A DNA stretch of 64,000 nucleotides from an uncultured delta proteobacterium (GCA_963737265.1 CAVTRY010000011.1:928001-992000); one strand, 5' to 3'. Counted from the first letter of the stretch, positions 1-64,000 are shown. Notes: generated by a model not told the origin, from the letters alone. A program made the numbers and translations.

Positions 1-997
1 GAAGGGAGCCGGACGCCCGAAACTGGTGACATACGATCCCGAGCTGCCGCGGCTGCTTGAGTCGCTGGTGGAGCCGCTTACCCTCGGCGATCCGGAATCG
101 CCGCTTCGGTGGACATGCAAGAGCACTCGGGCCCTCGCTCTGGAGTTGACTGCGCGCCGCCACCCAATAAGCCACGAGAAGGTTGCCCAACTTCTACGAG
201 ACATGGACTATAGCTTGCAGGGGAACAGGAAGACCGAAGAGGGGGAGGATCATCCGGATCGCGATGCCCAGTTTCGGCACATCAATCGAGAGGTGCGACG
301 TACGATGGCGGAGATGTGCCCTGTGATTTCGGTGGACACCAAGAAGAAAGAACTCGTCGGAAACTATCGAAACGCCGGACAGCAGTGGCGACTCAACGGG
401 ACTGCCGACGTGGTGAACGGCCACGACTTCCCGGATCCGTCAGTGCCCCGCGCGTACCCATATGGCATCTACGACATGGCACGCAACACGGGATTCGTGA
501 ATGTCGGAACCGACCACGACACGGCGGCGTTCGCGGTAGCGTCGATACGCGGATGGTGGCAGCACGAAGGAAGGCACTTGTATCCTCAGTCCACCCAGCT
601 GCTGGTCACGGCTGACTCTGGCGGCAGCAACGGCTACAGGCTGCGCTTGTGGAAGGTCGAACTGCAGCGACTTTCCGATCAGACCGGTCTATCGATCAAG
701 GTGTGCCACTTTCCGCCAGGAACGAGCAAATGGAACAAGGTCGAGCACCGGCTCTTTTCATTCATCTCGTCGAACTGGCGGGGTGAGCCGTTACGTGACT
801 ACGAGACAATCGTGGGCCTGATTGCAGGAACGACCACAGCAAAGGGACTCGCAGTCCAGTGTCGTCTCGATCGGCGCAAGTACCCAGTCGGCCGACGGAT
901 CACTGACGAGGAATTGGCGGAACTCAGTATCACCCGGTTGCCGTTCCACGGTGAATGGAACTACACAATCCATCCCAGGCGAGCACGTAAGCTGTAA
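1..997 (+). CDS. ISAzo13-family transposase (5' part outside the window)
   Basis: Family motifs GDPESPLRWTCKS, ISVDTKKKELVG, ADSGGSNG, HFPPGTSKWNKVEHRLFS and FHGEWNYTI. Confidence 0.93.
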   Translation, partial: KGAGRPKLVTYDPELPRLLESLVEPLTLGDPESPLRWTCKSTRALALELTARRHPISHEKVAQLLRDMDYSLQGNRKTEEGEDHPDRDAQFRHINREVRRTMAEMCPVISVDTKKKELVGNYRNAGQQWRLNGTADVVNGHDFPDPSVPRAYPYGIYDMARNTGFVNVGTDHDTAAFAVASIRGWWQHEGRHLYPQSTQLLVTADSGGSNGYRLRLWKVELQRLSDQTGLSIKVCHFPPGTSKWNKVEHRLFSFISSNWRGEPLRDYETIVGLIAGTTTAKGLAVQCRLDRRKYPVGRRITDEELAELSITRLPFHGEWNYTIHPRRARKL

Positions 998-1021
998 ATG
1001 TTAATTCTTGACGGCGCCTTA
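1..1021 (+). mobile_element. ISAzo13-family IS, right part, ending ...TTAATTCTTGACGGCGCCTTA
   Basis: The transposase is followed by a terminus ending in TA (1020-1021). IS3-like coding sequence resumes at that TA. The exact IR cannot be verified without the left end. Confidence 0.7.
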
Positions 1022-1107
1022 CCGAACCCCGAACGAAGTCGAGGCCGACCTGCGCAATGGTGTGCTGGCCGCTTAAACCAAGTGTCCACGGAATCGGGGC
1101 AAGCTCA
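1020..1107 (+). mobile_element. Right end of an interrupted IS3-family element
   Basis: 1020-1076 reads YRTPNEVEADLRNGVLAA*, like an IS3 OrfB C-terminus. It is followed by GTGTCCACGGAATCGGGGCAAGCTCA (1082-1107), an IS3-type IR ending in CA. Confidence 0.7.
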
Positions 1108-1236
1108 ACCGGCGGCGGGAACGAATCTTCAGGTCGTGCGATGATCCCCATCTTCGGCGTGGGCGACGACGCCTCCGATGCCGATGTGGATCGACTGGAC
1201 ATCCCCACCCTTCTACTGGCAAGGCAGGGCGAAGCG

Positions 1237-1425
1237 GTGACGCGCAAAACGCCTGACCTGCCCGACACCGCCCGCCTGGAGCAAATCCAGTACCACATCT
1301 ACGTCCGCGGAAAGATCGAGCGCGGCCAGCGTGACGTAGAAGCCGGACGCGTGGTCAACCAAGACGAGGCCAAGCGACGGATGGCCAAGTGGCTCGGCGG
1401 CAGCGTCAACGCGCAGGCGTGGTAG
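1237..1425 (+). CDS. Small antitoxin-like protein (type usually paired with RelE/ParE), probably 5'-degraded
   Basis: LPDTARLEQIQYHIYVRGKIERGQRDVEAGRVVNQDEAKRRMAKW resembles short addiction-module antitoxins. No toxin gene follows. Start uncertain. Confidence 0.55.
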   Translation: MTRKTPDLPDTARLEQIQYHIYVRGKIERGQRDVEAGRVVNQDEAKRRMAKWLGGSVNAQAW

Positions 1426-1440
1426 GTTTGTCGCAAGCTC

Positions 1441-1692
1441 ATGGTCACGGTCCAAGTGCAGATCCCCGAGGAGACCTTCTCGGCGCTTCGCCGATCTCCC
1501 GACGAGATAGCCGGCGAGCTACGTCTTGCTGCCGCCGTCCACTGGTACTCGCGCGGCCTCATCTCGCAAGAGCGCGCTGCACAGCTGGCTGGGCTTGACC
1601 GAACGGATTTCATCCTGGTTCTCGCCCGCGAGGGTATGGACGTCTTCGCGGTGGACATGAACTCGCTCAGGCGAGAACTGGCTGATGGCTGA
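1441..1692 (+). CDS. UPF0175-family antitoxin-like protein
   Basis: ELRLAAAVHWYSRGLISQERAAQLAGLDRTDF; paralogous to 14496-14759. Confidence 0.8.
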   Translation: MVTVQVQIPEETFSALRRSPDEIAGELRLAAAVHWYSRGLISQERAAQLAGLDRTDFILVLAREGMDVFAVDMNSLRRELADG

Positions 1693-1849
1693 CCAGGCCC
1701 TCGTCAACGCCTCCCTGTATACGATCGCCCGGAAAGACGGCGCGACGATCGTGACGAGCGCGGGCCCGAGATGCTCCAACCGCTTGGAATCCAAAGCGCA
1801 TGTCGAAACCAGCGATCTAGCTCAGCGCGATCGTGTCCGAGCCCTCTGA
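1685..1849 (+). pseudogene. Remnant of a DUF3368/PIN toxin
   Basis: Overlaps the UPF0175 stop and begins MADQALVNAS (compare MADHIVNTSPL at 14503). It is only about 54 codons and loses similarity quickly. Confidence 0.5.
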
Positions 1850-1951
1850 CGTGATCGTTTCCATATTGGACCGTCGATAGGCGCACCACGCGCGTGAAAC
1901 GCGTGGCAAAGAAGCCATCCTCCCGGAATCAGACTGGGTTATCCTCCTGCT

Positions 1952-2473
1952 ATGGGGTTCTTTTCGGGAGCATTTGAACCAAGCCAGGCGGCGGTGGATT
2001 TCGCCAACGCGATCGAACACTTTCGATACAAATCCGGCTCGGCGGAGATTAGGTTTCGCGATGCGCTTCTGCACCATCTTGCCGAAGAACTGGCGATATC
2101 ACCAAAGGGCGAGGGTGGACTCCCTTTTCAAGGCACACGTCTTGACCTTTGCTTTCGCTACCTAGATGAGGACTTCATTGTTTCAATCAAGCAAGGCCTC
2201 AACGAGCAGAAGGTGAAGAACGTCCTCGGAGAAAGTGTCGTAGTCGCATCTACCCTGGCCGACAACCAGCACCAACGCCGAGTAAACCTTGTCATCCTGG
2301 TCATGCAAGACGAACGCTGGGACTCAGCCAGAGTGCATGGGGATGCGAAAGCCCTTCACACCGGGCTTCAGTTTCTTGCAGAGTCGATCAAGGGATTTCC
2401 ACGCCTATCGATCCTTGTCTACCTCGCGATTTGCAATCCCGACGGGGCGGATGTTCTATGCATTAGCGCCTAA
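1952..2473 (+). CDS. Hypothetical protein, possible PD-(D/E)xK nuclease-like fold
   Basis: 173-aa ORF with the pattern E...RLDLCF...FIVSIK...VLGE followed by hydrophobic strands. Confidence 0.45.
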   Translation: MGFFSGAFEPSQAAVDFANAIEHFRYKSGSAEIRFRDALLHHLAEELAISPKGEGGLPFQGTRLDLCFRYLDEDFIVSIKQGLNEQKVKNVLGESVVVASTLADNQHQRRVNLVILVMQDERWDSARVHGDAKALHTGLQFLAESIKGFPRLSILVYLAICNPDGADVLCISA

Positions 2474-2593
2474 ACCGACAGCACCCTACGAAGCCTACCC
2501 ACTGTCTGAATACGTCAGCCTTGACGTGGGGAACCGACGGGGTGATGATCGGGCGGTCTACCGTCTCGCGTGCGACTCGCAAATGGAGGGACC

Positions 2594-4336
2594 ATGAAAC
2601 TTAGTCTGGCTGCTGTGCTTCTGGGATCGATGGCGATGGCTTCCTGTACCGGCAGTTCGGGCGGAGGCGGAAGAGCGACGCCCGATGCCGGTACGCCATC
2701 CGCAGACGCGGTTACCTCGGCTGATGCCACCGTTCCAGACATCGCGATTCCCGACGCAGTGATGCCCGACTCGGTGATTCCAGATATCGCGCTTCCCGAT
2801 GCTGCTGGATCTGACGCAGCAGTTCCCGACATCGCAATGCCCGATGCTGTGATGCCCGACGTGGTAGTTCCCGACGTCTCGGTTCCCGATGCTGCCGGGC
2901 CTGACGTCATTCGAGATCTAGCGAATCCCGATTTGTCTGTTCCTGGCGATGCATCCATGCCGACGCCGGATGCAGGAAGCGGAGCCATGCCCCGATTTGT
3001 CGACCCTCCAGACGCGGGCGGATCCAAACAACTGCTCACGTGCATCGCGCATCTCTATGGAAAGACCATTGCGGGCGTGCCACTGCATCCCATCGCAGCG
3101 GTGAGCGTGACCAACCCTGGTTCGGCTCCGGCTGACGTGATCGTTACCGCCCAACTCCAAAACTACTCGGACAAGTCGTCGGTAGGGCTTCACGTCCCTG
3201 CGAGCGGAACCGCTTCGACTCCGCCCATCGATCTCAGTCTTCACCTTTCCGACCTCTACACCATAAGCGCTCCGGTAACCGCAAACGTCACGCTAGAACT
3301 CGCCCTCGCGGGAAACGCGGCCCTTCTCGACGCGCACTCGAAAAGCATTGCGATACTTCCCAAGAACACGATCTACTGGTCGATGCCCGACTCCACCGGG
3401 AACCAGGTAGACACCAGATTCTTCATAGGGGCCTTTGTCACGCCTCACGACCAGGCGCTTTCCGTCGACCAGTTGCTCAAAGACGCTGCGTCGTACAGCA
3501 GGTTCAACCAGATGATCGGCTACCAGTACACCTCCATACTCAATCAAAGCAGTGTGTCCTCCTTGTCAGCCGTTGCGCCAGGCCAGTGCTCTACAAAGAG
3601 CCTGGCCTTGCATGCCGGCCCGCTGTCCATCAGCGCTGCCGCCTCGTGTTCCTCGCTGTGTGCATCTTCCAACGCCTACGTCCAGATCTACACGCAGGCC
3701 GCACTGGCCGGCTCCGGGGCACCACTTGGCGAGATAGACGGATTGGGTTCGTGGAGCGGCACATTGAACGTGCCAGCCGACGACACCTATGTCTTCGCCG
3801 GGTGTAACCCGTCGGCCAACTCAACCAACCGCGATTTCACTATCACCTTGGCCCCGACTGCCGCCACAGGGGCATTTGATCAGATGGGAGCGATTTTCTT
3901 AGCTCTCAAGGCGCGTGGCTTGCAGTACGTGACTGTTGCGCAGGACTTTTTCGCAAGTGCCCAGAACGTGAAGTACCCAGTGGAATCACTGGCTACGACG
4001 AGTGCAAACTGCATCGACGGAACGCTCGTGTTCGCCAGCGCCCTTGAATCGATGGGAATGCGACCCGGCATCATCATGTTTTCAGATCATGCGACCATCG
4101 CCGTGCTCGCCGATCCCAGCGCCGATCCTTGTACCATCGCCAACTGGTTTCCCATGGAAACGACGATGGTTTCGAGCAACACGCCGATGGAGGCCGTCAC
4201 CTACGACGTCAAGAACCATATGTCCGATGTGGTCCAAGTCTTCGCGTCAGAATGTTCGGGTGTCACGCCAAATGTCCCGACCATCTTCGACGTGAAGTCT
4301 CTACGGGACCTCGGCATCACGCCAGCCTCGATGTAG
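2594..4336 (+). CDS. Lipoprotein with PDxxx repeat linker and C-terminal transglutaminase-like domain
   Basis: RBS GGAGG, signal peptide ending MASC, 5-aa repeats (PDAVM/PDIAL/PDVVV), and ANCIDGTLVFASALE...DHA...METT (Cys-His-acidic triad pattern). Confidence 0.7.
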   Translation: MKLSLAAVLLGSMAMASCTGSSGGGGRATPDAGTPSADAVTSADATVPDIAIPDAVMPDSVIPDIALPDAAGSDAAVPDIAMPDAVMPDVVVPDVSVPDAAGPDVIRDLANPDLSVPGDASMPTPDAGSGAMPRFVDPPDAGGSKQLLTCIAHLYGKTIAGVPLHPIAAVSVTNPGSAPADVIVTAQLQNYSDKSSVGLHVPASGTASTPPIDLSLHLSDLYTISAPVTANVTLELALAGNAALLDAHSKSIAILPKNTIYWSMPDSTGNQVDTRFFIGAFVTPHDQALSVDQLLKDAASYSRFNQMIGYQYTSILNQSSVSSLSAVAPGQCSTKSLALHAGPLSISAAASCSSLCASSNAYVQIYTQAALAGSGAPLGEIDGLGSWSGTLNVPADDTYVFAGCNPSANSTNRDFTITLAPTAATGAFDQMGAIFLALKARGLQYVTVAQDFFASAQNVKYPVESLATTSANCIDGTLVFASALESMGMRPGIIMFSDHATIAVLADPSADPCTIANWFPMETTMVSSNTPMEAVTYDVKNHMSDVVQVFASECSGVTPNVPTIFDVKSLRDLGITPASM

Positions 4337-4346
4337 CAGTGGCGCC

Positions 4347-4847
4347 CTATGCCCGTCCCCGCCACAACGAAGCGAGGTCGCCGAAAAACCAGCGATCGAA
4401 CCGCTTGAGCGTTCCCATTTTTCGCGCCTTTGCCGGCGTCTGAAGCGCTTGCGCATGCCTTTCAGATGCTTGCGCTAGCGCTAGCACTCCGGCGGTTTCG
4501 GCGCTTGCAGCCTGCTCGATCGCGCGCTCGCAAGCGCTTTCCGGCGCATCCATCTCAGCGCTTGCGCATGCCGTTGCCGGTTCGTCTAGCAGCGCCGCAT
4601 CCAGCGCGGTCGCGCCTATGCCCACGGCCGGCACCGCGAATCCATCGCCCATACAAGCGCTGTCGCCGGGCACTACCGTCTGAACATCTGTGAGCGCCTC
4701 CAGGCGCGCTCGCGCCGCCGTCATTGCGGCGCCCTTGTCCGCGATCCCTGTCCTCCAGACGCGCCTGCGCCCGTCTGAAAGCCACATCTCCGCATCCCAG
4801 ACCTCGCGCCCGGCCTTGCGATACAGGTACAGACGCGGTTCAGACAC
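4347..4847 (-). CDS. Hypothetical protein with an integrase-arm-like N-terminal domain and Ala-rich tail
   Basis: GTG start after GGAAGG; LYRKAGREVWDAEMWLSDGRRRVWRTGIADKGAA; no recombinase catalytic domain. Confidence 0.5.
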   Translation of the reverse strand: MSEPRLYLYRKAGREVWDAEMWLSDGRRRVWRTGIADKGAAMTAARARLEALTDVQTVVPGDSACMGDGFAVPAVGIGATALDAALLDEPATACASAEMDAPESACERAIEQAASAETAGVLALAQASERHAQALQTPAKARKMGTLKRFDRWFFGDLASLWRGRA

Positions 4848-5045
4848 TGGATTCCTTCCGGGCCTTGCCGATCTCATTGCCGAGAAGGATTCCGATCATC
4901 AACACAACAAGGAGCAGGGACAACGCGCGCATGACTCCAGTTTTCCAGACCGATTTTCAGACGTCCAGCATGAAGAATGAAGTGGACCCCAAAAATGGGA
5001 CCAGGAGCTAAGGTGTAGTCCGCCTCAACAACGAGGCAGGACACG

Positions 5046-5339
5046 ATGAAAACGAACCGCCAAAAGCACACAGCACTCTTCAAGGCGCAGGTAGCTCTCG
5101 AAGCCATGCGGGAGCAGGCAACGGTTGTGGAGATCGGGCGCCGATATAAGATCAACCCGAACCTGGTTCACAAGTGGAAGAAGGAAGCCGTCACACGGCT
5201 GGCCATGGTTTTCGAACCAGGCCATGCAAATGCAGAGGAATCGGCGAACGCCGAACGCGAATCGGAATTGCTGCGCAAGGTGGGGCAGCTGACGCTGGAG
5301 AATGATTTTTTAGCACGCGGGCTCGCGCGCATTCGCTGA
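5046..5339 (+). CDS. IS3 transposase OrfA (HTH)
   Basis: HTALFKAQVALEAM...LVHKWKK...LLRKVGQLTLENDFL. Confidence 0.9.
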   Translation: MKTNRQKHTALFKAQVALEAMREQATVVEIGRRYKINPNLVHKWKKEAVTRLAMVFEPGHANAEESANAERESELLRKVGQLTLENDFLARGLARIR

Positions 5340-5353
5340 CGGAGAAGCGCGCC

Positions 5354-6178
5354 ATGATCGAGCCCCACAACGACCTATCTGTCCGTCGGCAGTGCGAGCT
5401 GCTGAATCTTGCGAGATCGGGCATCTACTGGGAGCCGATGCCGATGGCAGAGGAAGATCTGGCCATCTGCAAGGAGCTGGACAAGCTGCATCTCGAATTG
5501 CCAGCATTCGGCAGCCGGAAGCTGTCACGGTTGCTAAAGGCACAGGGGCAGACGGTGAATCGCAAACGGGTGCAGAGACTGATGCGAATCATGGGCATCG
5601 AAGCGCTGGCGCCCAAACCACGGACGACCGTGCCCGCGCCGGAACATACGAAATTCCCGGTACTTGCTGCGCCATCTCGCGATCATTCGGCCCAATCAGG
5701 TGTGGGCCTCGGATATCACGTACATCCCGACGAGACAGGGGCATTGCTACCTGGTCGCCGTGATGGATTGGTACACGCGCCGGGTTCTGTCCTGGCGCAT
5801 TTCAAACACGATGGACAGCCGTTTTTGCATCGAGGTCGTGGAAGAAGCTCTTGCGAACTTCGGCTTGCCGGAGATCTTCAACACCGACCAGGGGTCGCAG
5901 TTTACCGACGACAACTTCACATCGGTTTTGCTGGACAAGGGCGTAAAGGTCAGCATGGACGGTCGCGGCCGATTCATGGACAACATCTTCGTTCGAGCGT
6001 CTATGGCGGTCTGTCAAATGCGAGGAGGTCTACTTGAACGACTACCGAGACGTGGCCGACGCCCGCAGTGGCATCGCGATCTACCTGGACAAGTACAACC
6101 ACAGGCGGCCTCACCAAACCCTTGGATTTCAGACACCCGTAGCGTTTTACGAATTCGAACTAAAGAAGTCGGCGATGA
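5354..6178 (+). CDS. IS3 transposase OrfB (DDE), two apparent frameshifts (~5660, ~5993)
   Basis: SVRRQCELL, VNRKRVQRLMR, WASDITYI, FNTDQGSQFT, DNIF.ERLW and YNHRRPHQTLG are spread over three frames. Confidence 0.88.
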
Positions 6179-6418
6179 AAGAGGCCGCCTAAATCGCCGC
6201 TGCATCATGCTGATGGCACGCTGCCCACAACTGCAACGCGTTCACCTGCTTCTGTGGGGCCGTGCGCGCATTGCATCCGTGGACAGCAGCCATCAGCATG
6301 CCTCCGCTCTCAACAATTTCCTTGCCGGCGAGGCTCACCCGGATCTACAAACAAACCCACGCGGACTCTCTCTTAGCTCGGGCCATTTCTGGTCCTACCA
6401 AAGGGGTCCACTTCAGAA

Positions 6419-7249
6419 CGCTTCGTGCCGTTCCCTTCCTCCAGGTTCCACGAGGAACGAATCAAACATATACTCGCAGGCATGTACGAGGGCTTTTTGC
6501 TAAATCCAGACGGGCCGCAAGGTGACAAGATCCGATCGGAAATCGGAAACTCTAGCTACGCCTTCCTCCCCAACCCTGAGGAGTTCTTCTTCTGTCCCTG
6601 GCACAACCTAGAAAAGGCGGAGCTCACGGCCGAGACGCTTCCACCAACGGCAAACGTCGTTTGTAGTTTTACCGCTGGCGAGGACTGTTACATCCCTTGT
6701 CCGGAGCGCAGTGGCAGGCTCCCCATCGAGAACCTGCCCTGTGAGGGATACTTCTCACCTTCGCCAGAGGGCATTGGGGTCGATGTGCTCATGAACCAGG
6801 GCTTTCACCTGGAAGCACTCCCCGATGGGCGACAGGTCTTCTTCATCCCCAATCACACCGCGATAAAGCAGCTTGGACCTTTCACCCCTACGGTCTGGAA
6901 GCGACTCGTTGACAACATCAATGATTCACGGGCGAAGGTAATTCGGCATGCGTACCAGGTCACGCTAGGCGTGCTCCAGATCTGGCGAAGGATCGGCCCG
7001 TCGATGGCGCGCGTGCGCGAGTGCAACAAAGATACGGAGGAAGGCCGTGAAGCATTCTTCGCCGTCCTTCAGCAAATTGATCCCAGCGGCAGAAACAGAA
7101 AACTGGAGGAATGGATTTCTTACTGGGCCGAAGATCTCCACAATGAGCCCGCGAAGGAATTCAAGCCGCACCTGGAAGCCCGCAAAGTGCTTGCCCGCGC
7201 AACCGGTCTCGGGGCAGCGAATATCGGAACAATCGTCGGGCGCGGCTAG
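6419..7249 (+). CDS. Hypothetical protein, probably 5'-interrupted by the IS3
   Basis: Open frame of about 275 codons. Removing the IS and one GAA joins it in frame to the ORF ending ...DVQHEE at 4977. Confidence 0.55.
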   Translation, partial: RFVPFPSSRFHEERIKHILAGMYEGFLLNPDGPQGDKIRSEIGNSSYAFLPNPEEFFFCPWHNLEKAELTAETLPPTANVVCSFTAGEDCYIPCPERSGRLPIENLPCEGYFSPSPEGIGVDVLMNQGFHLEALPDGRQVFFIPNHTAIKQLGPFTPTVWKRLVDNINDSRAKVIRHAYQVTLGVLQIWRRIGPSMARVRECNKDTEEGREAFFAVLQQIDPSGRNRKLEEWISYWAEDLHNEPAKEFKPHLEARKVLARATGLGAANIGTIVGRG

Positions 7250-7432
7250 CGGCCACTCGCGCTCAAAATCTGTTTGTCACCGTTCCGTTGGTTCTGCATT
7301 TCCAGCGGCGCAAACCTCTGGAATTCCAGCCATCTGGATAGCGTTTGTCAGATCGGCGCCCAAATCCTAATTTGTCAATTCAGGGGTCAAATCCAAAGAG
7401 CGCCGCCGACGGCAATCCTGTATTCGTGAATC

Positions 7433-8722
7433 ATGTCAATGGTTCACGAAGAAACGCCTCGCAACGAGGATCCAAAAGGCGATGTGGTCGCGCCCATCGC
7501 CGCGCTGACGGGTAAACCGATAGCGGGGGCGGAGCGCTCGGCAACGAGCGCATCGTCTTTTGGGTCCTTGGGCGAGCCCGCGACCATCGGGAACCCCGAA
7601 GCGCCCAGCGCGGGGGTGAGCGCAAGCGAGGGGCGCGTAGCCCCTTCCGCAGGTGCCGGCGACGCCGGCGCCCCTAACCTTGATACGTATGGATCATCTG
7701 CCTCCGGCGTGCCGTCCCGTGCCGCCATCTTCCGGCCACTCTTCCTCAGCCTTGCGGAATACCGAAGGCGTCTTGCCGACGAACTGAAATCGCTGGCCAG
7801 ATTCTATTTTCCAAAGGGCAAGAATCGCCGCGGCTTCCAGCGCAAGGCCCTGGCCGTTCAGCTTTGCGGGAAGGTGGCACGGGTGCAGAAGTGCAGCGCT
7901 TGTGGCGCCATGGATCCCGCGACGGCTCTGATCGAATCATCCTGCGATCTCCGAACTTGCCCGACGTGCGCGCGCAGACGCGCGAACGTTCTGCGCGAGC
8001 GACTGGATACCAGTTATGCCGGGGGACCGCACCCACACGACATGAGCCTCTACCTGCTCACGTTCACACTCCGATACGATCCAAGCGATCCCAACGACCT
8101 ATCCGTCGAGGGGCTGAGGCGTCGGAAGAAGATCGTGCGCGACGCGGTGGGCTTCGTCTGGAAGAAGTATCTCAAGCCCAGAGGACGGGCGCTAGCGCTG
8201 GGTCTGGAGACATCCCCGCGCGGCGCGGTCCACATCCACGCGCTCTATCACGGGCGACGCCCAGACGTCGGCAAGCTGCGCGATACATACATGTTCGCCG
8301 CAGGCGACTCGCCCTTCGTGAACTGCAAATACGTGCATAAGCCGGCCAAGGCGATTCGCGAGCTGGCGAAATACGTGGTGAAGGCCGCTTCGACTAGGAA
8401 CCCGCGCCTCCTTCGCGGTGGGCGCGGCGAATTCATCGACCCGGTGCTGGCCGCGCGCACCGAAGTCGCGTTTTCGGGCGCTCGCCTCTACGAAACATTC
8501 GGAGCCTGGCGCGGGGCGAACGACGAGAAGGACCTTCCCGAGCAGGCGACGCGAGATTGCCCCTGCTGCGGCGCGAGCGAATGGACGCAGGAGACGCTCA
8601 CCCTTCGGTCGCTGATTTCGATGCTTCCAGACGATTGGACCCCGCGGTTTGGGCGCGCGGGGCCTCAGTCGAAAAAGCAAAACCAAATCGCCCAAGCCAA
8701 AGGAGAGGCCCATGCCGAATGA
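7433..8722 (+). CDS. Rolling-circle replication initiator (HUH endonuclease, single-Tyr Rep with Zn-binding motifs); true start may be GTG 7709
   Basis: Motif I LLTFTL, motif II VHIHALY, motif III ELAKYVVK; N-terminal CSAC and CDLRTCPTC; C-terminal CPCCG. Confidence 0.85.
   Translation: MSMVHEETPRNEDPKGDVVAPIAALTGKPIAGAERSATSASSFGSLGEPATIGNPEAPSAGVSASEGRVAPSAGAGDAGAPNLDTYGSSASGVPSRAAIFRPLFLSLAEYRRRLADELKSLARFYFPKGKNRRGFQRKALAVQLCGKVARVQKCSACGAMDPATALIESSCDLRTCPTCARRRANVLRERLDTSYAGGPHPHDMSLYLLTFTLRYDPSDPNDLSVEGLRRRKKIVRDAVGFVWKKYLKPRGRALALGLETSPRGAVHIHALYHGRRPDVGKLRDTYMFAAGDSPFVNCKYVHKPAKAIRELAKYVVKAASTRNPRLLRGGRGEFIDPVLAARTEVAFSGARLYETFGAWRGANDEKDLPEQATRDCPCCGASEWTQETLTLRSLISMLPDDWTPRFGRAGPQSKKQNQIAQAKGEAHAE
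7500..7690 (+). other. Candidate double-strand origin (dso), nick-like site CTTG^ATA at 7679-7685
   Basis: CTTGATA is the core of the pC194/phiX174 nick site. It is preceded by hairpins GGTGCCGGC-GAC-GCCGGCGCC (7652-7672), AGGGGC-GCGTA-GCCCCT and GCGCTCG-GCAA-CGAGCGC. Confidence 0.65.
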
Positions 8723-9209
8723 ATCGAAGACCGCAGTTGAACCGCAAACACGAATCGCAAACGAAGAGGAGAAACACACCATGAGCACCCCGCAAAAACC
8801 AGACTGGATCCAAAACGCAGCCCGCGTTGATCGGCCCGAAATCGAACGATGGTACAAGCCCGAGAAGGAAGGCGCCCTGGACGGCGTGCTCATCTGGCGC
8901 GGCCAGGAAGAGCACCGCCAGTCCGGCGACGTCTACAACGTCTACGCCATCAGGCAGAACGAGACGAACGCCATCATTGGCGTCTCGGAGCGCTTTGGCC
9001 TGCGCGGTTTGCGCAGGGTCAAGCTGAACAGCAAGGTGTTCATCGAGCCCACCGGCGAGAAGGAGCTGGAGAGCGGGCGGAAGATGCAGCAGTTCCAGAT
9101 TCACGCGGAGCACCTCGAAGCGCTGCCCGAGCCAACACGCGCCAAACCGAAAGGGACTCAAAGCCCGACAGACGGAGCGACGGCCGGTTCCGAAGAAGTT
9201 CCCTTTTAG
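8712..9209 (+). CDS. Putative single-stranded DNA-binding protein (OB-fold-like; alternative start 8781)
   Basis: Beta-rich core, flexible linker and acidic C-terminal tail SEEVPF (compare SSB DDIPF). Lies directly after rep with a good RBS. Confidence 0.6.
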   Translation: MPNESKTAVEPQTRIANEEEKHTMSTPQKPDWIQNAARVDRPEIERWYKPEKEGALDGVLIWRGQEEHRQSGDVYNVYAIRQNETNAIIGVSERFGLRGLRRVKLNSKVFIEPTGEKELESGRKMQQFQIHAEHLEALPEPTRAKPKGTQSPTDGATAGSEEVPF

Positions 9210-9227
9210 CCATCTGGAGGTCGCCCC

Positions 9228-9452
9228 ATGTCCCTACAACTGCCAGACCGCCCCGTGCTCACCGTGAAGGAGGCTGCCGCGATCCTCGGCGTGAACGTGA
9301 AAACGCTTTACGCCGAGATCGAAGCCGGCGCCTTCCCGGCGCTCCGGGTCGGGAGAGTGATCCGAATCGCGACCAACGTGCTAGCCTCGTTCCTTCAGCA
9401 AGGCCGCGTCGCGCCGGTTGGAGGAATCCATGCCAGCAAGACGCGATCGTAG
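9228..9452 (+). CDS. Excisionase/HTH_17 DNA-binding protein
   Basis: LTVKEAAAILGVNVKTLYAEIEAGAFPALRVGRVIRI; RBS GGAGG; overlaps the integrase start. Confidence 0.88.
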   Translation: MSLQLPDRPVLTVKEAAAILGVNVKTLYAEIEAGAFPALRVGRVIRIATNVLASFLQQGRVAPVGGIHASKTRS

Positions 9453-10542
9453 TGGACGATGGCGATACAGAAAAACAGTCAGACTCCCCGACGGGAGCAA
9501 ACGCCGCATCGACGGAACGCCAACGTCGAACACGAAACTGGCGGCCGAGGCTGCGGAGCGAGACCACATCAACCGTGTGGTCTCGCCCCCGGCCGCTATC
9601 GAAGAGAAGAAGGAGGTGCCCACCTTTCAGAAGTTCGTGGACGTGGTTTGGTGGCCAACGTATCCAAGCTCGGTCAACAACCGGCCGAGCACCTGCCAAG
9701 AGAAAGAGATCCATCTTCGGATTCACCTCAAGCCCACGCTTGGCGCCCTGCCCTTGGACAAGATCCGCGGCGAGGTGGTCAACGTCCTGATGGCGAAGCT
9801 GAAGGTGGAATCGAAGCTCTGCCCAAAGTCGATCAAGAACATCATCGGGACGCTGAGGCGCGTGCTGGCCTCGGCAGTCGAGTGGGAGTATCTGGGGGCG
9901 ATGCCTCCCCTACCCCGCATCAAGGTGGCGCAGCCGGAGTGGGATTTCCTCACGCCGGAGGAATCCGCCAAGGTGCTGGAGGCAGCGCGGGCGCGCTCCG
10001 AGGAGGTCTACGCCTCGATTCTGTTCGCGCTGCACACAGGGGCGCGAGCGGGCGAGGAGATCGCTTTGGAATGGGGCGACGTGGACTACCACAGCCACAT
10101 GCTGGTCTTCCGCCGCAGCTCTACCAAGGGCTACGTCGGACCGACCAAGAGCGGGAAAGAACGGCGGGTGCCCCTCACGGCTTCACTGGAAGCCGCACTG
10201 AAGGCGATCCGTCACCTGCGGGGCAAGCGGGTCTTCTGCAAGGAAGACGGCTCTGCGCTGCTGATAGGGCAGCTTCACGAGCGACTGTGGGGCGCGTGTC
10301 GACGGGCGGGCCTTCGGGAGATCCGGTGGCACGACTTGCGACACACGTTCGCTTCGCAGCTAGCCTCCCAGGGCGTTCCCATTCCGCAGATCCAGCAGTG
10401 GATGGGACACTCCACCATCACCATGACCATGCGCTATGCCCACCTGGCTCCGGGCAGCGGAGCCGACCTGATCCGATCACTCGACGCCAATTCCGTGGCA
10501 AATCCGTGGCAAAAACACGCGTCCCCGGCCCTAAGTACCTAG
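9430..10542 (+). CDS. Tyrosine integrase
   Basis: HTGARAGE, TKSGK, HDLRHTFAS, MGHS and MRYAHL catalytic residues; ends 8 bp from the tRNA-Glu 3' end. Confidence 0.95.
   Translation: MPARRDRSGRWRYRKTVRLPDGSKRRIDGTPTSNTKLAAEAAERDHINRVVSPPAAIEEKKEVPTFQKFVDVVWWPTYPSSVNNRPSTCQEKEIHLRIHLKPTLGALPLDKIRGEVVNVLMAKLKVESKLCPKSIKNIIGTLRRVLASAVEWEYLGAMPPLPRIKVAQPEWDFLTPEESAKVLEAARARSEEVYASILFALHTGARAGEEIALEWGDVDYHSHMLVFRRSSTKGYVGPTKSGKERRVPLTASLEAALKAIRHLRGKRVFCKEDGSALLIGQLHERLWGACRRAGLREIRWHDLRHTFASQLASQGVPIPQIQQWMGHSTITMTMRYAHLAPGSGADLIRSLDANSVANPWQKHASPALST
10492..10513 (+). repeat. Perfect 11-bp tandem repeat TCCGTGGCAAA x2, probable integrase arm-type sites
   Basis: Seen directly at 10492-10502 and 10503-10513, between the catalytic Tyr codon and the tRNA. 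The function is inferred. Confidence 0.6.
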
Positions 10543-10550
10543 AATCCTTG

Positions 10551-10622
10551 TGACCCCATCGGGACTTGAACCCGAGATTACGCCGTGAGAGGGCGCCGTC
10601 CTAACCACTAGACCATGGGGCC
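10551..10622 (-). tRNA. tRNA-Glu(CTC), probable integration site
   Basis: Cloverleaf with GGCCCCA/TGGGGTC acceptor, GCGCC-CTCTCAC-GGCGT anticodon arm and TCGGG-TTCAAGT-CCCGA T arm. Confidence 0.93.
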
Positions 10623-10651
10623 GTTGCGCGGGCGCAACTATTGGAAGCTAG

Positions 10652-10722
10652 TTCGGGGATAAGGATTCGAACCTTAATAGCCAGATCCAGAGTCTGGCGT
10701 CCTGCCATTAGACGATCCCCGA
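10652..10722 (-). tRNA. tRNA-Gln(CTG)
   Basis: TCGGGGA/TCCCCGA acceptor, CCAGA-CTCTGGA-TCTGG, TAAGG-TTCGAAT-CCTTA. Confidence 0.93.
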
Positions 10723-10891
10723 ATACGTTCGCGGCGGGCTTTCCCGCCGCGGATGACATTTGTAGCAATCGGCTCATCGGTGTCAAGAACTGCGTGCAAT
10801 CCGTCGCGAAATGGCTAACTTGCCCGGGGGCGAAATGGGTGTAGTTTACAAGTCTTGCAAGCGGCCAGAGGCCGCGCGGTGAGTAAGTAAT

Positions 10892-12175
10892 ATGGAGCTG
10901 AGCTTCTGGGCTGCAACGGACATTGGTCGCAAGCGCGTCCACAACGAGGATAACTTCCTCGTCGACCAAAAACTGTCTCTGTTCGTCGTGGCGGACGGCA
11001 TGGGCGGGCACGCCTCGGGCGAGGTTGCATCGCAGATCGCGGTCACCGAATTCCGCGGCGCGGTGGACAGCCGGCGCGACATCTTGGAAGCCTACGCGCG
11101 TCACGAAACCGGGGTCACGACGCACGACGTGCTCGGCGCGCTGGAGTATGCGGTGCAGACGGCCGGCTTGGCGATTTTCGAACGCGGCCAGAAGGAACCC
11201 GAGAAGCGCGGCATGGGCACCACCCTGTCCGCCTTGCTGCTCATCGGCGAGCGCGGCTTCATCGCCCATGTGGGCGACAGCCGCGTCTACATGGTTCGTT
11301 CCGGCCAGACCGTGCAGCTTACCGAGGATCACTCCCTCATCAACGAGCTCATCCGCCACGGCAAGGTCACGCGCGAGACGCTGGCGAAGTCGCCGTACGC
11401 CTCATACAAGAATGCGGTCACGCGCGCGCTCGGCGTCTACGAAACCGTGCAGGTCGATACCATCGACTTGGAAGTCATCCCGGGCGACCAGTTTCTGCTG
11501 TGCTCTGATGGGCTGCACAGCTATCTCGACGAGAAGGAAATTTCCCGCCAGCTGGCCGAGGAAAGTATCACGGCCATCCCAGGCAAGCTGGTCGAGCTGG
11601 CCAACAAGGGCGGCGGGCACGACAACATCACCGCCGTCGTCCTGCGCGTGCATGCGGACGCCACCGCGGGCGCGAATGCGCGCACCCAAGAGCTCAACCG
11701 CAAGGTCGAGGTCTTAAAGCAGATGCCGCTCTTCCGGCACCTCACCTACAAGGAGATTCTGCGCGTTCTGTCGCTGACCGAGGTGACGGACTACAAACCT
11801 GGCGACGAAATCATCACCGAAGACGAGCCCGGCAGCGAGCTCTTCATCATCTTGTCCGGCAAGGTGCGCCTGCACAAAGAGGGCGCGCTGGTGACCTACC
11901 TTGGCCAGGGCGCGCACCTTGGCGAGATGGCCTTGGTCGACAACGGCCCGCGCTCGGTGAGCGCAACCACCGAGGAGCCGTCGCGCGTGCTGGTCTTGCG
12001 TCGGCGCGACTTCAACGACCTCATTCGCAACTACCCGCGCATGTCGGTCAAGCTGCTGTGGAGCTTCGTCCAGGTGCTCGGACAACGCCTACGCAAAACC
12101 AACGCCGACCTCGCAGGCGCCCGCAACGAAGCCGCCACGGCCGACCTGTCCGACCAGGTGCTGTTCGACGAATAA
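10892..12175 (+). CDS. PP2C-family (Stp1/PrpC) Ser/Thr phosphatase fused to a C-terminal cNMP-binding domain
   Basis: NEDNF, VADGMGGH, HVGDSRVY, CSDGL and GGHDNIT; then LFIILSGKV...GEMALVDNGPRSVSA. Confidence 0.92.
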   Translation: MELSFWAATDIGRKRVHNEDNFLVDQKLSLFVVADGMGGHASGEVASQIAVTEFRGAVDSRRDILEAYARHETGVTTHDVLGALEYAVQTAGLAIFERGQKEPEKRGMGTTLSALLLIGERGFIAHVGDSRVYMVRSGQTVQLTEDHSLINELIRHGKVTRETLAKSPYASYKNAVTRALGVYETVQVDTIDLEVIPGDQFLLCSDGLHSYLDEKEISRQLAEESITAIPGKLVELANKGGGHDNITAVVLRVHADATAGANARTQELNRKVEVLKQMPLFRHLTYKEILRVLSLTEVTDYKPGDEIITEDEPGSELFIILSGKVRLHKEGALVTYLGQGAHLGEMALVDNGPRSVSATTEEPSRVLVLRRRDFNDLIRNYPRMSVKLLWSFVQVLGQRLRKTNADLAGARNEAATADLSDQVLFDE

Positions 12176-12196
12176 GATCGAGACCCCGATCTACTA

Positions 12197-13450
12197 CTAC
12201 TGATACAGGAACACCACCTCGACGCGGTGGTTGCTGGCGCGGCCGGCTGCGGTGCGACCGTCGGCAATGGGCTCGGAACCGCCCTGCCCGCTCGCCATCA
12301 TGCGCTTGACGTCCACACCGCGGGTGACCAGGGCGTTGAAGACCGACTGTGCCCGCGCCGCAGACAGGGCCAGGAGAGAGGTTACGCCGCCGCGGCTGTC
12401 GGTGTGCCCGATGACCTGTACCGGGAACGACTCGTAGTCCTTCTTCTTGATGAGGGCCGCGATGGGGTCGAGCACGGCGTCCTTACCCGGCGCGATGACG
12501 GTCTGCTTTTTCACGAACAGCATGTCCGCAGGAATCGCCAGGATCACGCGCTGAAGCGAACCACGCACGTCGCGGCGGGCCTTGATGCCCGGTATGGCGC
12601 TCGCGTCGGCGAACAGTGCATCGGCCTTCTTGTGGTTTTCCGCCGCTTGCGAATCACGCTCGTAGCTGGGCTTGGCCGCCGCCGCGGCATCGCCAGCAGT
12701 CTTCTTGGCGATGGCGGCGCTGGTCTGCGCTTGCTGCATTTGACCGGTCTGCAGTTCAGTCTGAGCCCGGGCCAAGGTTTCGGCGGCCGACTTGTAGAGC
12801 TCGGGCGCGTACTTCGGCGCGTTCAGCGTCTCGGCCGTCTTCATGGCCAGCTCTGCTTCCGAAACCTTGTCGCTCGTCTCGGCCTTCAGCTTCTCCTGCG
12901 CCAGCTTCTCCTCGTTGGCCTTCTTGTCCGCGGCCATCTGCGCCTCGAGCGCCTTCATCTCTTCGTTCTTCTGGCCTTCCTCGACCTGGCGCAACGTCTG
13001 TTCGTGGCGGAGCTTGTTGAGCAGGGCAATTTTCTCGTTGGTATCGTCAAGCTCCTTCTGGACCTTTTCCTGCTCTTCCGCCGTGGCCGAAAGAGCGTCC
13101 TCGGCGTTCGCGATGCGCGCGTTGGACTTGTCCTGATCGGCCAGCGAAAGCGCGTGCCGGTAGAAGATTTGTCCCATCAAGGCGGCGTTGACCGACTCGT
13201 TCAGGTCGTTGCTCTGCCACTTGTTGGTTGCAACTTCGAAGGACTTGTCGCCCTTCTTGCACAGGTCGGGGGCACGCTTGCGCGCCGCCGGCATGTCCGG
13301 ATCGATGCGCAGTCTCTCAAGGGTGTCGAGCTCGCGCGGCTTGGGCGGTGTGGCGCATCCGATGGCGAGCAGCCCGGCGGCAACGAGGCAAAGACAGGAC
13401 GCACGAAACACGAAGCTCATGGTGGATCTCCCGACAACAGCAGTTTTCAT
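12197..13450 (-). CDS. OmpA/MotB-domain lipoprotein with coiled coil (DUF4398-like); start may be ~13420
   Basis: Lipobox LAIGC, long coiled coil, VIGHTDSRG...LSAARAQSV...NHRVEVV. Confidence 0.85.
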   Translation of the reverse strand: MKTAVVGRSTMSFVFRASCLCLVAAGLLAIGCATPPKPRELDTLERLRIDPDMPAARKRAPDLCKKGDKSFEVATNKWQSNDLNESVNAALMGQIFYRHALSLADQDKSNARIANAEDALSATAEEQEKVQKELDDTNEKIALLNKLRHEQTLRQVEEGQKNEEMKALEAQMAADKKANEEKLAQEKLKAETSDKVSEAELAMKTAETLNAPKYAPELYKSAAETLARAQTELQTGQMQQAQTSAAIAKKTAGDAAAAAKPSYERDSQAAENHKKADALFADASAIPGIKARRDVRGSLQRVILAIPADMLFVKKQTVIAPGKDAVLDPIAALIKKKDYESFPVQVIGHTDSRGGVTSLLALSAARAQSVFNALVTRGVDVKRMMASGQGGSEPIADGRTAAGRASNHRVEVVFLYQ

Positions 13451-13866
13451 ACCTTGCCCTCCAGACGCGCCTTTTGAATCTTGGCGTTCTCGAGAGCCTG
13501 CTTGGTGTGGGCCAACTGCGCTCGGGCTCGCTTGACCTCGTCTTCTTTGGCCGCGGCCTGCGCCGACAGCTTGGCCGCGGTCAGCTTCTGCCGAACCATG
13601 TTGGCTTGGGCTTCACAGCGATCGAGCGCGATGCGCACCTCGTCGTATTTTTCTTGAGATCGTAGCGTCCAAGCAGTGTCGAGCCATGACCGCATCATGG
13701 TGATTTCGGTGTTGACGGCCTTCTGGTCGTCCTGCCGCTCGAGATCGGTGGTGGTCTGCTTGAGATAGTCGATCTGCCGTTGCAAATCGTCGGCCTCGCC
13801 GGCACGTGCCAGAGCGGGCACGGTCAGGACGCCAAGAAACAGGAACATGGTCGCGTATCTGGTCAT
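13447..13866 (-). CDS. Secreted coiled-coil hypothetical protein, coupled to the OmpA gene
   Basis: RBS GGAG, signal peptide MTRYATMFLFLGVLTVPALARA, 4-bp overlap with the next ORF. Confidence 0.7.
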   Translation of the reverse strand: MTRYATMFLFLGVLTVPALARAGEADDLQRQIDYLKQTTTDLERQDDQKAVNTEITMMRSWLDTAWTLRSQEKYDEVRIALDRCEAQANMVRQKLTAAKLSAQAAAKEDEVKRARAQLAHTKQALENAKIQKARLEGKV

Positions 13867-14014
13867 GTTTTCCTCGCCTGGTTGCGATGCGGCCCTATGT
13901 TCGGGGTTCGGTGCTAGCTTCGTCAACCTGAAAACGCCTTCGCCCTGCAGTTCTGCGCAGGTTCTGGATTGCCCCCTTGACTCGGGCCCCAGGCCCACGG
14001 CCTTACCCATTGCC

Positions 14015-14503
14015 CTACCCTTCGCCCGCCAAAGCTAAGATGTGATCGCGAAGGTCCCAGGAAACGCGAAGCCGGAGCTCTAGGAGGCGATCCAGAATCG
14101 GGCGCACCGCTGGCACGTGGCCGAGCTGTTTGGCGACAAGAACCACGTTCAGGGTGCCGGTGATCTTCACGCCGAGTCGCGCGGCCACCCGGCGTCCGGG
14201 CAATTCGTCGATGATGGCCACCGCGCCAGGATTCGCCATCGCAAGGGTCAAGACCGCGCGTTCGCCTGCCCCGAGAAAGCCGAACGGTTCCAACTCGGGG
14301 GACAGAAGCGCGACTGGCCGCACGTCCGCCCAAGGCAGGTTAAGCGGCTCGGGAAGATCGTAACCGCGCGCACGTCCGGCGCTCAATTCGGCCACCACCT
14401 GGCCGGGAACGATGACGCGGCCGAGGACGGCGGGCAAGACTTGCAGAATGCCCGCGCGGTGCAGGTAGCACAGAGGCGACGTGTTGACGATGTGGTCAGC
14501 CAA
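14015..14503 (-). CDS. DUF3368 PIN-domain putative toxin
   Basis: IVNTSPL...LGAGERAVL...IIDELPGRRVA...GTLNVVLVAK. Confidence 0.88.
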   Translation of the reverse strand: MADHIVNTSPLCYLHRAGILQVLPAVLGRVIVPGQVVAELSAGRARGYDLPEPLNLPWADVRPVALLSPELEPFGFLGAGERAVLTLAMANPGAVAIIDELPGRRVAARLGVKITGTLNVVLVAKQLGHVPAVRPILDRLLELRLRVSWDLRDHILALAGEG

Positions 14504-14759
14504 GCGACCGGCGCAGCGTATCGTGTTCTAGGTCGAATTCGTCTGGTGTCACGCGAAACGCCTCAACGCCGAAATCTGCCAGCTTATGCAGAAACTCGAC
14601 CTTGGGGATCCCCGCCAAGTCAGCCGCGGCACCGGCCGACAAGTGCCCCAACTCGTGCAACTTCATCGCCGCCGCAAGCCGCACCTTGCCCTCTGCCTCG
14701 GAAAGCGAAGGCCCCAGCGCCCGCACGGTCGCCGCTGGTATCTCGACGGACAGGGTCAC
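14496..14759 (-). CDS. UPF0175-family antitoxin
   Basis: VRLAAAMKLHELGHLSAGAAADLAGIPKVEFL; overlaps the DUF3368 start. Confidence 0.88.
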   Translation of the reverse strand: MTLSVEIPAATVRALGPSLSEAEGKVRLAAAMKLHELGHLSAGAAADLAGIPKVEFLHKLADFGVEAFRVTPDEFDLEHDTLRRSLG

Positions 14760-14905
14760 AGCCAGAGTGTACCAGGTTTCGGCTTGAAGGAAGGGCCACC
14801 ACGCAAGGTTGGGGCACACCCTCTAAAGGCAGGCCATCTCTCGATCGCGGTGGATCGCCGGCCGCAAATTTTGGATCCTGGATCCGACCGCGCGATCATC
14901 GGCGA

Positions 14906-15253
14906 ATGCGCCGACCATTCTTGGGGACGATATCAATGGTTCTGGCTGTGTCCGTGATCGGGTGTGCCACCAATGGCTTTCAGACATACTACCAGCCCAA
15001 CCGCGAGAACGTCGCCAATCGGCTTCTGCCGTGGTCGGGTCGGGTGCGTATCCTCGAACCAGCCGATATTCGCGAGAGTGGTGATGATTTCTATCGACTT
15101 GGGTACCTCCCACTTGGCTCTTCGTCCTTCTCATCAGGTGAAAGCGTGACGATGGACCAACTGCTAGAAACGGCGACACTCGTGCGGGCTGACATTGTTC
15201 TCTACTACTCCGAGCACCTCGGCTCCAGGACAGTTTCCTCGACCAGGAGGTGA
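14906..15253 (+). CDS. Small lipoprotein, possibly truncated
   Basis: Signal peptide ending VIGC; GYLPLGSSSF...ADIVLYY; ends abruptly. Confidence 0.5.
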   Translation: MRRPFLGTISMVLAVSVIGCATNGFQTYYQPNRENVANRLLPWSGRVRILEPADIRESGDDFYRLGYLPLGSSSFSSGESVTMDQLLETATLVRADIVLYYSEHLGSRTVSSTRR

Positions 15254-15390
15254 GGGTCGACCTTTCCAAACCGAGGGGGAACGTGGTATCCCTTCCCCGT
15301 TCTTCCAGGCCGAATGAGTACACTATGAGAACACGCAGCAAGACACCGCAGAAGAACGGATAGCCTAAGTCACGAAAACTAAATGATTCT

Positions 15391-15463
15391 GGTGGGCGTA
15401 GCTCAATGGTAGAGCATCGGATTGTGGATCCGACGGTTGGGGGTTCGATACCCCTCGCTCACC
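15391..15463 (+). tRNA. tRNA-His(GTG)
   Basis: G-1, GTGGGCG/CGCTCAC acceptor, TCGGA-TTGTGGA-TCCGA. Confidence 0.95.
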
Positions 15464-15494
15464 CTAGAAATGTCCGGCTTGAGACCATTCTAAG

Positions 15495-16694
15495 GTGGCC
15501 AGTTTTTTCGGTGTGACCCTTCCTGACGGGGCGGAAGCTAGACTGCGCGCGGGTGCGCCGGTCCTGCCGCTCGATGGCCTTTCCGCAGCGAATGGCTGCG
15601 AAGCCGGCCGCGCGGTGAAGCTGCTCGACCAGCACGGCGAGCTGGTCGCGTGCGGAATCGCGGATCCCGAGAACGGGGTCATCCAGGTCATGAGCCTGGA
15701 AGCGGTTCGCGGCTTCGACGCCCAGTTCTTCGGCGACCGCCTGGCGCGCGCCCTCGTTCTTCGCCGCATGGTCGGGTTGGCCGCCGGAGAATCGTCCTAT
15801 CGCTTGCTCAATGCCGAGGGCGATGGCCTGCCCGGCTTCTCGGTCGACAGGTTTGGCGCCTACGCCGTGGTGTGCGCGCCCAGCCGGCCTTTGCTTCCCT
15901 TTGCCCGACTGCTGGCGGAAGCAACGCTTGCCATCGGCGGCGAAATCGGGGTGCGCGGCGTGGTCATCAAGGTACGGGGCAAGGATCCCCAGGATCGCTC
16001 GCACAAGGACGAAATTCTCGGCGAGCAGCCGCCCGAAAAATACGTCGCCAGCGAGCTCGGCGCTCCTTATGAGCTTCACCTGCGCGGGGCGCTCAACGTG
16101 GGCCTGTTCCCGGATATGCGCGAGCAGCGCCGAAACATAGCCCGCTTCGTCGTCGGCCGCCGCGTGCTCAACACCTTCGCGTACACCGGGGCGCTTTCGC
16201 TCGCGTCGGCGCGCGCCGGGGCCGCTGCGGTCACCAGCGTCGATCTTTCTTCCGGCGTGCTGGCCTGGGCGCACGAAAACTTTCGCTTGTCGGGTTTTGC
16301 CAGCGACGATCCGCGCTTCCGTTTCGAGGTGTCCGACGTGCGCCGCTTCATGCAGAAGGAAGTGGAGCGCGGCACGCTCTACGACACGGTCATCTTGGAC
16401 CCACCCACGGTCTCGGCCGCCCGCGCATCGCAGTGGTCGATGAAGCGCGACTACCCGCAGCTCATCGCTCTCGCGGCCAAGCTGCTGCCGCCGTCGGGCG
16501 GGATTCTGTGGGTCTCGGCCAATACCCGCCGCGGTCCCTCGGTGCTACGCCACGTCGAGGAAGGAATCCAACTCTCCGGTCGCCACGGCGCTCTACTAGA
16601 AACCGGCGGCTTGCCGTCCGATTTTCCCACCCCGCCTGGCTGGCCAGACTCCCGCTACTTGGAAACCTGTCAAGTCTTCGTCGCGAGCGAGTAA
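15495..16694 (+). CDS. RlmI/RlmK-like SAM-dependent rRNA methyltransferase
   Basis: RLLNAEGDGLPG, GLFPDMREQR, VLNTFAYTGA, VILDPPT. Confidence 0.88.
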   Translation: MASFFGVTLPDGAEARLRAGAPVLPLDGLSAANGCEAGRAVKLLDQHGELVACGIADPENGVIQVMSLEAVRGFDAQFFGDRLARALVLRRMVGLAAGESSYRLLNAEGDGLPGFSVDRFGAYAVVCAPSRPLLPFARLLAEATLAIGGEIGVRGVVIKVRGKDPQDRSHKDEILGEQPPEKYVASELGAPYELHLRGALNVGLFPDMREQRRNIARFVVGRRVLNTFAYTGALSLASARAGAAAVTSVDLSSGVLAWAHENFRLSGFASDDPRFRFEVSDVRRFMQKEVERGTLYDTVILDPPTVSAARASQWSMKRDYPQLIALAAKLLPPSGGILWVSANTRRGPSVLRHVEEGIQLSGRHGALLETGGLPSDFPTPPGWPDSRYLETCQVFVASE

Positions 16695-16716
16695 CATCGG
16701 CGCCAGGATCGGACAG

Positions 16717-17848
16717 ATGAGACGCGTCCTGCTAGCCACGCTGGCCTTCGCCGCCTGCACCAAGGCCGACGTCCCCCCGCTTGATGCGGGAACGGACGGA
16801 GGCTCGCCTGAGGTTACGCCGGTGCCTCTCGACGCCGAGTTGTCGCTGTCCGTGGATTTTACCGTCGAAGATTGTCCGTCGTTCGATCCCCAGGCACCGG
16901 CTTGCACGGGAAAAGTGCCGTTGACCCTGCTGTTCGTGCCGCTCGCAACGACCGCGGTCACGCAGTACATCTGGGATTTTGGCGACACCACGCCCTTCGA
17001 CTCCGAAACCACGCCAAGCCACACCTACACGATGCCGGGCGTCTACACAGTGAAAGTCCTGGCCGCCGGAGCGGCCGGTGGCGTGATGACCAAGATCCAC
17101 TCGCAGTTCGTGATCGCGGCGGCCGACGGTGCGGGTGATGCCTGCACCTCGAATCCCCAGTGCGGAGGTGGCCTTTACTGCCTGTGCTCGGCGAGCGCGC
17201 CGTGCGCGACCGGCCCGGCGCTGGGAATGTGCGCTTCCTCTTGCCAAACCAGCGCCTGCGATAGCGACCAAGTCTGCGCCGGCCTACTGACCGCCACGCC
17301 TCCTTCAGGCGAAGCGGCGCCTTGGCAGACGTCCTTGTGCCTGCTGGGATGTTCAGTGGACGCGGACTGCGCCACCGGCCTCCGTTGTCGAACCCTGCCG
17401 CCAGGCCCAACCGGAAGCGCATGGGTCCGGGGTTGTTTTACCGACCTTCCGGGAGATGTGGGAGATCCCTGCTCCGACGCCAGCGGAGCCCATCGCAACG
17501 ACCTCTGTGCCAGCGGCTTCTGCGCCGATCTCGGGGCGAAAGGTCTGTGTAGCATGGACTGCTCGGTCGCGTCCTGTCCGCCCGGTTCGGATTGCGGGGT
17601 ACTTGGCGACGGCAGAAAGCTGTGCCTGCGCCCGTGCGGACCTTTCACCTGTTCCGCGGACCCGCTGCTGACCTGCGTGGTGCCCGGTCCCGGCGATTCT
17701 CGGATATCACCTGGCCAGTCCCGCGAGCCCAACCGCGGCTTCCAGCTACTGCGTGCCCAAGCCCTGCGTGTCCAACGACTCCTGCACGCCGACCGGCACC
17801 TGCGCCACTGCATCCGGCAACGGACACTGCGTAGCGCGCGGCAGCTGA
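16717..17848 (+). CDS. Cys-rich lipoprotein with PKD domain (apparent +1 frameshift ~17698)
   Basis: Lipobox FAAC, YIWDFGD...HTYTMPGVYTV and many Cys motifs. The Cys pattern continues in a shifted frame to TGA at 17848. Confidence 0.75.
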
Positions 17849-17850
17849 GC

Positions 17851-17975
17851 GCCCTACGCCTTTGCCCAGCCCACCGCTGACGGGTACCGGCGACGTCGAC
17901 GGGAGCTTCTTGGACAATGCCGATCTCGACGTAGAGGCCCTTGTAAATCCGGTCGATTGCACCTGGCCGCATCGA
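17851..17975 (-). pseudogene. Degenerate, internally deleted copy of the 3' part of the neighbouring FAD oxidoreductase gene
   Basis: Fragments RPGAI, LYVEIGIVQEAPVDVAGTRQR and GWAKA* match [26 protein letters not shown] and GWAKA* in 18783-20057. Confidence 0.75.
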
Positions 17976-18001
17976 AGAGATCGAGGGACATGGGGTTGTC
18001 G

Positions 18002-18706
18002 ATGGTCCCGGGCGGTCGTGCTATTGTCCATCGGGTGGCGCTGCTCGCACGCACATCGGGAACCGGTATCCCCGCACCCTGGGGCGGCGGGGAGCTTTCA
18101 GCGGAGGCGGAGGCCCGCTTCGTCGAGGGAGTTGACTACTGCGGGAGGTTCTTCATGGGACAAGCAGAAGCGCAGCTCGCGCTCTGCCGGCTGGCTGCCA
18201 TCCTGGAAGCGGAGGGTTTGCCGTACGCCATCATCGGCGCATTTGCGCTCAACGAATACGGCCACAAGCGGGTCACGGTCGATGTCGACCTCGTCATGCG
18301 TGAGGAGCATCTTACCGAATTCAAGCGCAGGCACCTCGGCAACGGCTATGCAGAACGTGTTCCCGGGACGGGCAAGCTCCTGGATACGTTGCACGGCGTG
18401 AACATCGACGTGCTCAGCGCGGGTCGCTTTCCCGGCGATGACAAGCCGAAGCCCATCGCCTTTCCCGACCCGGCGACGGTAGCCCTGCGCGGGCAGCGCT
18501 TCTCGCTGTTGCCCATGGCGCGTTTCATTGAGCTGAAGCTGGCCTCGGGCATGGTTGCCACCCACCGAGGAAAGGATCTCGTGGACGTCCAGGAGCTTAT
18601 CAAGAGCGCGGGCCTGCCGGAGAGCGCGGCGAATGACCTTCACCCGTGGGTGCGTGGAAAGTTCCTTGAGCTGTGGCACCTTGCTCAGGTTGTCGATCCC
18701 TTCTGA
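18002..18706 (+). CDS. Nucleotidyltransferase-fold protein (start uncertain)
   Basis: YAIIGAFALNEYGHKRVTVDVDLV (DxD), IDVL, IELKLASG...KDLVDV. Confidence 0.7.
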   Translation: MVPGGRAIVHRVALLARTSGTGIPAPWGGGELSAEAEARFVEGVDYCGRFFMGQAEAQLALCRLAAILEAEGLPYAIIGAFALNEYGHKRVTVDVDLVMREEHLTEFKRRHLGNGYAERVPGTGKLLDTLHGVNIDVLSAGRFPGDDKPKPIAFPDPATVALRGQRFSLLPMARFIELKLASGMVATHRGKDLVDVQELIKSAGLPESAANDLHPWVRGKFLELWHLAQVVDPF

Positions 18707-18782
18707 GAGAGTGCATTCCCATTCGCGGGTATTGGTACCATCGGAGGGGATTCCGATGATGATGAAAGCCGCGGACAAAGCC

Positions 18783-20057
<1,275 letters not shown>

Positions 20058-20158
20058 GACTTCCACGTTAGTCGACGGGCACCCCTTCGCCAAACAACTT
20101 TGCCGCCGCTCGCGCCGACTCGATACCAAGAGCCGTCCATGGGGGTATATTGAGGCGC

Positions 20159-20560
20159 ATGTTTGCCCTTGCCGACAGTTTGGTCGCGACCGTTTCAGAC
20201 CGGGTGCCTGGTCTGGCGGCCGTGTACCTGTTCGGCTCGCAGGCCCGGGGAGACGCCACGCCAGGTTCTGACATCGACCTGGCCGTTCTGCCCCTGGGCG
20301 ACCTGGATCCGGTAGAGCGATGGAAGTTGCAAGAGGATCTGGCGGCGCAAGCCCACCGCAATGTCGATCTGGTCGATTTGCGCCGGGCATCCACGGTCAT
20401 GCGCGTGCAGGTCTTGCGCGATGGCCGCTTGCTTGCAGACCTTCAACCGCTGGCGCGCGCCACCTTCGAGGCCAGGGCGTTGTCCGCCTACGCGCGCCTC
20501 AACGAGGAGCGCCGTGAGATTCTGAACGACATCGCCGCCAGGGGATGCATCTATGGATGA
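20159..20560 (+). CDS. mntA: MNT antitoxin (MntA, type VII TA)
   Basis: [21 protein letters not shown] (GSx10DxD), VDLVDL. Confidence 0.88.
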
Positions 20561-20969
20561 TGTCGTCCTTAACAGGGCCGCTGCCATCGAGCGCTGCCTT
20601 CATCGCGTGCGCGAGGTCTACGCTGGCGACGATCGCAATCTACGCGAAGACCTGACCCGCCAGGACTCGATCATCCTGAACCTCCAGCGCGCCTGCGAGG
20701 CGGCCATTGACCTTGCGATGCACATGGTTCGCGAGCACCGCCTTGGTATCCCGCAGGACAGCCGCGAGGCCTTCGACCTGCTTTCCAACGCTGGCCTTTT
20801 TCCGCGCGAATCGGCCGAAAGACTGCGCCGCATGGTCGGATTTCGCAACGTGGCCGTGCACGACTACCAGACCCTGAATCTGGACATTGTGCGCGAGATC
20901 ATCGGCTCGCACGCGGATGATCTGGCCGCCTTCGCCAGATGGGCGATGGCGAAGCGCGCGACGAAGTAG
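20553..20969 (+). CDS. hepT: HEPN toxin (HepT/DUF86)
   Basis: GFRNVAVHDY (Rx4HxY); overlaps mntA. Confidence 0.9.
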   Translation: MDDVVLNRAAAIERCLHRVREVYAGDDRNLREDLTRQDSIILNLQRACEAAIDLAMHMVREHRLGIPQDSREAFDLLSNAGLFPRESAERLRRMVGFRNVAVHDYQTLNLDIVREIIGSHADDLAAFARWAMAKRATK

Positions 20970-21079
20970 GTCCGACCCGGGCACCGAGTCCTTCCCACGA
21001 GGTTTTCGCGCCTCCAGCACCCTGCCGCCATGAAGTTCGCCATTTCCTTCGGCCCGAGCGCTGCTAGCATCAACCTGTC

Positions 21080-22478
21080 ATGACCACACCAGCCACTCGC
21101 ATCGAAAAAGACACCTTCGGTCCCGTGGCGGTCCCCGCCGACCGCCTGTGGGGCGCCCAGACCCAGCGCTCGCTGCAGAACTTCAAGATCTCCGGCGAAC
21201 GCATGCCGGACGCGCTCGTCTACGCGCTGGCGCTCGTGAAGAAGGCGGCGGCCCTGGTCAACCTCGATCTCGGAACGCTCGACGCCAAGAAGGCGGGCGC
21301 CATCGTGGCCGCAGCCGACGAAGTGCTGGGCGGCAAGCACGACGGCGAGTTTCCCCTGGTGGTGTGGCAGACCGGCAGCGGAACGCAGACCAACATGAAC
21401 ATGAACGAGGTGCTCGCCAACCGCGCTAGCGAGTTGCTCGGCGGCGAGCGCGGCGAGGCGCGCCTGGTCCACCCCAACGACGACGTGAACCGAGGCCAGT
21501 CGTCGAACGACGTCTTCCCCACCGCCATGAGCGTCGCCGCGGTACAGTCGATGCGCGAAAAGCTGCTGCCGAGCGTGCAGCGCCTGCGCGACGTCCCTCC
21601 ACGGCAAGGCGGTCGCCTTTCGCGACATCGTCAAAATCGGCCGCACCCACCTGCAGGACGCCGTGCCGCTCACCCTCGGGCAGGAATTCTCCGGCTACGT
21701 CGCCCAGCTCGACCAAGGCCGGGCGCACGCCGAGGCCGCCATGCCCCATCTGTGCGAGCTCGCCCTGGGCGGCACCGCCGTAGGGACCGGGCTCAACGCC
21801 CATCCCGAATACGCCGTGCGCGTGGCCCGCAAGCTGGCCGAGCTGACCGGCCATCCCTTCGTCACCGCACCCAACAAGTTCGAGGCCCTCGCCGGCAACG
21901 ACGCCCTCGTACACGCCCACGGCGCGCTCAAGACCCTCGCCGCCTCGCTCAACAAGATCGCCAACGACGTGCGCTGGCTGGCATCCGGCCCGCGCTGCGG
22001 GATTGGCGAGCTGGCCATTCCCGAGAACGAGCCCGGCAGCTCCATCATGCCCGGCAAGGTGAACCCCACGCAGAGCGAAGCCATGACCATGCTGGCCGCG
22101 CAGGTCATGGGCAACGACGTGGCGGTCAACATCGGCGGCATGTCGGGCAACTTCGAGCTCAATGTGTTCAAGCCGCTCATCGCCCACAACTTCTTCCACA
22201 GCGTCCGCCTGCTGGCCGACGGCTGCGACAGTTTCCGCGAACACTGCGTGGACGGCATCGAGGCCCGCCGCGAGCGCATCGCCGAAAACCTCGACCGGTC
22301 GCTCATGCTGGTGACAGCCCTCAATCCGCACATCGGCTACGACAACGCCGCCAAGATCGCCAAACATGCGCACAAGCAAGGGCTCACCCTGCGCGCCGCT
22401 GCCATCGCGCTTGGCCTGGTAACCGCCGAGCAGTTCGACGCCTGGGTCAAACCGGAAGAGATGATCGGCGCACGCTAA
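21080..22478 (+). CDS. fumC: Class II fumarate hydratase (apparent +1 frameshift ~21595)
   Basis: [40 protein letters not shown]. Confidence 0.95.
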
Positions 22479-22558
22479 CTAGTTAGAGCTCGTCGGGAAA
22501 TTGCGTGCCGACCGAAGGGCCGACACGCGGCTGGCGAACCGGGTGAGCGAGAGAAGGG

Positions 22559-23761
22559 CTAGCCGAGCTTGGCGAGGGCATCGGTCATGCGCGCGAGCCC
22601 TTTCTCGATGTTGGTTTGTGACGTGGCGTAGGACAGGCGAACGAAGCCCGGCGCGAAAAACGCGGAGCCCGGCACCACGGCGACCCTGGCCTCTTCGATA
22701 AGGTACTCACACAAGGCCGCGTCGCCGTCGATGAATCGTCCGCCTGAGGTCGTCTTGCCGACCAAAGCCGACACATCCGGAAAGGCGTAGAAGGCGCCTT
22801 TCGGCTCGACGCAGGTGACGCCCGGCATGGCGCGCAAGGAACGCAACATATAGACGCGGCGCTTGTCGAATTCCGCGCGCATGCGGTCGAGATCGTCGCT
22901 TGGGCCTTCGATAGCCGCTAGCGCCGCGGCCTGGCTGACCGCCGCCGCGTTCGTGGTCGACTGCCCCTGCAAGGTCGCCATGCCCGCGATGACCTCGGGC
23001 GGGGCCAGACAGAAACCGATGCGCCAGCCGGTCATGGCGTAAGACTTGGAAACGCCATCCACGATGATGGTCCGCTTGCGCATCTCGGAACCAAAGGTGG
23101 CGGGTTGCACGGCGCGCGCACCGCCATAGCAAAGCCCTCGGTAGATGTCGTCGGTGAGGATCCACAGGTCGTGCCCGACCGCCAGATCCGCGATGGCCCG
23201 CATGGTCTCTTGGCTATACACCGCACCGGTCGGATTCGACGGCGAGACCAGCACGATCATTCGGGTCGCGGGTGTGATGGCCTTGGCGATGGCGTCCGGG
23301 TTCGCTTCAAATTCGTCCTGCGCGCGCGACAGCACCGGGACCGCCTTGGCGCCCGCTAGCTTGGCGATGTCGGCGTAGCTGACCCAGCACGGAGCGGGCA
23401 GGATGACCTCGTCGCCCGGATCGAGCAGCGTATGGAAGGCATTGTAGATGGCCTGCTTGGCGCCCGAGCTGACCATCACTTCCCTGGGGGAGACCGCAAA
23501 GCCGTGCGCCTTGGCAAACCAAGCAGCCACAGACTTGCGCAACTCCGGTGTGCCCTCGACAGCCGTGTACTTCGTGGCCCCGGCATCGAGCGCACGCTTG
23601 GCCGCTTCCTTTATATGAGCGGGGGTATCGAAGTCGGGCTCGCCTGCGCCAAAGCTGACCACGTCGATTCCCGCCGCCCGCATCTCCGCTGCCCTTGCAG
23701 TCACCTTCAGGGTCATCGATGGCTCAACAACTGAAAGACGTTTTGCCAGTCTTATCGACAT
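22559..23761 (-). CDS. PLP-dependent class I (aspartate-type) aminotransferase
   Basis: GAGEPDFDTP, SPSNPTG, DDIY, GVSKSYAMTGWRIG. Confidence 0.92.
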   Translation of the reverse strand: MSIRLAKRLSVVEPSMTLKVTARAAEMRAAGIDVVSFGAGEPDFDTPAHIKEAAKRALDAGATKYTAVEGTPELRKSVAAWFAKAHGFAVSPREVMVSSGAKQAIYNAFHTLLDPGDEVILPAPCWVSYADIAKLAGAKAVPVLSRAQDEFEANPDAIAKAITPATRMIVLVSPSNPTGAVYSQETMRAIADLAVGHDLWILTDDIYRGLCYGGARAVQPATFGSEMRKRTIIVDGVSKSYAMTGWRIGFCLAPPEVIAGMATLQGQSTTNAAAVSQAAALAAIEGPSDDLDRMRAEFDKRRVYMLRSLRAMPGVTCVEPKGAFYAFPDVSALVGKTTSGGRFIDGDAALCEYLIEEARVAVVPGSAFFAPGFVRLSYATSQTNIEKGLARMTDALAKLG

Positions 23762-23762
23762 C

Positions 23763-24263
23763 TTAAAACTTTTTCTTAAACTTTTTCTTTAATGCAGCCA
23801 GGGTCGACTCAGGGACCAGGCGCGAAACGTCGCCTCCCATCGCCGCGACCTCTCGCACGAGCGACGACGAGACGTAGAAGTTCTCCTCGTTGGTGGGCAA
23901 GAAAATGGTTTCGATGTCGGGTGCAAGCTGCCGATTCATATGGGCAAATTGAAACTCGTATTCGAAATCCGCGACCGCGCGCAGACCGCGGATGAGAAAG
24001 CGCGCTCCGCGCGAGCGGGCATAGTCGACAAGCAGTCCCTGGAACGCGTCGACCTCGGCGCCCGGGCTGCTTGCCACGGCGTCGCGGATCAGGCGCATGC
24101 GCGCGGCCAGCGGGAAGAGCGGTCGCTTGTTCACGTTCACCGCAAGCCCGACGATGACTCGGTCGAACAGCCCCAAGGCTCGCCTAATGATGTCGCGGTG
24201 CCCGTTGGTGATGGGATCGAACGTGCCCGGATAGATGGCAACCAGGGGACGCCGGGCAGCCAC
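23763..24263 (-). CDS. coaD: Phosphopantetheine adenylyltransferase
   Basis: YPGTFDPITNGH, IRGLRAVADFEYE, VSSSLVREVA. Confidence 0.96.
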   Translation of the reverse strand: MAARRPLVAIYPGTFDPITNGHRDIIRRALGLFDRVIVGLAVNVNKRPLFPLAARMRLIRDAVASSPGAEVDAFQGLLVDYARSRGARFLIRGLRAVADFEYEFQFAHMNRQLAPDIETIFLPTNEENFYVSSSLVREVAAMGGDVSRLVPESTLAALKKKFKKKF

Positions 24264-24826
24264 TAGGTCAGCTCCCGCTGGCAGCGGTAGAACGACAGTC
24301 CGGTGTCGCCATAGAAGCGCCGGTCCACCAACTCCAGCGCACCCACGCTGTCGGGAGGAATGTTGTGACGGTCGTGCTCGACTATGACCACGGCGCCGTT
24401 GGCCAACACCGTGCCACCCGAGAGCAATCCGAGCACGGACTCGACCTCGCCCGCAGCGTAGGGAGGATCCACGAATACCCAGTTGAATCGCCCGCCTTTT
24501 TCCACCGACAGGCGCTGTAAGGCTGTCGCCACACCCGTGTCGAGGACGCGAGCGCGTGCGGTCAAATCGAATGCGCGCAGGTTGCGATGCAGGGCCGAAA
24601 GCGCCCGTGCATCGCGTTCAACGAAGGTCGCGTGGCTGGCCCCACGACAAAGCGCCTCGATGCCGAGCGCGCCGGTTCCCGCGAACAGATCGAGCACGGG
24701 ATTGGGCGGCAAGGGACCCAGGATATTAAAAATGGCCGCGCGCACCTTGGCCCCGGTGGGTCGTGTCGTCGTGCCACGCGGCGCTCGCAGTTTACGCCCG
24801 CGCTCGGCACCAGCAGTAACCCGCAT
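24263..24826 (-). CDS. rsmD: 16S rRNA m2G966 methyltransferase
   Basis: TRPT, LDLFAGTGALGIEAL.RGA, FVDPPY; upstream of coaD. Confidence 0.93.
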   Translation of the reverse strand: MRVTAGAERGRKLRAPRGTTTRPTGAKVRAAIFNILGPLPPNPVLDLFAGTGALGIEALCRGASHATFVERDARALSALHRNLRAFDLTARARVLDTGVATALQRLSVEKGGRFNWVFVDPPYAAGEVESVLGLLSGGTVLANGAVVIVEHDRHNIPPDSVGALELVDRRFYGDTGLSFYRCQRELT

Positions 24827-24901
24827 TGGCGTTCTACCTACCGCGGACCTCCCCGCGAGTCAACGAGGCGTGCTTTCCCTGATCCCGCGACAGCCTCAAA
24901 A

Positions 24902-24937
24902 GTCGTGGTAGTGGTCGCGGTCGTGGTCGTGGCCGAC
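24902..24937. repeat. Intergenic GTCGTG/CACGAC hexamer tract
   Basis: GTCGTGGTAGTGGTCGCGGTCGTGGTCGTGGCCGAC; an inverted relative lies at 45244-45288. Confidence 0.6.
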
Positions 24938-25025
24938 TATGAAGGGGCTTTGATCTGGAAAGGCCGGATGCTGGCCGGCGCGCGAACAGTCGACGGTTGG
25001 CGGGCGGTCGAGCTATTCTCCGCCC

Positions 25026-25904
25026 ATGCTCGATCCGCTTCTCGACACACCTGCGCTCCGCCGGCTCATCGAACTCGCGCTTGAGGAGGATCTCGGCCGC
25101 GGCGACATCACGACCCAGGCTGTGATCGACCGCTCGGCCATGGCGACCGCGCACCTGGTCGCGCGCGAGCCCATGGTGCTCGCTGGCATGGGCGTGTGCA
25201 CGGCCGTGTTCCAGCGCGTGGACGCCACCATCGTGGCGAACGAATTGTCGAGCGACGGCGATCGACTTGCCGCAGGCTCGCGGGCGGCTTCCTACCATGG
25301 TCCCGCCGCCTCGCTGCTGGCCGCTGAACGAACGGCGCTCAACTTCGTTCAGCGGCTGTCCGGCACGGCTACCCTGGCGCGAGCCTTCGTCGACGCCGCC
25401 GCTGGTACCACGCTGCGCATCGCCGACACGCGCAAGACCACGCCCGGCTTCCGCTTGCTGGAAAAGTATGCGGTGCGAATGGGCGGCGCCAGCAACCACC
25501 GTTTCGATCTCGGCTCGGGCGTTCTCATCAAGGACAACCACGTTGCCGTGGCTGGCGGCGTCGCAGCAGCGGTGCGACGCGTGCGCGGAAAGGTCCCGCA
25601 CGGGCTGAAAATCGAGGTCGAGGTCGACTCGCTCGCCCAACTCGAAGAGGCACTCGCCGCCAACGCTGACACCATCCTTCTCGACAACTTCAGCTTCGCC
25701 GACATCGAGAAAGCCGTGGCCCGAGCGCGGACGGCGATTCCGCGACCCATGCTCGAAGTTTCGGGCGGCGTGACCCTGGAAAAGATTTGCGCTCTGGCTC
25801 TAACGGGGGTCGACATCGTCTCGGCCGGTGCCCTAACCCATTCCGCCCCGGCCGCGGATCTTTCGCTCGACATCGCCGTCGAGGACACGGGAACGCGGCC
25901 TTGA
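25026..25904 (+). CDS. nadC: Quinolinate phosphoribosyltransferase
   Basis: ALEEDLGRGDITT, DTRKTTPG, NHRFDL, LIKDNH, ILLDNF. Confidence 0.96.
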   Translation: MLDPLLDTPALRRLIELALEEDLGRGDITTQAVIDRSAMATAHLVAREPMVLAGMGVCTAVFQRVDATIVANELSSDGDRLAAGSRAASYHGPAASLLAAERTALNFVQRLSGTATLARAFVDAAAGTTLRIADTRKTTPGFRLLEKYAVRMGGASNHRFDLGSGVLIKDNHVAVAGGVAAAVRRVRGKVPHGLKIEVEVDSLAQLEEALAANADTILLDNFSFADIEKAVARARTAIPRPMLEVSGGVTLEKICALALTGVDIVSAGALTHSAPAADLSLDIAVEDTGTRP

Positions 25905-26788
25905 ACGGTTCCCATGTGTCCGACCTTGCCGATCTCGCGCCGCCGCTGATTCTTTCGGCGCTCACGACGCGTCGACTTGGTCGACGGTATGAGCTGTTGT
26001 CGTCGTGTAAGTCGACCAACGATGAGGTCGCGCTGCGGGCCGCGCATGGCGCCGAGGAAGGACTGCTCGTGGTGACCGAGGCCCAGACCGGGGGTCGCGG
26101 CCGACGCGGGCGGGCCTGGCACTCTCCCACCGGCGAGAACCTTTCTTTCTCGCTCCTCTTGCGCCCTGCGATTGCGGCGTCCGCGGCATCGCCTCTGACG
26201 CTGCTCGCGGGAGCGGCGCTCGGACGGGCACTCTTTTCGCTTGGATTTTCGCCCCGACTCAAGTGGCCCAACGATGTCCTGCTCGACGCAGGCGATGGAT
26301 TGCGCAAAGTCGCCGGCATTCTTACAGAGTTGGCAAGCGAAGGCGGTCGTATCCGCCACATCGTTGTGGGCGTCGGGGTCAACGTCAATGGCCAGGAATT
26401 TCCCGCCCATCTCGCGGCGCTGGCGACGTCGCTGCGCCTGGTGCGCGGCGCAGCCTTGGATCGCGGTTCAGCCCTGGCCGCGTTCATCAACGCCTTCGAG
26501 CCCATCTACGAGGATTTCGTCGCGCATGGGCCCGCCGCGGGCTTGGCCGAATGGCGCCGCTTCGCCCTGCTCGGCCAACCTTGCTCGGTCGAACGCGAGT
26601 CCACGCGGGTCGAAGGCGTCGCCGAGGATGTGGATGGCTCGGGCGCTCTATTGATCAGGTTGGCGGAGGGCGAGCGAATTTCCGTGCACTCAGGCCAGGT
26701 CAATTGGCCTCAAGACGTGTCCATAAATCGCGCCGTCTTGAAGATCGTTGAGAGGAGGGCCGCGGCCCTCCCCTCGTCCGCGAAGTAA
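25901..26788 (+). CDS. birA: Biotin-[acetyl-CoA carboxylase] ligase
   Basis: STND, QTGGRGRRGRAW, KWPNDV, KVAGILTE. The last ~25 codons lie inside a MITE copy. Confidence 0.93.
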   Translation: MNGSHVSDLADLAPPLILSALTTRRLGRRYELLSSCKSTNDEVALRAAHGAEEGLLVVTEAQTGGRGRRGRAWHSPTGENLSFSLLLRPAIAASAASPLTLLAGAALGRALFSLGFSPRLKWPNDVLLDAGDGLRKVAGILTELASEGGRIRHIVVGVGVNVNGQEFPAHLAALATSLRLVRGAALDRGSALAAFINAFEPIYEDFVAHGPAAGLAEWRRFALLGQPCSVERESTRVEGVAEDVDGSGALLIRLAEGERISVHSGQVNWPQDVSINRAVLKIVERRAAALPSSAK

Positions 26789-26814
26789 ATTCGCAGACTT
26801 CACCCCACTTGCGG
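26713..26814 (-). mobile_element. Truncated copy of the MITE-like element at 39604-39756
   Basis: About 100 bp nearly identical to the reverse complement of 39655-39756; starts TCA|AGACGTGTCCATAAAT. Confidence 0.8.
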
Positions 26815-26832
26815 ATGTAAAGTGCCGCCGCT

Positions 26833-27636
26833 TTGACAATCCTTCAAGCTGCCATTCTCGGCCTCGTCCAGGGGATCACCGAGTTCCTTCCCATCTCATC
26901 CACCGCGCACCTGCGCCTGGTTCCCGCGGTCCTGTCCTGGCCCGACAGCGGGGCGGCCTTCACGGCGGTCCTTCAACTCGGCACCTTGCTTGCCGTCGTC
27001 GGCTTCTTTCTGCGCGATCTGGTGCGCATGATCGCCGCCGCGGCGAACCCCGCCACCCGCAAGAGTCTCGACGCGCGCATGTTGCTCTATATCGTCGCGG
27101 GCACCGTCCCCATCGGCATCGTCGGCCTGCTCGCCAAGCACGCCATCGAAGGACCGCTCCGTTCGATTCTGGTCATCGCCACCGCGATGGTTGTGGTCGC
27201 CATCGTCATGGCCATCGTGGAAAAGACCGCGCGCCACGAGCGTCCGGTCGAGTCCTTCACCTTGCGCGACGCCATGATCGTCGGTCTCGCCCAATGTCTC
27301 GCACTCGTGCCGGGCACCTCGCGTTCGGGAATCACCTTGATCGCGGCGATGATTCTGGGCTACCGGCGCGACACGGCCGCCCGGTTTTCATTTCTGCTTT
27401 CCATTCCGGCGGTGGCTGCGGCCGGGGTCTTCGAGCTCCCCAAGTTGCTGCATGGCCACGAAGTTGGGACGACCGCGCTCGTCGTCGGATTGGCGACCGC
27501 AGCGGTGTCGGGCTACCTCAGCGTCGCTTGGCTGCTGCGCTTTCTGCGCACGCGCACCACCTACGGCTTCGTTGTTTATCGCGTGGTGGTGGGACTCGCG
27601 CTGGTTGCCGCCGTGCTCGCCGGAAAAATTCACTAG
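26833..27636 (+). CDS. uppP: Undecaprenyl-diphosphatase
   Basis: QGITEFLPISSTAHL, PGTSRSGIT, ARFSFLLSIP. Confidence 0.95.
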   Translation: MTILQAAILGLVQGITEFLPISSTAHLRLVPAVLSWPDSGAAFTAVLQLGTLLAVVGFFLRDLVRMIAAAANPATRKSLDARMLLYIVAGTVPIGIVGLLAKHAIEGPLRSILVIATAMVVVAIVMAIVEKTARHERPVESFTLRDAMIVGLAQCLALVPGTSRSGITLIAAMILGYRRDTAARFSFLLSIPAVAAAGVFELPKLLHGHEVGTTALVVGLATAAVSGYLSVAWLLRFLRTRTTYGFVVYRVVVGLALVAAVLAGKIH

Positions 27637-27773
27637 CGCGATTCGAGTTTCGTTTCGCGCCTGTAGCACATGACTCGGTCCGAACCAGTGCTTTTTGTCC
27701 CCGCGATCCTGGACACCGACATGCATGCTGAGTATGATTCGCCGGCTTGTTCACGGAAATCCTAAGCAAGGCT

Positions 27774-27846
27774 GGGCCCATAGCTCAGCGGTCAGAGCTG
27801 GCGGCTCATAACCGCTCGGTCCCTGGTTCGAATCCAGGTGGGCCCA
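27774..27846 (+). tRNA. tRNA with CAT anticodon, most likely tRNA-Ile2 (lysidine)
   Basis: GGGCCCA/TGGGCCC acceptor and GGCGG-CTCATAA-CCGCT; lacks initiator features (C1 mismatch, GGG/CCC anticodon stem). Confidence 0.88.
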
Positions 27847-27921
27847 CTCCACTAGCGCCTGCCGGATTGCCCTTCGTCTCTCGTCGGAAATGTGGCCTGC
27901 AAGAAAGCCCAGGAGGAAAAG

Positions 27922-28668
27922 TTGCGCGATCAGCTTAAGCGTCTCGAGGAATTGCAACGATACGACGCTCAGATCCAAGAACTGACCAACGCACTTAAGG
28001 GGATACCGGCCAAGCTCGAAGCATCCCAAAGCGACTTTTCCAGAGTCGAAACGCTGTTGGAAAACGAGCGAGCTCAGCTGGCCGAGTCGCAGCGCTACTA
28101 CAGCGAGCAGAAGAGCCAGCTGCAAACGGACGAAACCTCGGCGACCGGCGCGAAGCACAAGCTTTCGCTGGCCAAGAATTCGAAAGAGTACGTGGCCGCC
28201 CAACGCGAGATGGAGCAGACGCGCGACAGCGTGCAGACGCGCGAGGAAGAGATCGCGAAGCTGATCGAAGCAGTGCAAGCCAAGGAGAAGCTGCTGGCCG
28301 AGCGGGCGGCTGAGCTCGAGGTGCTGCGCAAGTCCATCGACAAGGACGCCGAGGTGGCGCGCAAGAAGATGGCCGAGATTGAGGGCAAGATCGCCGAGAT
28401 CAAGGTCGGCCGCGACAAGGTCGCCGCCGCGGTCCGCCCCGAGGTGCTCAAACGCTACGGCGCCATTCGCATGCGCCGCGGGTTGGCCGTCACCACGGTT
28501 CGCAACGGCACCTGTCAGGGCTGCAACATGAACGTGCCGCCACAGCTTTTCAACGTGCTCCAGCGCGGCAACTCCATCGAGACCTGCCCCTACTGCCATC
28601 GCATCGTCTACTGGGAGGATCTGATGAAGGACGATCCTGCCGCCCAGCCCCAAGCCAAGGCGACCTAG
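27922..28668 (+). CDS. Coiled-coil C4 zinc-ribbon protein (DUF164/CT398-like)
   Basis: RBS GGAGG, long coiled coil, CQGC...CPYCHRIVY; upstream of rnpB. Confidence 0.88.
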   Translation: MRDQLKRLEELQRYDAQIQELTNALKGIPAKLEASQSDFSRVETLLENERAQLAESQRYYSEQKSQLQTDETSATGAKHKLSLAKNSKEYVAAQREMEQTRDSVQTREEEIAKLIEAVQAKEKLLAERAAELEVLRKSIDKDAEVARKKMAEIEGKIAEIKVGRDKVAAAVRPEVLKRYGAIRMRRGLAVTTVRNGTCQGCNMNVPPQLFNVLQRGNSIETCPYCHRIVYWEDLMKDDPAAQPQAKAT

Positions 28669-28701
28669 CACGTAGGTCGCCCCGGCGGGCGTCTATCGCG
28701 C

Positions 28702-28707
28702 TATACT
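28702..28707 (+). promoter_or_regulatory. Candidate -10 box (TATACT) for rnpB
   Basis: Lies 16 nt upstream of the predicted RNA 5' end. Confidence 0.45.
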
Positions 28708-28723
28708 GTCCCCGCTTCCCGCT

Positions 28724-29118
<395 letters not shown>

Positions 29119-29160
29119 AACGGGAAGCATTTTAGTCGGAAAGCTCGGCACGACGGGGAA

Positions 29161-29285
29161 AGAAACACAGAGGCGCAGAGGTCACAGCGGAACAGGAAGT
29201 GGACAAGAGGGAGGGGTTATTCGGAGCCGAATCCGAACCCTTTCCCGCTCCGTCCGTCTCTGCGTTCTCCGAGCCTCTGTGTTCT
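29161..29285. repeat. Imperfect inverted repeat of CACAGAG/GCAGAG units between rnpB and the uvrA 3' end
   Basis: AGAAACACAGAGGCGCAGAGGTCACAGCGG (29161-29190) versus the reverse complement of 29253-29285, AGAACACAGAGGCTCGGAGAACGCAGAGACGGA. Confidence 0.6.
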
Positions 29286-29297
29286 ATCCGGCACTTC

Positions 29298-32163
<2,866 letters not shown>

Positions 32164-32178
32164 TCGGGCGCGGAAGGT

Positions 32179-32778
32179 CTACTCGAAGAAATAGGCAATG
32201 CCCAGGGTTCCGGTCACGAATTCGCCGCCGCCCTGCGGAGATCCGGAGCCCGTGATGGCCTGTCCACCAATCATAATATCGTCGCTGTTGCCAAAGGTTG
32301 CACCAAGGCCGAGGTCAGCCAACAGCGCCACGTTGGGCACGATGAAAGCGCGAATCTGGCCACCAACCTCCAGGGACAGATCGAGTCGCGAATCGGAGGC
32401 CGCCGTGCCGGGATTGGCGGTCCAACTGATAAAGCCCAAGCCGCCGCCAAGAGAAAAGTCGGCGAAGGAAGCCGCGTGCAGGTGGTACCAGAATCTGCCG
32501 CCGATGGTGAAGCTGGTCGTGTCATTCCCGTTGGCCGCAGCGAAGCGATGGAGTCCTGTAAACCCATCAACGTGGAACCCGCCACCCGCGCTGCCCCAGG
32601 TGAAAAGAGCGCCGCTGGTTCCGTTGAGCATGGTGACGGCACCGACGCCTATGCCGCGTCCGTGGGAAGACGGAGCCGGGCTGATGGCCGCGCTCGCCGT
32701 GATTTGCGCTTGGGCAGGAGACGTGGTCAGGAATGCTGCGAGAAGGAAGATGCTGGTGGTGAGGAACAATCGACGCAT
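32179..32778 (-). CDS. Secreted protein, probable small outer-membrane beta-barrel
   Basis: RBS GGAGG, signal peptide, amphipathic Gly/aromatic strands, C-terminal GIAYFFE. Confidence 0.65.
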   Translation of the reverse strand: MRRLFLTTSIFLLAAFLTTSPAQAQITASAAISPAPSSHGRGIGVGAVTMLNGTSGALFTWGSAGGGFHVDGFTGLHRFAAANGNDTTSFTIGGRFWYHLHAASFADFSLGGGLGFISWTANPGTAASDSRLDLSLEVGGQIRAFIVPNVALLADLGLGATFGNSDDIMIGGQAITGSGSPQGGGEFVTGTLGIAYFFE

Positions 32779-32828
32779 TTGGACACCTCCTTGGTGACGT
32801 GGCGACGGTACTATAGTTAGCGGTTCCA

Positions 32829-34358
32829 ATGAAGCTCGGTCCTCGCGTCGCCGTTGTCACCACCCTGCTCATGGCTGCCGTGCTCGCGGCGGCCATGGGG
32901 GCCATGCTCGTCGTGCTCCGCGCGGATCAGCTGCGCGACCTCGATCGCGAAGCGCGTTCCTTGGCCGATGCCATCACCACCGGCCTCGAGCCTCTTGCAC
33001 CCGAGAACGCCAGCGAGGCGCTGAGAAACCGCGTGGCCGCGCTGTCATCAACGGGCAGTGCGTTTCGCCTGGAGGCCGTGGCTTGGGGAGCCCAGCGTCC
33101 CAACAACTCGTGGGCCGGGCTGGTCGAGGAAGCCACCAAGCTGGACGCACCGGTTGGCCGCCTTTTCGATCTGAAGGGGATGCCGCCTTTTTATGCCATG
33201 GCGATTCCTCTGCACAACGCCCCGCCCGGCGAAACCACGCGCCAGTTGGTGGCCTTCCTGGGCCTGGTGCGCGACGGCGAATTCATCGGCCAGGAAGTTC
33301 TGTCGACGGCGGAACGCCTGGTGCCGCTGCTCATCGTCTTCGTGGTCACCTTCGCCGTCGCGGTGTACGTCATGCTCATGCGCCGGGTGGCCACGCCCCT
33401 GCGCCGCCTGGTCGAGGCCATCGACGGCGTTTCCAAGGGCGACATGTCGCGCGCGGTGCTGCCCGAGCGGGAGGATGAGATCGGCAGCCTGGCCGGCCGG
33501 TTCAACGACATGATGAACTTTCTGCGCGAGGCACGCGAAAAAGAAGCGCGCGCCACCGCGGCTCGCGTCGCCACCGAGGCACACCTACGTCGCGCGGAGA
33601 AATTGGCCACCGTCGGCCAAATGGCGGCGGAGATCGCGCACGAGGTGGGCACTCCGCTCAACGTGATTGGCGGCCGGGCCCGCTCGTTGGCTCGGCGGGT
33701 GGCCGAGCCCGCCGACGTGCAGAAGAACGCCGAAATCATCTCGACCCAAGTCGATCGCATCACCAAGATCATTCGCCAAGTTCTCGACTCTTCCCGCAAG
33801 AACCGACCGACGGCAAGCGAAGTCGACGTGCTGAAAACGGTGCGAGAAACCCTCGAATTTGTGGACGAGAGCCTTAAACAGCACCACGTCGATGTGGATG
33901 TTCGTTGCGAGCCAGAGCTGCGCCCCGTTCCCGGCAATCCCGACGAAATCCAGCAGGTCTGTCTGAATCTGATCGTGAACGCGATTCACGCCATGCCCGA
34001 AGGCGGACAGATCGTCATCAATCTCGAATACGTGATTCGTCGCAAGGAAGGCCTCGACCTGGCGCCGCCCTCGCCCTACCTGATGTTGGAGTTTTCGGAC
34101 ACCGGCCCCGGCGTGCCGCAGGCGGACCGGGCGCGCATCTTCGACGCGTTCTTCACCACCAAGGAGGCTGGCGAGGGCAGCGGCCTCGGCCTCCCAGTCA
34201 GCCACGGCATCGTCAAGGACCACGATGGGTGGATGGAGGTCGGAGACCGGCCGGGCGGCGGGGCGATCTTTCGCGTCTTCCTGCCCATTCCGTCCGAGGC
34301 ACCGTCCCATGACGACGCCAAATCGGGCGCCACGCCCTCGCCCGCAACGCACGCATAG
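32829..34358 (+). CDS. HAMP-domain sensor histidine kinase (NtrB-like)
   Basis: Two TMs, HAMP (REDEIGSLA), AHEVGTPL, NLIVNAIHAM, DTGPG, GSGLGL. Confidence 0.93.
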   Translation: MKLGPRVAVVTTLLMAAVLAAAMGAMLVVLRADQLRDLDREARSLADAITTGLEPLAPENASEALRNRVAALSSTGSAFRLEAVAWGAQRPNNSWAGLVEEATKLDAPVGRLFDLKGMPPFYAMAIPLHNAPPGETTRQLVAFLGLVRDGEFIGQEVLSTAERLVPLLIVFVVTFAVAVYVMLMRRVATPLRRLVEAIDGVSKGDMSRAVLPEREDEIGSLAGRFNDMMNFLREAREKEARATAARVATEAHLRRAEKLATVGQMAAEIAHEVGTPLNVIGGRARSLARRVAEPADVQKNAEIISTQVDRITKIIRQVLDSSRKNRPTASEVDVLKTVRETLEFVDESLKQHHVDVDVRCEPELRPVPGNPDEIQQVCLNLIVNAIHAMPEGGQIVINLEYVIRRKEGLDLAPPSPYLMLEFSDTGPGVPQADRARIFDAFFTTKEAGEGSGLGLPVSHGIVKDHDGWMEVGDRPGGGAIFRVFLPIPSEAPSHDDAKSGATPSPATHA

Positions 34359-34384
34359 CGCGCCAAAACGGATAAGCTACGGCC

Positions 34385-36164
34385 ATGCCCAACCCGCCCA
34401 TCCGCTATCGCGTGGCGATGCCCGAGCCGCAAAGCCACGAATTCCACATCACGATGGAAATCCCGGCGCTGCCGGGACGGCAGGACATCGACGTCGTCTT
34501 TCCGGCTTGGGCTCCGGGAAGCTATCTCGTGCGCGACTTCTCCCGCCACATCTACGATTTGGAGATTGGAGGCGCGACACGCTCGAACGCGCATTCCCTG
34601 CCAACGCATCGACAAGGCGCGCTGGCGGCTGCGCGTCCTCGGTCGTGCGGTCACCATCCGCTATCGCGTGTTCGCCTTCGAAACCAGCGTGCGCACGTCG
34701 TTCCTGGACGACAGCCACGCCTTCTGGAACGGAACAAGCCTGTTTTTCTTCGTCGACGGCGAAAGCGAACGGCCGTGCGTGGTGACCGTCGAGCCGCCCG
34801 ACGACTGGCACATCAGCACCGCTTTGCCCGCGCTGCGCGGCCAGCGCAACACCTTCAGAGCCCGCGACTACGACGAGCTCGTGGACTCTCCCTTCGAGGT
34901 GGGGACGCACGAGCTGCTCGCTTTTCGCGTGGGCGGCGCGCGCTTCGAGGTTGCCTTGCAAGGGCGCACCAACGCGGACAAACGGCGTATTCTCACCGAT
35001 CTGCGCGCCATCACCCAAACCACGGGATCCATCTTCGGCGGCTTTCCTTTCGACCGTTACCTTTTCATCATCCACGCCCTGCCCCGCCGCGGTGGCGGAC
35101 TCGAACATGCGTGCTCGGCGACCCTCGACATCGCCGGGTTCTCCTTCGAGGATGAAAAGGCATACCAAGACTTCGACGAGCTCGCCGCGCATGAATTTCT
35201 TCACGCCTGGAATGTCAAACGCATCCGCGACCGCGACTTACGGCGCTTCGACTACAGCAAGGAAAACTACACCCGCCTGCTGTGGTTCCACGAAGGCTTC
35301 ACCGAGTATTTGCAAAAACTGATTCTGCTGCGCGCAGGCCTGCTTTCGGCCGAGCGCCATTTGAAGGATCTGGCCGAGGACTGGGGCCGCTACGTCGCGC
35401 GCCCCGGCCGCAACGTGACACCGCTTTCCGAGCTGTCCTACGAAGCCTGGATCAAGCAATACAAACCCGCCGACAACCACACCAACCGCATGGTGAGCTA
35501 CTACGACAAAGGGCGCTGGGCGGGCCTGGTGCTCGACCTTCTCCTGCGCTTTGCCACCAACGGACGCCTGGGCGTTCCCGATCTGTTTCGGCGCCTCTGG
35601 CTTCGTCACGGCGCGCGCGATCTTGCCATCGATGCATCCATCATCCGCAGCGAAGCCGAAGCCATCGCCGGCCGTTCTTTGGCGAGCTACTTCGGCCGAT
35701 TCATCGACGGCACGGCGGAATTGCCTGTGCCCCGGCTTCTGCGCGGCGCGGGCGTGCGGGTCGAGGCGCGCGCACTGGCGCTGCACGAAACCGCCGACGC
35801 CACCAAGGCGAGGCGCCTGCTCCCTTGGTGCGGGCTGGTATTTGCAACGACCGGCGATCGCGACGGTGCGGTGGTGAAGAACGTCGTGCCCGGCTCGCCG
35901 GCGTGGCAGGCGGGGATCACCTATGGCGACGAAGTGATCGCCGTCGATGGAACGCGCGTCGGCGCGACAACCGTCACCAAGCGCCTGGCCGACGGAGTGC
36001 CCGGGCAAGAGATCACGGCGAATCTCTTTCGCGGCGACCGGCTGATCGAAGTCAGGGTCCGGCTTGTCCGCAACCCCGAGCGCAAGTGGGTTTTCTCCGC
36101 CGCCCCCGAGGCATCGCCAAGAAAGAAACTCTTGCGCGGTCGATGGCTCGGAGTTACGGGCTAG
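34385..36164 (+). CDS. M61-family metallo-aminopeptidase with PDZ domain (apparent frameshift ~34580)
   Basis: PAWAPGSYLVRDF, ELVDSP, GGGLEH, HEFLHAWNVKRI, WFHEGFT, SYYDKG. Confidence 0.9.
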
Positions 36165-38463
36165 GAAACTCGTAGGCCCCGATATCGAATCCGTTGCCGG
36201 ACGGTCGTGGTTGGCCGTCGCCGTCGGTCGCAGGCGCGCCCGTCGCCGTTCCCCGATCGATGCAGGGCGAAGCAGCCGTGAGGTGAAGATCGATCGGATA
36301 GGTCACGAATTTTGGATCGCTCGAGATATTCTTCTCGGCGCCCGCGAGCAAGTTGACCTGTGCCGCCGTCAGAGCATCCGTGGCGGCGCGGCGATAGAGG
36401 ACCGCGGCGGTGTCCGAAGGCACCGCCAGAATTTGCGCGTGCAGATCGTTGTTTTCCACCAGGCGCGCGGTGGCGGTGGCGGACTCGACCACGCCGAAGC
36501 CGGTGGCGCAGGCGCCGGCCAAGATGATGTTGTTGCGCAGAATTCCCGCGGGCACGTTGTCGCCTGCCGCGCGGTCGATCGTCACACCTGTGCTCTGGCA
36601 ACTGCCCATTCCGGCCATGGGATCGATGTCGTTCGAATTCACGTCCGGCTCTGCCGAGCTCGGGCCAAGGAGGATGCTCAGCCCCGCGAAGGTCGACGAT
36701 GGGTTTGCGGCGATGCACTGGCCGCCGAAGATTCGGTTGTTTTGCACGCGGGCGGACGAGTCATCGAGGACGAGACCCGTCGTCGCGTCCGTTCCGCAGC
36801 CGCCGTTCACCAGGTTGCTGTCGACCAAGGCCCCGGCACCAGAAACCCTGAGCCCCACCACCTGCGCGCCCCTTCCGCCGGTGATGTTGTTGCCCGCAAC
36901 CCCAGCGCAGCTTCCGGGGTCGCACTGGACCGCGACCACGTTGGCGGTTCTTCCGGCGTTGCTGGTCACGCCCGCACCACCGCACAGCGTATTCGCGACG
37001 ATGGTCGACGGCGATGCCGAGGAATTGGTGACGACCACGGCGGACGAGTTGGCCGAGGGGTCGGCAGCGGTCGTCACTCCCCGGCGCCCGCGGATTCCGA
37101 GGCTGCCCCCCACCGCGCCGCAATCCGATTGGCAGATGCCTTGCGGATTGCCGTCGCAGTTGTTGCGCAGCACGACCCTGCCACCGTCGACGTGGACGCC
37201 GACGGCGGTGACCCGACCTTGGCCGCCGCCAATCGAGGATCCGATGATGGTGACTTGACCACCGCCGCCGACGTCGACCCCGTAGGTGGTGTCGGCAACT
37301 GGCGCGTCCGTAACGAAGATCGCGCTCAGGGTGATGTTCTGTCCACCGGCCACCTGCACCGCACTGACCGGTCCTGCCGTCGCCGAACCGTTTGGCGGCG
37401 AGAATCGCTGGATGGCGAATCCTCCAAGCTCGGTATGAGTCGTGATGCTTGGATCGAACACCACCCCAAGGGGCGAAGTCGCGAATTGAATCGCGGTGGT
37501 GGGCCCCGACCCGCCACAATAGATGAGTCCAGCGTCCGCGAAGGCATAGTTGCCATGCGCGAGAACTCCGTTGGCCATGGTCAGCCCTGCGGATACGGTG
37601 TACGTGAACGAGTCGGCGCACGTGGCACCGCCCGATACGCACAAGCGCCGGGCGACCCCACCGTCGGGCTGAGCGGCGAAATCGATTGCGGCCTGAAGGG
37701 TCGCGAAGGGATTGGCGGAGGTGCCGTCGGCTGTCGAGTCGTCTCCCGTGGGAGAGACCACCACGCAATCCGCGGTGCAGCCTTCGTCGGTCATCCCGTT
37801 GCAGTTGTCGTCGATGCCGTTGCAAATCTCGGCGACCGGCAGCACTTCGCTGCACGGCCCCCAAATTCCCGCCGCGCAGGTCTGCGTGCCGGCGTGGCAC
37901 GCGCCGACGAGCGGGTTGGCCAAGGAAACGCAGCTACGCATCTCGCCGTCCTGGCAGGGCGAAGAAGAGTCGGTATCTAACTCGTCTACGGCCGAAGCAT
38001 CGAGGACGATGACCACACCAGCCTCGGACGGCTCCGCCGTCGCCCCGTCAAGCGAGGCTGGCGCATCCCTGGCACCGTCCGGCGACACGTCAACATCGAA
38101 CGCACCATCCAGCTTCGCCGCGGAGCCGCCCTCGCCACCATCGCGTAGCGCTTGCGTATCACCTGTGCCCCCCGCCGAGCTGTCGAGCACTCCCCCGGCT
38201 TCTAGTGTCTGGCGACCTGCATCTCGGGATCCGGCGTTCGAGTCGGCCCCGTCGCCGCGCGATCCATCGCGAAGAAATGCGCCGACGTCTCCAGTCCTGG
38301 TGTCGCGGGCCGGACCGTCCGGCGACCCCGACGCGTCCTTGGACATGGACGCGTCGGGCGGGCTGGCAAGCTGAAGATAGGCCGGGTTGTGTTCGCGGCA
38401 GCCGCCCAGGAAAAGCCCAAGAAGAAGACCTGCGGTTGCGAGAGAAACGCGTGCGACTTTCAA
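36154..38463 (-). CDS. Large lipoprotein with a Cys-rich EICNGIDDNC motif and beta-helix region
   Basis: Lipobox LGGC, DA/DG low-complexity linker, GTSANPFATLQAAI, parallel beta-helix-like repeats, C-terminal LTAASPCIDRG...DIGAYE. Confidence 0.75.
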   Translation of the reverse strand: MKVARVSLATAGLLLGLFLGGCREHNPAYLQLASPPDASMSKDASGSPDGPARDTRTGDVGAFLRDGSRGDGADSNAGSRDAGRQTLEAGGVLDSSAGGTGDTQALRDGGEGGSAAKLDGAFDVDVSPDGARDAPASLDGATAEPSEAGVVIVLDASAVDELDTDSSSPCQDGEMRSCVSLANPLVGACHAGTQTCAAGIWGPCSEVLPVAEICNGIDDNCNGMTDEGCTADCVVVSPTGDDSTADGTSANPFATLQAAIDFAAQPDGGVARRLCVSGGATCADSFTYTVSAGLTMANGVLAHGNYAFADAGLIYCGGSGPTTAIQFATSPLGVVFDPSITTHTELGGFAIQRFSPPNGSATAGPVSAVQVAGGQNITLSAIFVTDAPVADTTYGVDVGGGGQVTIIGSSIGGGQGRVTAVGVHVDGGRVVLRNNCDGNPQGICQSDCGAVGGSLGIRGRRGVTTAADPSANSSAVVVTNSSASPSTIVANTLCGGAGVTSNAGRTANVVAVQCDPGSCAGVAGNNITGGRGAQVVGLRVSGAGALVDSNLVNGGCGTDATTGLVLDDSSARVQNNRIFGGQCIAANPSSTFAGLSILLGPSSAEPDVNSNDIDPMAGMGSCQSTGVTIDRAAGDNVPAGILRNNIILAGACATGFGVVESATATARLVENNDLHAQILAVPSDTAAVLYRRAATDALTAAQVNLLAGAEKNISSDPKFVTYPIDLHLTAASPCIDRGTATGAPATDGDGQPRPSGNGFDIGAYEFPSP

Positions 38464-38544
38464 GCTAGTCCTCCACCATCGGGTTGGCCGATTGTATCAG
38501 TTGTAGTGTCAACCGGGCTCGTTCCTTTGTAGAATGTTGCGTCT

Positions 38545-39603
38545 ATGCTGACCCCTTTGCTGGCTTCGCGGCGTTCGTGTCTGCTGTGCAGTCCGCTGTC
38601 CTTCCTGCGGTCTTGCCTCGGCGTGGTGATCCTTCTCGCGACTACCGGCGCGCCTTCCGCTCGCGCCGAACCTGAAGCCTCTGGCGCCCAACGCGTGGCC
38701 ATCGCTCGCCTCGACTTCGAGGGAAAGATCCCCGAGGGATTGCAGGATCTCTTCTCGCAACGTCTTGTTGAAGGATTGTCGGCGGCGCACTTCGAGGTCC
38801 TGCGCGGGGACGATGTTCGCCAAAAATTGTCCGGACGAGAATCCTCGCTGGTCGATTGTCGGGATGCGTCCTGCTATCCCGCCGTGGCCGCCGCGCTGGC
38901 GGCGAGCTACCTCATCACGGCACGCGTGGCGGAAAGCAACAAGACCTACACCATCGTCATGGAAATCATCAACGGCCGCACTGGCGGCGTGTTGGCCAGC
39001 AACCGCGAGAGCTGCGAGACCTGCGGCGCCGAAGAAGCCGGCGAGAAGATGGGCTTGGCGGCTTCGGCACTGCGCGATCGCCTTGAAGCCGTCGCGCGCG
39101 CGCCGGCCCGATTCGTCATCCGGTCGCATCCAGCGGGCGCGACGGTGGTGATGGACGACAAGCCTGTCGGTGTTACTCCGCTCGATGCCGATCTGACCGG
39201 CGGGGCGCACAGCATGCAGTTGCTGCTCGCGGGTTACGACGCGCTTTCGCGATCGTTCACCGTCGTGAGCGGCGTCGACGAGACCATGGACCTGTCGCTG
39301 GTGGGGATTCCATCCAAGTTTCCCTTCCGCACGGCGGGTTGGGCAAGCGCGGCCGGTGGCGTGGCGTTGCTTGTCGCCGGGATCCTGACCATGAGCCTCG
39401 ACAACAGTGAAATCGGCTGCTCGGCTCAGGAGCGGGACCTGAACGGCCACTGCCCGTGGGTGCGATCGACCAAATGGTGGGGGGCAACGATGATCGGCGC
39501 TGGCGCGGCCGCCACCACCGTCGGCGGATTCTTTCTGTATCTGGCCCCCCCCGCCGGTCGCACGATCATCGGCGCGAGCGCCGGATTTTCGCGCCCGTTC
39601 TGA
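38545..39603 (+). CDS. PEGA-domain protein
   Basis: IRSHPAGATVVMDDKPVGVTPL; C-terminal hydrophobic segments. Confidence 0.8.
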   Translation: MLTPLLASRRSCLLCSPLSFLRSCLGVVILLATTGAPSARAEPEASGAQRVAIARLDFEGKIPEGLQDLFSQRLVEGLSAAHFEVLRGDDVRQKLSGRESSLVDCRDASCYPAVAAALAASYLITARVAESNKTYTIVMEIINGRTGGVLASNRESCETCGAEEAGEKMGLAASALRDRLEAVARAPARFVIRSHPAGATVVMDDKPVGVTPLDADLTGGAHSMQLLLAGYDALSRSFTVVSGVDETMDLSLVGIPSKFPFRTAGWASAAGGVALLVAGILTMSLDNSEIGCSAQERDLNGHCPWVRSTKWWGATMIGAGAAATTVGGFFLYLAPPAGRTIIGASAGFSRPF

Positions 39604-39756
39604 AGAACTGTCCAAAAATTGGACAGGTCATCAGCAGCCGAGCCAAGGGCTCGGCCGCAGGTGGGGTGAAGTCCGCGAATTTACTTCGCGGACGAGGGGA
39701 GGGCAGCGGCCCTCCCTTCAAAAATCTTCAAGACGGGTCCATTTATGGACACGTCT
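39604..39756 (+). mobile_element. MITE-like element, 153 bp, 16-bp imperfect TIRs, TGA target duplication
   Basis: Left end AGAACTGTCCAAAAAT versus reverse-complemented right end AGACGTGTCCATAAAT (13/16). TGA at 39601-39603 and 39757-39759; internal hairpins; second copy at 26713. Confidence 0.8.
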
Positions 39757-39784
39757 TGAGCGCAAGCGCTCGAAATCCGACGTT

Positions 39785-42019
39785 CTATTTTCCGAGACGC
39801 GCCTTCACCCGGTCGATCCGGGCCGCGATGCCGCTGTCGCGCGGTGACAAGGACAGCGCGCGTTGGTAGGCGGCCAGCGCCTCGTCGTAGCGCAAAAGCT
39901 TGAAGTACGCGTCGCCCACGTCTTGATGATAGCGGGGCACCTTCGGTTGCAGGCGAACCGCGCGTCTGGCGTAGTCAAGGGCATCCGCGTAGCGAGCGTT
40001 TTCGAAGTCGACCTCGGCGAGCCCTGCCACGGCGTCCGGATTCGTCGCGTCCGCCCGTATGGCGCGATCGAACGCCACTTGCGCGCGCACGAAGTCGCCA
40101 CGCGACAGCGCGCCGTGGCCTTCCGCGGCGGCCCTGGCTGACGCCGCGGGATCGCGGGGCGCGCCGTCCGCCTCCACGGTCTCGGCAGTCGACGTACCTT
40201 TCTTCCTGCTCGTTTTCGCGGGATCCGCAACCTGTGCCTGCTCCGCCGCGGCAGCCACGGGCAGCGGAACAGGGATTTCCTCGTCGCGGGTGCTTGCCCG
40301 ATCGCGCGACACGGGATCCTGGGGATCCATCTGTGAAACGATTTGGTAATAAAGACGGGCCTGGTCGCGTTTTCCACTGTCCCAGAAAATCTGCGCGCGC
40401 TTTCTGAATTCGTCGGCAAGCCGCGCGGTCTGGCGCCCCTCTTTGTCGCTGTCCAGCAGCCGTGCAAGGGAGATGCGAGCCTGGGAGAATTGCCCCCGAG
40501 TCAGTGCCGAAAACAGGTCCGCGGCTGCGCTCCGCGCGCTGTCATCGACCGTGTGGCGCTGGCCGGTGGAAGTCCCGCTCGCGCCTTCGGGATCTCTGTC
40601 CCCGGTCGAACGTGCCTCGGCCGCCAAACCCACCTTGGTGCGCAGATCGGGGTCCCCAGGCAAAAAGCGCAGTGCCTCGCGGTAGCGAACGGCGGCCAAG
40701 TCGTGCAGCTTCGCCTCCAGCAACGCATTGCCGAGACTGCGAAACTGGTTGCCGTACAGCCGCCTCAGAAGAGCGGCGCCGCCGGATGCCGTACCGAGCT
40801 TCTTGGCCTCGCTCTCCGCCTGCTCGATATAGTGCAGGGCCGAGTCGTCAGAGGGTTCGAGGAATTTCTCCGCTCCGGCGGCCACGCCAGCCTTGCGCAA
40901 CCAAGGCGCAACGGTTTCTGGCTCGTCGGTCTTGGTGACCTCGACGTAAACCGGCGTGTACGTCACGATCTCCTTCGGGCGGCGCAGGCCGAAGAAGAGG
41001 GCCAAGCCGAGGCCCACCACCGCGACAATCCCCAGCCCGAGGGCAAGTCGCCGCAGCCGCCGCGAGCGGGGCGACGGCATACCATTGGCCAGCTTTTTCC
41101 GCCAATCCTCGTCGACCGCGGGCAATTCCAAATCGTCCCACTCGGTTTGGATGCGGGTAGCGATCTGGGCATCGCAAAACATGGCCTCGATCACGGCCAT
41201 GTTTTGCGGCCGCTCGGCCGGATTCTTTGCCAACATCTGCAAGATCACGGTCTCGATCTCGGCCGGTATCTTCAACTCGGGCGCGCGCTGGCGCAGAGGT
41301 TGTGGCTTGTCCGTGACATGCTTCGTGATCGTGGTCATCAGATCCTCGTGCCAGAACGGACAGGATCCGGTCAGGATTTCGTAGGCCATGGCGCCGAGCG
41401 AGTAGATGTCGCTGCGGTGATCGTAGCCCTTACCACGGATGCGCTCGGGCGACAGATAGTCGGCCGTGCCCACGATTCGTTCCTCGGGCGCCGCGCCCTC
41501 GGGTGGAGAATCGGCGCTGATGAGCCCGGCAATACCGAAGTCCACCACCTTGACCATGCCACCACGCCTGCCCCCGGTTGCCAGCATGATGTTGTCCGGC
41601 TTGACGTCGAGATGGATAATGCCCTTCTCGTGGGCCGCGCCAAGGGCCTTGCACACCTGGCGCAGAATCGGAATCGCGCGCTCCGCGGCCACGGTCTTGT
41701 CCACGTCAAGCACACGGCGCAACGAGGGTCCGTCGATAAACTCCATCACGAAGAAGACCTGACCATCGGGCAGCTCGCCGAAGTCGGTCACGTCGCAGAT
41801 GAATGGATTGCCGATCTTCGAGGCCGCGCGCGCCTCCCGCCGGAATTGTTCGATCGCCTTGGGATCGCGGGCGCTGGCCGCCAGCAAGGTCTTGAGCGCT
41901 ACGCGCTTTTCCAGGTCAACGTGCTCCGCCTGATACACCGCCCCCATGGCACCGGCGCCAATGCGAGTGATGATGCGGTAGCGCGTCCCTGGGATGATCT
42001 CGCCCGGCGGCAAGGCCAT
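39785..42019 (-). CDS. Membrane Ser/Thr protein kinase with C-terminal TPRs
   Basis: IGAGAMGAVY, VALK, HLDVKPDNI, DFG, YLSPE, one TM, TPR helices. Confidence 0.93.
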   Translation of the reverse strand: MALPPGEIIPGTRYRIITRIGAGAMGAVYQAEHVDLEKRVALKTLLAASARDPKAIEQFRREARAASKIGNPFICDVTDFGELPDGQVFFVMEFIDGPSLRRVLDVDKTVAAERAIPILRQVCKALGAAHEKGIIHLDVKPDNIMLATGGRRGGMVKVVDFGIAGLISADSPPEGAAPEERIVGTADYLSPERIRGKGYDHRSDIYSLGAMAYEILTGSCPFWHEDLMTTITKHVTDKPQPLRQRAPELKIPAEIETVILQMLAKNPAERPQNMAVIEAMFCDAQIATRIQTEWDDLELPAVDEDWRKKLANGMPSPRSRRLRRLALGLGIVAVVGLGLALFFGLRRPKEIVTYTPVYVEVTKTDEPETVAPWLRKAGVAAGAEKFLEPSDDSALHYIEQAESEAKKLGTASGGAALLRRLYGNQFRSLGNALLEAKLHDLAAVRYREALRFLPGDPDLRTKVGLAAEARSTGDRDPEGASGTSTGQRHTVDDSARSAAADLFSALTRGQFSQARISLARLLDSDKEGRQTARLADEFRKRAQIFWDSGKRDQARLYYQIVSQMDPQDPVSRDRASTRDEEIPVPLPVAAAAEQAQVADPAKTSRKKGTSTAETVEADGAPRDPAASARAAAEGHGALSRGDFVRAQVAFDRAIRADATNPDAVAGLAEVDFENARYADALDYARRAVRLQPKVPRYHQDVGDAYFKLLRYDEALAAYQRALSLSPRDSGIAARIDRVKARLGK

Positions 42020-42169
42020 CTTGGTGCTGCCAGTCGTGTAGCGATTGCGCTCTGCCGAAGGTCTTTCCACGTCGGGTCCCGGTTACGATCGGCAACCGAA
42101 TTTCGTTCCGGTGCCGAACGGCATGTTATCACGCTGTGAGATGGAGCGGACCTGTGGCATTTTCTCGCC

Positions 42170-42529
42170 ATGCCCGCCCCAACCAGTCCCCGCAAGAAGT
42201 CCCTGATGCCGTCTTCCCCGCTGCGCCGCCGCATGCGGGGGCTTGGGCATGCCCTGCCGCCCGTGGTCCAGATCGGCAAGCAAGGCGTCACCCCGTCGGT
42301 CGTCGCGCAGGTTGCGCACGCCCTGCTCGATCACGAGCTCATCAAGGTGAAGCTCGGAGCGGAGAGCCCCGCGACGCGTTTCGAAGTCGCCGAGCGACTG
42401 GGGGATGAATCCGGCGTGAAGGTAGTTCAAATCCTTGGGCGCACCGTCCTTTTGTATAAGCGCAATCCCAAGAAACTGAAGATCGAGCCCGACAAGAAAC
42501 GGCCCGAAAGCCGACCGACCCGGCGCTAG
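42170..42529 (+). CDS. yhbY: YhbY/CRM RNA-binding protein
   Basis: GHALPPVVQIGKQG, HELIKVK, QILGRTVLLY. Confidence 0.9.
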   Translation: MPAPTSPRKKSLMPSSPLRRRMRGLGHALPPVVQIGKQGVTPSVVAQVAHALLDHELIKVKLGAESPATRFEVAERLGDESGVKVVQILGRTVLLYKRNPKKLKIEPDKKRPESRPTRR

Positions 42530-42544
42530 AATATCCGACCTACC

Positions 42545-43402
42545 ATGAAACTCGCTGCCAGTTTGCATGACCGCGTTCTCGCCGCCGCCGAAGCGGTGGA
42601 ACAGCACCTCGGCGCCGAAGGGGTCGAAGTCGCCGTGATTCTGGGTTCAGGACTGGCGAGCGCCGCCGACCGCCTGCTCGAATCGAGATCGATCGACTAT
42701 GCTGCCTTGCCCTGTTTCCCGGAGCCCACGGTGGCCGGGCATCCGGGGCGCCTGATTTGCGGGCGCTGGGGCGACAGGAAGGTCCTAATTTTTTGTGGCC
42801 GCGTCCATTCCTACGAGGGCTACTCCGCCACCGAGATCGGACTTCCGGTGCGTGTCGCGGCCACGCTCGGAGCGCAGACCTTGATCGTGACCAACGTGGC
42901 CGGTGGCCTCGAACCTTCCTACGCAGTCGGCGAAATCGTCGCCATCCGCGATCACATCAACCTGACCGGGACGTCGCCCCTTGGCGGTCCCAACGACGAG
43001 CGTCTGGGTCCGCGTTTCATCGACATGAGCGAACCTTATTCCTCAGCCTTGCGCAACCTCACGGCGAGGGCCGCCGAAGGTCTGTTTGGCGCGCGTTTGC
43101 GCGAAGGGGTCTACGTCGCCATGTCCGGTCCGTCCTACGAAACGCCCGCCGAGGTCCGCATGCTGCGCATCCTGGGCGCCGATCTCGTCGGCATGTCGAC
43201 CGTCCACGAGGTCATCGCCGCGCGCCATTCTGGACTCGCGGTGCTCGGCCTGTCGATGATCGCCAATCCGGCGGCGGGAGTCCAAAGCGTGCCGCTCAGC
43301 CACGAGGATGTCACGGCCGCCGCCGCCGCTGGAGCCGCGCACATGGGCGAATTGATCGAAGCCGTGGTAACGCGCCTACCGCTCGAAGCATCTCACTCGT
43401 GA
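42545..43402 (+). CDS. Purine-nucleoside phosphorylase (trimeric type)
   Basis: ILGSGL, GRVHSYEG, GPSYETPAE, VGMSTVHEV. Confidence 0.93.
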   Translation: MKLAASLHDRVLAAAEAVEQHLGAEGVEVAVILGSGLASAADRLLESRSIDYAALPCFPEPTVAGHPGRLICGRWGDRKVLIFCGRVHSYEGYSATEIGLPVRVAATLGAQTLIVTNVAGGLEPSYAVGEIVAIRDHINLTGTSPLGGPNDERLGPRFIDMSEPYSSALRNLTARAAEGLFGARLREGVYVAMSGPSYETPAEVRMLRILGADLVGMSTVHEVIAARHSGLAVLGLSMIANPAAGVQSVPLSHEDVTAAAAAGAAHMGELIEAVVTRLPLEASHS

Positions 43403-43459
43403 GCCTGCTCTTCGGCAGGTCGCAGCAGATCGACTATCAGCCCCACCAAGGAGAGCGCC

Positions 43460-44038
43460 GTGGAACATAAGCTACCGGAACTGCCCTACGCACGAAACGC
43501 CCTGGCCCCGCACATCTCGGCCGAGACCATCGAGTACCACTACGGCAAGCATCACGCCGCCTACGTTGCGAACCTGAACAAGCTCATCGCGGCCACCGAG
43601 TTCGCGGAGCTGTCGCTGGAAGACATCGTCAAGAAGGCCGGCGGCGGTATTTTCAACAACGCGGCCCAGGTGTGGAACCACTCGTTTTACTGGAATTGCT
43701 TGTCGCCCAAGGGTGGCGGCGAACCGAGCGGAGCGCTGGCCGATGCCATCGTGAAGAACTTCACCTCGTTCGCTGGTTTCAAAGAGAAGCTGACCAACGC
43801 TGCGATCACGCAGTTTGGCTCGGGCTGGGCGTGGCTGGTGAAGAACCCCGATGGCTCGCTTGCCATCGAACAGACCAGCAACGCCGGCACGCCGCTCAAG
43901 GACGGCAAGCAGCCGCTGCTAACCGTGGACGTCTGGGAACACGCATACTACGTCGACTACCGCAACGCCCGCGCCGCCTACGTGGAAGCCTACTGGAAGT
44001 TGGTGAACTGGCAGTTCGCAGGCGAAAATCTGAAGTAG
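43460..44038 (+). CDS. sodB: Superoxide dismutase [Fe]
   Basis: HYGKHH, FNNAAQVWNH (Fe-type AAQ), DVWEHAYY. Confidence 0.95.
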   Translation: MEHKLPELPYARNALAPHISAETIEYHYGKHHAAYVANLNKLIAATEFAELSLEDIVKKAGGGIFNNAAQVWNHSFYWNCLSPKGGGEPSGALADAIVKNFTSFAGFKEKLTNAAITQFGSGWAWLVKNPDGSLAIEQTSNAGTPLKDGKQPLLTVDVWEHAYYVDYRNARAAYVEAYWKLVNWQFAGENLK

Positions 44039-44164
44039 ACTCGGTTCCCCGGCAAAGACTCGCCGTCGCGACGGCAGGGCGTCTGCCGCGATGCCGTGAC
44101 GACGCTTCCCTCGCACCTTTTCCCAGACTGCGGTATGGTTCCACCCCTGCGGTAGGCGTCCATC

Positions 44165-45235
44165 ATGGTCATCCAGGTTCTACTTCGGGATCCTCGCTCG
44201 GGTAGCGAGACAAAATACGAGTTCGATCAGTCGCCGGTTCGCATCGGCAGGAATCAGCTCAATAACGTGATCTTGGAAGGCAATTTCGTCTCCGGCTGGC
44301 ACGGTACCATCCGCTTCGACAACACCGGGACGTACTACTTCGATCTCGGGTCGACGAACGGCACTTGCATCGACGGCAAGCGTCTTGCCAAGAACACGGC
44401 CATTCCGCTCCAACAGACGACCCATCTGACCATCTGGATGTACGAGCTCGTGGTCACGCCGGGCGTACCGGGAGGGCTGGCCGAGTCGCCAGCGCGCAAG
44501 ACCAACGCCGGAACCCTGGTCGGCACCGGCAGCGCCCCCGAAGGTCTAGAAATGGCGGCGAGAGCGTCGGTTGCTTCTGGTTTTCCCGGCGTGGCAACGA
44601 GAAGTGCCGTGCCGCTCGTCCCCACGTCGACGCCGCCGACCAGCGCGACAAGCAGGCCCCTCTCGCACCCGCGCTCGACCCCCGTCCCGACCGACGACCA
44701 GACCGCGAATCGGCTGATCCGCTGCCTGCGCATCATCGGCGCCTTCAGCGAAGCCTTCATCGGCTTAAAAAAGGGCTACGAGCAGTTCGGTTCCGAGGTC
44801 GGCGTTCGGCCCTTGAGCGGAAACACGCCCTTGCACCGCGCGCGTACCAGCCAGGAAACTATCGAGTACCTACTCGATCCGGCCAACGATCCCGACGCCT
44901 GCGCGCGCGACCTGAACGCGGTTTTCGCCGACATGGGAATCCACGATGTCGCCCTCATGGAAGGCATCTCGCAAAGCGTGCGCGGGATTTTGGAAAAGCT
45001 CGACCCCAATGTTCTCAATTTGAAAATGGGCGCGGGGCTGTGGTCGGGATCGAAGGCGAAGTCGCAATGGAATGCCTACGTCGAGGCGTTCAACAACTTG
45101 CTTGGCGAGGATTCCGCCCTTCACGCCGAGATCTTCGGCGAGGAGTTCGCGCGCGCCTACGCCAGCGTTGCGCTCGGGGATGAAACTGCCGCTGAGCGCG
45201 ACGGAGGCACGAACGCGAAAGAAGGGAGCAGCTGA
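44165..45235 (+). CDS. tagH: T6SS-associated FHA-domain protein (TagH-like)
   Basis: FHA IGR...VSGWHG...DLGSTNGT; C-terminal H..ALMEG...LDP...FGEEFARAY. Confidence 0.85.
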   Translation: MVIQVLLRDPRSGSETKYEFDQSPVRIGRNQLNNVILEGNFVSGWHGTIRFDNTGTYYFDLGSTNGTCIDGKRLAKNTAIPLQQTTHLTIWMYELVVTPGVPGGLAESPARKTNAGTLVGTGSAPEGLEMAARASVASGFPGVATRSAVPLVPTSTPPTSATSRPLSHPRSTPVPTDDQTANRLIRCLRIIGAFSEAFIGLKKGYEQFGSEVGVRPLSGNTPLHRARTSQETIEYLLDPANDPDACARDLNAVFADMGIHDVALMEGISQSVRGILEKLDPNVLNLKMGAGLWSGSKAKSQWNAYVEAFNNLLGEDSALHAEIFGEEFARAYASVALGDETAAERDGGTNAKEGSS

Positions 45236-45243
45236 CGAAGACC

Positions 45244-45288
45244 GTCGGCCACGGCCACGCTGACGACCAGGACCACGTCCACGACCAC
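45244..45288. repeat. Intergenic CACGAC hexamer tract
   Basis: GTCGGCCACGGCCACGCTGACGACCAGGACCACGTCCACGACCAC. Confidence 0.6.
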
Positions 45289-45370
45289 CATTCATGCGAC
45301 CCGACGCATCCGTCGCACAACCGTTGCACTCGCGGGTCGGACAAAACGTAGGATGACAAGCGAAATCCGC

Positions 45371-45413
45371 TTGACATAATTGCGGTCCTGAAGGTTAATG
45401 GCACGCTGTTTCA
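45371..45413 (+). promoter_or_regulatory. Candidate tssA promoter region
   Basis: TTGACA at 45371 with a weak -10 (GTTAAT), overlapping a sigma-54-like TGGCACGCTGTTTCA at 45399-45413 that has a non-consensus -12. Confidence 0.35.
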
Positions 45414-45429
45414 ATCAGTTGGCGAGAAT

Positions 45430-46476
45430 ATGGCTCTTAAGAACATCGAATCGCTGCTCCAACCTGTTTCGTCGGACGCTCCGTGTGGGACGGACCTAGA
45501 ATACGATCCGTCGTTTCTTGAGCTTGAGCGCGCGTCGCAAGGCAAGCCGGAGCAACAGATGGGCAGCACCATCGTTGCGGCGCAAGAAGCAGACTGGAAG
45601 GACGTCGGGAACCGCGCTCTCGACCTGCTGGCCAAAACGAAGGATCTGCGCATCGCCAGCCGCCTGGTACGCGCCCTGCTAAACACGGATGGGTTGGCCG
45701 GCCTGGCCGACGGCCTTGCTGTCATGCGTGGGTTGGTCGAGAACTTCTGGGACGGTGTCTATCCCAAATTGGATCCCGAGGAGAACAGCGATCCCACGTT
45801 TCGGGTCAACATTCTGATGGGACTGTGCGATCCGGCAGCGACGATCGACCGCGTCCGGTTGATTCCAATCGTTAGCGCGCGGTCGTTCGGCCGTTTCAGC
45901 CTGCGCGACATCGCCATCTCGTCGGGCGAGCAGCCGCCGCTGCCGGGCGCGGATCCGCCGGCTCCTGCCTCCATCGACGGTGCCTTCACCGAATGCCCCG
46001 TCCCCGCGCTGCAGGCAACGCTTGAGGTCTTGCAGTCCTCGCTGCAAAGTCTGACGGCCATCGAGTCCTTCGTGGGAGAGAAAGTCGGGGCATCGAGCGG
46101 ACCCAATTTTGCCAAACTGGCCGATGTGCTCCGCTCGGGCGAGAAAATCCTGGTCAGTCGACTCGCTCGGCGCGGAGTTTCGGCCGAAGCTGCGGACGGC
46201 GGGCTTGGCGATGGCGGTGGAACGAACGGCGCGGACGGTCAGTCGCACGGCCCAGGACAACCCATCACCGGCGAAATCAACAGCCGAGAAGATGTCCTCC
46301 GCGTGCTGGACAAGGTCTGCAACTACTACCAGCGCTACGAGCCTTCCAGCCCGATCCCCCTTTTGCTACAAAGAAGCAAGAGGTTGGTATCCGCGAACTT
46401 TTTAGATATCGTTCGGGATCTGGCCCCGGAAGGACTGCCGCAGATTGAGAATCTGCGGGGCAAGGACACGACGTAA
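45430..46476 (+). CDS. tssA: T6SS TssA (ImpA family)
   Basis: PCGTDLEYDP, TKDLR, FWDGVYP, INSREDV...EPSSPIP. Confidence 0.93.
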   Translation: MALKNIESLLQPVSSDAPCGTDLEYDPSFLELERASQGKPEQQMGSTIVAAQEADWKDVGNRALDLLAKTKDLRIASRLVRALLNTDGLAGLADGLAVMRGLVENFWDGVYPKLDPEENSDPTFRVNILMGLCDPAATIDRVRLIPIVSARSFGRFSLRDIAISSGEQPPLPGADPPAPASIDGAFTECPVPALQATLEVLQSSLQSLTAIESFVGEKVGASSGPNFAKLADVLRSGEKILVSRLARRGVSAEAADGGLGDGGGTNGADGQSHGPGQPITGEINSREDVLRVLDKVCNYYQRYEPSSPIPLLLQRSKRLVSANFLDIVRDLAPEGLPQIENLRGKDTT

Positions 46477-46530
46477 CGAACGCGACGTAAAGCTGTTAGG
46501 CGACTTCAACATCAGAGGTAGGTGGATACT

Positions 46531-47070
46531 ATGGCAACCAGTTCGCAAAAATTCATCCAGAGAAACCGTGCACCTCGCGTGCAGATCGAATACGACGTCG
46601 AGCTCTACGGCGCCGAGAAGAAGGTCCAACTGCCCTTCGTCATGGGGGTCATGTCGGACCTTTCGGGCAATCCAGCCGAGCCGCTCGCTCCCGTAGCCGA
46701 CCGAAAGTTCGTCGACATCTCAGTGGACAATTTCGACGATCGGCTCAAGGCCATGAAGCCGCGCGTGGCGGTCCAGGTTCCCAACACCTTGACCGGCGAA
46801 GGGAATCTCAGCGTCGACCTTTCCTTCGAGAGCCTCGATGATTTCTCGCCCGCGGCCATCGCACGCAAGGTTGGCGCGCTCAATCAGCTGCTGCAGGCGC
46901 GCAACCAGTTGTCGAACCTGGTGACCTACATGGATGGACGAACCGGCGCCGAGGATCTGATCGCCAATCTCCTGCGAGATCCAACGCTCCTGCAGACGCT
47001 CGCAGCGGCTCCGAAACCCGACGCCGGAGGCGAGAGCGCCGCCGGTCAAGACAAGCCCCAGGACAAATAG
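46531..47070 (+). CDS. tssB: T6SS sheath small subunit
   Basis: SSQKFIQRNRAPRVQIEYDVE, LPFVMGVMSDLSG, LDDFSP. Confidence 0.96.
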   Translation: MATSSQKFIQRNRAPRVQIEYDVELYGAEKKVQLPFVMGVMSDLSGNPAEPLAPVADRKFVDISVDNFDDRLKAMKPRVAVQVPNTLTGEGNLSVDLSFESLDDFSPAAIARKVGALNQLLQARNQLSNLVTYMDGRTGAEDLIANLLRDPTLLQTLAAAPKPDAGGESAAGQDKPQDK

Positions 47071-47096
47071 AGGACAAGTAGCAGTGAGGAAGACCC

Positions 47097-48593
47097 ATGG
47101 CTGAGACACAGAAAAGCGCAGACGCCCAAGCTGCCTCCGCAACGATGGAGGAGAACGAATTCGCCTCCCTGCTGAACAAGGAGTTCAAGCCCCAGACCGA
47201 CGGTGCCAAGTCGGAAATCGAAAACGCCGTCAAGACCCTGGCCCAGCAGGCGCTGGCTAGCACTCGGCTCATCTCGAACGACGTGGTGCAAACCATCAAC
47301 GCGATCGTGGCCGAGATCGACCGGAAGATGACCGAGCAGATCAACAAGATCATGCACACGCCGGAGTTTCAACAGCTCGAAGGCGCGTGGCGTGGCCTGC
47401 ATTACCTCGTGACCAACAGCGAAACCGACGATCAGCTCAAGATTCGGGTCATGAACGTCTCGAAAAAGGATCTGCACAAAACGCTCAAGCGCTACAAGGG
47501 CGCCGCGTGGGATCAGAGCCCAATCTTCAAGAAACTGTATGAGGACGAGTACGGCACCCTCGGCGGCGAGCCGTTCGGCTGCCTGGTCGGCGACTACTAC
47601 TTCGATCAGGGGCCGATGGACGTCGAGCTTCTCGGCGAAATGGCAAAAATCGCCGCCGCGGCGCATGCGCCGTTCCTGTCCGCCGCCTCGCCCACCGTGT
47701 TCCAGATGGAGTCGTGGCAAGAGCTCAGCAATCCCCGAGATCTGACCAAGATTTTCTCGGTTCCCGAGTACGCCGGCTGGCGCTCCCTGCGCGAATCCGA
47801 CGATGCCCGCTATTTGGGCCTCACCATGCCGCGCTTCCTTGCCCGCCGACCCTACGGCGCCAAGACCAATCCGGTCGAGGAGTTCAACTTCGAAGAAGAT
47901 GCCGCCGGGCCGGATTCGAAGAAGTACACCTGGGCGAATTCGGCCTATGCCATGGCGGTGAATATCAACCGCTCCTTCAAGATGTACGGCTGGTGCTCGC
48001 GCATTCGCGGCATCGAATCGGGCGGCGCGGTCGAAGGGTTGCCCACGCACACCTTCCCGACCGACGACGGCGGCCTCGACATCAAGTGCCCGACCGAAAT
48101 CGCCATTAGCGACCGGCGCGAAGCCGAGTTGGCGAAGAACGGGTTTATGCCGCTCGTCTACAAGAAGAACTCCGACTTCGCCGCCTTCATCGGCGCCCAA
48201 TCGCTGCAGAAGCCAGCTCAGTACGACGATCCGGACGCGTCCGCGAATGCGGCGTTGGCTGCGCGTCTGCCCTATCTGTTCGCAACCTGTCGCTTCGCCC
48301 ACTATTTGAAGTGCATCGTCCGCGACAAGATCGGATCCTTCAGGGAGTCCGATGATATGCAGCGCTGGTTGCAGGACTGGATCATGAAATACGTGGACGG
48401 CGATCCGGCCCACTCCAGCGAAGAAACCAAGGCCAAGAAACCGCTTGCGGCGGCTGAAGTCACGGTGGAACCGATCGAGGGAAACCCGGGCTATTACTCG
48501 TCTAAGTTCTTCTTGCGACCGCACTACCAACTGGAGGGACTGACCGTGTCCCTTCGACTTGTTTCCAAGCTCCCGTCCGCCAAGGGCGGCTAG
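47097..48593 (+). CDS. tssC: T6SS sheath large subunit
   Basis: FQQLEGAWRGL, GGEPFG, KCPTEIAISDRRE, FLRPHYQLEGL. Confidence 0.97.
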   Translation: MAETQKSADAQAASATMEENEFASLLNKEFKPQTDGAKSEIENAVKTLAQQALASTRLISNDVVQTINAIVAEIDRKMTEQINKIMHTPEFQQLEGAWRGLHYLVTNSETDDQLKIRVMNVSKKDLHKTLKRYKGAAWDQSPIFKKLYEDEYGTLGGEPFGCLVGDYYFDQGPMDVELLGEMAKIAAAAHAPFLSAASPTVFQMESWQELSNPRDLTKIFSVPEYAGWRSLRESDDARYLGLTMPRFLARRPYGAKTNPVEEFNFEEDAAGPDSKKYTWANSAYAMAVNINRSFKMYGWCSRIRGIESGGAVEGLPTHTFPTDDGGLDIKCPTEIAISDRREAELAKNGFMPLVYKKNSDFAAFIGAQSLQKPAQYDDPDASANAALAARLPYLFATCRFAHYLKCIVRDKIGSFRESDDMQRWLQDWIMKYVDGDPAHSSEETKAKKPLAAAEVTVEPIEGNPGYYSSKFFLRPHYQLEGLTVSLRLVSKLPSAKGG

Positions 48594-48659
48594 CTTCCAA
48601 CCATTTCTCATCACCATCGTTCAGTACGAAAGTTCACATAGTAGGAAGGAGTCGGGAAA

Positions 48660-49145
48660 ATGGCCATTAGCGCGACACTGAAACTGAAGACAATCAAGGG
48701 CGAATCGGCAATCAAGGGGCACGAAGATCAAATCGACGTGCTTAGTTGGAACTGGGGCATCACCCAGTCCGCTTCGGCGCACGTTGCAGCGGGGGCCGGA
48801 ACGGGTTCGGCCGACGTCAAGGACCTGCGTATCACCAAGTATGTGGACAAGGCCACACCGACCCTTTATCAGTCGGCCTTCAAGGGCGACGATATCGGAC
48901 CGGCTACCTTGACCCTTATGAAGGTGTCCGGCGACAAGGCGCTGGAATACGTCACCATCACCATGGAGTCGACGGTGATCATCTCGTCGATTACGTCAGG
49001 CGATGCGTTGCCGAACGATCGCTTCACGGAAAGCGTGACTTTGAACTTCGGCAAAGCCACGTTCGTGTACACGCCACAGGGCGACGGTCAAAAACCAGGG
49101 GGCGCGGTCACCGGCACCCTGGCTATCGCCAAGCAATACGGCTGA
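48660..49145 (+). CDS. hcp: T6SS tube protein Hcp
   Basis: IKGES...HEDQIDVLSWNWG, TKYVDKATP, ESVTLNF. Confidence 0.93.
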   Translation: MAISATLKLKTIKGESAIKGHEDQIDVLSWNWGITQSASAHVAAGAGTGSADVKDLRITKYVDKATPTLYQSAFKGDDIGPATLTLMKVSGDKALEYVTITMESTVIISSITSGDALPNDRFTESVTLNFGKATFVYTPQGDGQKPGGAVTGTLAIAKQYG

Positions 49146-49231
49146 CAGGACAAGGATCGGACTATGGGCGGGCGTTCACCGCGCGCGCCCATAGTTTCCG
49201 ATCCGCATTCTTCGCACCTAGGCAGCCTAAC

Positions 49232-50062
49232 ATGAGCAACATCGAAGATGACGTGCGGCAAGGGAAGCTGGAGGAAGCGCTGGCCAGCTTGCAAGCCGCG
49301 ATCCGCAAAGCCCCTGCCGATGCCAAATACCGCACCTTTCTTTTCCAGTTACTCTCCGTGATGGGCCAGTGGGAGCGGGCCATGACCCAGCTCAATGTGG
49401 TCGGCGATTTGGATGCCAAGGCGCTGCCCATGGTCCAAACCTACCGAGCGGCTTTGAAATGCGAAGAGCTTCGCGGCGAGGTCTTCGCCGGACGGCGAAC
49501 GCCGTTGTTTTTCGGCGAGCCGGCCGCGTGGGCGGCCCTGCTCCTGCAGTCGCTGTCGCTTGCGACGCAAGGTCGTGCCGACCAGTCCGACGCCCTCCGC
49601 GCCCAGGCGCTCGAACAAGCGCCAGCCTCGGCGGGGCGCATCGATGGCCAACCCTTCGCTTGGCTTGCCGACGCGGACGCCCGTCTCGGGCCCATCCTCG
49701 AAGCTATCGCGAACGGAAAATACTACTGGATCCCTTTCGCCAACCTCAGCGCCATTCGCATCGAGAAGCCGGTTGACCTGCGCGACTTGGCGTGGGTTCC
49801 CGCCTACCTCACCCTCAGCAACGGCGGCGAGCTCGTGTCCTTGATTCCCACCCGCTACCCTGGTTCGGAATCCAGCGCGGACACGGCCATCCGCATGGCA
49901 CGCAAGACCGACTGGATCGGGCACCAGGATGGCACCAGCTCGGGGCTAGGCCAGCGCATGTTCGCCACCGATCAGGGCGACTATCCCTTGCTCGAAGTCC
50001 GCTCCATCGAGTTCGACCCACCTCCCGAGCCAGTCGGCGAGACGGCTTTGGACAATGGCTGA
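49232..50062 (+). CDS. tagJ: ImpE/SciE (TagJ) accessory protein
   Basis: LFQLLSVMGQWERA, WLADADARLGP, DLRDLAW, IPTRYPGS, GLGQR. Confidence 0.9.
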   Translation: MSNIEDDVRQGKLEEALASLQAAIRKAPADAKYRTFLFQLLSVMGQWERAMTQLNVVGDLDAKALPMVQTYRAALKCEELRGEVFAGRRTPLFFGEPAAWAALLLQSLSLATQGRADQSDALRAQALEQAPASAGRIDGQPFAWLADADARLGPILEAIANGKYYWIPFANLSAIRIEKPVDLRDLAWVPAYLTLSNGGELVSLIPTRYPGSESSADTAIRMARKTDWIGHQDGTSSGLGQRMFATDQGDYPLLEVRSIEFDPPPEPVGETALDNG

Positions 50063-50570
50063 TCTCACACAGAAAGAACGGCTTCAGCCCTCGCTTCTGG
50101 ATCGCCTCACGGACCAGGATCCGGACAAAAAGATGGAATCGCGCGACGCCCGCGTGCTTTCTCCCAGCAGGCTGCGGGATAGCGTGCGGCGCGATCTGGC
50201 CTGGTTGCTCAACACCACGCACTTGCAAGCCACACAGGACTTGGCAGAGCATCCGCTGGTTTCTCACTCGGTGTTGAATTTCGGGATGCCAGACCTGGCT
50301 GGCCGTACCGCGTCGGACATGGACAAACCCGCGCTCGAACAGGCCATCCGCGACGCCATCACCGATTTCGAGCCACGCCTGGTCGCCAACAGCCTGCGGG
50401 TGAAGCTGGTCGTCGACGACCGTCAGATGAACCGCAACGCCATGTCATTCGATATCGAGGCCGAGCTGTGGGCGCAGCCGCTTCCGCTGCGGCTGTTCCT
50501 GCGAACGGCCGTCGATCTGGAAAGCGGAACCGTCGAAATCAGGGACGCGGGCGGCAAGGGAGGCACCTAA
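50055..50570 (+). CDS. tssE: T6SS baseplate TssE
   Basis: LQPSLLDRLTD, RDLAWLLNT, FEPRL. Confidence 0.93.
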   Translation: MADLTQKERLQPSLLDRLTDQDPDKKMESRDARVLSPSRLRDSVRRDLAWLLNTTHLQATQDLAEHPLVSHSVLNFGMPDLAGRTASDMDKPALEQAIRDAITDFEPRLVANSLRVKLVVDDRQMNRNAMSFDIEAELWAQPLPLRLFLRTAVDLESGTVEIRDAGGKGGT

Positions 50571-52441
50571 TGGATCCCCGCCTGCTCACCTATTACAACC
50601 GCGAGTTGCAGTACATCCGCGAGACCGGCCAGGAGTTCGCGAAGGAGTTCCCCAAGATCGCCGGCCGGTTGGGTATCGAGACGCTGGAGTGCACCGATCC
50701 CTATGTGGAACGGCTGCTGGAGTCGTTCGCGTTTCTTACCGCGAGGGTGCAACTCAAGATCGATTCGGAGTTCCCCCGCTTCACCCAGCATCTGCTGCAG
50801 ATGGTGTATCCGCACTACCTCTCGCCCACGCCGTCGATGGCCGTGGTGCAGTTTCGCCCCAGCCTCAGCCAAGGCGCGCTGCCCGATGGTTTCCGCATTG
50901 CCCGCGGCGCCGGGCTCAAAAGCGTCATCGGCAGGGGCGAGGTGACGCCGTGCGAGTTCCGCACCGCCCACGACGTCACGCTGTGGCCGCTGGAGATCGT
51001 CGGAGCGGAATATACCTCGTTCCTCGGCGACCTCGGCAACCTGCGCCTTCCCGGCAAGTCCAAGGCGGCCTTGCGCCTGCGCCTGCGCGCGTCCGCGGGA
51101 TTGACCTTCGATCGGCTGGCGCTCGACAGTCTTCCCATCTTCCTGCCTGGCGGCGACGAAATCGCCATGCGCCTGTACGAACTGCTGCTCGCCCACACCA
51201 CTGCCTTGGTCATTCGTCCCGCAGGCCAGGGCGCGGCAGCCAACGAATTGGTCGTGGATAGTCCGGTTCGGCCTCTCGGCTTCGAAGACGAGCAGGCGCT
51301 GCTGCCGTACGGGCCGCGCTCCTTCCAGGGCTATCGCCTCTTGCAGGAATACTTCACCTTTCCCAGCCGCTTTCTCTTCGCCGAGCTTGCCGGGATGAAA
51401 GACGCCGTTCGCCGCTGCGCGAGCTCGGAGATGGAAATCGTGATCGTCCTCGACGCTCAGGACTCGCGTCTCGAGAAGGCCATCGGGCCGGCGCAATTCG
51501 AGCTGTTCTGCACGCCGGCGGTCAATCTGTTCCCCAAACGCACCGATCGCATTCACCTCAGCGAAGGCGAGAACGAATATCACGTCGTCCCCGACCGGGC
51601 GCGACCGATGGACTACGAGGTCTACTCGGTGACGGAGGTCGTGGGCTACGGAACCGCTGGCGACGAGAAGCAGGAATTCCTTCCATTCTATGCCGCCCAC
51701 GACCGGTCGACCGCCGACGACAAGTCCGCCTACTACACGGTTCACCGGCAGCCGCGCATGCTCTCGACCAAACAGCGCGCCCAGGGCGCACGCTCGAGCT
51801 ACGTCGGCAGCGAGATCTTCGTCGACCTGGTCGATCCAACCGAAGCGCCGCACCGGCCCCAGCTCAAACAGCTCGCGGTCGACACCCTGTGCACGAATCG
51901 CGACCTCACCCTTCACATTCCCGTCGGTCAGCAAATCAGCGACTTCGTCCTCGACACCGGGTCACCGGTGGTGTCGGTGCGCTGTCTCGCTGGCCCGACC
52001 CCGCCCCGGCCCTCCTACGCTCACGGCGATCCCACCTGGCGGCTCGTCAGCCACCTTTCGCTCAATTATCTGTCCATCACCGACAGCGCCAACGGCGGCG
52101 GCGCGCTGGCCCTGCGCGAATTGCTTTCCCTCTACGGCGACGCCAGCGACCCCATCGTGCGCAAGCAGATCGACGGCGTGCGGTCGGTTTCCTCGCAATC
52201 GGCCACGCGCCGTTTGCCGACCTCCGGACCGGTTGCCTTCGGACGCGGCCTCGAAGTCACGCTGACTCTCGACGAGACGGCGTTCGAAGGCATGGGCGTC
52301 TTTCTTTTGGGCGCGGTTCTCGAACGCTTCTTCGCCAAGTATGTTTCCATCAATTCATTCAGCGAAACCGCTCTCAAAAGCGTGCAGCGCGGGGAGATCG
52401 TGCGATGGCCAGCGAGGCTGGGCCGACGTCCGGCGCTGTAG
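50570..52441 (+). CDS. tssF: T6SS baseplate TssF
   Basis: YYNREL, DPYVERLLESFAF, GYRLLQEYF, LERFFAKYVSINSF. Confidence 0.96.
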   Translation: MDPRLLTYYNRELQYIRETGQEFAKEFPKIAGRLGIETLECTDPYVERLLESFAFLTARVQLKIDSEFPRFTQHLLQMVYPHYLSPTPSMAVVQFRPSLSQGALPDGFRIARGAGLKSVIGRGEVTPCEFRTAHDVTLWPLEIVGAEYTSFLGDLGNLRLPGKSKAALRLRLRASAGLTFDRLALDSLPIFLPGGDEIAMRLYELLLAHTTALVIRPAGQGAAANELVVDSPVRPLGFEDEQALLPYGPRSFQGYRLLQEYFTFPSRFLFAELAGMKDAVRRCASSEMEIVIVLDAQDSRLEKAIGPAQFELFCTPAVNLFPKRTDRIHLSEGENEYHVVPDRARPMDYEVYSVTEVVGYGTAGDEKQEFLPFYAAHDRSTADDKSAYYTVHRQPRMLSTKQRAQGARSSYVGSEIFVDLVDPTEAPHRPQLKQLAVDTLCTNRDLTLHIPVGQQISDFVLDTGSPVVSVRCLAGPTPPRPSYAHGDPTWRLVSHLSLNYLSITDSANGGGALALRELLSLYGDASDPIVRKQIDGVRSVSSQSATRRLPTSGPVAFGRGLEVTLTLDETAFEGMGVFLLGAVLERFFAKYVSINSFSETALKSVQRGEIVRWPARLGRRPAL

Positions 52442-53511
52442 CTTTCGCCGCGCCGCCGTCCGCCGTGGCCAGCAATGCGCGGCTGGACGAGCTCTTGCGT
52501 GCCGTGGAGGTGGCTCCGGAGAAGTACGACTTCTTCGCTCTTATGCGCCTCATCGAGTGCACGTGCGCCGATCGTGCACGCTTGGGGCAAGCCACCCGCC
52601 CGGTCGATGAACCCATCCGGCTCGGCCAAGAGCCATCCTTGGCTTTCGCGCCATCCACCCTCGCCTATGTCGTTCCATCCAAGGAAGGTCGACCACCGCG
52701 CATCGGCTCCTATTTTCTGGGGGTCTTGGGGCCCAACGGTCCGCTGCCGATTCACCTGACCGAGTACGTGCGCGATCGGTTGCGCAACTCGGACGACCCG
52801 ACCCTCATCCGGTTCTTCGATCTTTTCCACAACCGCGTTCTTACCCTCTTCTACCGCGCGTGGGCCAACGCCCAACCCACGGTGTGCCTGGACCGCCCCG
52901 GCTCCGACCGCTTCATGACCTATGTCGGCGCTCTTTTCGGCATCGGCTCGCCCGCCATGCTCGAACGCGACGAGTTTTCGGACAACGCCAAACGCTACTT
53001 CGCCGGCCGCTTCGCGCTTCAGACCAGAAACGCCGAGGGCCTGCGGGCCATGGTGCGCGACTACTTCGGCCTGCCCACCGTACTCGAAGAATTCATCGGC
53101 GAGTGGACGCCCCTGCAAGACGAAGCTCGTTGGCGCATCACCCGAGCCTCGCGCGCTGGCGCTCTCGGACTCTCGACCGTCTTGGGGGCGCGCGCCTGGC
53201 AACGGCAAACCAAGTTCCGCCTGACCTTTGGCCCGCTCAAGGAAGACGAATTCCAGAGCATGTTGCCCGGCGGCCGACGGCTTAAGCGACTCAAGGCACT
53301 AGTCCGCAACTACGTCGGCGATTCCCTGACCTGGGACGTGCGGCTGTTCCTCGACAAGCGGGTCAGCCGGCCCTTTCGGCTGGACCAATTCACCCGTCTC
53401 GGGTGGACATCCTGGCTCGGCCACTGTCCCGAAGGCGAAGGCCGCGAGGATCTCATCTTCAATCCCCACCAACCCAATGTTTCCGCATCCGCTTCGCCGT
53501 CTGTCTTGTAG
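52405..53511 (+). CDS. tssG: T6SS baseplate TssG
   Basis: GVLGPNGPLPIHLTE, FFDLFHNR...FYRAWA, LGWTSWLG. Confidence 0.95.
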   Translation: MASEAGPTSGAVAFAAPPSAVASNARLDELLRAVEVAPEKYDFFALMRLIECTCADRARLGQATRPVDEPIRLGQEPSLAFAPSTLAYVVPSKEGRPPRIGSYFLGVLGPNGPLPIHLTEYVRDRLRNSDDPTLIRFFDLFHNRVLTLFYRAWANAQPTVCLDRPGSDRFMTYVGALFGIGSPAMLERDEFSDNAKRYFAGRFALQTRNAEGLRAMVRDYFGLPTVLEEFIGEWTPLQDEARWRITRASRAGALGLSTVLGARAWQRQTKFRLTFGPLKEDEFQSMLPGGRRLKRLKALVRNYVGDSLTWDVRLFLDKRVSRPFRLDQFTRLGWTSWLGHCPEGEGREDLIFNPHQPNVSASASPSVL

Positions 53512-53624
53512 AATCCCGTCCCGTCCACCTCGTCCCGCACCCATCCGAACCCCGCACTTATCCGAACCCGCACCCATCAACTGCACGCAGGGTGGCCATT
53601 CGTGCCACAGGAGGAAGACCCACG

Positions 53625-56384
53625 ATGTCCGAGATCTCACGCGTATCGCTGTTCGGAAAGCTGAACAGCCTGGGTTACAAAGCCATCGAAAGCGCCACCG
53701 TCTTCTGCAAGCTGCGCGGCAACCCCTACGTCGAGCTTGTCCACTGGTTCAACCAGCTGCTGCAATTGCCCGATTCCGACCTGCACCGGATCGTCCGCGA
53801 ATTTCAGATCGATCCGTCGCGCCTGGCGCGCGACATGACCGCCGCCCTGGACCGCTTGCCAAGAGGTGCGACCTCGATTTCCGATCTGTCCTCGCACATC
53901 GAAGAGGCCGTCGAGCGCGGTTGGGTCTACGGCACGCTGCTTTTCGGCGAATCGCAAGTGCGCACCGGTCATCTCGTGGTCGGAATGCTCAAGACGGCAA
54001 ACCTGCGCAACGCCTTGGCGTCGATGTCGCGCGAGTTCGACAAGATCAAGATCGAGCAACTGGTCGAGAAATTCGCCAGCATCGTGGGCGGCTCGCCCGA
54101 GAACACCATGCAGTCGAGCGACGGCTTCCAGACCGGCGGCGGCGCGGCGCCCGGCGAAGCCAGCGGCGCCATCGCGCCCGCGGCCATGGGCAAGCAGGAA
54201 GCGCTCAAGAAATACTCGGTCGACCTGACCGAACGCGCGCGCAGCGGCGAAATGGATCCCATCGTGGGACGCGACGAGGAAATCCGGCAAATCGTCGACA
54301 TCCTCATGCGCCGCCGCCAAAACAACCCGATTCTCACCGGCGAGGCCGGCGTGGGCAAGACCGCGGTCGTCGAAGGCTTCGCGCAGCGGATCGCCGCCGG
54401 CGACGTGCCCCCTCCGCTCAAGGATGTTTCGCTGCGCTCGCTCGACATCGGGCTGCTCCAAGCCGGTGCCAGCATGAAGGGCGAATTCGAAAATCGCCTG
54501 CGCCAGGTCATCGACGAGGTCCAATCTTCGCCCAAGCCCATCATTCTGTTCATCGACGAGGCCCACACCCTCATCGGCGCGGGTGGCGCGGCCGGGACTG
54601 GCGACGCCGCCAACCTGCTCAAGCCCGCGCTCGCTCGCGGCAAGCTGCGCACCATCGCGGCCACGACCTGGGCCGAATACAAGAAGCACATCGAAAAGGA
54701 TCCCGCGCTCACCCGGCGCTTCCAGGTGGTTCAGATCGGCGAGCCCAGCGAAGCCAAGGCCTTGCTCATGATGCGCGGGATCGCCTCGACGCTGGAAAAG
54801 CACCACCGCATCCAAATCCTCGACGAAGCCCTGGAATCCGCGGTCAAGCTTTCCCACCGCTACATTCCCGCGCGCCAGTTGCCCGACAAGTCCGTCAGCC
54901 TACTCGACACCGCGTGCGCGCGCGTGGCCATCAGCCAGCACGCCGTGCCCGCCGAGGTGGAAGACTGCCGCCGCCGCATTCAGGCCCTCGAGACCGAAAT
55001 CGAGATCATCAAGCGCGAAGACGCCGTGGGCGTCAGCGGGGCGGCGAAGCGCCAAACCGATGCGCAACAGAAGCTCGACGACGAGAAAAAACGCCTGGCC
55101 GGCCTCGAAGAACGCTGGAATGCCGAGAAGGCCCTGGTGACCGAGATTCTGGAACTGCGCGCGCAACTGCGCGGGGCCACGGAGAAGATCGAAGGTACCG
55201 CCAGCAAGCTCGAAGCCAAGGCAGAGAAGGCGAAGGGCGCCGCAGCGCCAGCGACGCCGCCAGCGACGCCCGCACCACCCCAGCCCCCGATTGACCGCGC
55301 GGCCCTGCTGGCCAAGCTCAAGACGGCCCAGGATGCCCTGACCACCTTGCAAGGCTACCATCCGCTGATTCTGCCCACGGTGGATGCCCAAGCCGTGGCC
55401 TCGGTGGTCGGCGATTGGACCGGTATCCCGGTCGGCCGCATGGTCAAGAACGAAATCGAAACCGTGCTCAAGCTGGCCGACACGCTCAATCAGCGCGTGA
55501 TCGGGCAACGCCACGGCCTGGAGATGATCGCCCGCCGGGTACAGACCTCGCGCGCGAACATCGAAAACCCCAACAAGCCCATCGGCGTGTTCATGCTGGC
55601 CGGACCGTCGGGCGTCGGCAAGACCGAAACCGCGCTGGCGCTCGCCGAGGGCCTCTACGGCGGCGAGCAGAACATCATCACCATCAACATGAGCGAGTAT
55701 CAGGAAGCGCACACGGTTTCCACGCTCAAGGGCTCGCCTCCAGGGTACGTGGGCTACGGCGAGGGCGGCGTGCTCACCGAGGCGGTGCGGCGGCGTCCCT
55801 ACAGCGTGGTCCTTCTCGACGAAGTGGAAAAGGCCCACCCCGATGTCCACGAGCTCTTCTTCCAAGTCTTCGACAAGGGCTGGATGGAGGACGGCGAAGG
55901 CCGGGTCATCGACTTCAAGAACACGCTCATCCTGCTCACCACCAACGTGGGCAGCGAGCTCATCATGAACATGTGCAAGGATCCAGCCCTGCTGCCCGAG
56001 CCCGAGGGCATCGCCAAGGCTCTGCGCGAGCCGCTGCTCAAGGTCTTCCCCGCCGCCCTACTCGGCCGCATGGTCACCATCCCGTACTACCCACTCAGCG
56101 ACGAGATGATCGGCAACATCGCGCGCCTGCAGCTCGGCCGCATCACCAAGCGCATCGGCGAAAGCCACAAGGTCCCGTTCACCTACAGCGACGAAGTCGT
56201 CAAGCTGATCGTCAGCCGCTGCACCGAGCTCGAAAGCGGCGGCCGCATGATCGACGCCATCCTCACCAACACCGTGTTGCCTGTCATCAGCAAGGAAATC
56301 CTCACCCGCATGATGGAAAGCAAGCCCATCACCCGCATCGCGACGACGGTCGTCGGCGGCGAATTGCACTACGACTTCGATTGA
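53625..56384 (+). CDS. clpV: T6SS ATPase ClpV (TssH)
   Basis: RGNPYVELVHW, GEAGVGKT, GPSGVGKT, LKGSPPGYVGYGEGGVLTE. Confidence 0.97.
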   Translation: MSEISRVSLFGKLNSLGYKAIESATVFCKLRGNPYVELVHWFNQLLQLPDSDLHRIVREFQIDPSRLARDMTAALDRLPRGATSISDLSSHIEEAVERGWVYGTLLFGESQVRTGHLVVGMLKTANLRNALASMSREFDKIKIEQLVEKFASIVGGSPENTMQSSDGFQTGGGAAPGEASGAIAPAAMGKQEALKKYSVDLTERARSGEMDPIVGRDEEIRQIVDILMRRRQNNPILTGEAGVGKTAVVEGFAQRIAAGDVPPPLKDVSLRSLDIGLLQAGASMKGEFENRLRQVIDEVQSSPKPIILFIDEAHTLIGAGGAAGTGDAANLLKPALARGKLRTIAATTWAEYKKHIEKDPALTRRFQVVQIGEPSEAKALLMMRGIASTLEKHHRIQILDEALESAVKLSHRYIPARQLPDKSVSLLDTACARVAISQHAVPAEVEDCRRRIQALETEIEIIKREDAVGVSGAAKRQTDAQQKLDDEKKRLAGLEERWNAEKALVTEILELRAQLRGATEKIEGTASKLEAKAEKAKGAAAPATPPATPAPPQPPIDRAALLAKLKTAQDALTTLQGYHPLILPTVDAQAVASVVGDWTGIPVGRMVKNEIETVLKLADTLNQRVIGQRHGLEMIARRVQTSRANIENPNKPIGVFMLAGPSGVGKTETALALAEGLYGGEQNIITINMSEYQEAHTVSTLKGSPPGYVGYGEGGVLTEAVRRRPYSVVLLDEVEKAHPDVHELFFQVFDKGWMEDGEGRVIDFKNTLILLTTNVGSELIMNMCKDPALLPEPEGIAKALREPLLKVFPAALLGRMVTIPYYPLSDEMIGNIARLQLGRITKRIGESHKVPFTYSDEVVKLIVSRCTELESGGRMIDAILTNTVLPVISKEILTRMMESKPITRIATTVVGGELHYDFD

Positions 56385-56439
56385 CCGCCCGGCAACTGTC
56401 CGGCACAATTTCCACCAACAACTAGAATAGGGGTCACTC

Positions 56440-58573
56440 ATGGCACTGTTAGGACAAGACACGTTGGTTACCGGGCCCTTGGACAAGGGCGTGCTTCTTC
56501 TCGAGACATTCGCGGGTTATGAGGCGCTGGGGGAACCCTACAACTACGAGTTGACCCTTCTTTCCACCAACCCCGCCATCCCGGTGGGAGACGTGCTCGG
56601 CAAGCCTCTCACCGTCCACATCAAGCTCGACAGCGGCAAATATCGCTATTTCCACGGCATCGTCACCTATTTCGCCAAGGTCGGCCCGACCCACGGACAT
56701 ACCCGCTACGTCGCCGTCCTCAACCCACAACTTTCCCTGTTCGAGTACACGCGCGACTGCCGGATCATGGATGAAGAAGGCCAGACAGCCCTCAGCATCG
56801 TGACCGACGTGCTTGCCAAACGCGGGTTCACCGACGTCGACTCGGGTTCCATCAAGGACCACACCTATCGCCAACACGACTACTGCGTGCAATACTGCGA
56901 GAGCGATTCTCAACTTCGTGCACCGACTGCTCGAAGAGGAGGGCATCTATTACTTCTTCAAGCATGAAAACGGCCTGCACACGATGGTGCTTGCCGATTC
57001 CACCACCGCCCATGCCAAGGTACCCGGCTACGAAACCGTCCTCTGCCGCCCCATGCTCCACGCGCAAGCGCGCGATGAGGAGCACTTCTGGTCGCTCAGG
57101 GTAACCGGGGGACTTTACCCCGGCAAGCTCACCGTGGTGCGCGGATACGACTACACGCTCATCCGGCCATCCGCCGTCCAATTTGGCCAGCAGCCGTCGG
57201 GCGAGCCCCGGCCCGGCTCGGATTTCGAAGACTACGACTATCCAGGGGGACTTTCGCCAGAGGCGGAAGCCAACCAAGAAGCCCTGGTGCGCATGCAGAT
57301 GGACCGCGTCGCCAACACGGTGATCGAGGTCGAGGGCAACACCATGGGGCTAGGCGTGGGCGCCCTCGTCAGCCTCGCCAAGCCGTTGTCCATCGACGGC
57401 ATCGCCTTCAATCCCTTTTGGGGCGAAGACGGCTTCGCCAAGGAATACCTCATCACCTCCGCGCGCTACTCCATCAGCATCAACCAGTACGAATCCGGCG
57501 ACGTGGCGAAATCCGACCAGCCATTCAAGGCGAGCTACACCTTGCTCGACAGCCAGGTCCAGTTCCGCCCCCAGCGCGGGGCGAGCAAGCCCAGGATCGA
57601 AGGCCCCCAGACCGCCGTCGTGGTGGGGCCCGCCGACGAAGAAATCTGCACCGACACCGACAAGCTCGGCCGCGTGAAGGTGCAGTTCGACTGGGATCGC
57701 CTCGGCAAACACGACGAGAAATCCTCTTGCTGGGTCCGTGTGTCCCAAGCCTGGGCCGGGGCGAAATGGGGCGCCTTTCACCTTCCACGCATCGGCCACG
57801 AAGTCATCGTGGAATTCCTCGACGGCGATCCCGACCGCCCCATCGTCACCGGCCGGGTCTACAACGCCGACAACCTGCCGCCCTACGACTCGCCCACCCA
57901 AAGCGGCATCAAGAGCCGCAGCACCAAAGGCGGCACCCCCAGCAACTTCAACGAAATCCGCTTCGAGGATCTCAAAGGCAAGGAAGAGCTGCACATCCAG
58001 GCCGAAAAGGACATGTCGACGTTGGTGAAGAACAATGAATCGCTTTCCGTGGGCGGCGACCGCAGCGTCAGCGTCACCGGCAATCAGTCGGTGAGCATCT
58101 CTGGCAAGGGCTCTAGTCCCATTCATTCCACGACCAAGGTCACCGGCAAATACGATCTCGACGTCAGCGACACCATTCACATCAAGGCGCCGACGTCGAT
58201 CACGCTAGAATGTCCAGGCAGCAAGATCGAGATGCTGCCGGGGAAGATAACCATCACGTCGGGTGACGGATCGACGATCGTGCTGGACGCCAATGTTCTG
58301 ACCAAGGCAAGCGGAGGCGCGAATACGCTGCATGATGCTCATGTCCTATCGCAGTCGAACGATGGAGCAAAGGTGCTGCTCGACGCCAACGTTCGCGCCG
58401 AGTCGAGCGGCGGAAGCGCGTTACAACTGGACGGCAACGCTCTGGTTGACGGTAAAGGCACGGCTGACCTTCAGGGCGCATCATCGGCAGCCATCTCGGC
58501 GGGTGGCTCATCGGTCAAGACCAGCTCCGGCGGAATCGACGTGTCTGGCTCAATGGTAAATCACAACGTTTGA
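56440..58573 (+). CDS. vgrG: T6SS spike VgrG (apparent +1 frameshift ~56908)
   Basis: YCVQYCESD|LNFVHRLLEEEGIYY, GPQTAVVVGP, GRVKVQFDWDR, LPRIGHEVIVEFLDGDPDRP; C-terminal beta-repeats; no toxin extension. Confidence 0.95.
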
Positions 58574-59205
58574 GCACAGCGAATAAATCCCCCCTTGCGT
58601 CGGATGCCGGGCCTGAGTCGGTTGGGCTGGTAACCGTGGAGGCGTCCAGAATGAAACAGGACATGACGAACGCTGTCGCCATGGATGGCGAGTCCGCCCA
58701 AGCGGATCCGGCGAAGAGTGTCGCACCCGTTCCCATCGGCGACGGGTGGAGCGCTGAGCTTTCGCCCTTGCGCGGGGGCGCCATGCTGAGAGTTGGCCGG
58801 GATGCAACCGACCAGTCCATGGAAATAGCTATTTCCCTCACCAGCGATGGTCCCGTCCTGCGAGCACGGGCTGCATCCTTCGAGATCGAGGCCCAGAAGG
58901 ATCTCGTCGTGCGGTGCGAACGATTCCAGGTCGAGGCACGGGAATCCGTCGAAATAGTTTCGCGCGGAACGCTCCAGGCCCAGGGCCGCCGGGTCGAAAT
59001 CGAGGCAACCCATGGCTCGGCGCGGGTGTTGGCCAATGACGACGTGCAGCTGCTGGGAGAGAACGTCCTGCTCAATTGCGAGCACCCGCAACCCTCGTTG
59101 CCGGGCTGGGCTCTGCCACCACCCCTTGCCCCAGCTCCGACTCTCGCAGTCGAGCACGTGTCTGGGGACACCGACCTCGTTGCGGACTTGAAGGAGGGGC
59201 GATAG
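58570..59205 (+). CDS. Hypothetical protein with gp5/VgrG-tip-like beta-strand repeats
   Basis: Overlaps the vgrG stop; FEIEA..DLVVRC..FQVEA..SVEI..VEIEA...VQLLGENVLLN. Confidence 0.6.
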   Translation: MSTANKSPLASDAGPESVGLVTVEASRMKQDMTNAVAMDGESAQADPAKSVAPVPIGDGWSAELSPLRGGAMLRVGRDATDQSMEIAISLTSDGPVLRARAASFEIEAQKDLVVRCERFQVEARESVEIVSRGTLQAQGRRVEIEATHGSARVLANDDVQLLGENVLLNCEHPQPSLPGWALPPPLAPAPTLAVEHVSGDTDLVADLKEGR

Positions 59206-59209
59206 AGCG

Positions 59210-60169
59210 ATGCGTCTGACCAACCAAACAGGTGCGGCGGCCTATCTCTACAAGGTGAATCTTCTCGAGCCTGAGTTGCGAGTCGTCGCGATCGTCAAGA
59301 AGACCTATGCGCTCGCCCCGGACGGCCGCCTAGCCGCAGCCGACGAGCCGCTCCCACTCGTCGTCGACCAGCTTGTCACTGAGCACGGATGCTTTCACGG
59401 CGAGATCTTTTTTCGCAAACGTGGCATAGACCTTTGCGTGCTCGGCACTGCCCGCTTCGAGACACCCGTCCGGCATGCACGGGTGAGGATCGATGTTGGC
59501 CCGTGGAATCACGAGCTGAGGGTCCTCGGCGATCGGGTGTGGACCCGAGACCGCAGCGGCACCCTGGTGCCGACCGCGCCGGCACCGTTCCAAGAAATGC
59601 CGATAAGCTATGCCCGAGCCTTCGGCGGAGTGGCGCAGGTCAACGGAGAAGATGTGCCTTTGCCCGACAATCCCCTCGGGCGCGGATACTACGAAGCTGC
59701 GGAACACGCGATCGGCAAGCCTCTGCCCAACATCGAACCCGCGAACTGGTCAGCCGCGTGCAGCTGGAACACGCACATTCCCGTCGCTGGCTGGGCGCCC
59801 TACCCGATGTACTGGGGGCTGCGCGCTTCACGCGCGGTCAAGGTCGAGCCGAAGAGCGGCGAGATCCTCGACGTGTCCACGGAGATCTTCAACCACGCCC
59901 ATCCCGAGTTGATCCTCGATCGCCTGGAACCGGGCACGCCCGTACGAATCACCGGCCTCCGCAAGGCTTCCATCGTCCTCGCTGTTCCGCGCGAACGTCC
60001 TCGCGTCGAATGTCACGTGGGCGAGAAAGTCTCCGAAGCCTTTGGGGAGATCGACGGCTTGTTTCTTTGGACCGACGCAAACCGGGTCGTGGTCACCTGG
60101 CGGGCTCGTTTTCGCTACGCCTTCCGACGCGAAGAAATCCGACGCGCAACCCTTAGCTTCGTGCAGTGA
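59210..60169 (+). CDS. DUF2169-family T6SS adaptor
   Basis: VAIVKKTY, DLCVLGTA, VLGDRVW, PISYARAFGG, NPLGRGY, PNIE, FNHAHP. Confidence 0.88.
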   Translation: MRLTNQTGAAAYLYKVNLLEPELRVVAIVKKTYALAPDGRLAAADEPLPLVVDQLVTEHGCFHGEIFFRKRGIDLCVLGTARFETPVRHARVRIDVGPWNHELRVLGDRVWTRDRSGTLVPTAPAPFQEMPISYARAFGGVAQVNGEDVPLPDNPLGRGYYEAAEHAIGKPLPNIEPANWSAACSWNTHIPVAGWAPYPMYWGLRASRAVKVEPKSGEILDVSTEIFNHAHPELILDRLEPGTPVRITGLRKASIVLAVPRERPRVECHVGEKVSEAFGEIDGLFLWTDANRVVVTWRARFRYAFRREEIRRATLSFVQ

Positions 60170-60176
60170 GGATCCA

Positions 60177-61142
60177 ATGCCAGGTTTTCCAGTTCTAACC
60201 ACCCTTCAGCCAATCTTTGGCCTCGATGCTCACAAGTCGCTCCCGCCGCCTCCACCCGTGGGCCCCCTCATTCTCCCACACCCTGTCGTTTGGGTCTCTG
60301 GTCTCAGCCAGAAGACCGGCTTCATGTGGGCCATTGCTGCTACCAGCCGTGCCAGCTCGCCAGAGAGCGGTTGCCTCACGCCCACGCGCGTGGGCCCTGG
60401 CTATGCCTGCGGGCGAACGCACGACGCCGGCCCGCATCCAGGGCATATTTGGCCGAATGCGCTGCTTCCGCTCATTCTGCTCAGCTCAGCGAGCAAGGCC
60501 GAGTTTGGCTCGGGCACGGTAAAAACGGCCATCGCGCCACAGGCCGGTGGCTCGGCGGACATGTGCATCAATGTCGCTTTCGTTCTCAACACCAACCTCG
60601 ACTGCCAAGACTTTCCGTTTCCCCCCTTACCCTCAGGAATGTGCTTCACCACGAACTACACGGTCTATGCTGGCTTCACCTTCATCGATTTCCTGCGGGG
60701 AATAATGCAGATGTTCATGGATGCCGTGGTAACGTGGCTCGTGGGGTTGGGTTGTGCAGCGCTCTCCGTGGTGCTCAGCGGTGTGATTGGGAAGCTATTG
60801 GGCAGGGCCGCACTATCCGACATATTGGGAGGGTTTAAGGGAATCTTCAACCTGGGAGGTCAGAGCAATGCCGTCTCCAGGGCCGTCATCTCCGACTACG
60901 CCTTAAGCGGTCGGGCTTTCGTTGAAGGGTGGCGAGCCATTCCCGGAGCGCTTGCCTCTGCGTGGAAGCAAGCTCCAGTCGAGCAGATTGTGGGACCGGT
61001 TACCGGCCTCCTCGGAACCTTCGGCGCAGGGACACCCATTGGATATGCCCCAAAGGACGCGAAGGTTGGCGGATGGAATCCCGATCCCCATAGCACTGTC
61101 AATGCTTGGTACTCTAGTTGGATCGACAATTGGCACAAATAG
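60177..61142 (+). CDS. Putative T6SS effector: PAAR-like N-terminus plus hydrophobic Gly-rich C-terminal region
   Basis: Directly follows DUF2169; GLDAH..PPPPP...PHP, HDAGPH.GH, FGSGTV and CQD, then hydrophobic/amphipathic helices. The function is inferred. Confidence 0.6.
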   Translation: MPGFPVLTTLQPIFGLDAHKSLPPPPPVGPLILPHPVVWVSGLSQKTGFMWAIAATSRASSPESGCLTPTRVGPGYACGRTHDAGPHPGHIWPNALLPLILLSSASKAEFGSGTVKTAIAPQAGGSADMCINVAFVLNTNLDCQDFPFPPLPSGMCFTTNYTVYAGFTFIDFLRGIMQMFMDAVVTWLVGLGCAALSVVLSGVIGKLLGRAALSDILGGFKGIFNLGGQSNAVSRAVISDYALSGRAFVEGWRAIPGALASAWKQAPVEQIVGPVTGLLGTFGAGTPIGYAPKDAKVGGWNPDPHSTVNAWYSSWIDNWHK

Positions 61143-61153
61143 GACACGCCCTA

Positions 61154-61786
61154 ATGACCGCCCAGTCTTCACAATTGGAGGACATCGCGCGGACTCTCGG
61201 ATTCACCCTGGATGAGCTTGCGCTCAATCGTACCGGACAGATCTCAGCACGACAGTCTTGGGAGAACGTGCGCCTAGCGGCCTGGGGAATGGGGCTAATC
61301 GTGGCGGTTATTGTGGCGATTCTAGTTCTTGTCTTCATAATCAAGCCGACAGGAATCCTGCGGCTCGTCAACTGTCTCTTTCTGATTCCTGGATTTCTTG
61401 TTGTGTCGTATATTGGCTGCGTCTGGATACGCGGTGTCATCGAGCGGAGGGTTCTTGTTACCGAGGGCAGCCTGAGTTTCCATGGTGCGGGGCGAGGACC
61501 GCCAACTATGGTCATCGGGCAAGCCAGAGTCCCGGCTCCGCCGCACGCGAACGCCGTCCTGACGGAGAACACGCCATACCGGGTGTTCTATCTCGCCCAT
61601 TCGAGAATCTTCCTCAGCATAGAACCCTTCGCCCGGACGCATCAGCAGGTGGAAGGAATTCCCGATGAGCCCTTCCGCGCAGACAGCAGAGAACCTAACG
61701 AAGACGCCAACCCTGTCTGCCGTGGGCGTGGTGCGGGCCCTGACGGCAATAGCTGGCGCGTCGGCGTGGCCGGAAAGGAAGCCTGA
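61154..61786 (+). CDS. 2-TM membrane protein, paralog 1 (candidate immunity)
   Basis: LGFTLDELALNRTGQIS, two TMs, then TEGSL...YRVFYL...FLSIEP. Confidence 0.7.
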   Translation: MTAQSSQLEDIARTLGFTLDELALNRTGQISARQSWENVRLAAWGMGLIVAVIVAILVLVFIIKPTGILRLVNCLFLIPGFLVVSYIGCVWIRGVIERRVLVTEGSLSFHGAGRGPPTMVIGQARVPAPPHANAVLTENTPYRVFYLAHSRIFLSIEPFARTHQQVEGIPDEPFRADSREPNEDANPVCRGRGAGPDGNSWRVGVAGKEA

Positions 61787-61843
61787 ATTGTCAACCGCGG
61801 ATGCACCCAGGATGCCGGGCCTGCATTTGGGGCGCATGTCCCA

Positions 61844-62332
61844 ATGACTGCTCAGCCTTCACAATTGGAGCACATCGCTCGGGCCCTCGGATTCACCCTG
61901 GATGAGCTTGCGCTCAATCGCCTTGGGCAGATCTCAGCCCATCAAGGATGGGAAATAGTACGCCAGGCGCTGGCCTTCGCCGGGGGCGCCTTGATGGGAA
62001 TCGGCGCGATCCTCGTCGTTGTCTTCCTAGTGAAACCAGTCGGGCTCTGGCGTCTGTGCTACGTATTGCTGGTAGCTGGGGCTGTGCTGATGATTGTCAT
62101 CGGGTCGCAGTCGATCGTGGCGGCCTGGCAGCACAAGGTCGTCAGTGCAGAAGGGGCATTGGATGTGCAAGTGTTTGGCCGAGGTGGCCCCATCATGTTC
62201 GTCGGCCGCGCGCATATTCCAGCGCCCACGGGAGCCGCGAGTGTTCTGACGAAAGGCGAGAATTACCGCCTCCATTACATCCAAGGCTTGGATCAATTCC
62301 TCAGCATCGAGCCGGTATCCAAGGCACCCTGA
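61844..62332 (+). CDS. 2-TM membrane protein, paralog 2 (candidate immunity)
   Basis: LGFTLDELALNRLGQIS, two TMs, then AEGAL...YRLHYI...FLSIEP. Confidence 0.7.
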   Translation: MTAQPSQLEHIARALGFTLDELALNRLGQISAHQGWEIVRQALAFAGGALMGIGAILVVVFLVKPVGLWRLCYVLLVAGAVLMIVIGSQSIVAAWQHKVVSAEGALDVQVFGRGGPIMFVGRAHIPAPTGAASVLTKGENYRLHYIQGLDQFLSIEPVSKAP

Positions 62333-62348
62333 GGGCAGAGTATCTTCG

Positions 62349-62891
62349 ATGGCTTCCTCCACTCCAATCGTCGCAGCAGCGACCGTGTCCATGGAAGACT
62401 TCGCCAAACGTGTCGGATTCACGTTAGAGGATTTGGCGCTCAATCGCGTTGGCAAAGTCGCACCCCACCAACTTTCCGAAAGCTACACACAAGCGGCAGG
62501 CCTCGCGGGGGTCGTTCTGATCATGTTGGGTTTCGTTCTGGTCCTTTCCTTCTTTGGAAAGGTAGGCGTAAAAGGAATCATCTTGGTTGTGGTTTTCTCA
62601 GCCTTGGGCGTCGTGTTTGCCGTTCTGTCTTGGAAAACCATGGCTGGGGCATGGAAACGCAACGTAGCCAGCGCCGAAGGAAATCTCGTATTAACCCATT
62701 CACCTGGCTCGGCCAGGCAGATTGTGGTTATCGGGTCGTACAACTGGCACATCGACCCGGGAACGCCAGTCCCCGCCGTGCTTGTTCCAGGCGCGCGCTA
62801 TCGTGTGTTCTATCTGGCTGGCTCCGACATGTTTCTTAGCATCGAACCGGTCGCTGATGCTCCCACCCTAGATCAAGGAAAGTCGCAATGA
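62349..62891 (+). CDS. 2-TM membrane protein, paralog 3 (candidate immunity)
   Basis: VGFTLEDLALNRVGKVA, two TMs, then AEGNL...YRVFYL...FLSIEP. Confidence 0.7.
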   Translation: MASSTPIVAAATVSMEDFAKRVGFTLEDLALNRVGKVAPHQLSESYTQAAGLAGVVLIMLGFVLVLSFFGKVGVKGIILVVVFSALGVVFAVLSWKTMAGAWKRNVASAEGNLVLTHSPGSARQIVVIGSYNWHIDPGTPVPAVLVPGARYRVFYLAGSDMFLSIEPVADAPTLDQGKSQ

Positions 62892-64000
62892 CGCCAGCCG
62901 AACCCGTCAAGGTCGAGAAACCAGCATCCAAGCCAGCGGTCTCGGCGGTACGCGTCGGGGGCGACCCCGAGGGTAAGGGGTGGCGTCTAGGCGTCATCGG
63001 CAAACGCACTTGGCGAGTCGTGCGAGGGCGTTGCGAATTGGCACCCGAGCAGGTTCCTCTCGTCGAAGAGCCGCTCTACGACGAACAGCGCGCGGTCCTC
63101 ATCCACGATGCAGACGTCTTGCTCAACCGCAGAAAGACAGACGTCGTCGTCCAAGGCCATGTCTATCCCACGGGCGGCCGGACGCCATTCGACTTTGGCG
63201 TTCAGGTCGGCAACTTGGTTCGTCTAGCCCGTGCCTTTGGCCCACGCAGCGTGGCGCCGAATCCAGCGACTGGCCGGCCGCGCTTTTCCGCGCCAGCTTC
63301 CATAGAAAAGATCTCCCTCACTTGGGAGAGTGCCTATGGCGGCGTCGACCTCGCCATGCGCGCCGAGGTAGGTGATCCATTCGAAGGCCCAATAAGGGAG
63401 GCTGGCGGTGAACCGGATCCCCGGTTCGGACTCTATGCCTATCCCCGCAATCCGGTCGGCCGCGGTTACGTCATCGAGCCGAGCAAGGCGGCGTTCGAAG
63501 CCTGCGAGTTGCCATTGCTTGAAGACCCCGAGTCGTTCCTCACGTCTGACAACTTGGTCCGAGGAGATTTCGTCCGCTGGCCCCAAGGCCCGGCCGTGGC
63601 CGGTTTCGGCTGGCTCTCCTACGCGTTCTTCCCCCGCAGCGCACTGCTAGGCGTTAAGCCCTTGGTGTACGACGGCGAAAACATCCCCCCATCGGGTTTT
63701 CGAGAGGTCAAGCGCGGTGACATGCATGATGCCGCCGTCCGCTCTGAGCGACCGATGACCGAGCGATTGGGAATCAAGGTGGCGCAAGCCTCAGCTATCG
63801 GCATGCGCACGGATTCCGTAGCCCCAGGCGATGTTGTCGCCTTGCACGGGCTGCACCCCCGCGAATTGCGCTGGACCTTCCGACTCCCTGCTGAAACGCC
63901 ACGCATGCACGTCCGTTTCAACGGCGAAAAGCCAATCGCCCTGCCTCCCCCGCTCATCCGGACCGTCCTTCTCGAACCCGACGAAGAGCGCCTGACGTTG
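62888..64000 (+). CDS. Second DUF2169-family protein (runs off the window end)
   Basis: ATG overlaps the previous stop. Manual translation gives GVIGKRTW, KTDVVVQGHVY, LTWESAYGG, YPRNPVGRGY, LPLLEDP. It is absent from the ORF track because there is no stop in the window. Confidence 0.85.
   Translation, partial: MTPAEPVKVEKPASKPAVSAVRVGGDPEGKGWRLGVIGKRTWRVVRGRCELAPEQVPLVEEPLYDEQRAVLIHDADVLLNRRKTDVVVQGHVYPTGGRTPFDFGVQVGNLVRLARAFGPRSVAPNPATGRPRFSAPASIEKISLTWESAYGGVDLAMRAEVGDPFEGPIREAGGEPDPRFGLYAYPRNPVGRGYVIEPSKAAFEACELPLLEDPESFLTSDNLVRGDFVRWPQGPAVAGFGWLSYAFFPRSALLGVKPLVYDGENIPPSGFREVKRGDMHDAAVRSERPMTERLGIKVAQASAIGMRTDSVAPGDVVALHGLHPRELRWTFRLPAETPRMHVRFNGEKPIALPPPLIRTVLLEPDEERLTL

Follow-up and report, generated by a model that had tools for sequence, protein, structure and literature searches.

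The 64,000-nucleotide stretch of DNA analysed here (hereafter the window; uncultured delta proteobacterium, GCA_963737265.1 CAVTRY010000011.1:928001-992000) carries a gene module that is a new variant of the DUF2169/Tvp spike-tip system. We favour, with modest confidence, a reading that makes its central 321-residue product, X, a specialised T6SS spike-tip effector from a family still lacking annotation, for which we propose VgrG capping, a Tvp-like pre-complex, membrane attack and immunity conferred by paralogous membrane proteins. Four lines of evidence bear on this reading, namely conserved gene order, the size of the X family, a predicted contact with VgrG, and the co-variation of the X C-terminus with its companion genes.

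A conserved module in which two DUF2169 genes flank X

The gene order given by the initial annotation stands: vgrG, a 211-residue spike-like ORF, a DUF2169 gene (DUF2169a), the gene of X, three paralogs, and a second DUF2169 gene (DUF2169b) follow one another on the + strand (Table 1), and the module comes after this vgrG and the further T6SS genes of the window, annotated by profile as TssA-B-C, Hcp, TssE-F-G and ClpV. Intergenic distances in the module range from -4 to +57 nt and are thus tight, as expected of one operon. The span originally delimited, 59210..62891, is too short, as the conserved module consists of the spike-like ORF, DUF2169a, X and DUF2169b, and the three paralogs are a clade-specific insertion within it.

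Table 1. Features of the X module and the adjoining vgrG, in window coordinates.
Feature	Position	Strand	Basis or remark
vgrG (spike trimer), two frames: 56440-56967 and 56813-58573	56440-58573	+	Phage_GPD, Gp5_trimer_C, Phage_base_V, TIGR03361 (E 7.9e-115)
Spike-like ORF, 211 aa, candidate TvpC-like VgrG mimic	58570-59205	+	Weak beta-helix family matches
DUF2169a (TvpA-type chaperone), 319 aa	59210-60169	+	PF09937, E 2.6e-50
X, 321 aa	60177-61142	+	ATG start within a longer TTG ORF beginning at 60042
X residues 1-168, conserved beta-rich N-terminal domain, predicted VgrG cap	60177-60680	+	17 invariant columns (58 homologs), AF2 and complex models
X residues 169-321, long hydrophobic helix (169-207) then clade-variable helices, putative membrane-acting toxin part	60681-61142	+	AF2 model, hydrophobicity, identity
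Paralog 1, 210 aa, 2-TM candidate immunity protein	61154-61786	+	Family HMM, E 4e-72
Paralog 2, 162 aa, 2-TM candidate immunity protein	61844-62332	+	Family HMM, E 8.7e-85
Paralog 3, 180 aa, 2-TM candidate immunity protein	62349-62891	+	Family HMM, E 5.4e-64
DUF2169b, second and distinct DUF2169 paralog	62888-64000, cut by window end	+	PF09937, E 1.7e-37

For comparison we used 18 related loci, fetched through X and drawn from Myxococcota, Planctomycetota and Bacteroidota, all of which keep the order DUF2169a, X, DUF2169b. In every locus a DUF2169a ortholog (31-67 % identical) lies directly before X and a DUF2169b ortholog (29-76 % identical) after it, X abutting DUF2169b with no intervening gene in 13 of the 18, while the two DUF2169 proteins share only about 25-30 % identity with each other. 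The spike-like ORF is likewise present throughout, directly upstream of DUF2169a in 17 loci and downstream of the module in the remaining one (L012). Several modules can occur per genome, with three in one MAG (L009, L011, L015) and two in another (L003, L005), and vgrG does not adjoin at least seven of the modules; such multiplicity and separation from vgrG form the pattern of interchangeable effector modules. In L018, the module is found inside a core T6SSiii cluster, in the order Hcp, VgrG, module, TssE, TssF, TssG, TssN.

The window's vgrG changes frame near positions 56908-56912, where the sequence was read at the break, and the Phage_GPD profile is divided accordingly between its two ORFs (profile positions 2-128 on the first, 128-302 on the second); the vgrG homologs of L007, L010, L016 and L017 are encoded in a single frame. 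The start of the spike-like ORF that follows is uncertain, with a TTG codon overlapping the vgrG stop and an N-terminal segment of ~50 residues that is not conserved. Its homologs share the motif ANDDVQLxGExVLLNC, and both its location behind vgrG and its beta-helix-like repeats agree with TvpC, although the profile matches are weak (DUF3540, E 0.0036, below the curated cut-off; DUF2345, E 0.023), as are the hhalign comparisons with a DUF3540 protein (E 0.0035, probability 9 %) and a DUF6484 protein (E 0.0086, probability 5 %).

The N-terminal domain of X and the VgrG trimer end

X is part of a large family without a name, comprising 521 clusters at 50 % identity, and has no match in Pfam, NCBIfam, PDB sequences or Foldseek. 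The motifs quoted in the initial annotation (GLDAH, PPPPP, PHP, HDAGPHPGH, FGSGTV and CQD) are all found in the translation and are not due to chance: D17, H19, P23, P24, H35, H82, D83, G85, H90, K107, F110, V115 and C143 do not vary across 58 homologs. The full-length AF2 model (pLDDT 82.5, pTM 0.81) places strands up to residue 157; folded alone, the N-terminal domain is modelled with low confidence (pLDDT 66).

When X was modelled with three copies of the VgrG C-terminus, much as the initial annotation had proposed, its N-terminal domain was placed at the blunt end of the trimer with a score of 0.74 in three runs versus 0.01 for the best of three controls, at least 94 % of contacts agreeing between runs with a partner pLDDT of at least 65; in a calibration made on pairs of single chains, 58 of the 80 solved complexes and 2 of the 110 mismatched pairs attained the mark applied, and passing it may stem from a resemblance to VgrG-PAAR complexes already solved. 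In the model, each of three X segments (residues 68-74, 112-118 and 160-166) contacts residues 578-586 (the last 8-9) of a different VgrG copy, and the three contact strands carry conserved residues (P69, S112, G113, V115, V163, A165 and G166). This predicted arrangement, with three pseudo-symmetric strands each on one VgrG C-terminus, is how PAAR proteins bind.

By profile, X is neither a canonical PAAR protein (PF05488), with no match in X or 115 family members, nor a member of DUF4150/PIPY (PF13665), with none in X, 58 close and 57 distant members by the same search that recovers true PF13665 proteins in L016 (E 5e-43) and L006 (E 1.4e-39). An hhalign comparison of the X family with seven DUF4150 proteins gave a probability of 0.33 %, and a deeper X profile aligned to DUF4150 over 101 collinear columns only loosely and without significance (E 0.0088, probability 4.6 %). 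In this loose, nonsignificant alignment, P34-H35 of X fall on the P-Y of the PIPY motif and D17/H19 on the D and C of PDVC; the motif itself, P(I/V)P(Y/F), which lies near the cone vertex in DUF4150, is absent from X. At E <= 0.001, Foldseek returned nothing from the PDB with full-length and N-terminal domain models, nor from BFVD with one model, and small irregular beta folds are hard for Foldseek. The term PAAR-like, as originally applied to X, thus rests on predicted binding and gene context: it holds insofar as X follows DUF2169 in 18/18 loci and is modelled on the VgrG end, but not in the sense of a PAAR or DUF4150 match by sequence or Foldseek. In PAAR proteins a His/Cys cluster forms a structural internal zinc site, and the invariant H19, H35, H82, H90 and C143 of X could be a site of this type.

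No PAAR/DUF4150 gene was found among the window's annotated ORFs or, by the DUF4150 HMM, among its stop-to-stop ORFs; across the 18 loci and the window, 3021 ORFs in all, the HMM had only 2 matches. Two of the 18 loci (L006 and L016) have a true PF13665 PAAR-like gene adjoining vgrG as well as the X module, so that X is not simply a PF13665 replacement; given these loci, X may serve as one tip among alternatives or may not be a tip.

The variable C-terminal part and the companion membrane proteins

The C-terminal half of X, aptly characterised from the start as Gly-rich and hydrophobic, contains 14.4 % Gly and one strongly hydrophobic stretch (residues 175-214, Kyte-Doolittle peak 2.11). The AF2 model resolves it into helices 169-207, 212-224, 231-242, 245-265, 267-284 and 308-317, with the only clearly hydrophobic segment lying within the first, 39-residue helix and the others being amphipathic. 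A conserved N-terminal domain joined to variable C-termini, as anticipated in the initial annotation, is what the comparison of loci with different companion families revealed: X identity is 42.6 % in the N-terminal domain, 30.7 % in the helix and 12.1 % from residue 211 to the end. The last ~110 residues are hypervariable and nearly unalignable between clades, and for many of the 521 family representatives the match is limited to positions 1 to about 200 of the profile. X probably carries a membrane-targeting toxin.

The three paralogs have 40 invariant columns in common, including GFTL..LALNR.G and FLSIEP, and paralogs 2 and 3 are 49 % and 34 % identical to paralog 1; at the DNA level they share a 135-nt repeat that is 79 % identical, and a block of 59 nt is common to all three copies. 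The family-conserved part of paralog 1 ends near residue 165, its tail being missing in an 86 %-identical 168-aa homolog (P0235), and the family tree places paralog 3 in a different subclade (100* support). Neither Pfam nor NCBIfam has a match, in agreement with the earlier statement that the family cannot be assigned to a named domain. ESM Atlas look-alikes of paralog 2 belong to unnamed clusters and are commonest in Chloroflexota (score 0.95), which are not known for T6SS.

As for the description of three 2-TM proteins, their paralogy is clear and paralog 1 has two hydrophobic stretches on the Kyte-Doolittle scale, whereas paralogs 2 and 3 each have one long stretch of 57-59 residues, which we read as two TM segments joined by a conserved KPxGxxR loop. 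Across the family the inter-TM loop spans 6-8 residues and carries a charge of +2 or +3 in 20/20 sequences, with an acidic residue in just one; by the positive-inside rule, so short and positive a loop suggests that both tails of the paralogs face the periplasm.

The family HMM locates this family in 7 of the 18 loci in addition to the window. Other X clades carry other companion families: DUF3592-like TM proteins in a second clade (4 loci) and, in a third (2 loci), proteins of ~190 aa for which two or three TM segments are predicted. Within the flanks of L016, L017 and L018, no TM companion was found. Mapped on the X tree, the companion label changes 5 times (minimum 4) as opposed to a shuffled mean of 10.1, with 0/200 shuffles as low, in a test that does not separate co-evolution from shared descent, related loci sharing labels by descent. 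L003 and the window's lineage have each gained companion copies in independent expansions. The X C-terminus varies together with the companion membrane-protein family, which fits an effector-immunity pair, and the three paralogs are likely immunity proteins.

Proposed mechanism, alternatives and known spike-tip systems

We propose that the N-terminal ~165 residues of X would cap the VgrG trimer at its blunt end in the manner of PAAR and PIPY (DUF4150) domains. Prior to loading, X would probably be held in a Tvp-like pre-complex, where the 211-residue spike-like protein would take the place of VgrG and the DUF2169 pair would cover the hydrophobic surfaces of X. Upon firing, X would be delivered into a neighbouring cell, and its helix 169-207 together with the clade-variable helices could enter the inner membrane, or perturb it, from the periplasmic side, while the three 2-TM paralogs would bind the C-terminal part of X and protect the producer and its kin. 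More tentatively, and as an idea we find credible though short of probable, X would found a spike-tip branch, widespread in Myxococcota, Planctomycetota and Bacteroidota, that is missed by profile and fold searches, and the module would represent a fourth type of Tvp system, with a VgrG mimic and two different DUF2169 chaperones clamping a tip that bears a membrane-inserting toxin.

The constancy of the module would also suit a non-toxic structural tip or penetration cap belonging to the apparatus of this T6SS lineage, with nearby small membrane proteins that are not immunity factors: X lies between two DUF2169 genes in all 18 loci and three phyla, abuts DUF2169b in 13 of them, is part of a core T6SSiii cluster in L018, lacks a TM companion in the flanks of L016-L018, and has no PAAR/DUF4150 gene beside it among the window's annotated or HMM-scanned ORFs. 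We nevertheless consider this unlikely, as single genomes hold two or three modules, many of them apart from vgrG, the C-terminal ~110 residues are 12.1 % identical between clades while the N-terminal domain is kept, and the companions both track the X clade by family and have been tandemly expanded, independently. Less probable again is that X is a spike-riding cargo or adaptor, merely solubilised by the DUF2169 pair and the spike-like protein, with a PF13665 or PAAR protein encoded elsewhere as the true tip. The PF13665 genes that adjoin vgrG beside the X module in L016 and L006, and the failure of sequence and fold searches to place X in PAAR or DUF4150, would be in keeping with such a role, but the complex model positions X precisely at the end of the trimer, each of three strands touching one VgrG C-terminus (0.74 vs 0.01), DUF4150 matches are confined to two of the 3021 ORFs, and every module has its own VgrG-like stand-in, the published Tvp counterpart of which holds a PAAR-type protein (accessible text of PMC13373197).

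Finally, the toxic activity could reside in the N-terminal domain as a metal-dependent periplasmic enzyme built on the invariant Asp/His cluster and inhibited by the periplasm-facing domains of membrane-anchored paralogs. We judge this highly improbable: the invariance of D17, H19, H35, H82, D83, H90 and C143 in 58 homologs and the periplasmic paralog tails predicted from the positive loops of 20 sequences are compatible with it, yet Pfam, NCBIfam, PDB sequence and Foldseek searches yield no enzyme family, the residues contacting VgrG in the complex model sit in this very domain, and the domain is conserved while the companions change, the C-terminus co-varying instead. His/Cys clusters also make up the structural metal site of PAAR proteins. 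Of the interpretation first advanced, the non-canonical PAAR-like tip (by predicted binding and context), the unassignable companion family and the co-varying C-terminus are retained; PAAR/DUF4150 sequence membership and the borders of the unit are not.

DUF2169 proteins chaperone PAAR-like tips, and DUF4150/PIPY effectors with a DUF2169 chaperone include Tse7, PefE and VP1415 (accessible text of PMC11883445). Like these effectors, X is encoded directly after DUF2169 and downstream of vgrG, couples an N-terminal tip domain to a variable C-terminal part, and is predicted to occupy the end of the VgrG trimer; its length also matches that of the DUF4150 effectors fetched (328-349 aa). Unlike them, the X family has no PF13665 match in 115 members and no significant hhalign similarity, Pro-His occupies the position of the PIPY motif (loose alignment), the N-terminal domain is ~165 rather than ~108-130 residues long, and the gene has a DUF2169 paralog on either side rather than a single one ahead of it.

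Tvp systems share with the X module a core of VgrG, TvpA (DUF2169) and a tip protein and, in classes II and III, a short VgrG-like protein encoded after vgrG, TvpC, which mimics VgrG in the pre-complex; three classes, I-III, are defined, all around DUF4150 or PAAR proteins, and the X-module layout is not among them as described in the accessible text of PMC13373197. The X tip is neither PAAR nor DUF4150 by profile, the spike-like ORF, unlike TvpC, matches DUF3540 and DUF6484 only weakly, and a second DUF2169 paralog occupies the place after the tip gene. Neither TvpB (pentapeptide-repeat) nor TvpD (thiolase-like) was found in the window's module, where the window ends within DUF2169b, or in the scanned downstream ORFs of related loci.

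A membrane-depolarising precedent in T6SS is the VgrG1-associated activity with Vai1 (PMC13373197). X resembles membrane-depolarising effectors in that its hydrophobic, Gly-rich helical region adjoins genes for small, predicted inner-membrane proteins, and differs from them in lacking a sequence relation in Pfam/PDB searches and in the fusion of the putative toxin to a tip domain. Tse4, Ssp6, VasX and Tme are effectors of this kind with inner-membrane immunity proteins. The chaperones of prePAAR effectors are of the DUF1795/Eag family, whereas the chaperone-type neighbours of X are DUF2169 proteins. PrePAAR effectors carry TM domains and use Eag chaperones, and X is similarly a tip-type protein with hydrophobic helices and a presumed need for dedicated chaperones before secretion, its helices following the tip domain where those of prePAAR effectors precede the canonical PAAR domain (10.1101/2020.10.28.356139, accessible text).

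The module would extend the DUF2169/Tvp scheme to a paired-DUF2169 layout and to a tip family invisible to current domain models, so that automated annotation may make such T6SS loci, which lie outside the well-studied Proteobacteria, seem to lack a tip or an effector. The X variants and their matched companion membrane proteins would make a compact natural set for the solubility, loading and neutralisation of tip-fused membrane toxins, and, if the reading of X as a toxin-bearing tip is true, the very point of the spike would be the weapon.

Gene order of the secretion locus and its relatives

The type VI secretion (T6SS) cluster at the right end of the window lies on the + strand, and the gene order, coordinates and residue motifs described for it in the initial annotation are all correct. 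Its distal part comprises a 211-aa spike-like ORF, a first DUF2169 gene (DUF2169a), a 321-aa ORF (X), three small membrane-protein paralogs and a second DUF2169 gene (DUF2169b), with spacers of −4 to +57 nt between neighboring module genes.

Coordinates of features in the window and in related loci (L numbers)
Locus	Feature	Position	Strand	Remark
Window	DDE transposase	2-997		left end
Window	Weak Rep_1-like ORF	7433-8722		left end
Window	Phage-type integrase	9418-10542		left end
Window	TagH-like FHA protein	44165	+	
Window	TssA	45430	+	
Window	TssB	46522	+	
Window	TssC	47097	+	
Window	Hcp	48660	+	
Window	TssE-sized ORF	about 50055	+	by size
Window	TssF	50468	+	name from translation alone
Window	TssG	between TssF and ClpV	+	name from translation alone
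Window	ClpV	between TssG and VgrG	+	name from translation alone
Window	VgrG	56440-58573	+	two reading frames
Window	211-aa spike-like ORF	58570-59205	+	
Window	DUF2169a	59210-60169	+	
Window	X, 321 aa	60177-61142	+	
Window	Paralog 1	61154-61786	+	
Window	Paralog 2	61844-62332	+	
Window	Paralog 3	62349-62891	+	
Window	DUF2169b	62888 to window end	+	gene cut off by window end
L005	DUF3592-like companion	4921-5379		
L007	DUF3592-like companion	5027-5485		
L008	DUF3592-like companion	4921-5415		
L011	DUF3592-like companion	5908-6396		
L016	PF13665 neighborhood	136-597 and 608-2641	-	PF13665 gene after long DUF2169-containing ORF, divergent from vgrG
L006	PF13665 neighborhood	13807-14451 and 11449-13731	-	PF13665 gene upstream of convergent vgrG

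The window's vgrG is split into two overlapping frames that break near 56908-56912. The Phage_GPD profile continues unbroken over the frame change (positions 2-128, then 128-302), and the vgrG homologs of L007, L010, L016 and L017 are single-frame; the split reflects either a fault in the assembly or a true pseudogene and, if real, would leave the local spike gene inactive. Between Hcp and the TssE-sized ORF, some 0.9 kb (49150-50050) contain no assigned ORF, only overlapping candidates of 84-191 aa and a long alternative-frame ORF. The transposase at the left end, far from the T6SS cluster, is of the ISAZ013 type (E 9e-136). G+C content is 0.55-0.58 over the X C-terminus and the paralogs (60500-63000) versus 0.62-0.66 in the flanking T6SS genes, which fits exchanged or inserted DNA.

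One scan of species-representative genomes yielded 18 related loci, found in Myxococcota or unclassified relatives (15), Planctomycetota (2) and a Chitinophagaceae MAG. As GC3-based and longest-ORF gene callers made wrong calls in the GC-rich loci, gene limits were taken from tblastn and HMM matches and from frame-specific stops. With the window proteins as tblastn queries, the order DUF2169a, X, DUF2169b is found in 18/18 loci. Every locus also has the spike-like ORF, which immediately precedes DUF2169a in 17 and follows the module in L012. The X stop lies at most 86 nt from DUF2169b in 13/18, so that no gene fits between them, and small genes occupy this gap in 5/18 and in the window. The conserved unit is thus wider than the segment originally delimited, and in the window it has received the three paralogs as a lineage-specific insertion. 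The two DUF2169 proteins share about 25-30 % identity with one another, as opposed to 29-76 % with their respective orthologs, and are distinct, old paralogs.

A vgrG gene stands directly upstream in 6/18 loci and in the window, and the upstream genes are unrelated in at least seven modules (L003, L004, L005, L009, L011, L012 and L015). Three modules occur in one MAG and two in another, and the Chitinophagaceae copy is embedded in a T6SSiii core in the order TssC, Hcp, VgrG, module, TssE, TssF, TssG, TssN. In L010, a MAG contig, frame changes split each of DUF2169a, X and two paralog copies into pieces (6045-9000). DUF2169b is followed in L018 (Bacteroidota) by a soluble protein of 168 aa that contains an HExxH motif and matches DUF922 weakly (9240-9746), and in L016 (Planctomycetota) by a soluble 183-aa protein of no family (8858-9409); both could be cargo linked to DUF2169b.

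X as a candidate spike tip

X could be placed in no known family and is yet no orphan. Neither X nor the paralogs have a significant Pfam or NCBIfam match, the X family profile gave 0 matches at E ≤ 10 against PDB sequences, the ESM Atlas returned no usable match for X, and tblastn found no relative in 72,556 plasmids. A word-indexed search nevertheless recovered 81 X homologs, all unnamed or 'hypothetical', and exhaustive HMMER over 1.84 billion representatives extended the family to 521 clusters at E ≤ 0.001 (287 at E ≤ 1e-10); a scan of 57 more distant representatives found a real Pfam match in none. The His/Pro/Cys motifs singled out in the initial annotation turn out to be the invariant core of this family, with D17, H19, P23, P24, H35, G42, H82, D83, G85, H90, N94, K107, F110, V115, C143 and P152 unchanged over 58 homologs.

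An AlphaFold2 model built from the 58-sequence alignment presents X as a single confident unit (pLDDT 82.5, pTM 0.81), β-rich from residue 1 to about 160 and continuing into a 39-residue helix (169-207) and five more helices; the protein has a single strongly hydrophobic segment. Modelled alone, the N-domain (residues 1-168) reaches a pLDDT of 66 versus 82.5 for the whole protein, and the two halves probably pack against each other. Foldseek searches returned nothing at E ≤ 0.001, either with the full-length model against PDB and BFVD or with the N-domain model against PDB.

Modelling of X on the VgrG trimer, a check proposed at the outset for its N-terminal part, gave a positive outcome. With three copies of the last 120 VgrG residues and full-length X as input, the complex scored 0.74, 0.75 and 0.74 over three runs, as opposed to 0.01 for the best of 3 controls, and passed a mark that is met by 58/80 solved complexes and 2/110 mismatched pairs and was calibrated on single-chain pairs; by the tool's own warning, such a pass may stem from likeness to solved complexes. 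At least 94 % of contacts recur between the runs, the partner pLDDT is at least 65, and the predicted interface is three-fold, with X residues 68-74, 112-118 and 160-166 each meeting residues 578-586 of a separate VgrG copy. The X strands that contact VgrG carry the conserved residues P69, S112, G113, V115, V163, A165 and G166. As modelled, the contact is PAAR's way of capping VgrG.

Sequence comparison does not make X a member of these families. Neither PF13665 nor PF05488 matches X or any of 115 relatives, with a tool that detects the true PF13665 proteins of L016 (E 5e-43) and L006 (E 1.4e-39), and hhalign of the X family against seven proteins annotated as DUF4150 / PAAR-like and encoded in plasmid T6SS loci gave a probability of 0.33 %. 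A loose, non-significant hhalign of a 199-sequence N-domain profile against 9 DUF4150 domains (E 0.0088, probability 4.6 %, 101 collinear columns) places D17/H19 of X opposite the D and C of 'PDVC', its proline run opposite 'TPPxxP', and P34-H35 opposite the P-Y of PIPY, a hint of possible distant homology that we treat as a lead, not evidence. The original proposal of a PAAR-like tip is thus supported by the predicted binding to the VgrG end and by the tip gene position, but not by sequence membership. L016 and L006 each contain a true PF13665 gene beside vgrG in addition to the X module, and a DUF4150 HMM run over 3021 ORFs, which cover the whole window and the 18 loci, found no further match. 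This co-occurrence counts against a simple replacement of PAAR by X and indicates that one neighborhood can have room for two kinds of tip gene.

Variable C-termini and membrane companions

The C-terminal part of X is less conserved than its N-domain, a pattern that the initial annotation proposed to look for. Between modules with different companion families, as we call the small membrane proteins near X, identity is 42.6 % over the N-domain, 30.7 % over the helix (169-210) and 12.1 % from residue 211 to the end, versus 68.8 %, 50.4 % and 40.0 % within the same family. Genes of the window's paralog type, which the initial annotation proposed to seek beside such proteins, occur in 7/18 loci (L001, L002, L003 with three copies, L004, L006, L009 and L010) as well as in the window, placed in the X-DUF2169b gap, after DUF2169b or upstream, but the other loci have a different transmembrane (TM) companion or none. 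DUF3592-like proteins arranged as TM, β-domain, TM accompany a second X clade, itself well supported (L005, L007, L008 and L011); kinship of these proteins with the paralog family was considered and rejected (hhalign probability 0.5 %). In L013 (3820-4407) and L014 (7213-7791), DUF2169b is followed by a shared protein of ~190 aa that lacks a Pfam match and for which two or three TM segments are predicted; it is a candidate for another companion family. Other TM proteins occur in L012 and L015, and none was found in L016-L018.

Mapped on an X tree of 18 proteins, from which L010 was omitted because its genes are frameshifted, the companion label changes 5 times (minimum 4, shuffled mean 10.1), and 0/200 shuffles were as low. 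Shared descent alone could explain this agreement. As indirect evidence, the combined X/companion pattern is in keeping with a polymorphic-toxin logic.

Paralogs 2 and 3 are 49 % and 34 % identical to paralog 1, and the three genes have DNA-level repeats in common. As first surmised, no named domain can be assigned to the family, whose 14 clusters in the protein collection are all unnamed. The three L003 copies form a clade of their own (99*) and those of the window are spread over different subclades, which means that the arrays expanded more than once. In Kyte-Doolittle profiles, paralog 1 has two hydrophobic stretches and paralogs 2 and 3 have a single long one each; we read every paralog as having two putative transmembrane segments. 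The 6-8-residue loop between them carries a +2 or +3 charge in 20/20 sequences and an acidic residue in 1/20, which by the positive-inside rule would place the loop in the cytoplasm and both tails in the periplasm, an arrangement that would suit a toxin arriving from outside. Look-alikes of paralog 2 in the Atlas fall into unnamed clusters that are commonest in Chloroflexota (score 0.95), so the fold may not be specific to T6SS. Paralog 1 extends ~45 residues beyond its FLSIEP end (61649-61786), a tail missing from the 86 %-identical 168-aa homolog P0235, and in this copy the stop codon may be lost or displaced.

A possible chaperone-assisted tip and its alternatives

DUF2169 proteins are described in PMC11883445 as chaperones of DUF4150 'PIPY' tips, and in Tvp classes II and III, according to PMC13373197, the short VgrG mimic TvpC holds the tip until VgrG takes over. 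Compared with Tvp systems, X here stands in the tip position and the 211-aa ORF in that of TvpC. A thiolase-like TvpD, also suggested by position, was rejected as an identity for X, which lacks such a Pfam match and differs in predicted structure.

On balance, we lean toward X being a tip-type effector, in which a very divergent PAAR-like cap would be fused to a membrane-acting C-terminus. X would be loaded via a Tvp-like route involving the spike-like protein and the two DUF2169 chaperones, and the three paralogs would act as immunity proteins against it. Given the C-terminal divergence between companion groups, we consider it unlikely that X is a non-toxic structural tip. That X is cargo or an adaptor rather than a tip would agree with the missing PF13665 and PF05488 matches and sits poorly with the modelled three-fold contact, and we regard it as rather improbable. 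The invariant histidines, aspartates and cysteine might suggest a metal-dependent enzyme in the N-domain, a very improbable reading for a domain that also contains the residues predicted to contact VgrG.

If X is indeed a tip-type effector, its general principle, an effector fused to a spike tip that DUF2169/Tvp proteins assist, is already known. Two DUF2169 genes flanking a non-DUF4150 tip found no description in the accessible parts of the DUF2169 and T6SS literature compared, which includes the 2026 review PMC13584744 and PMC7714669, the supplements of PMC11883445 and PMC13373197 aside. New relative to this literature are the family of tips to which X belongs, the layout with paired chaperones and the family of companions.
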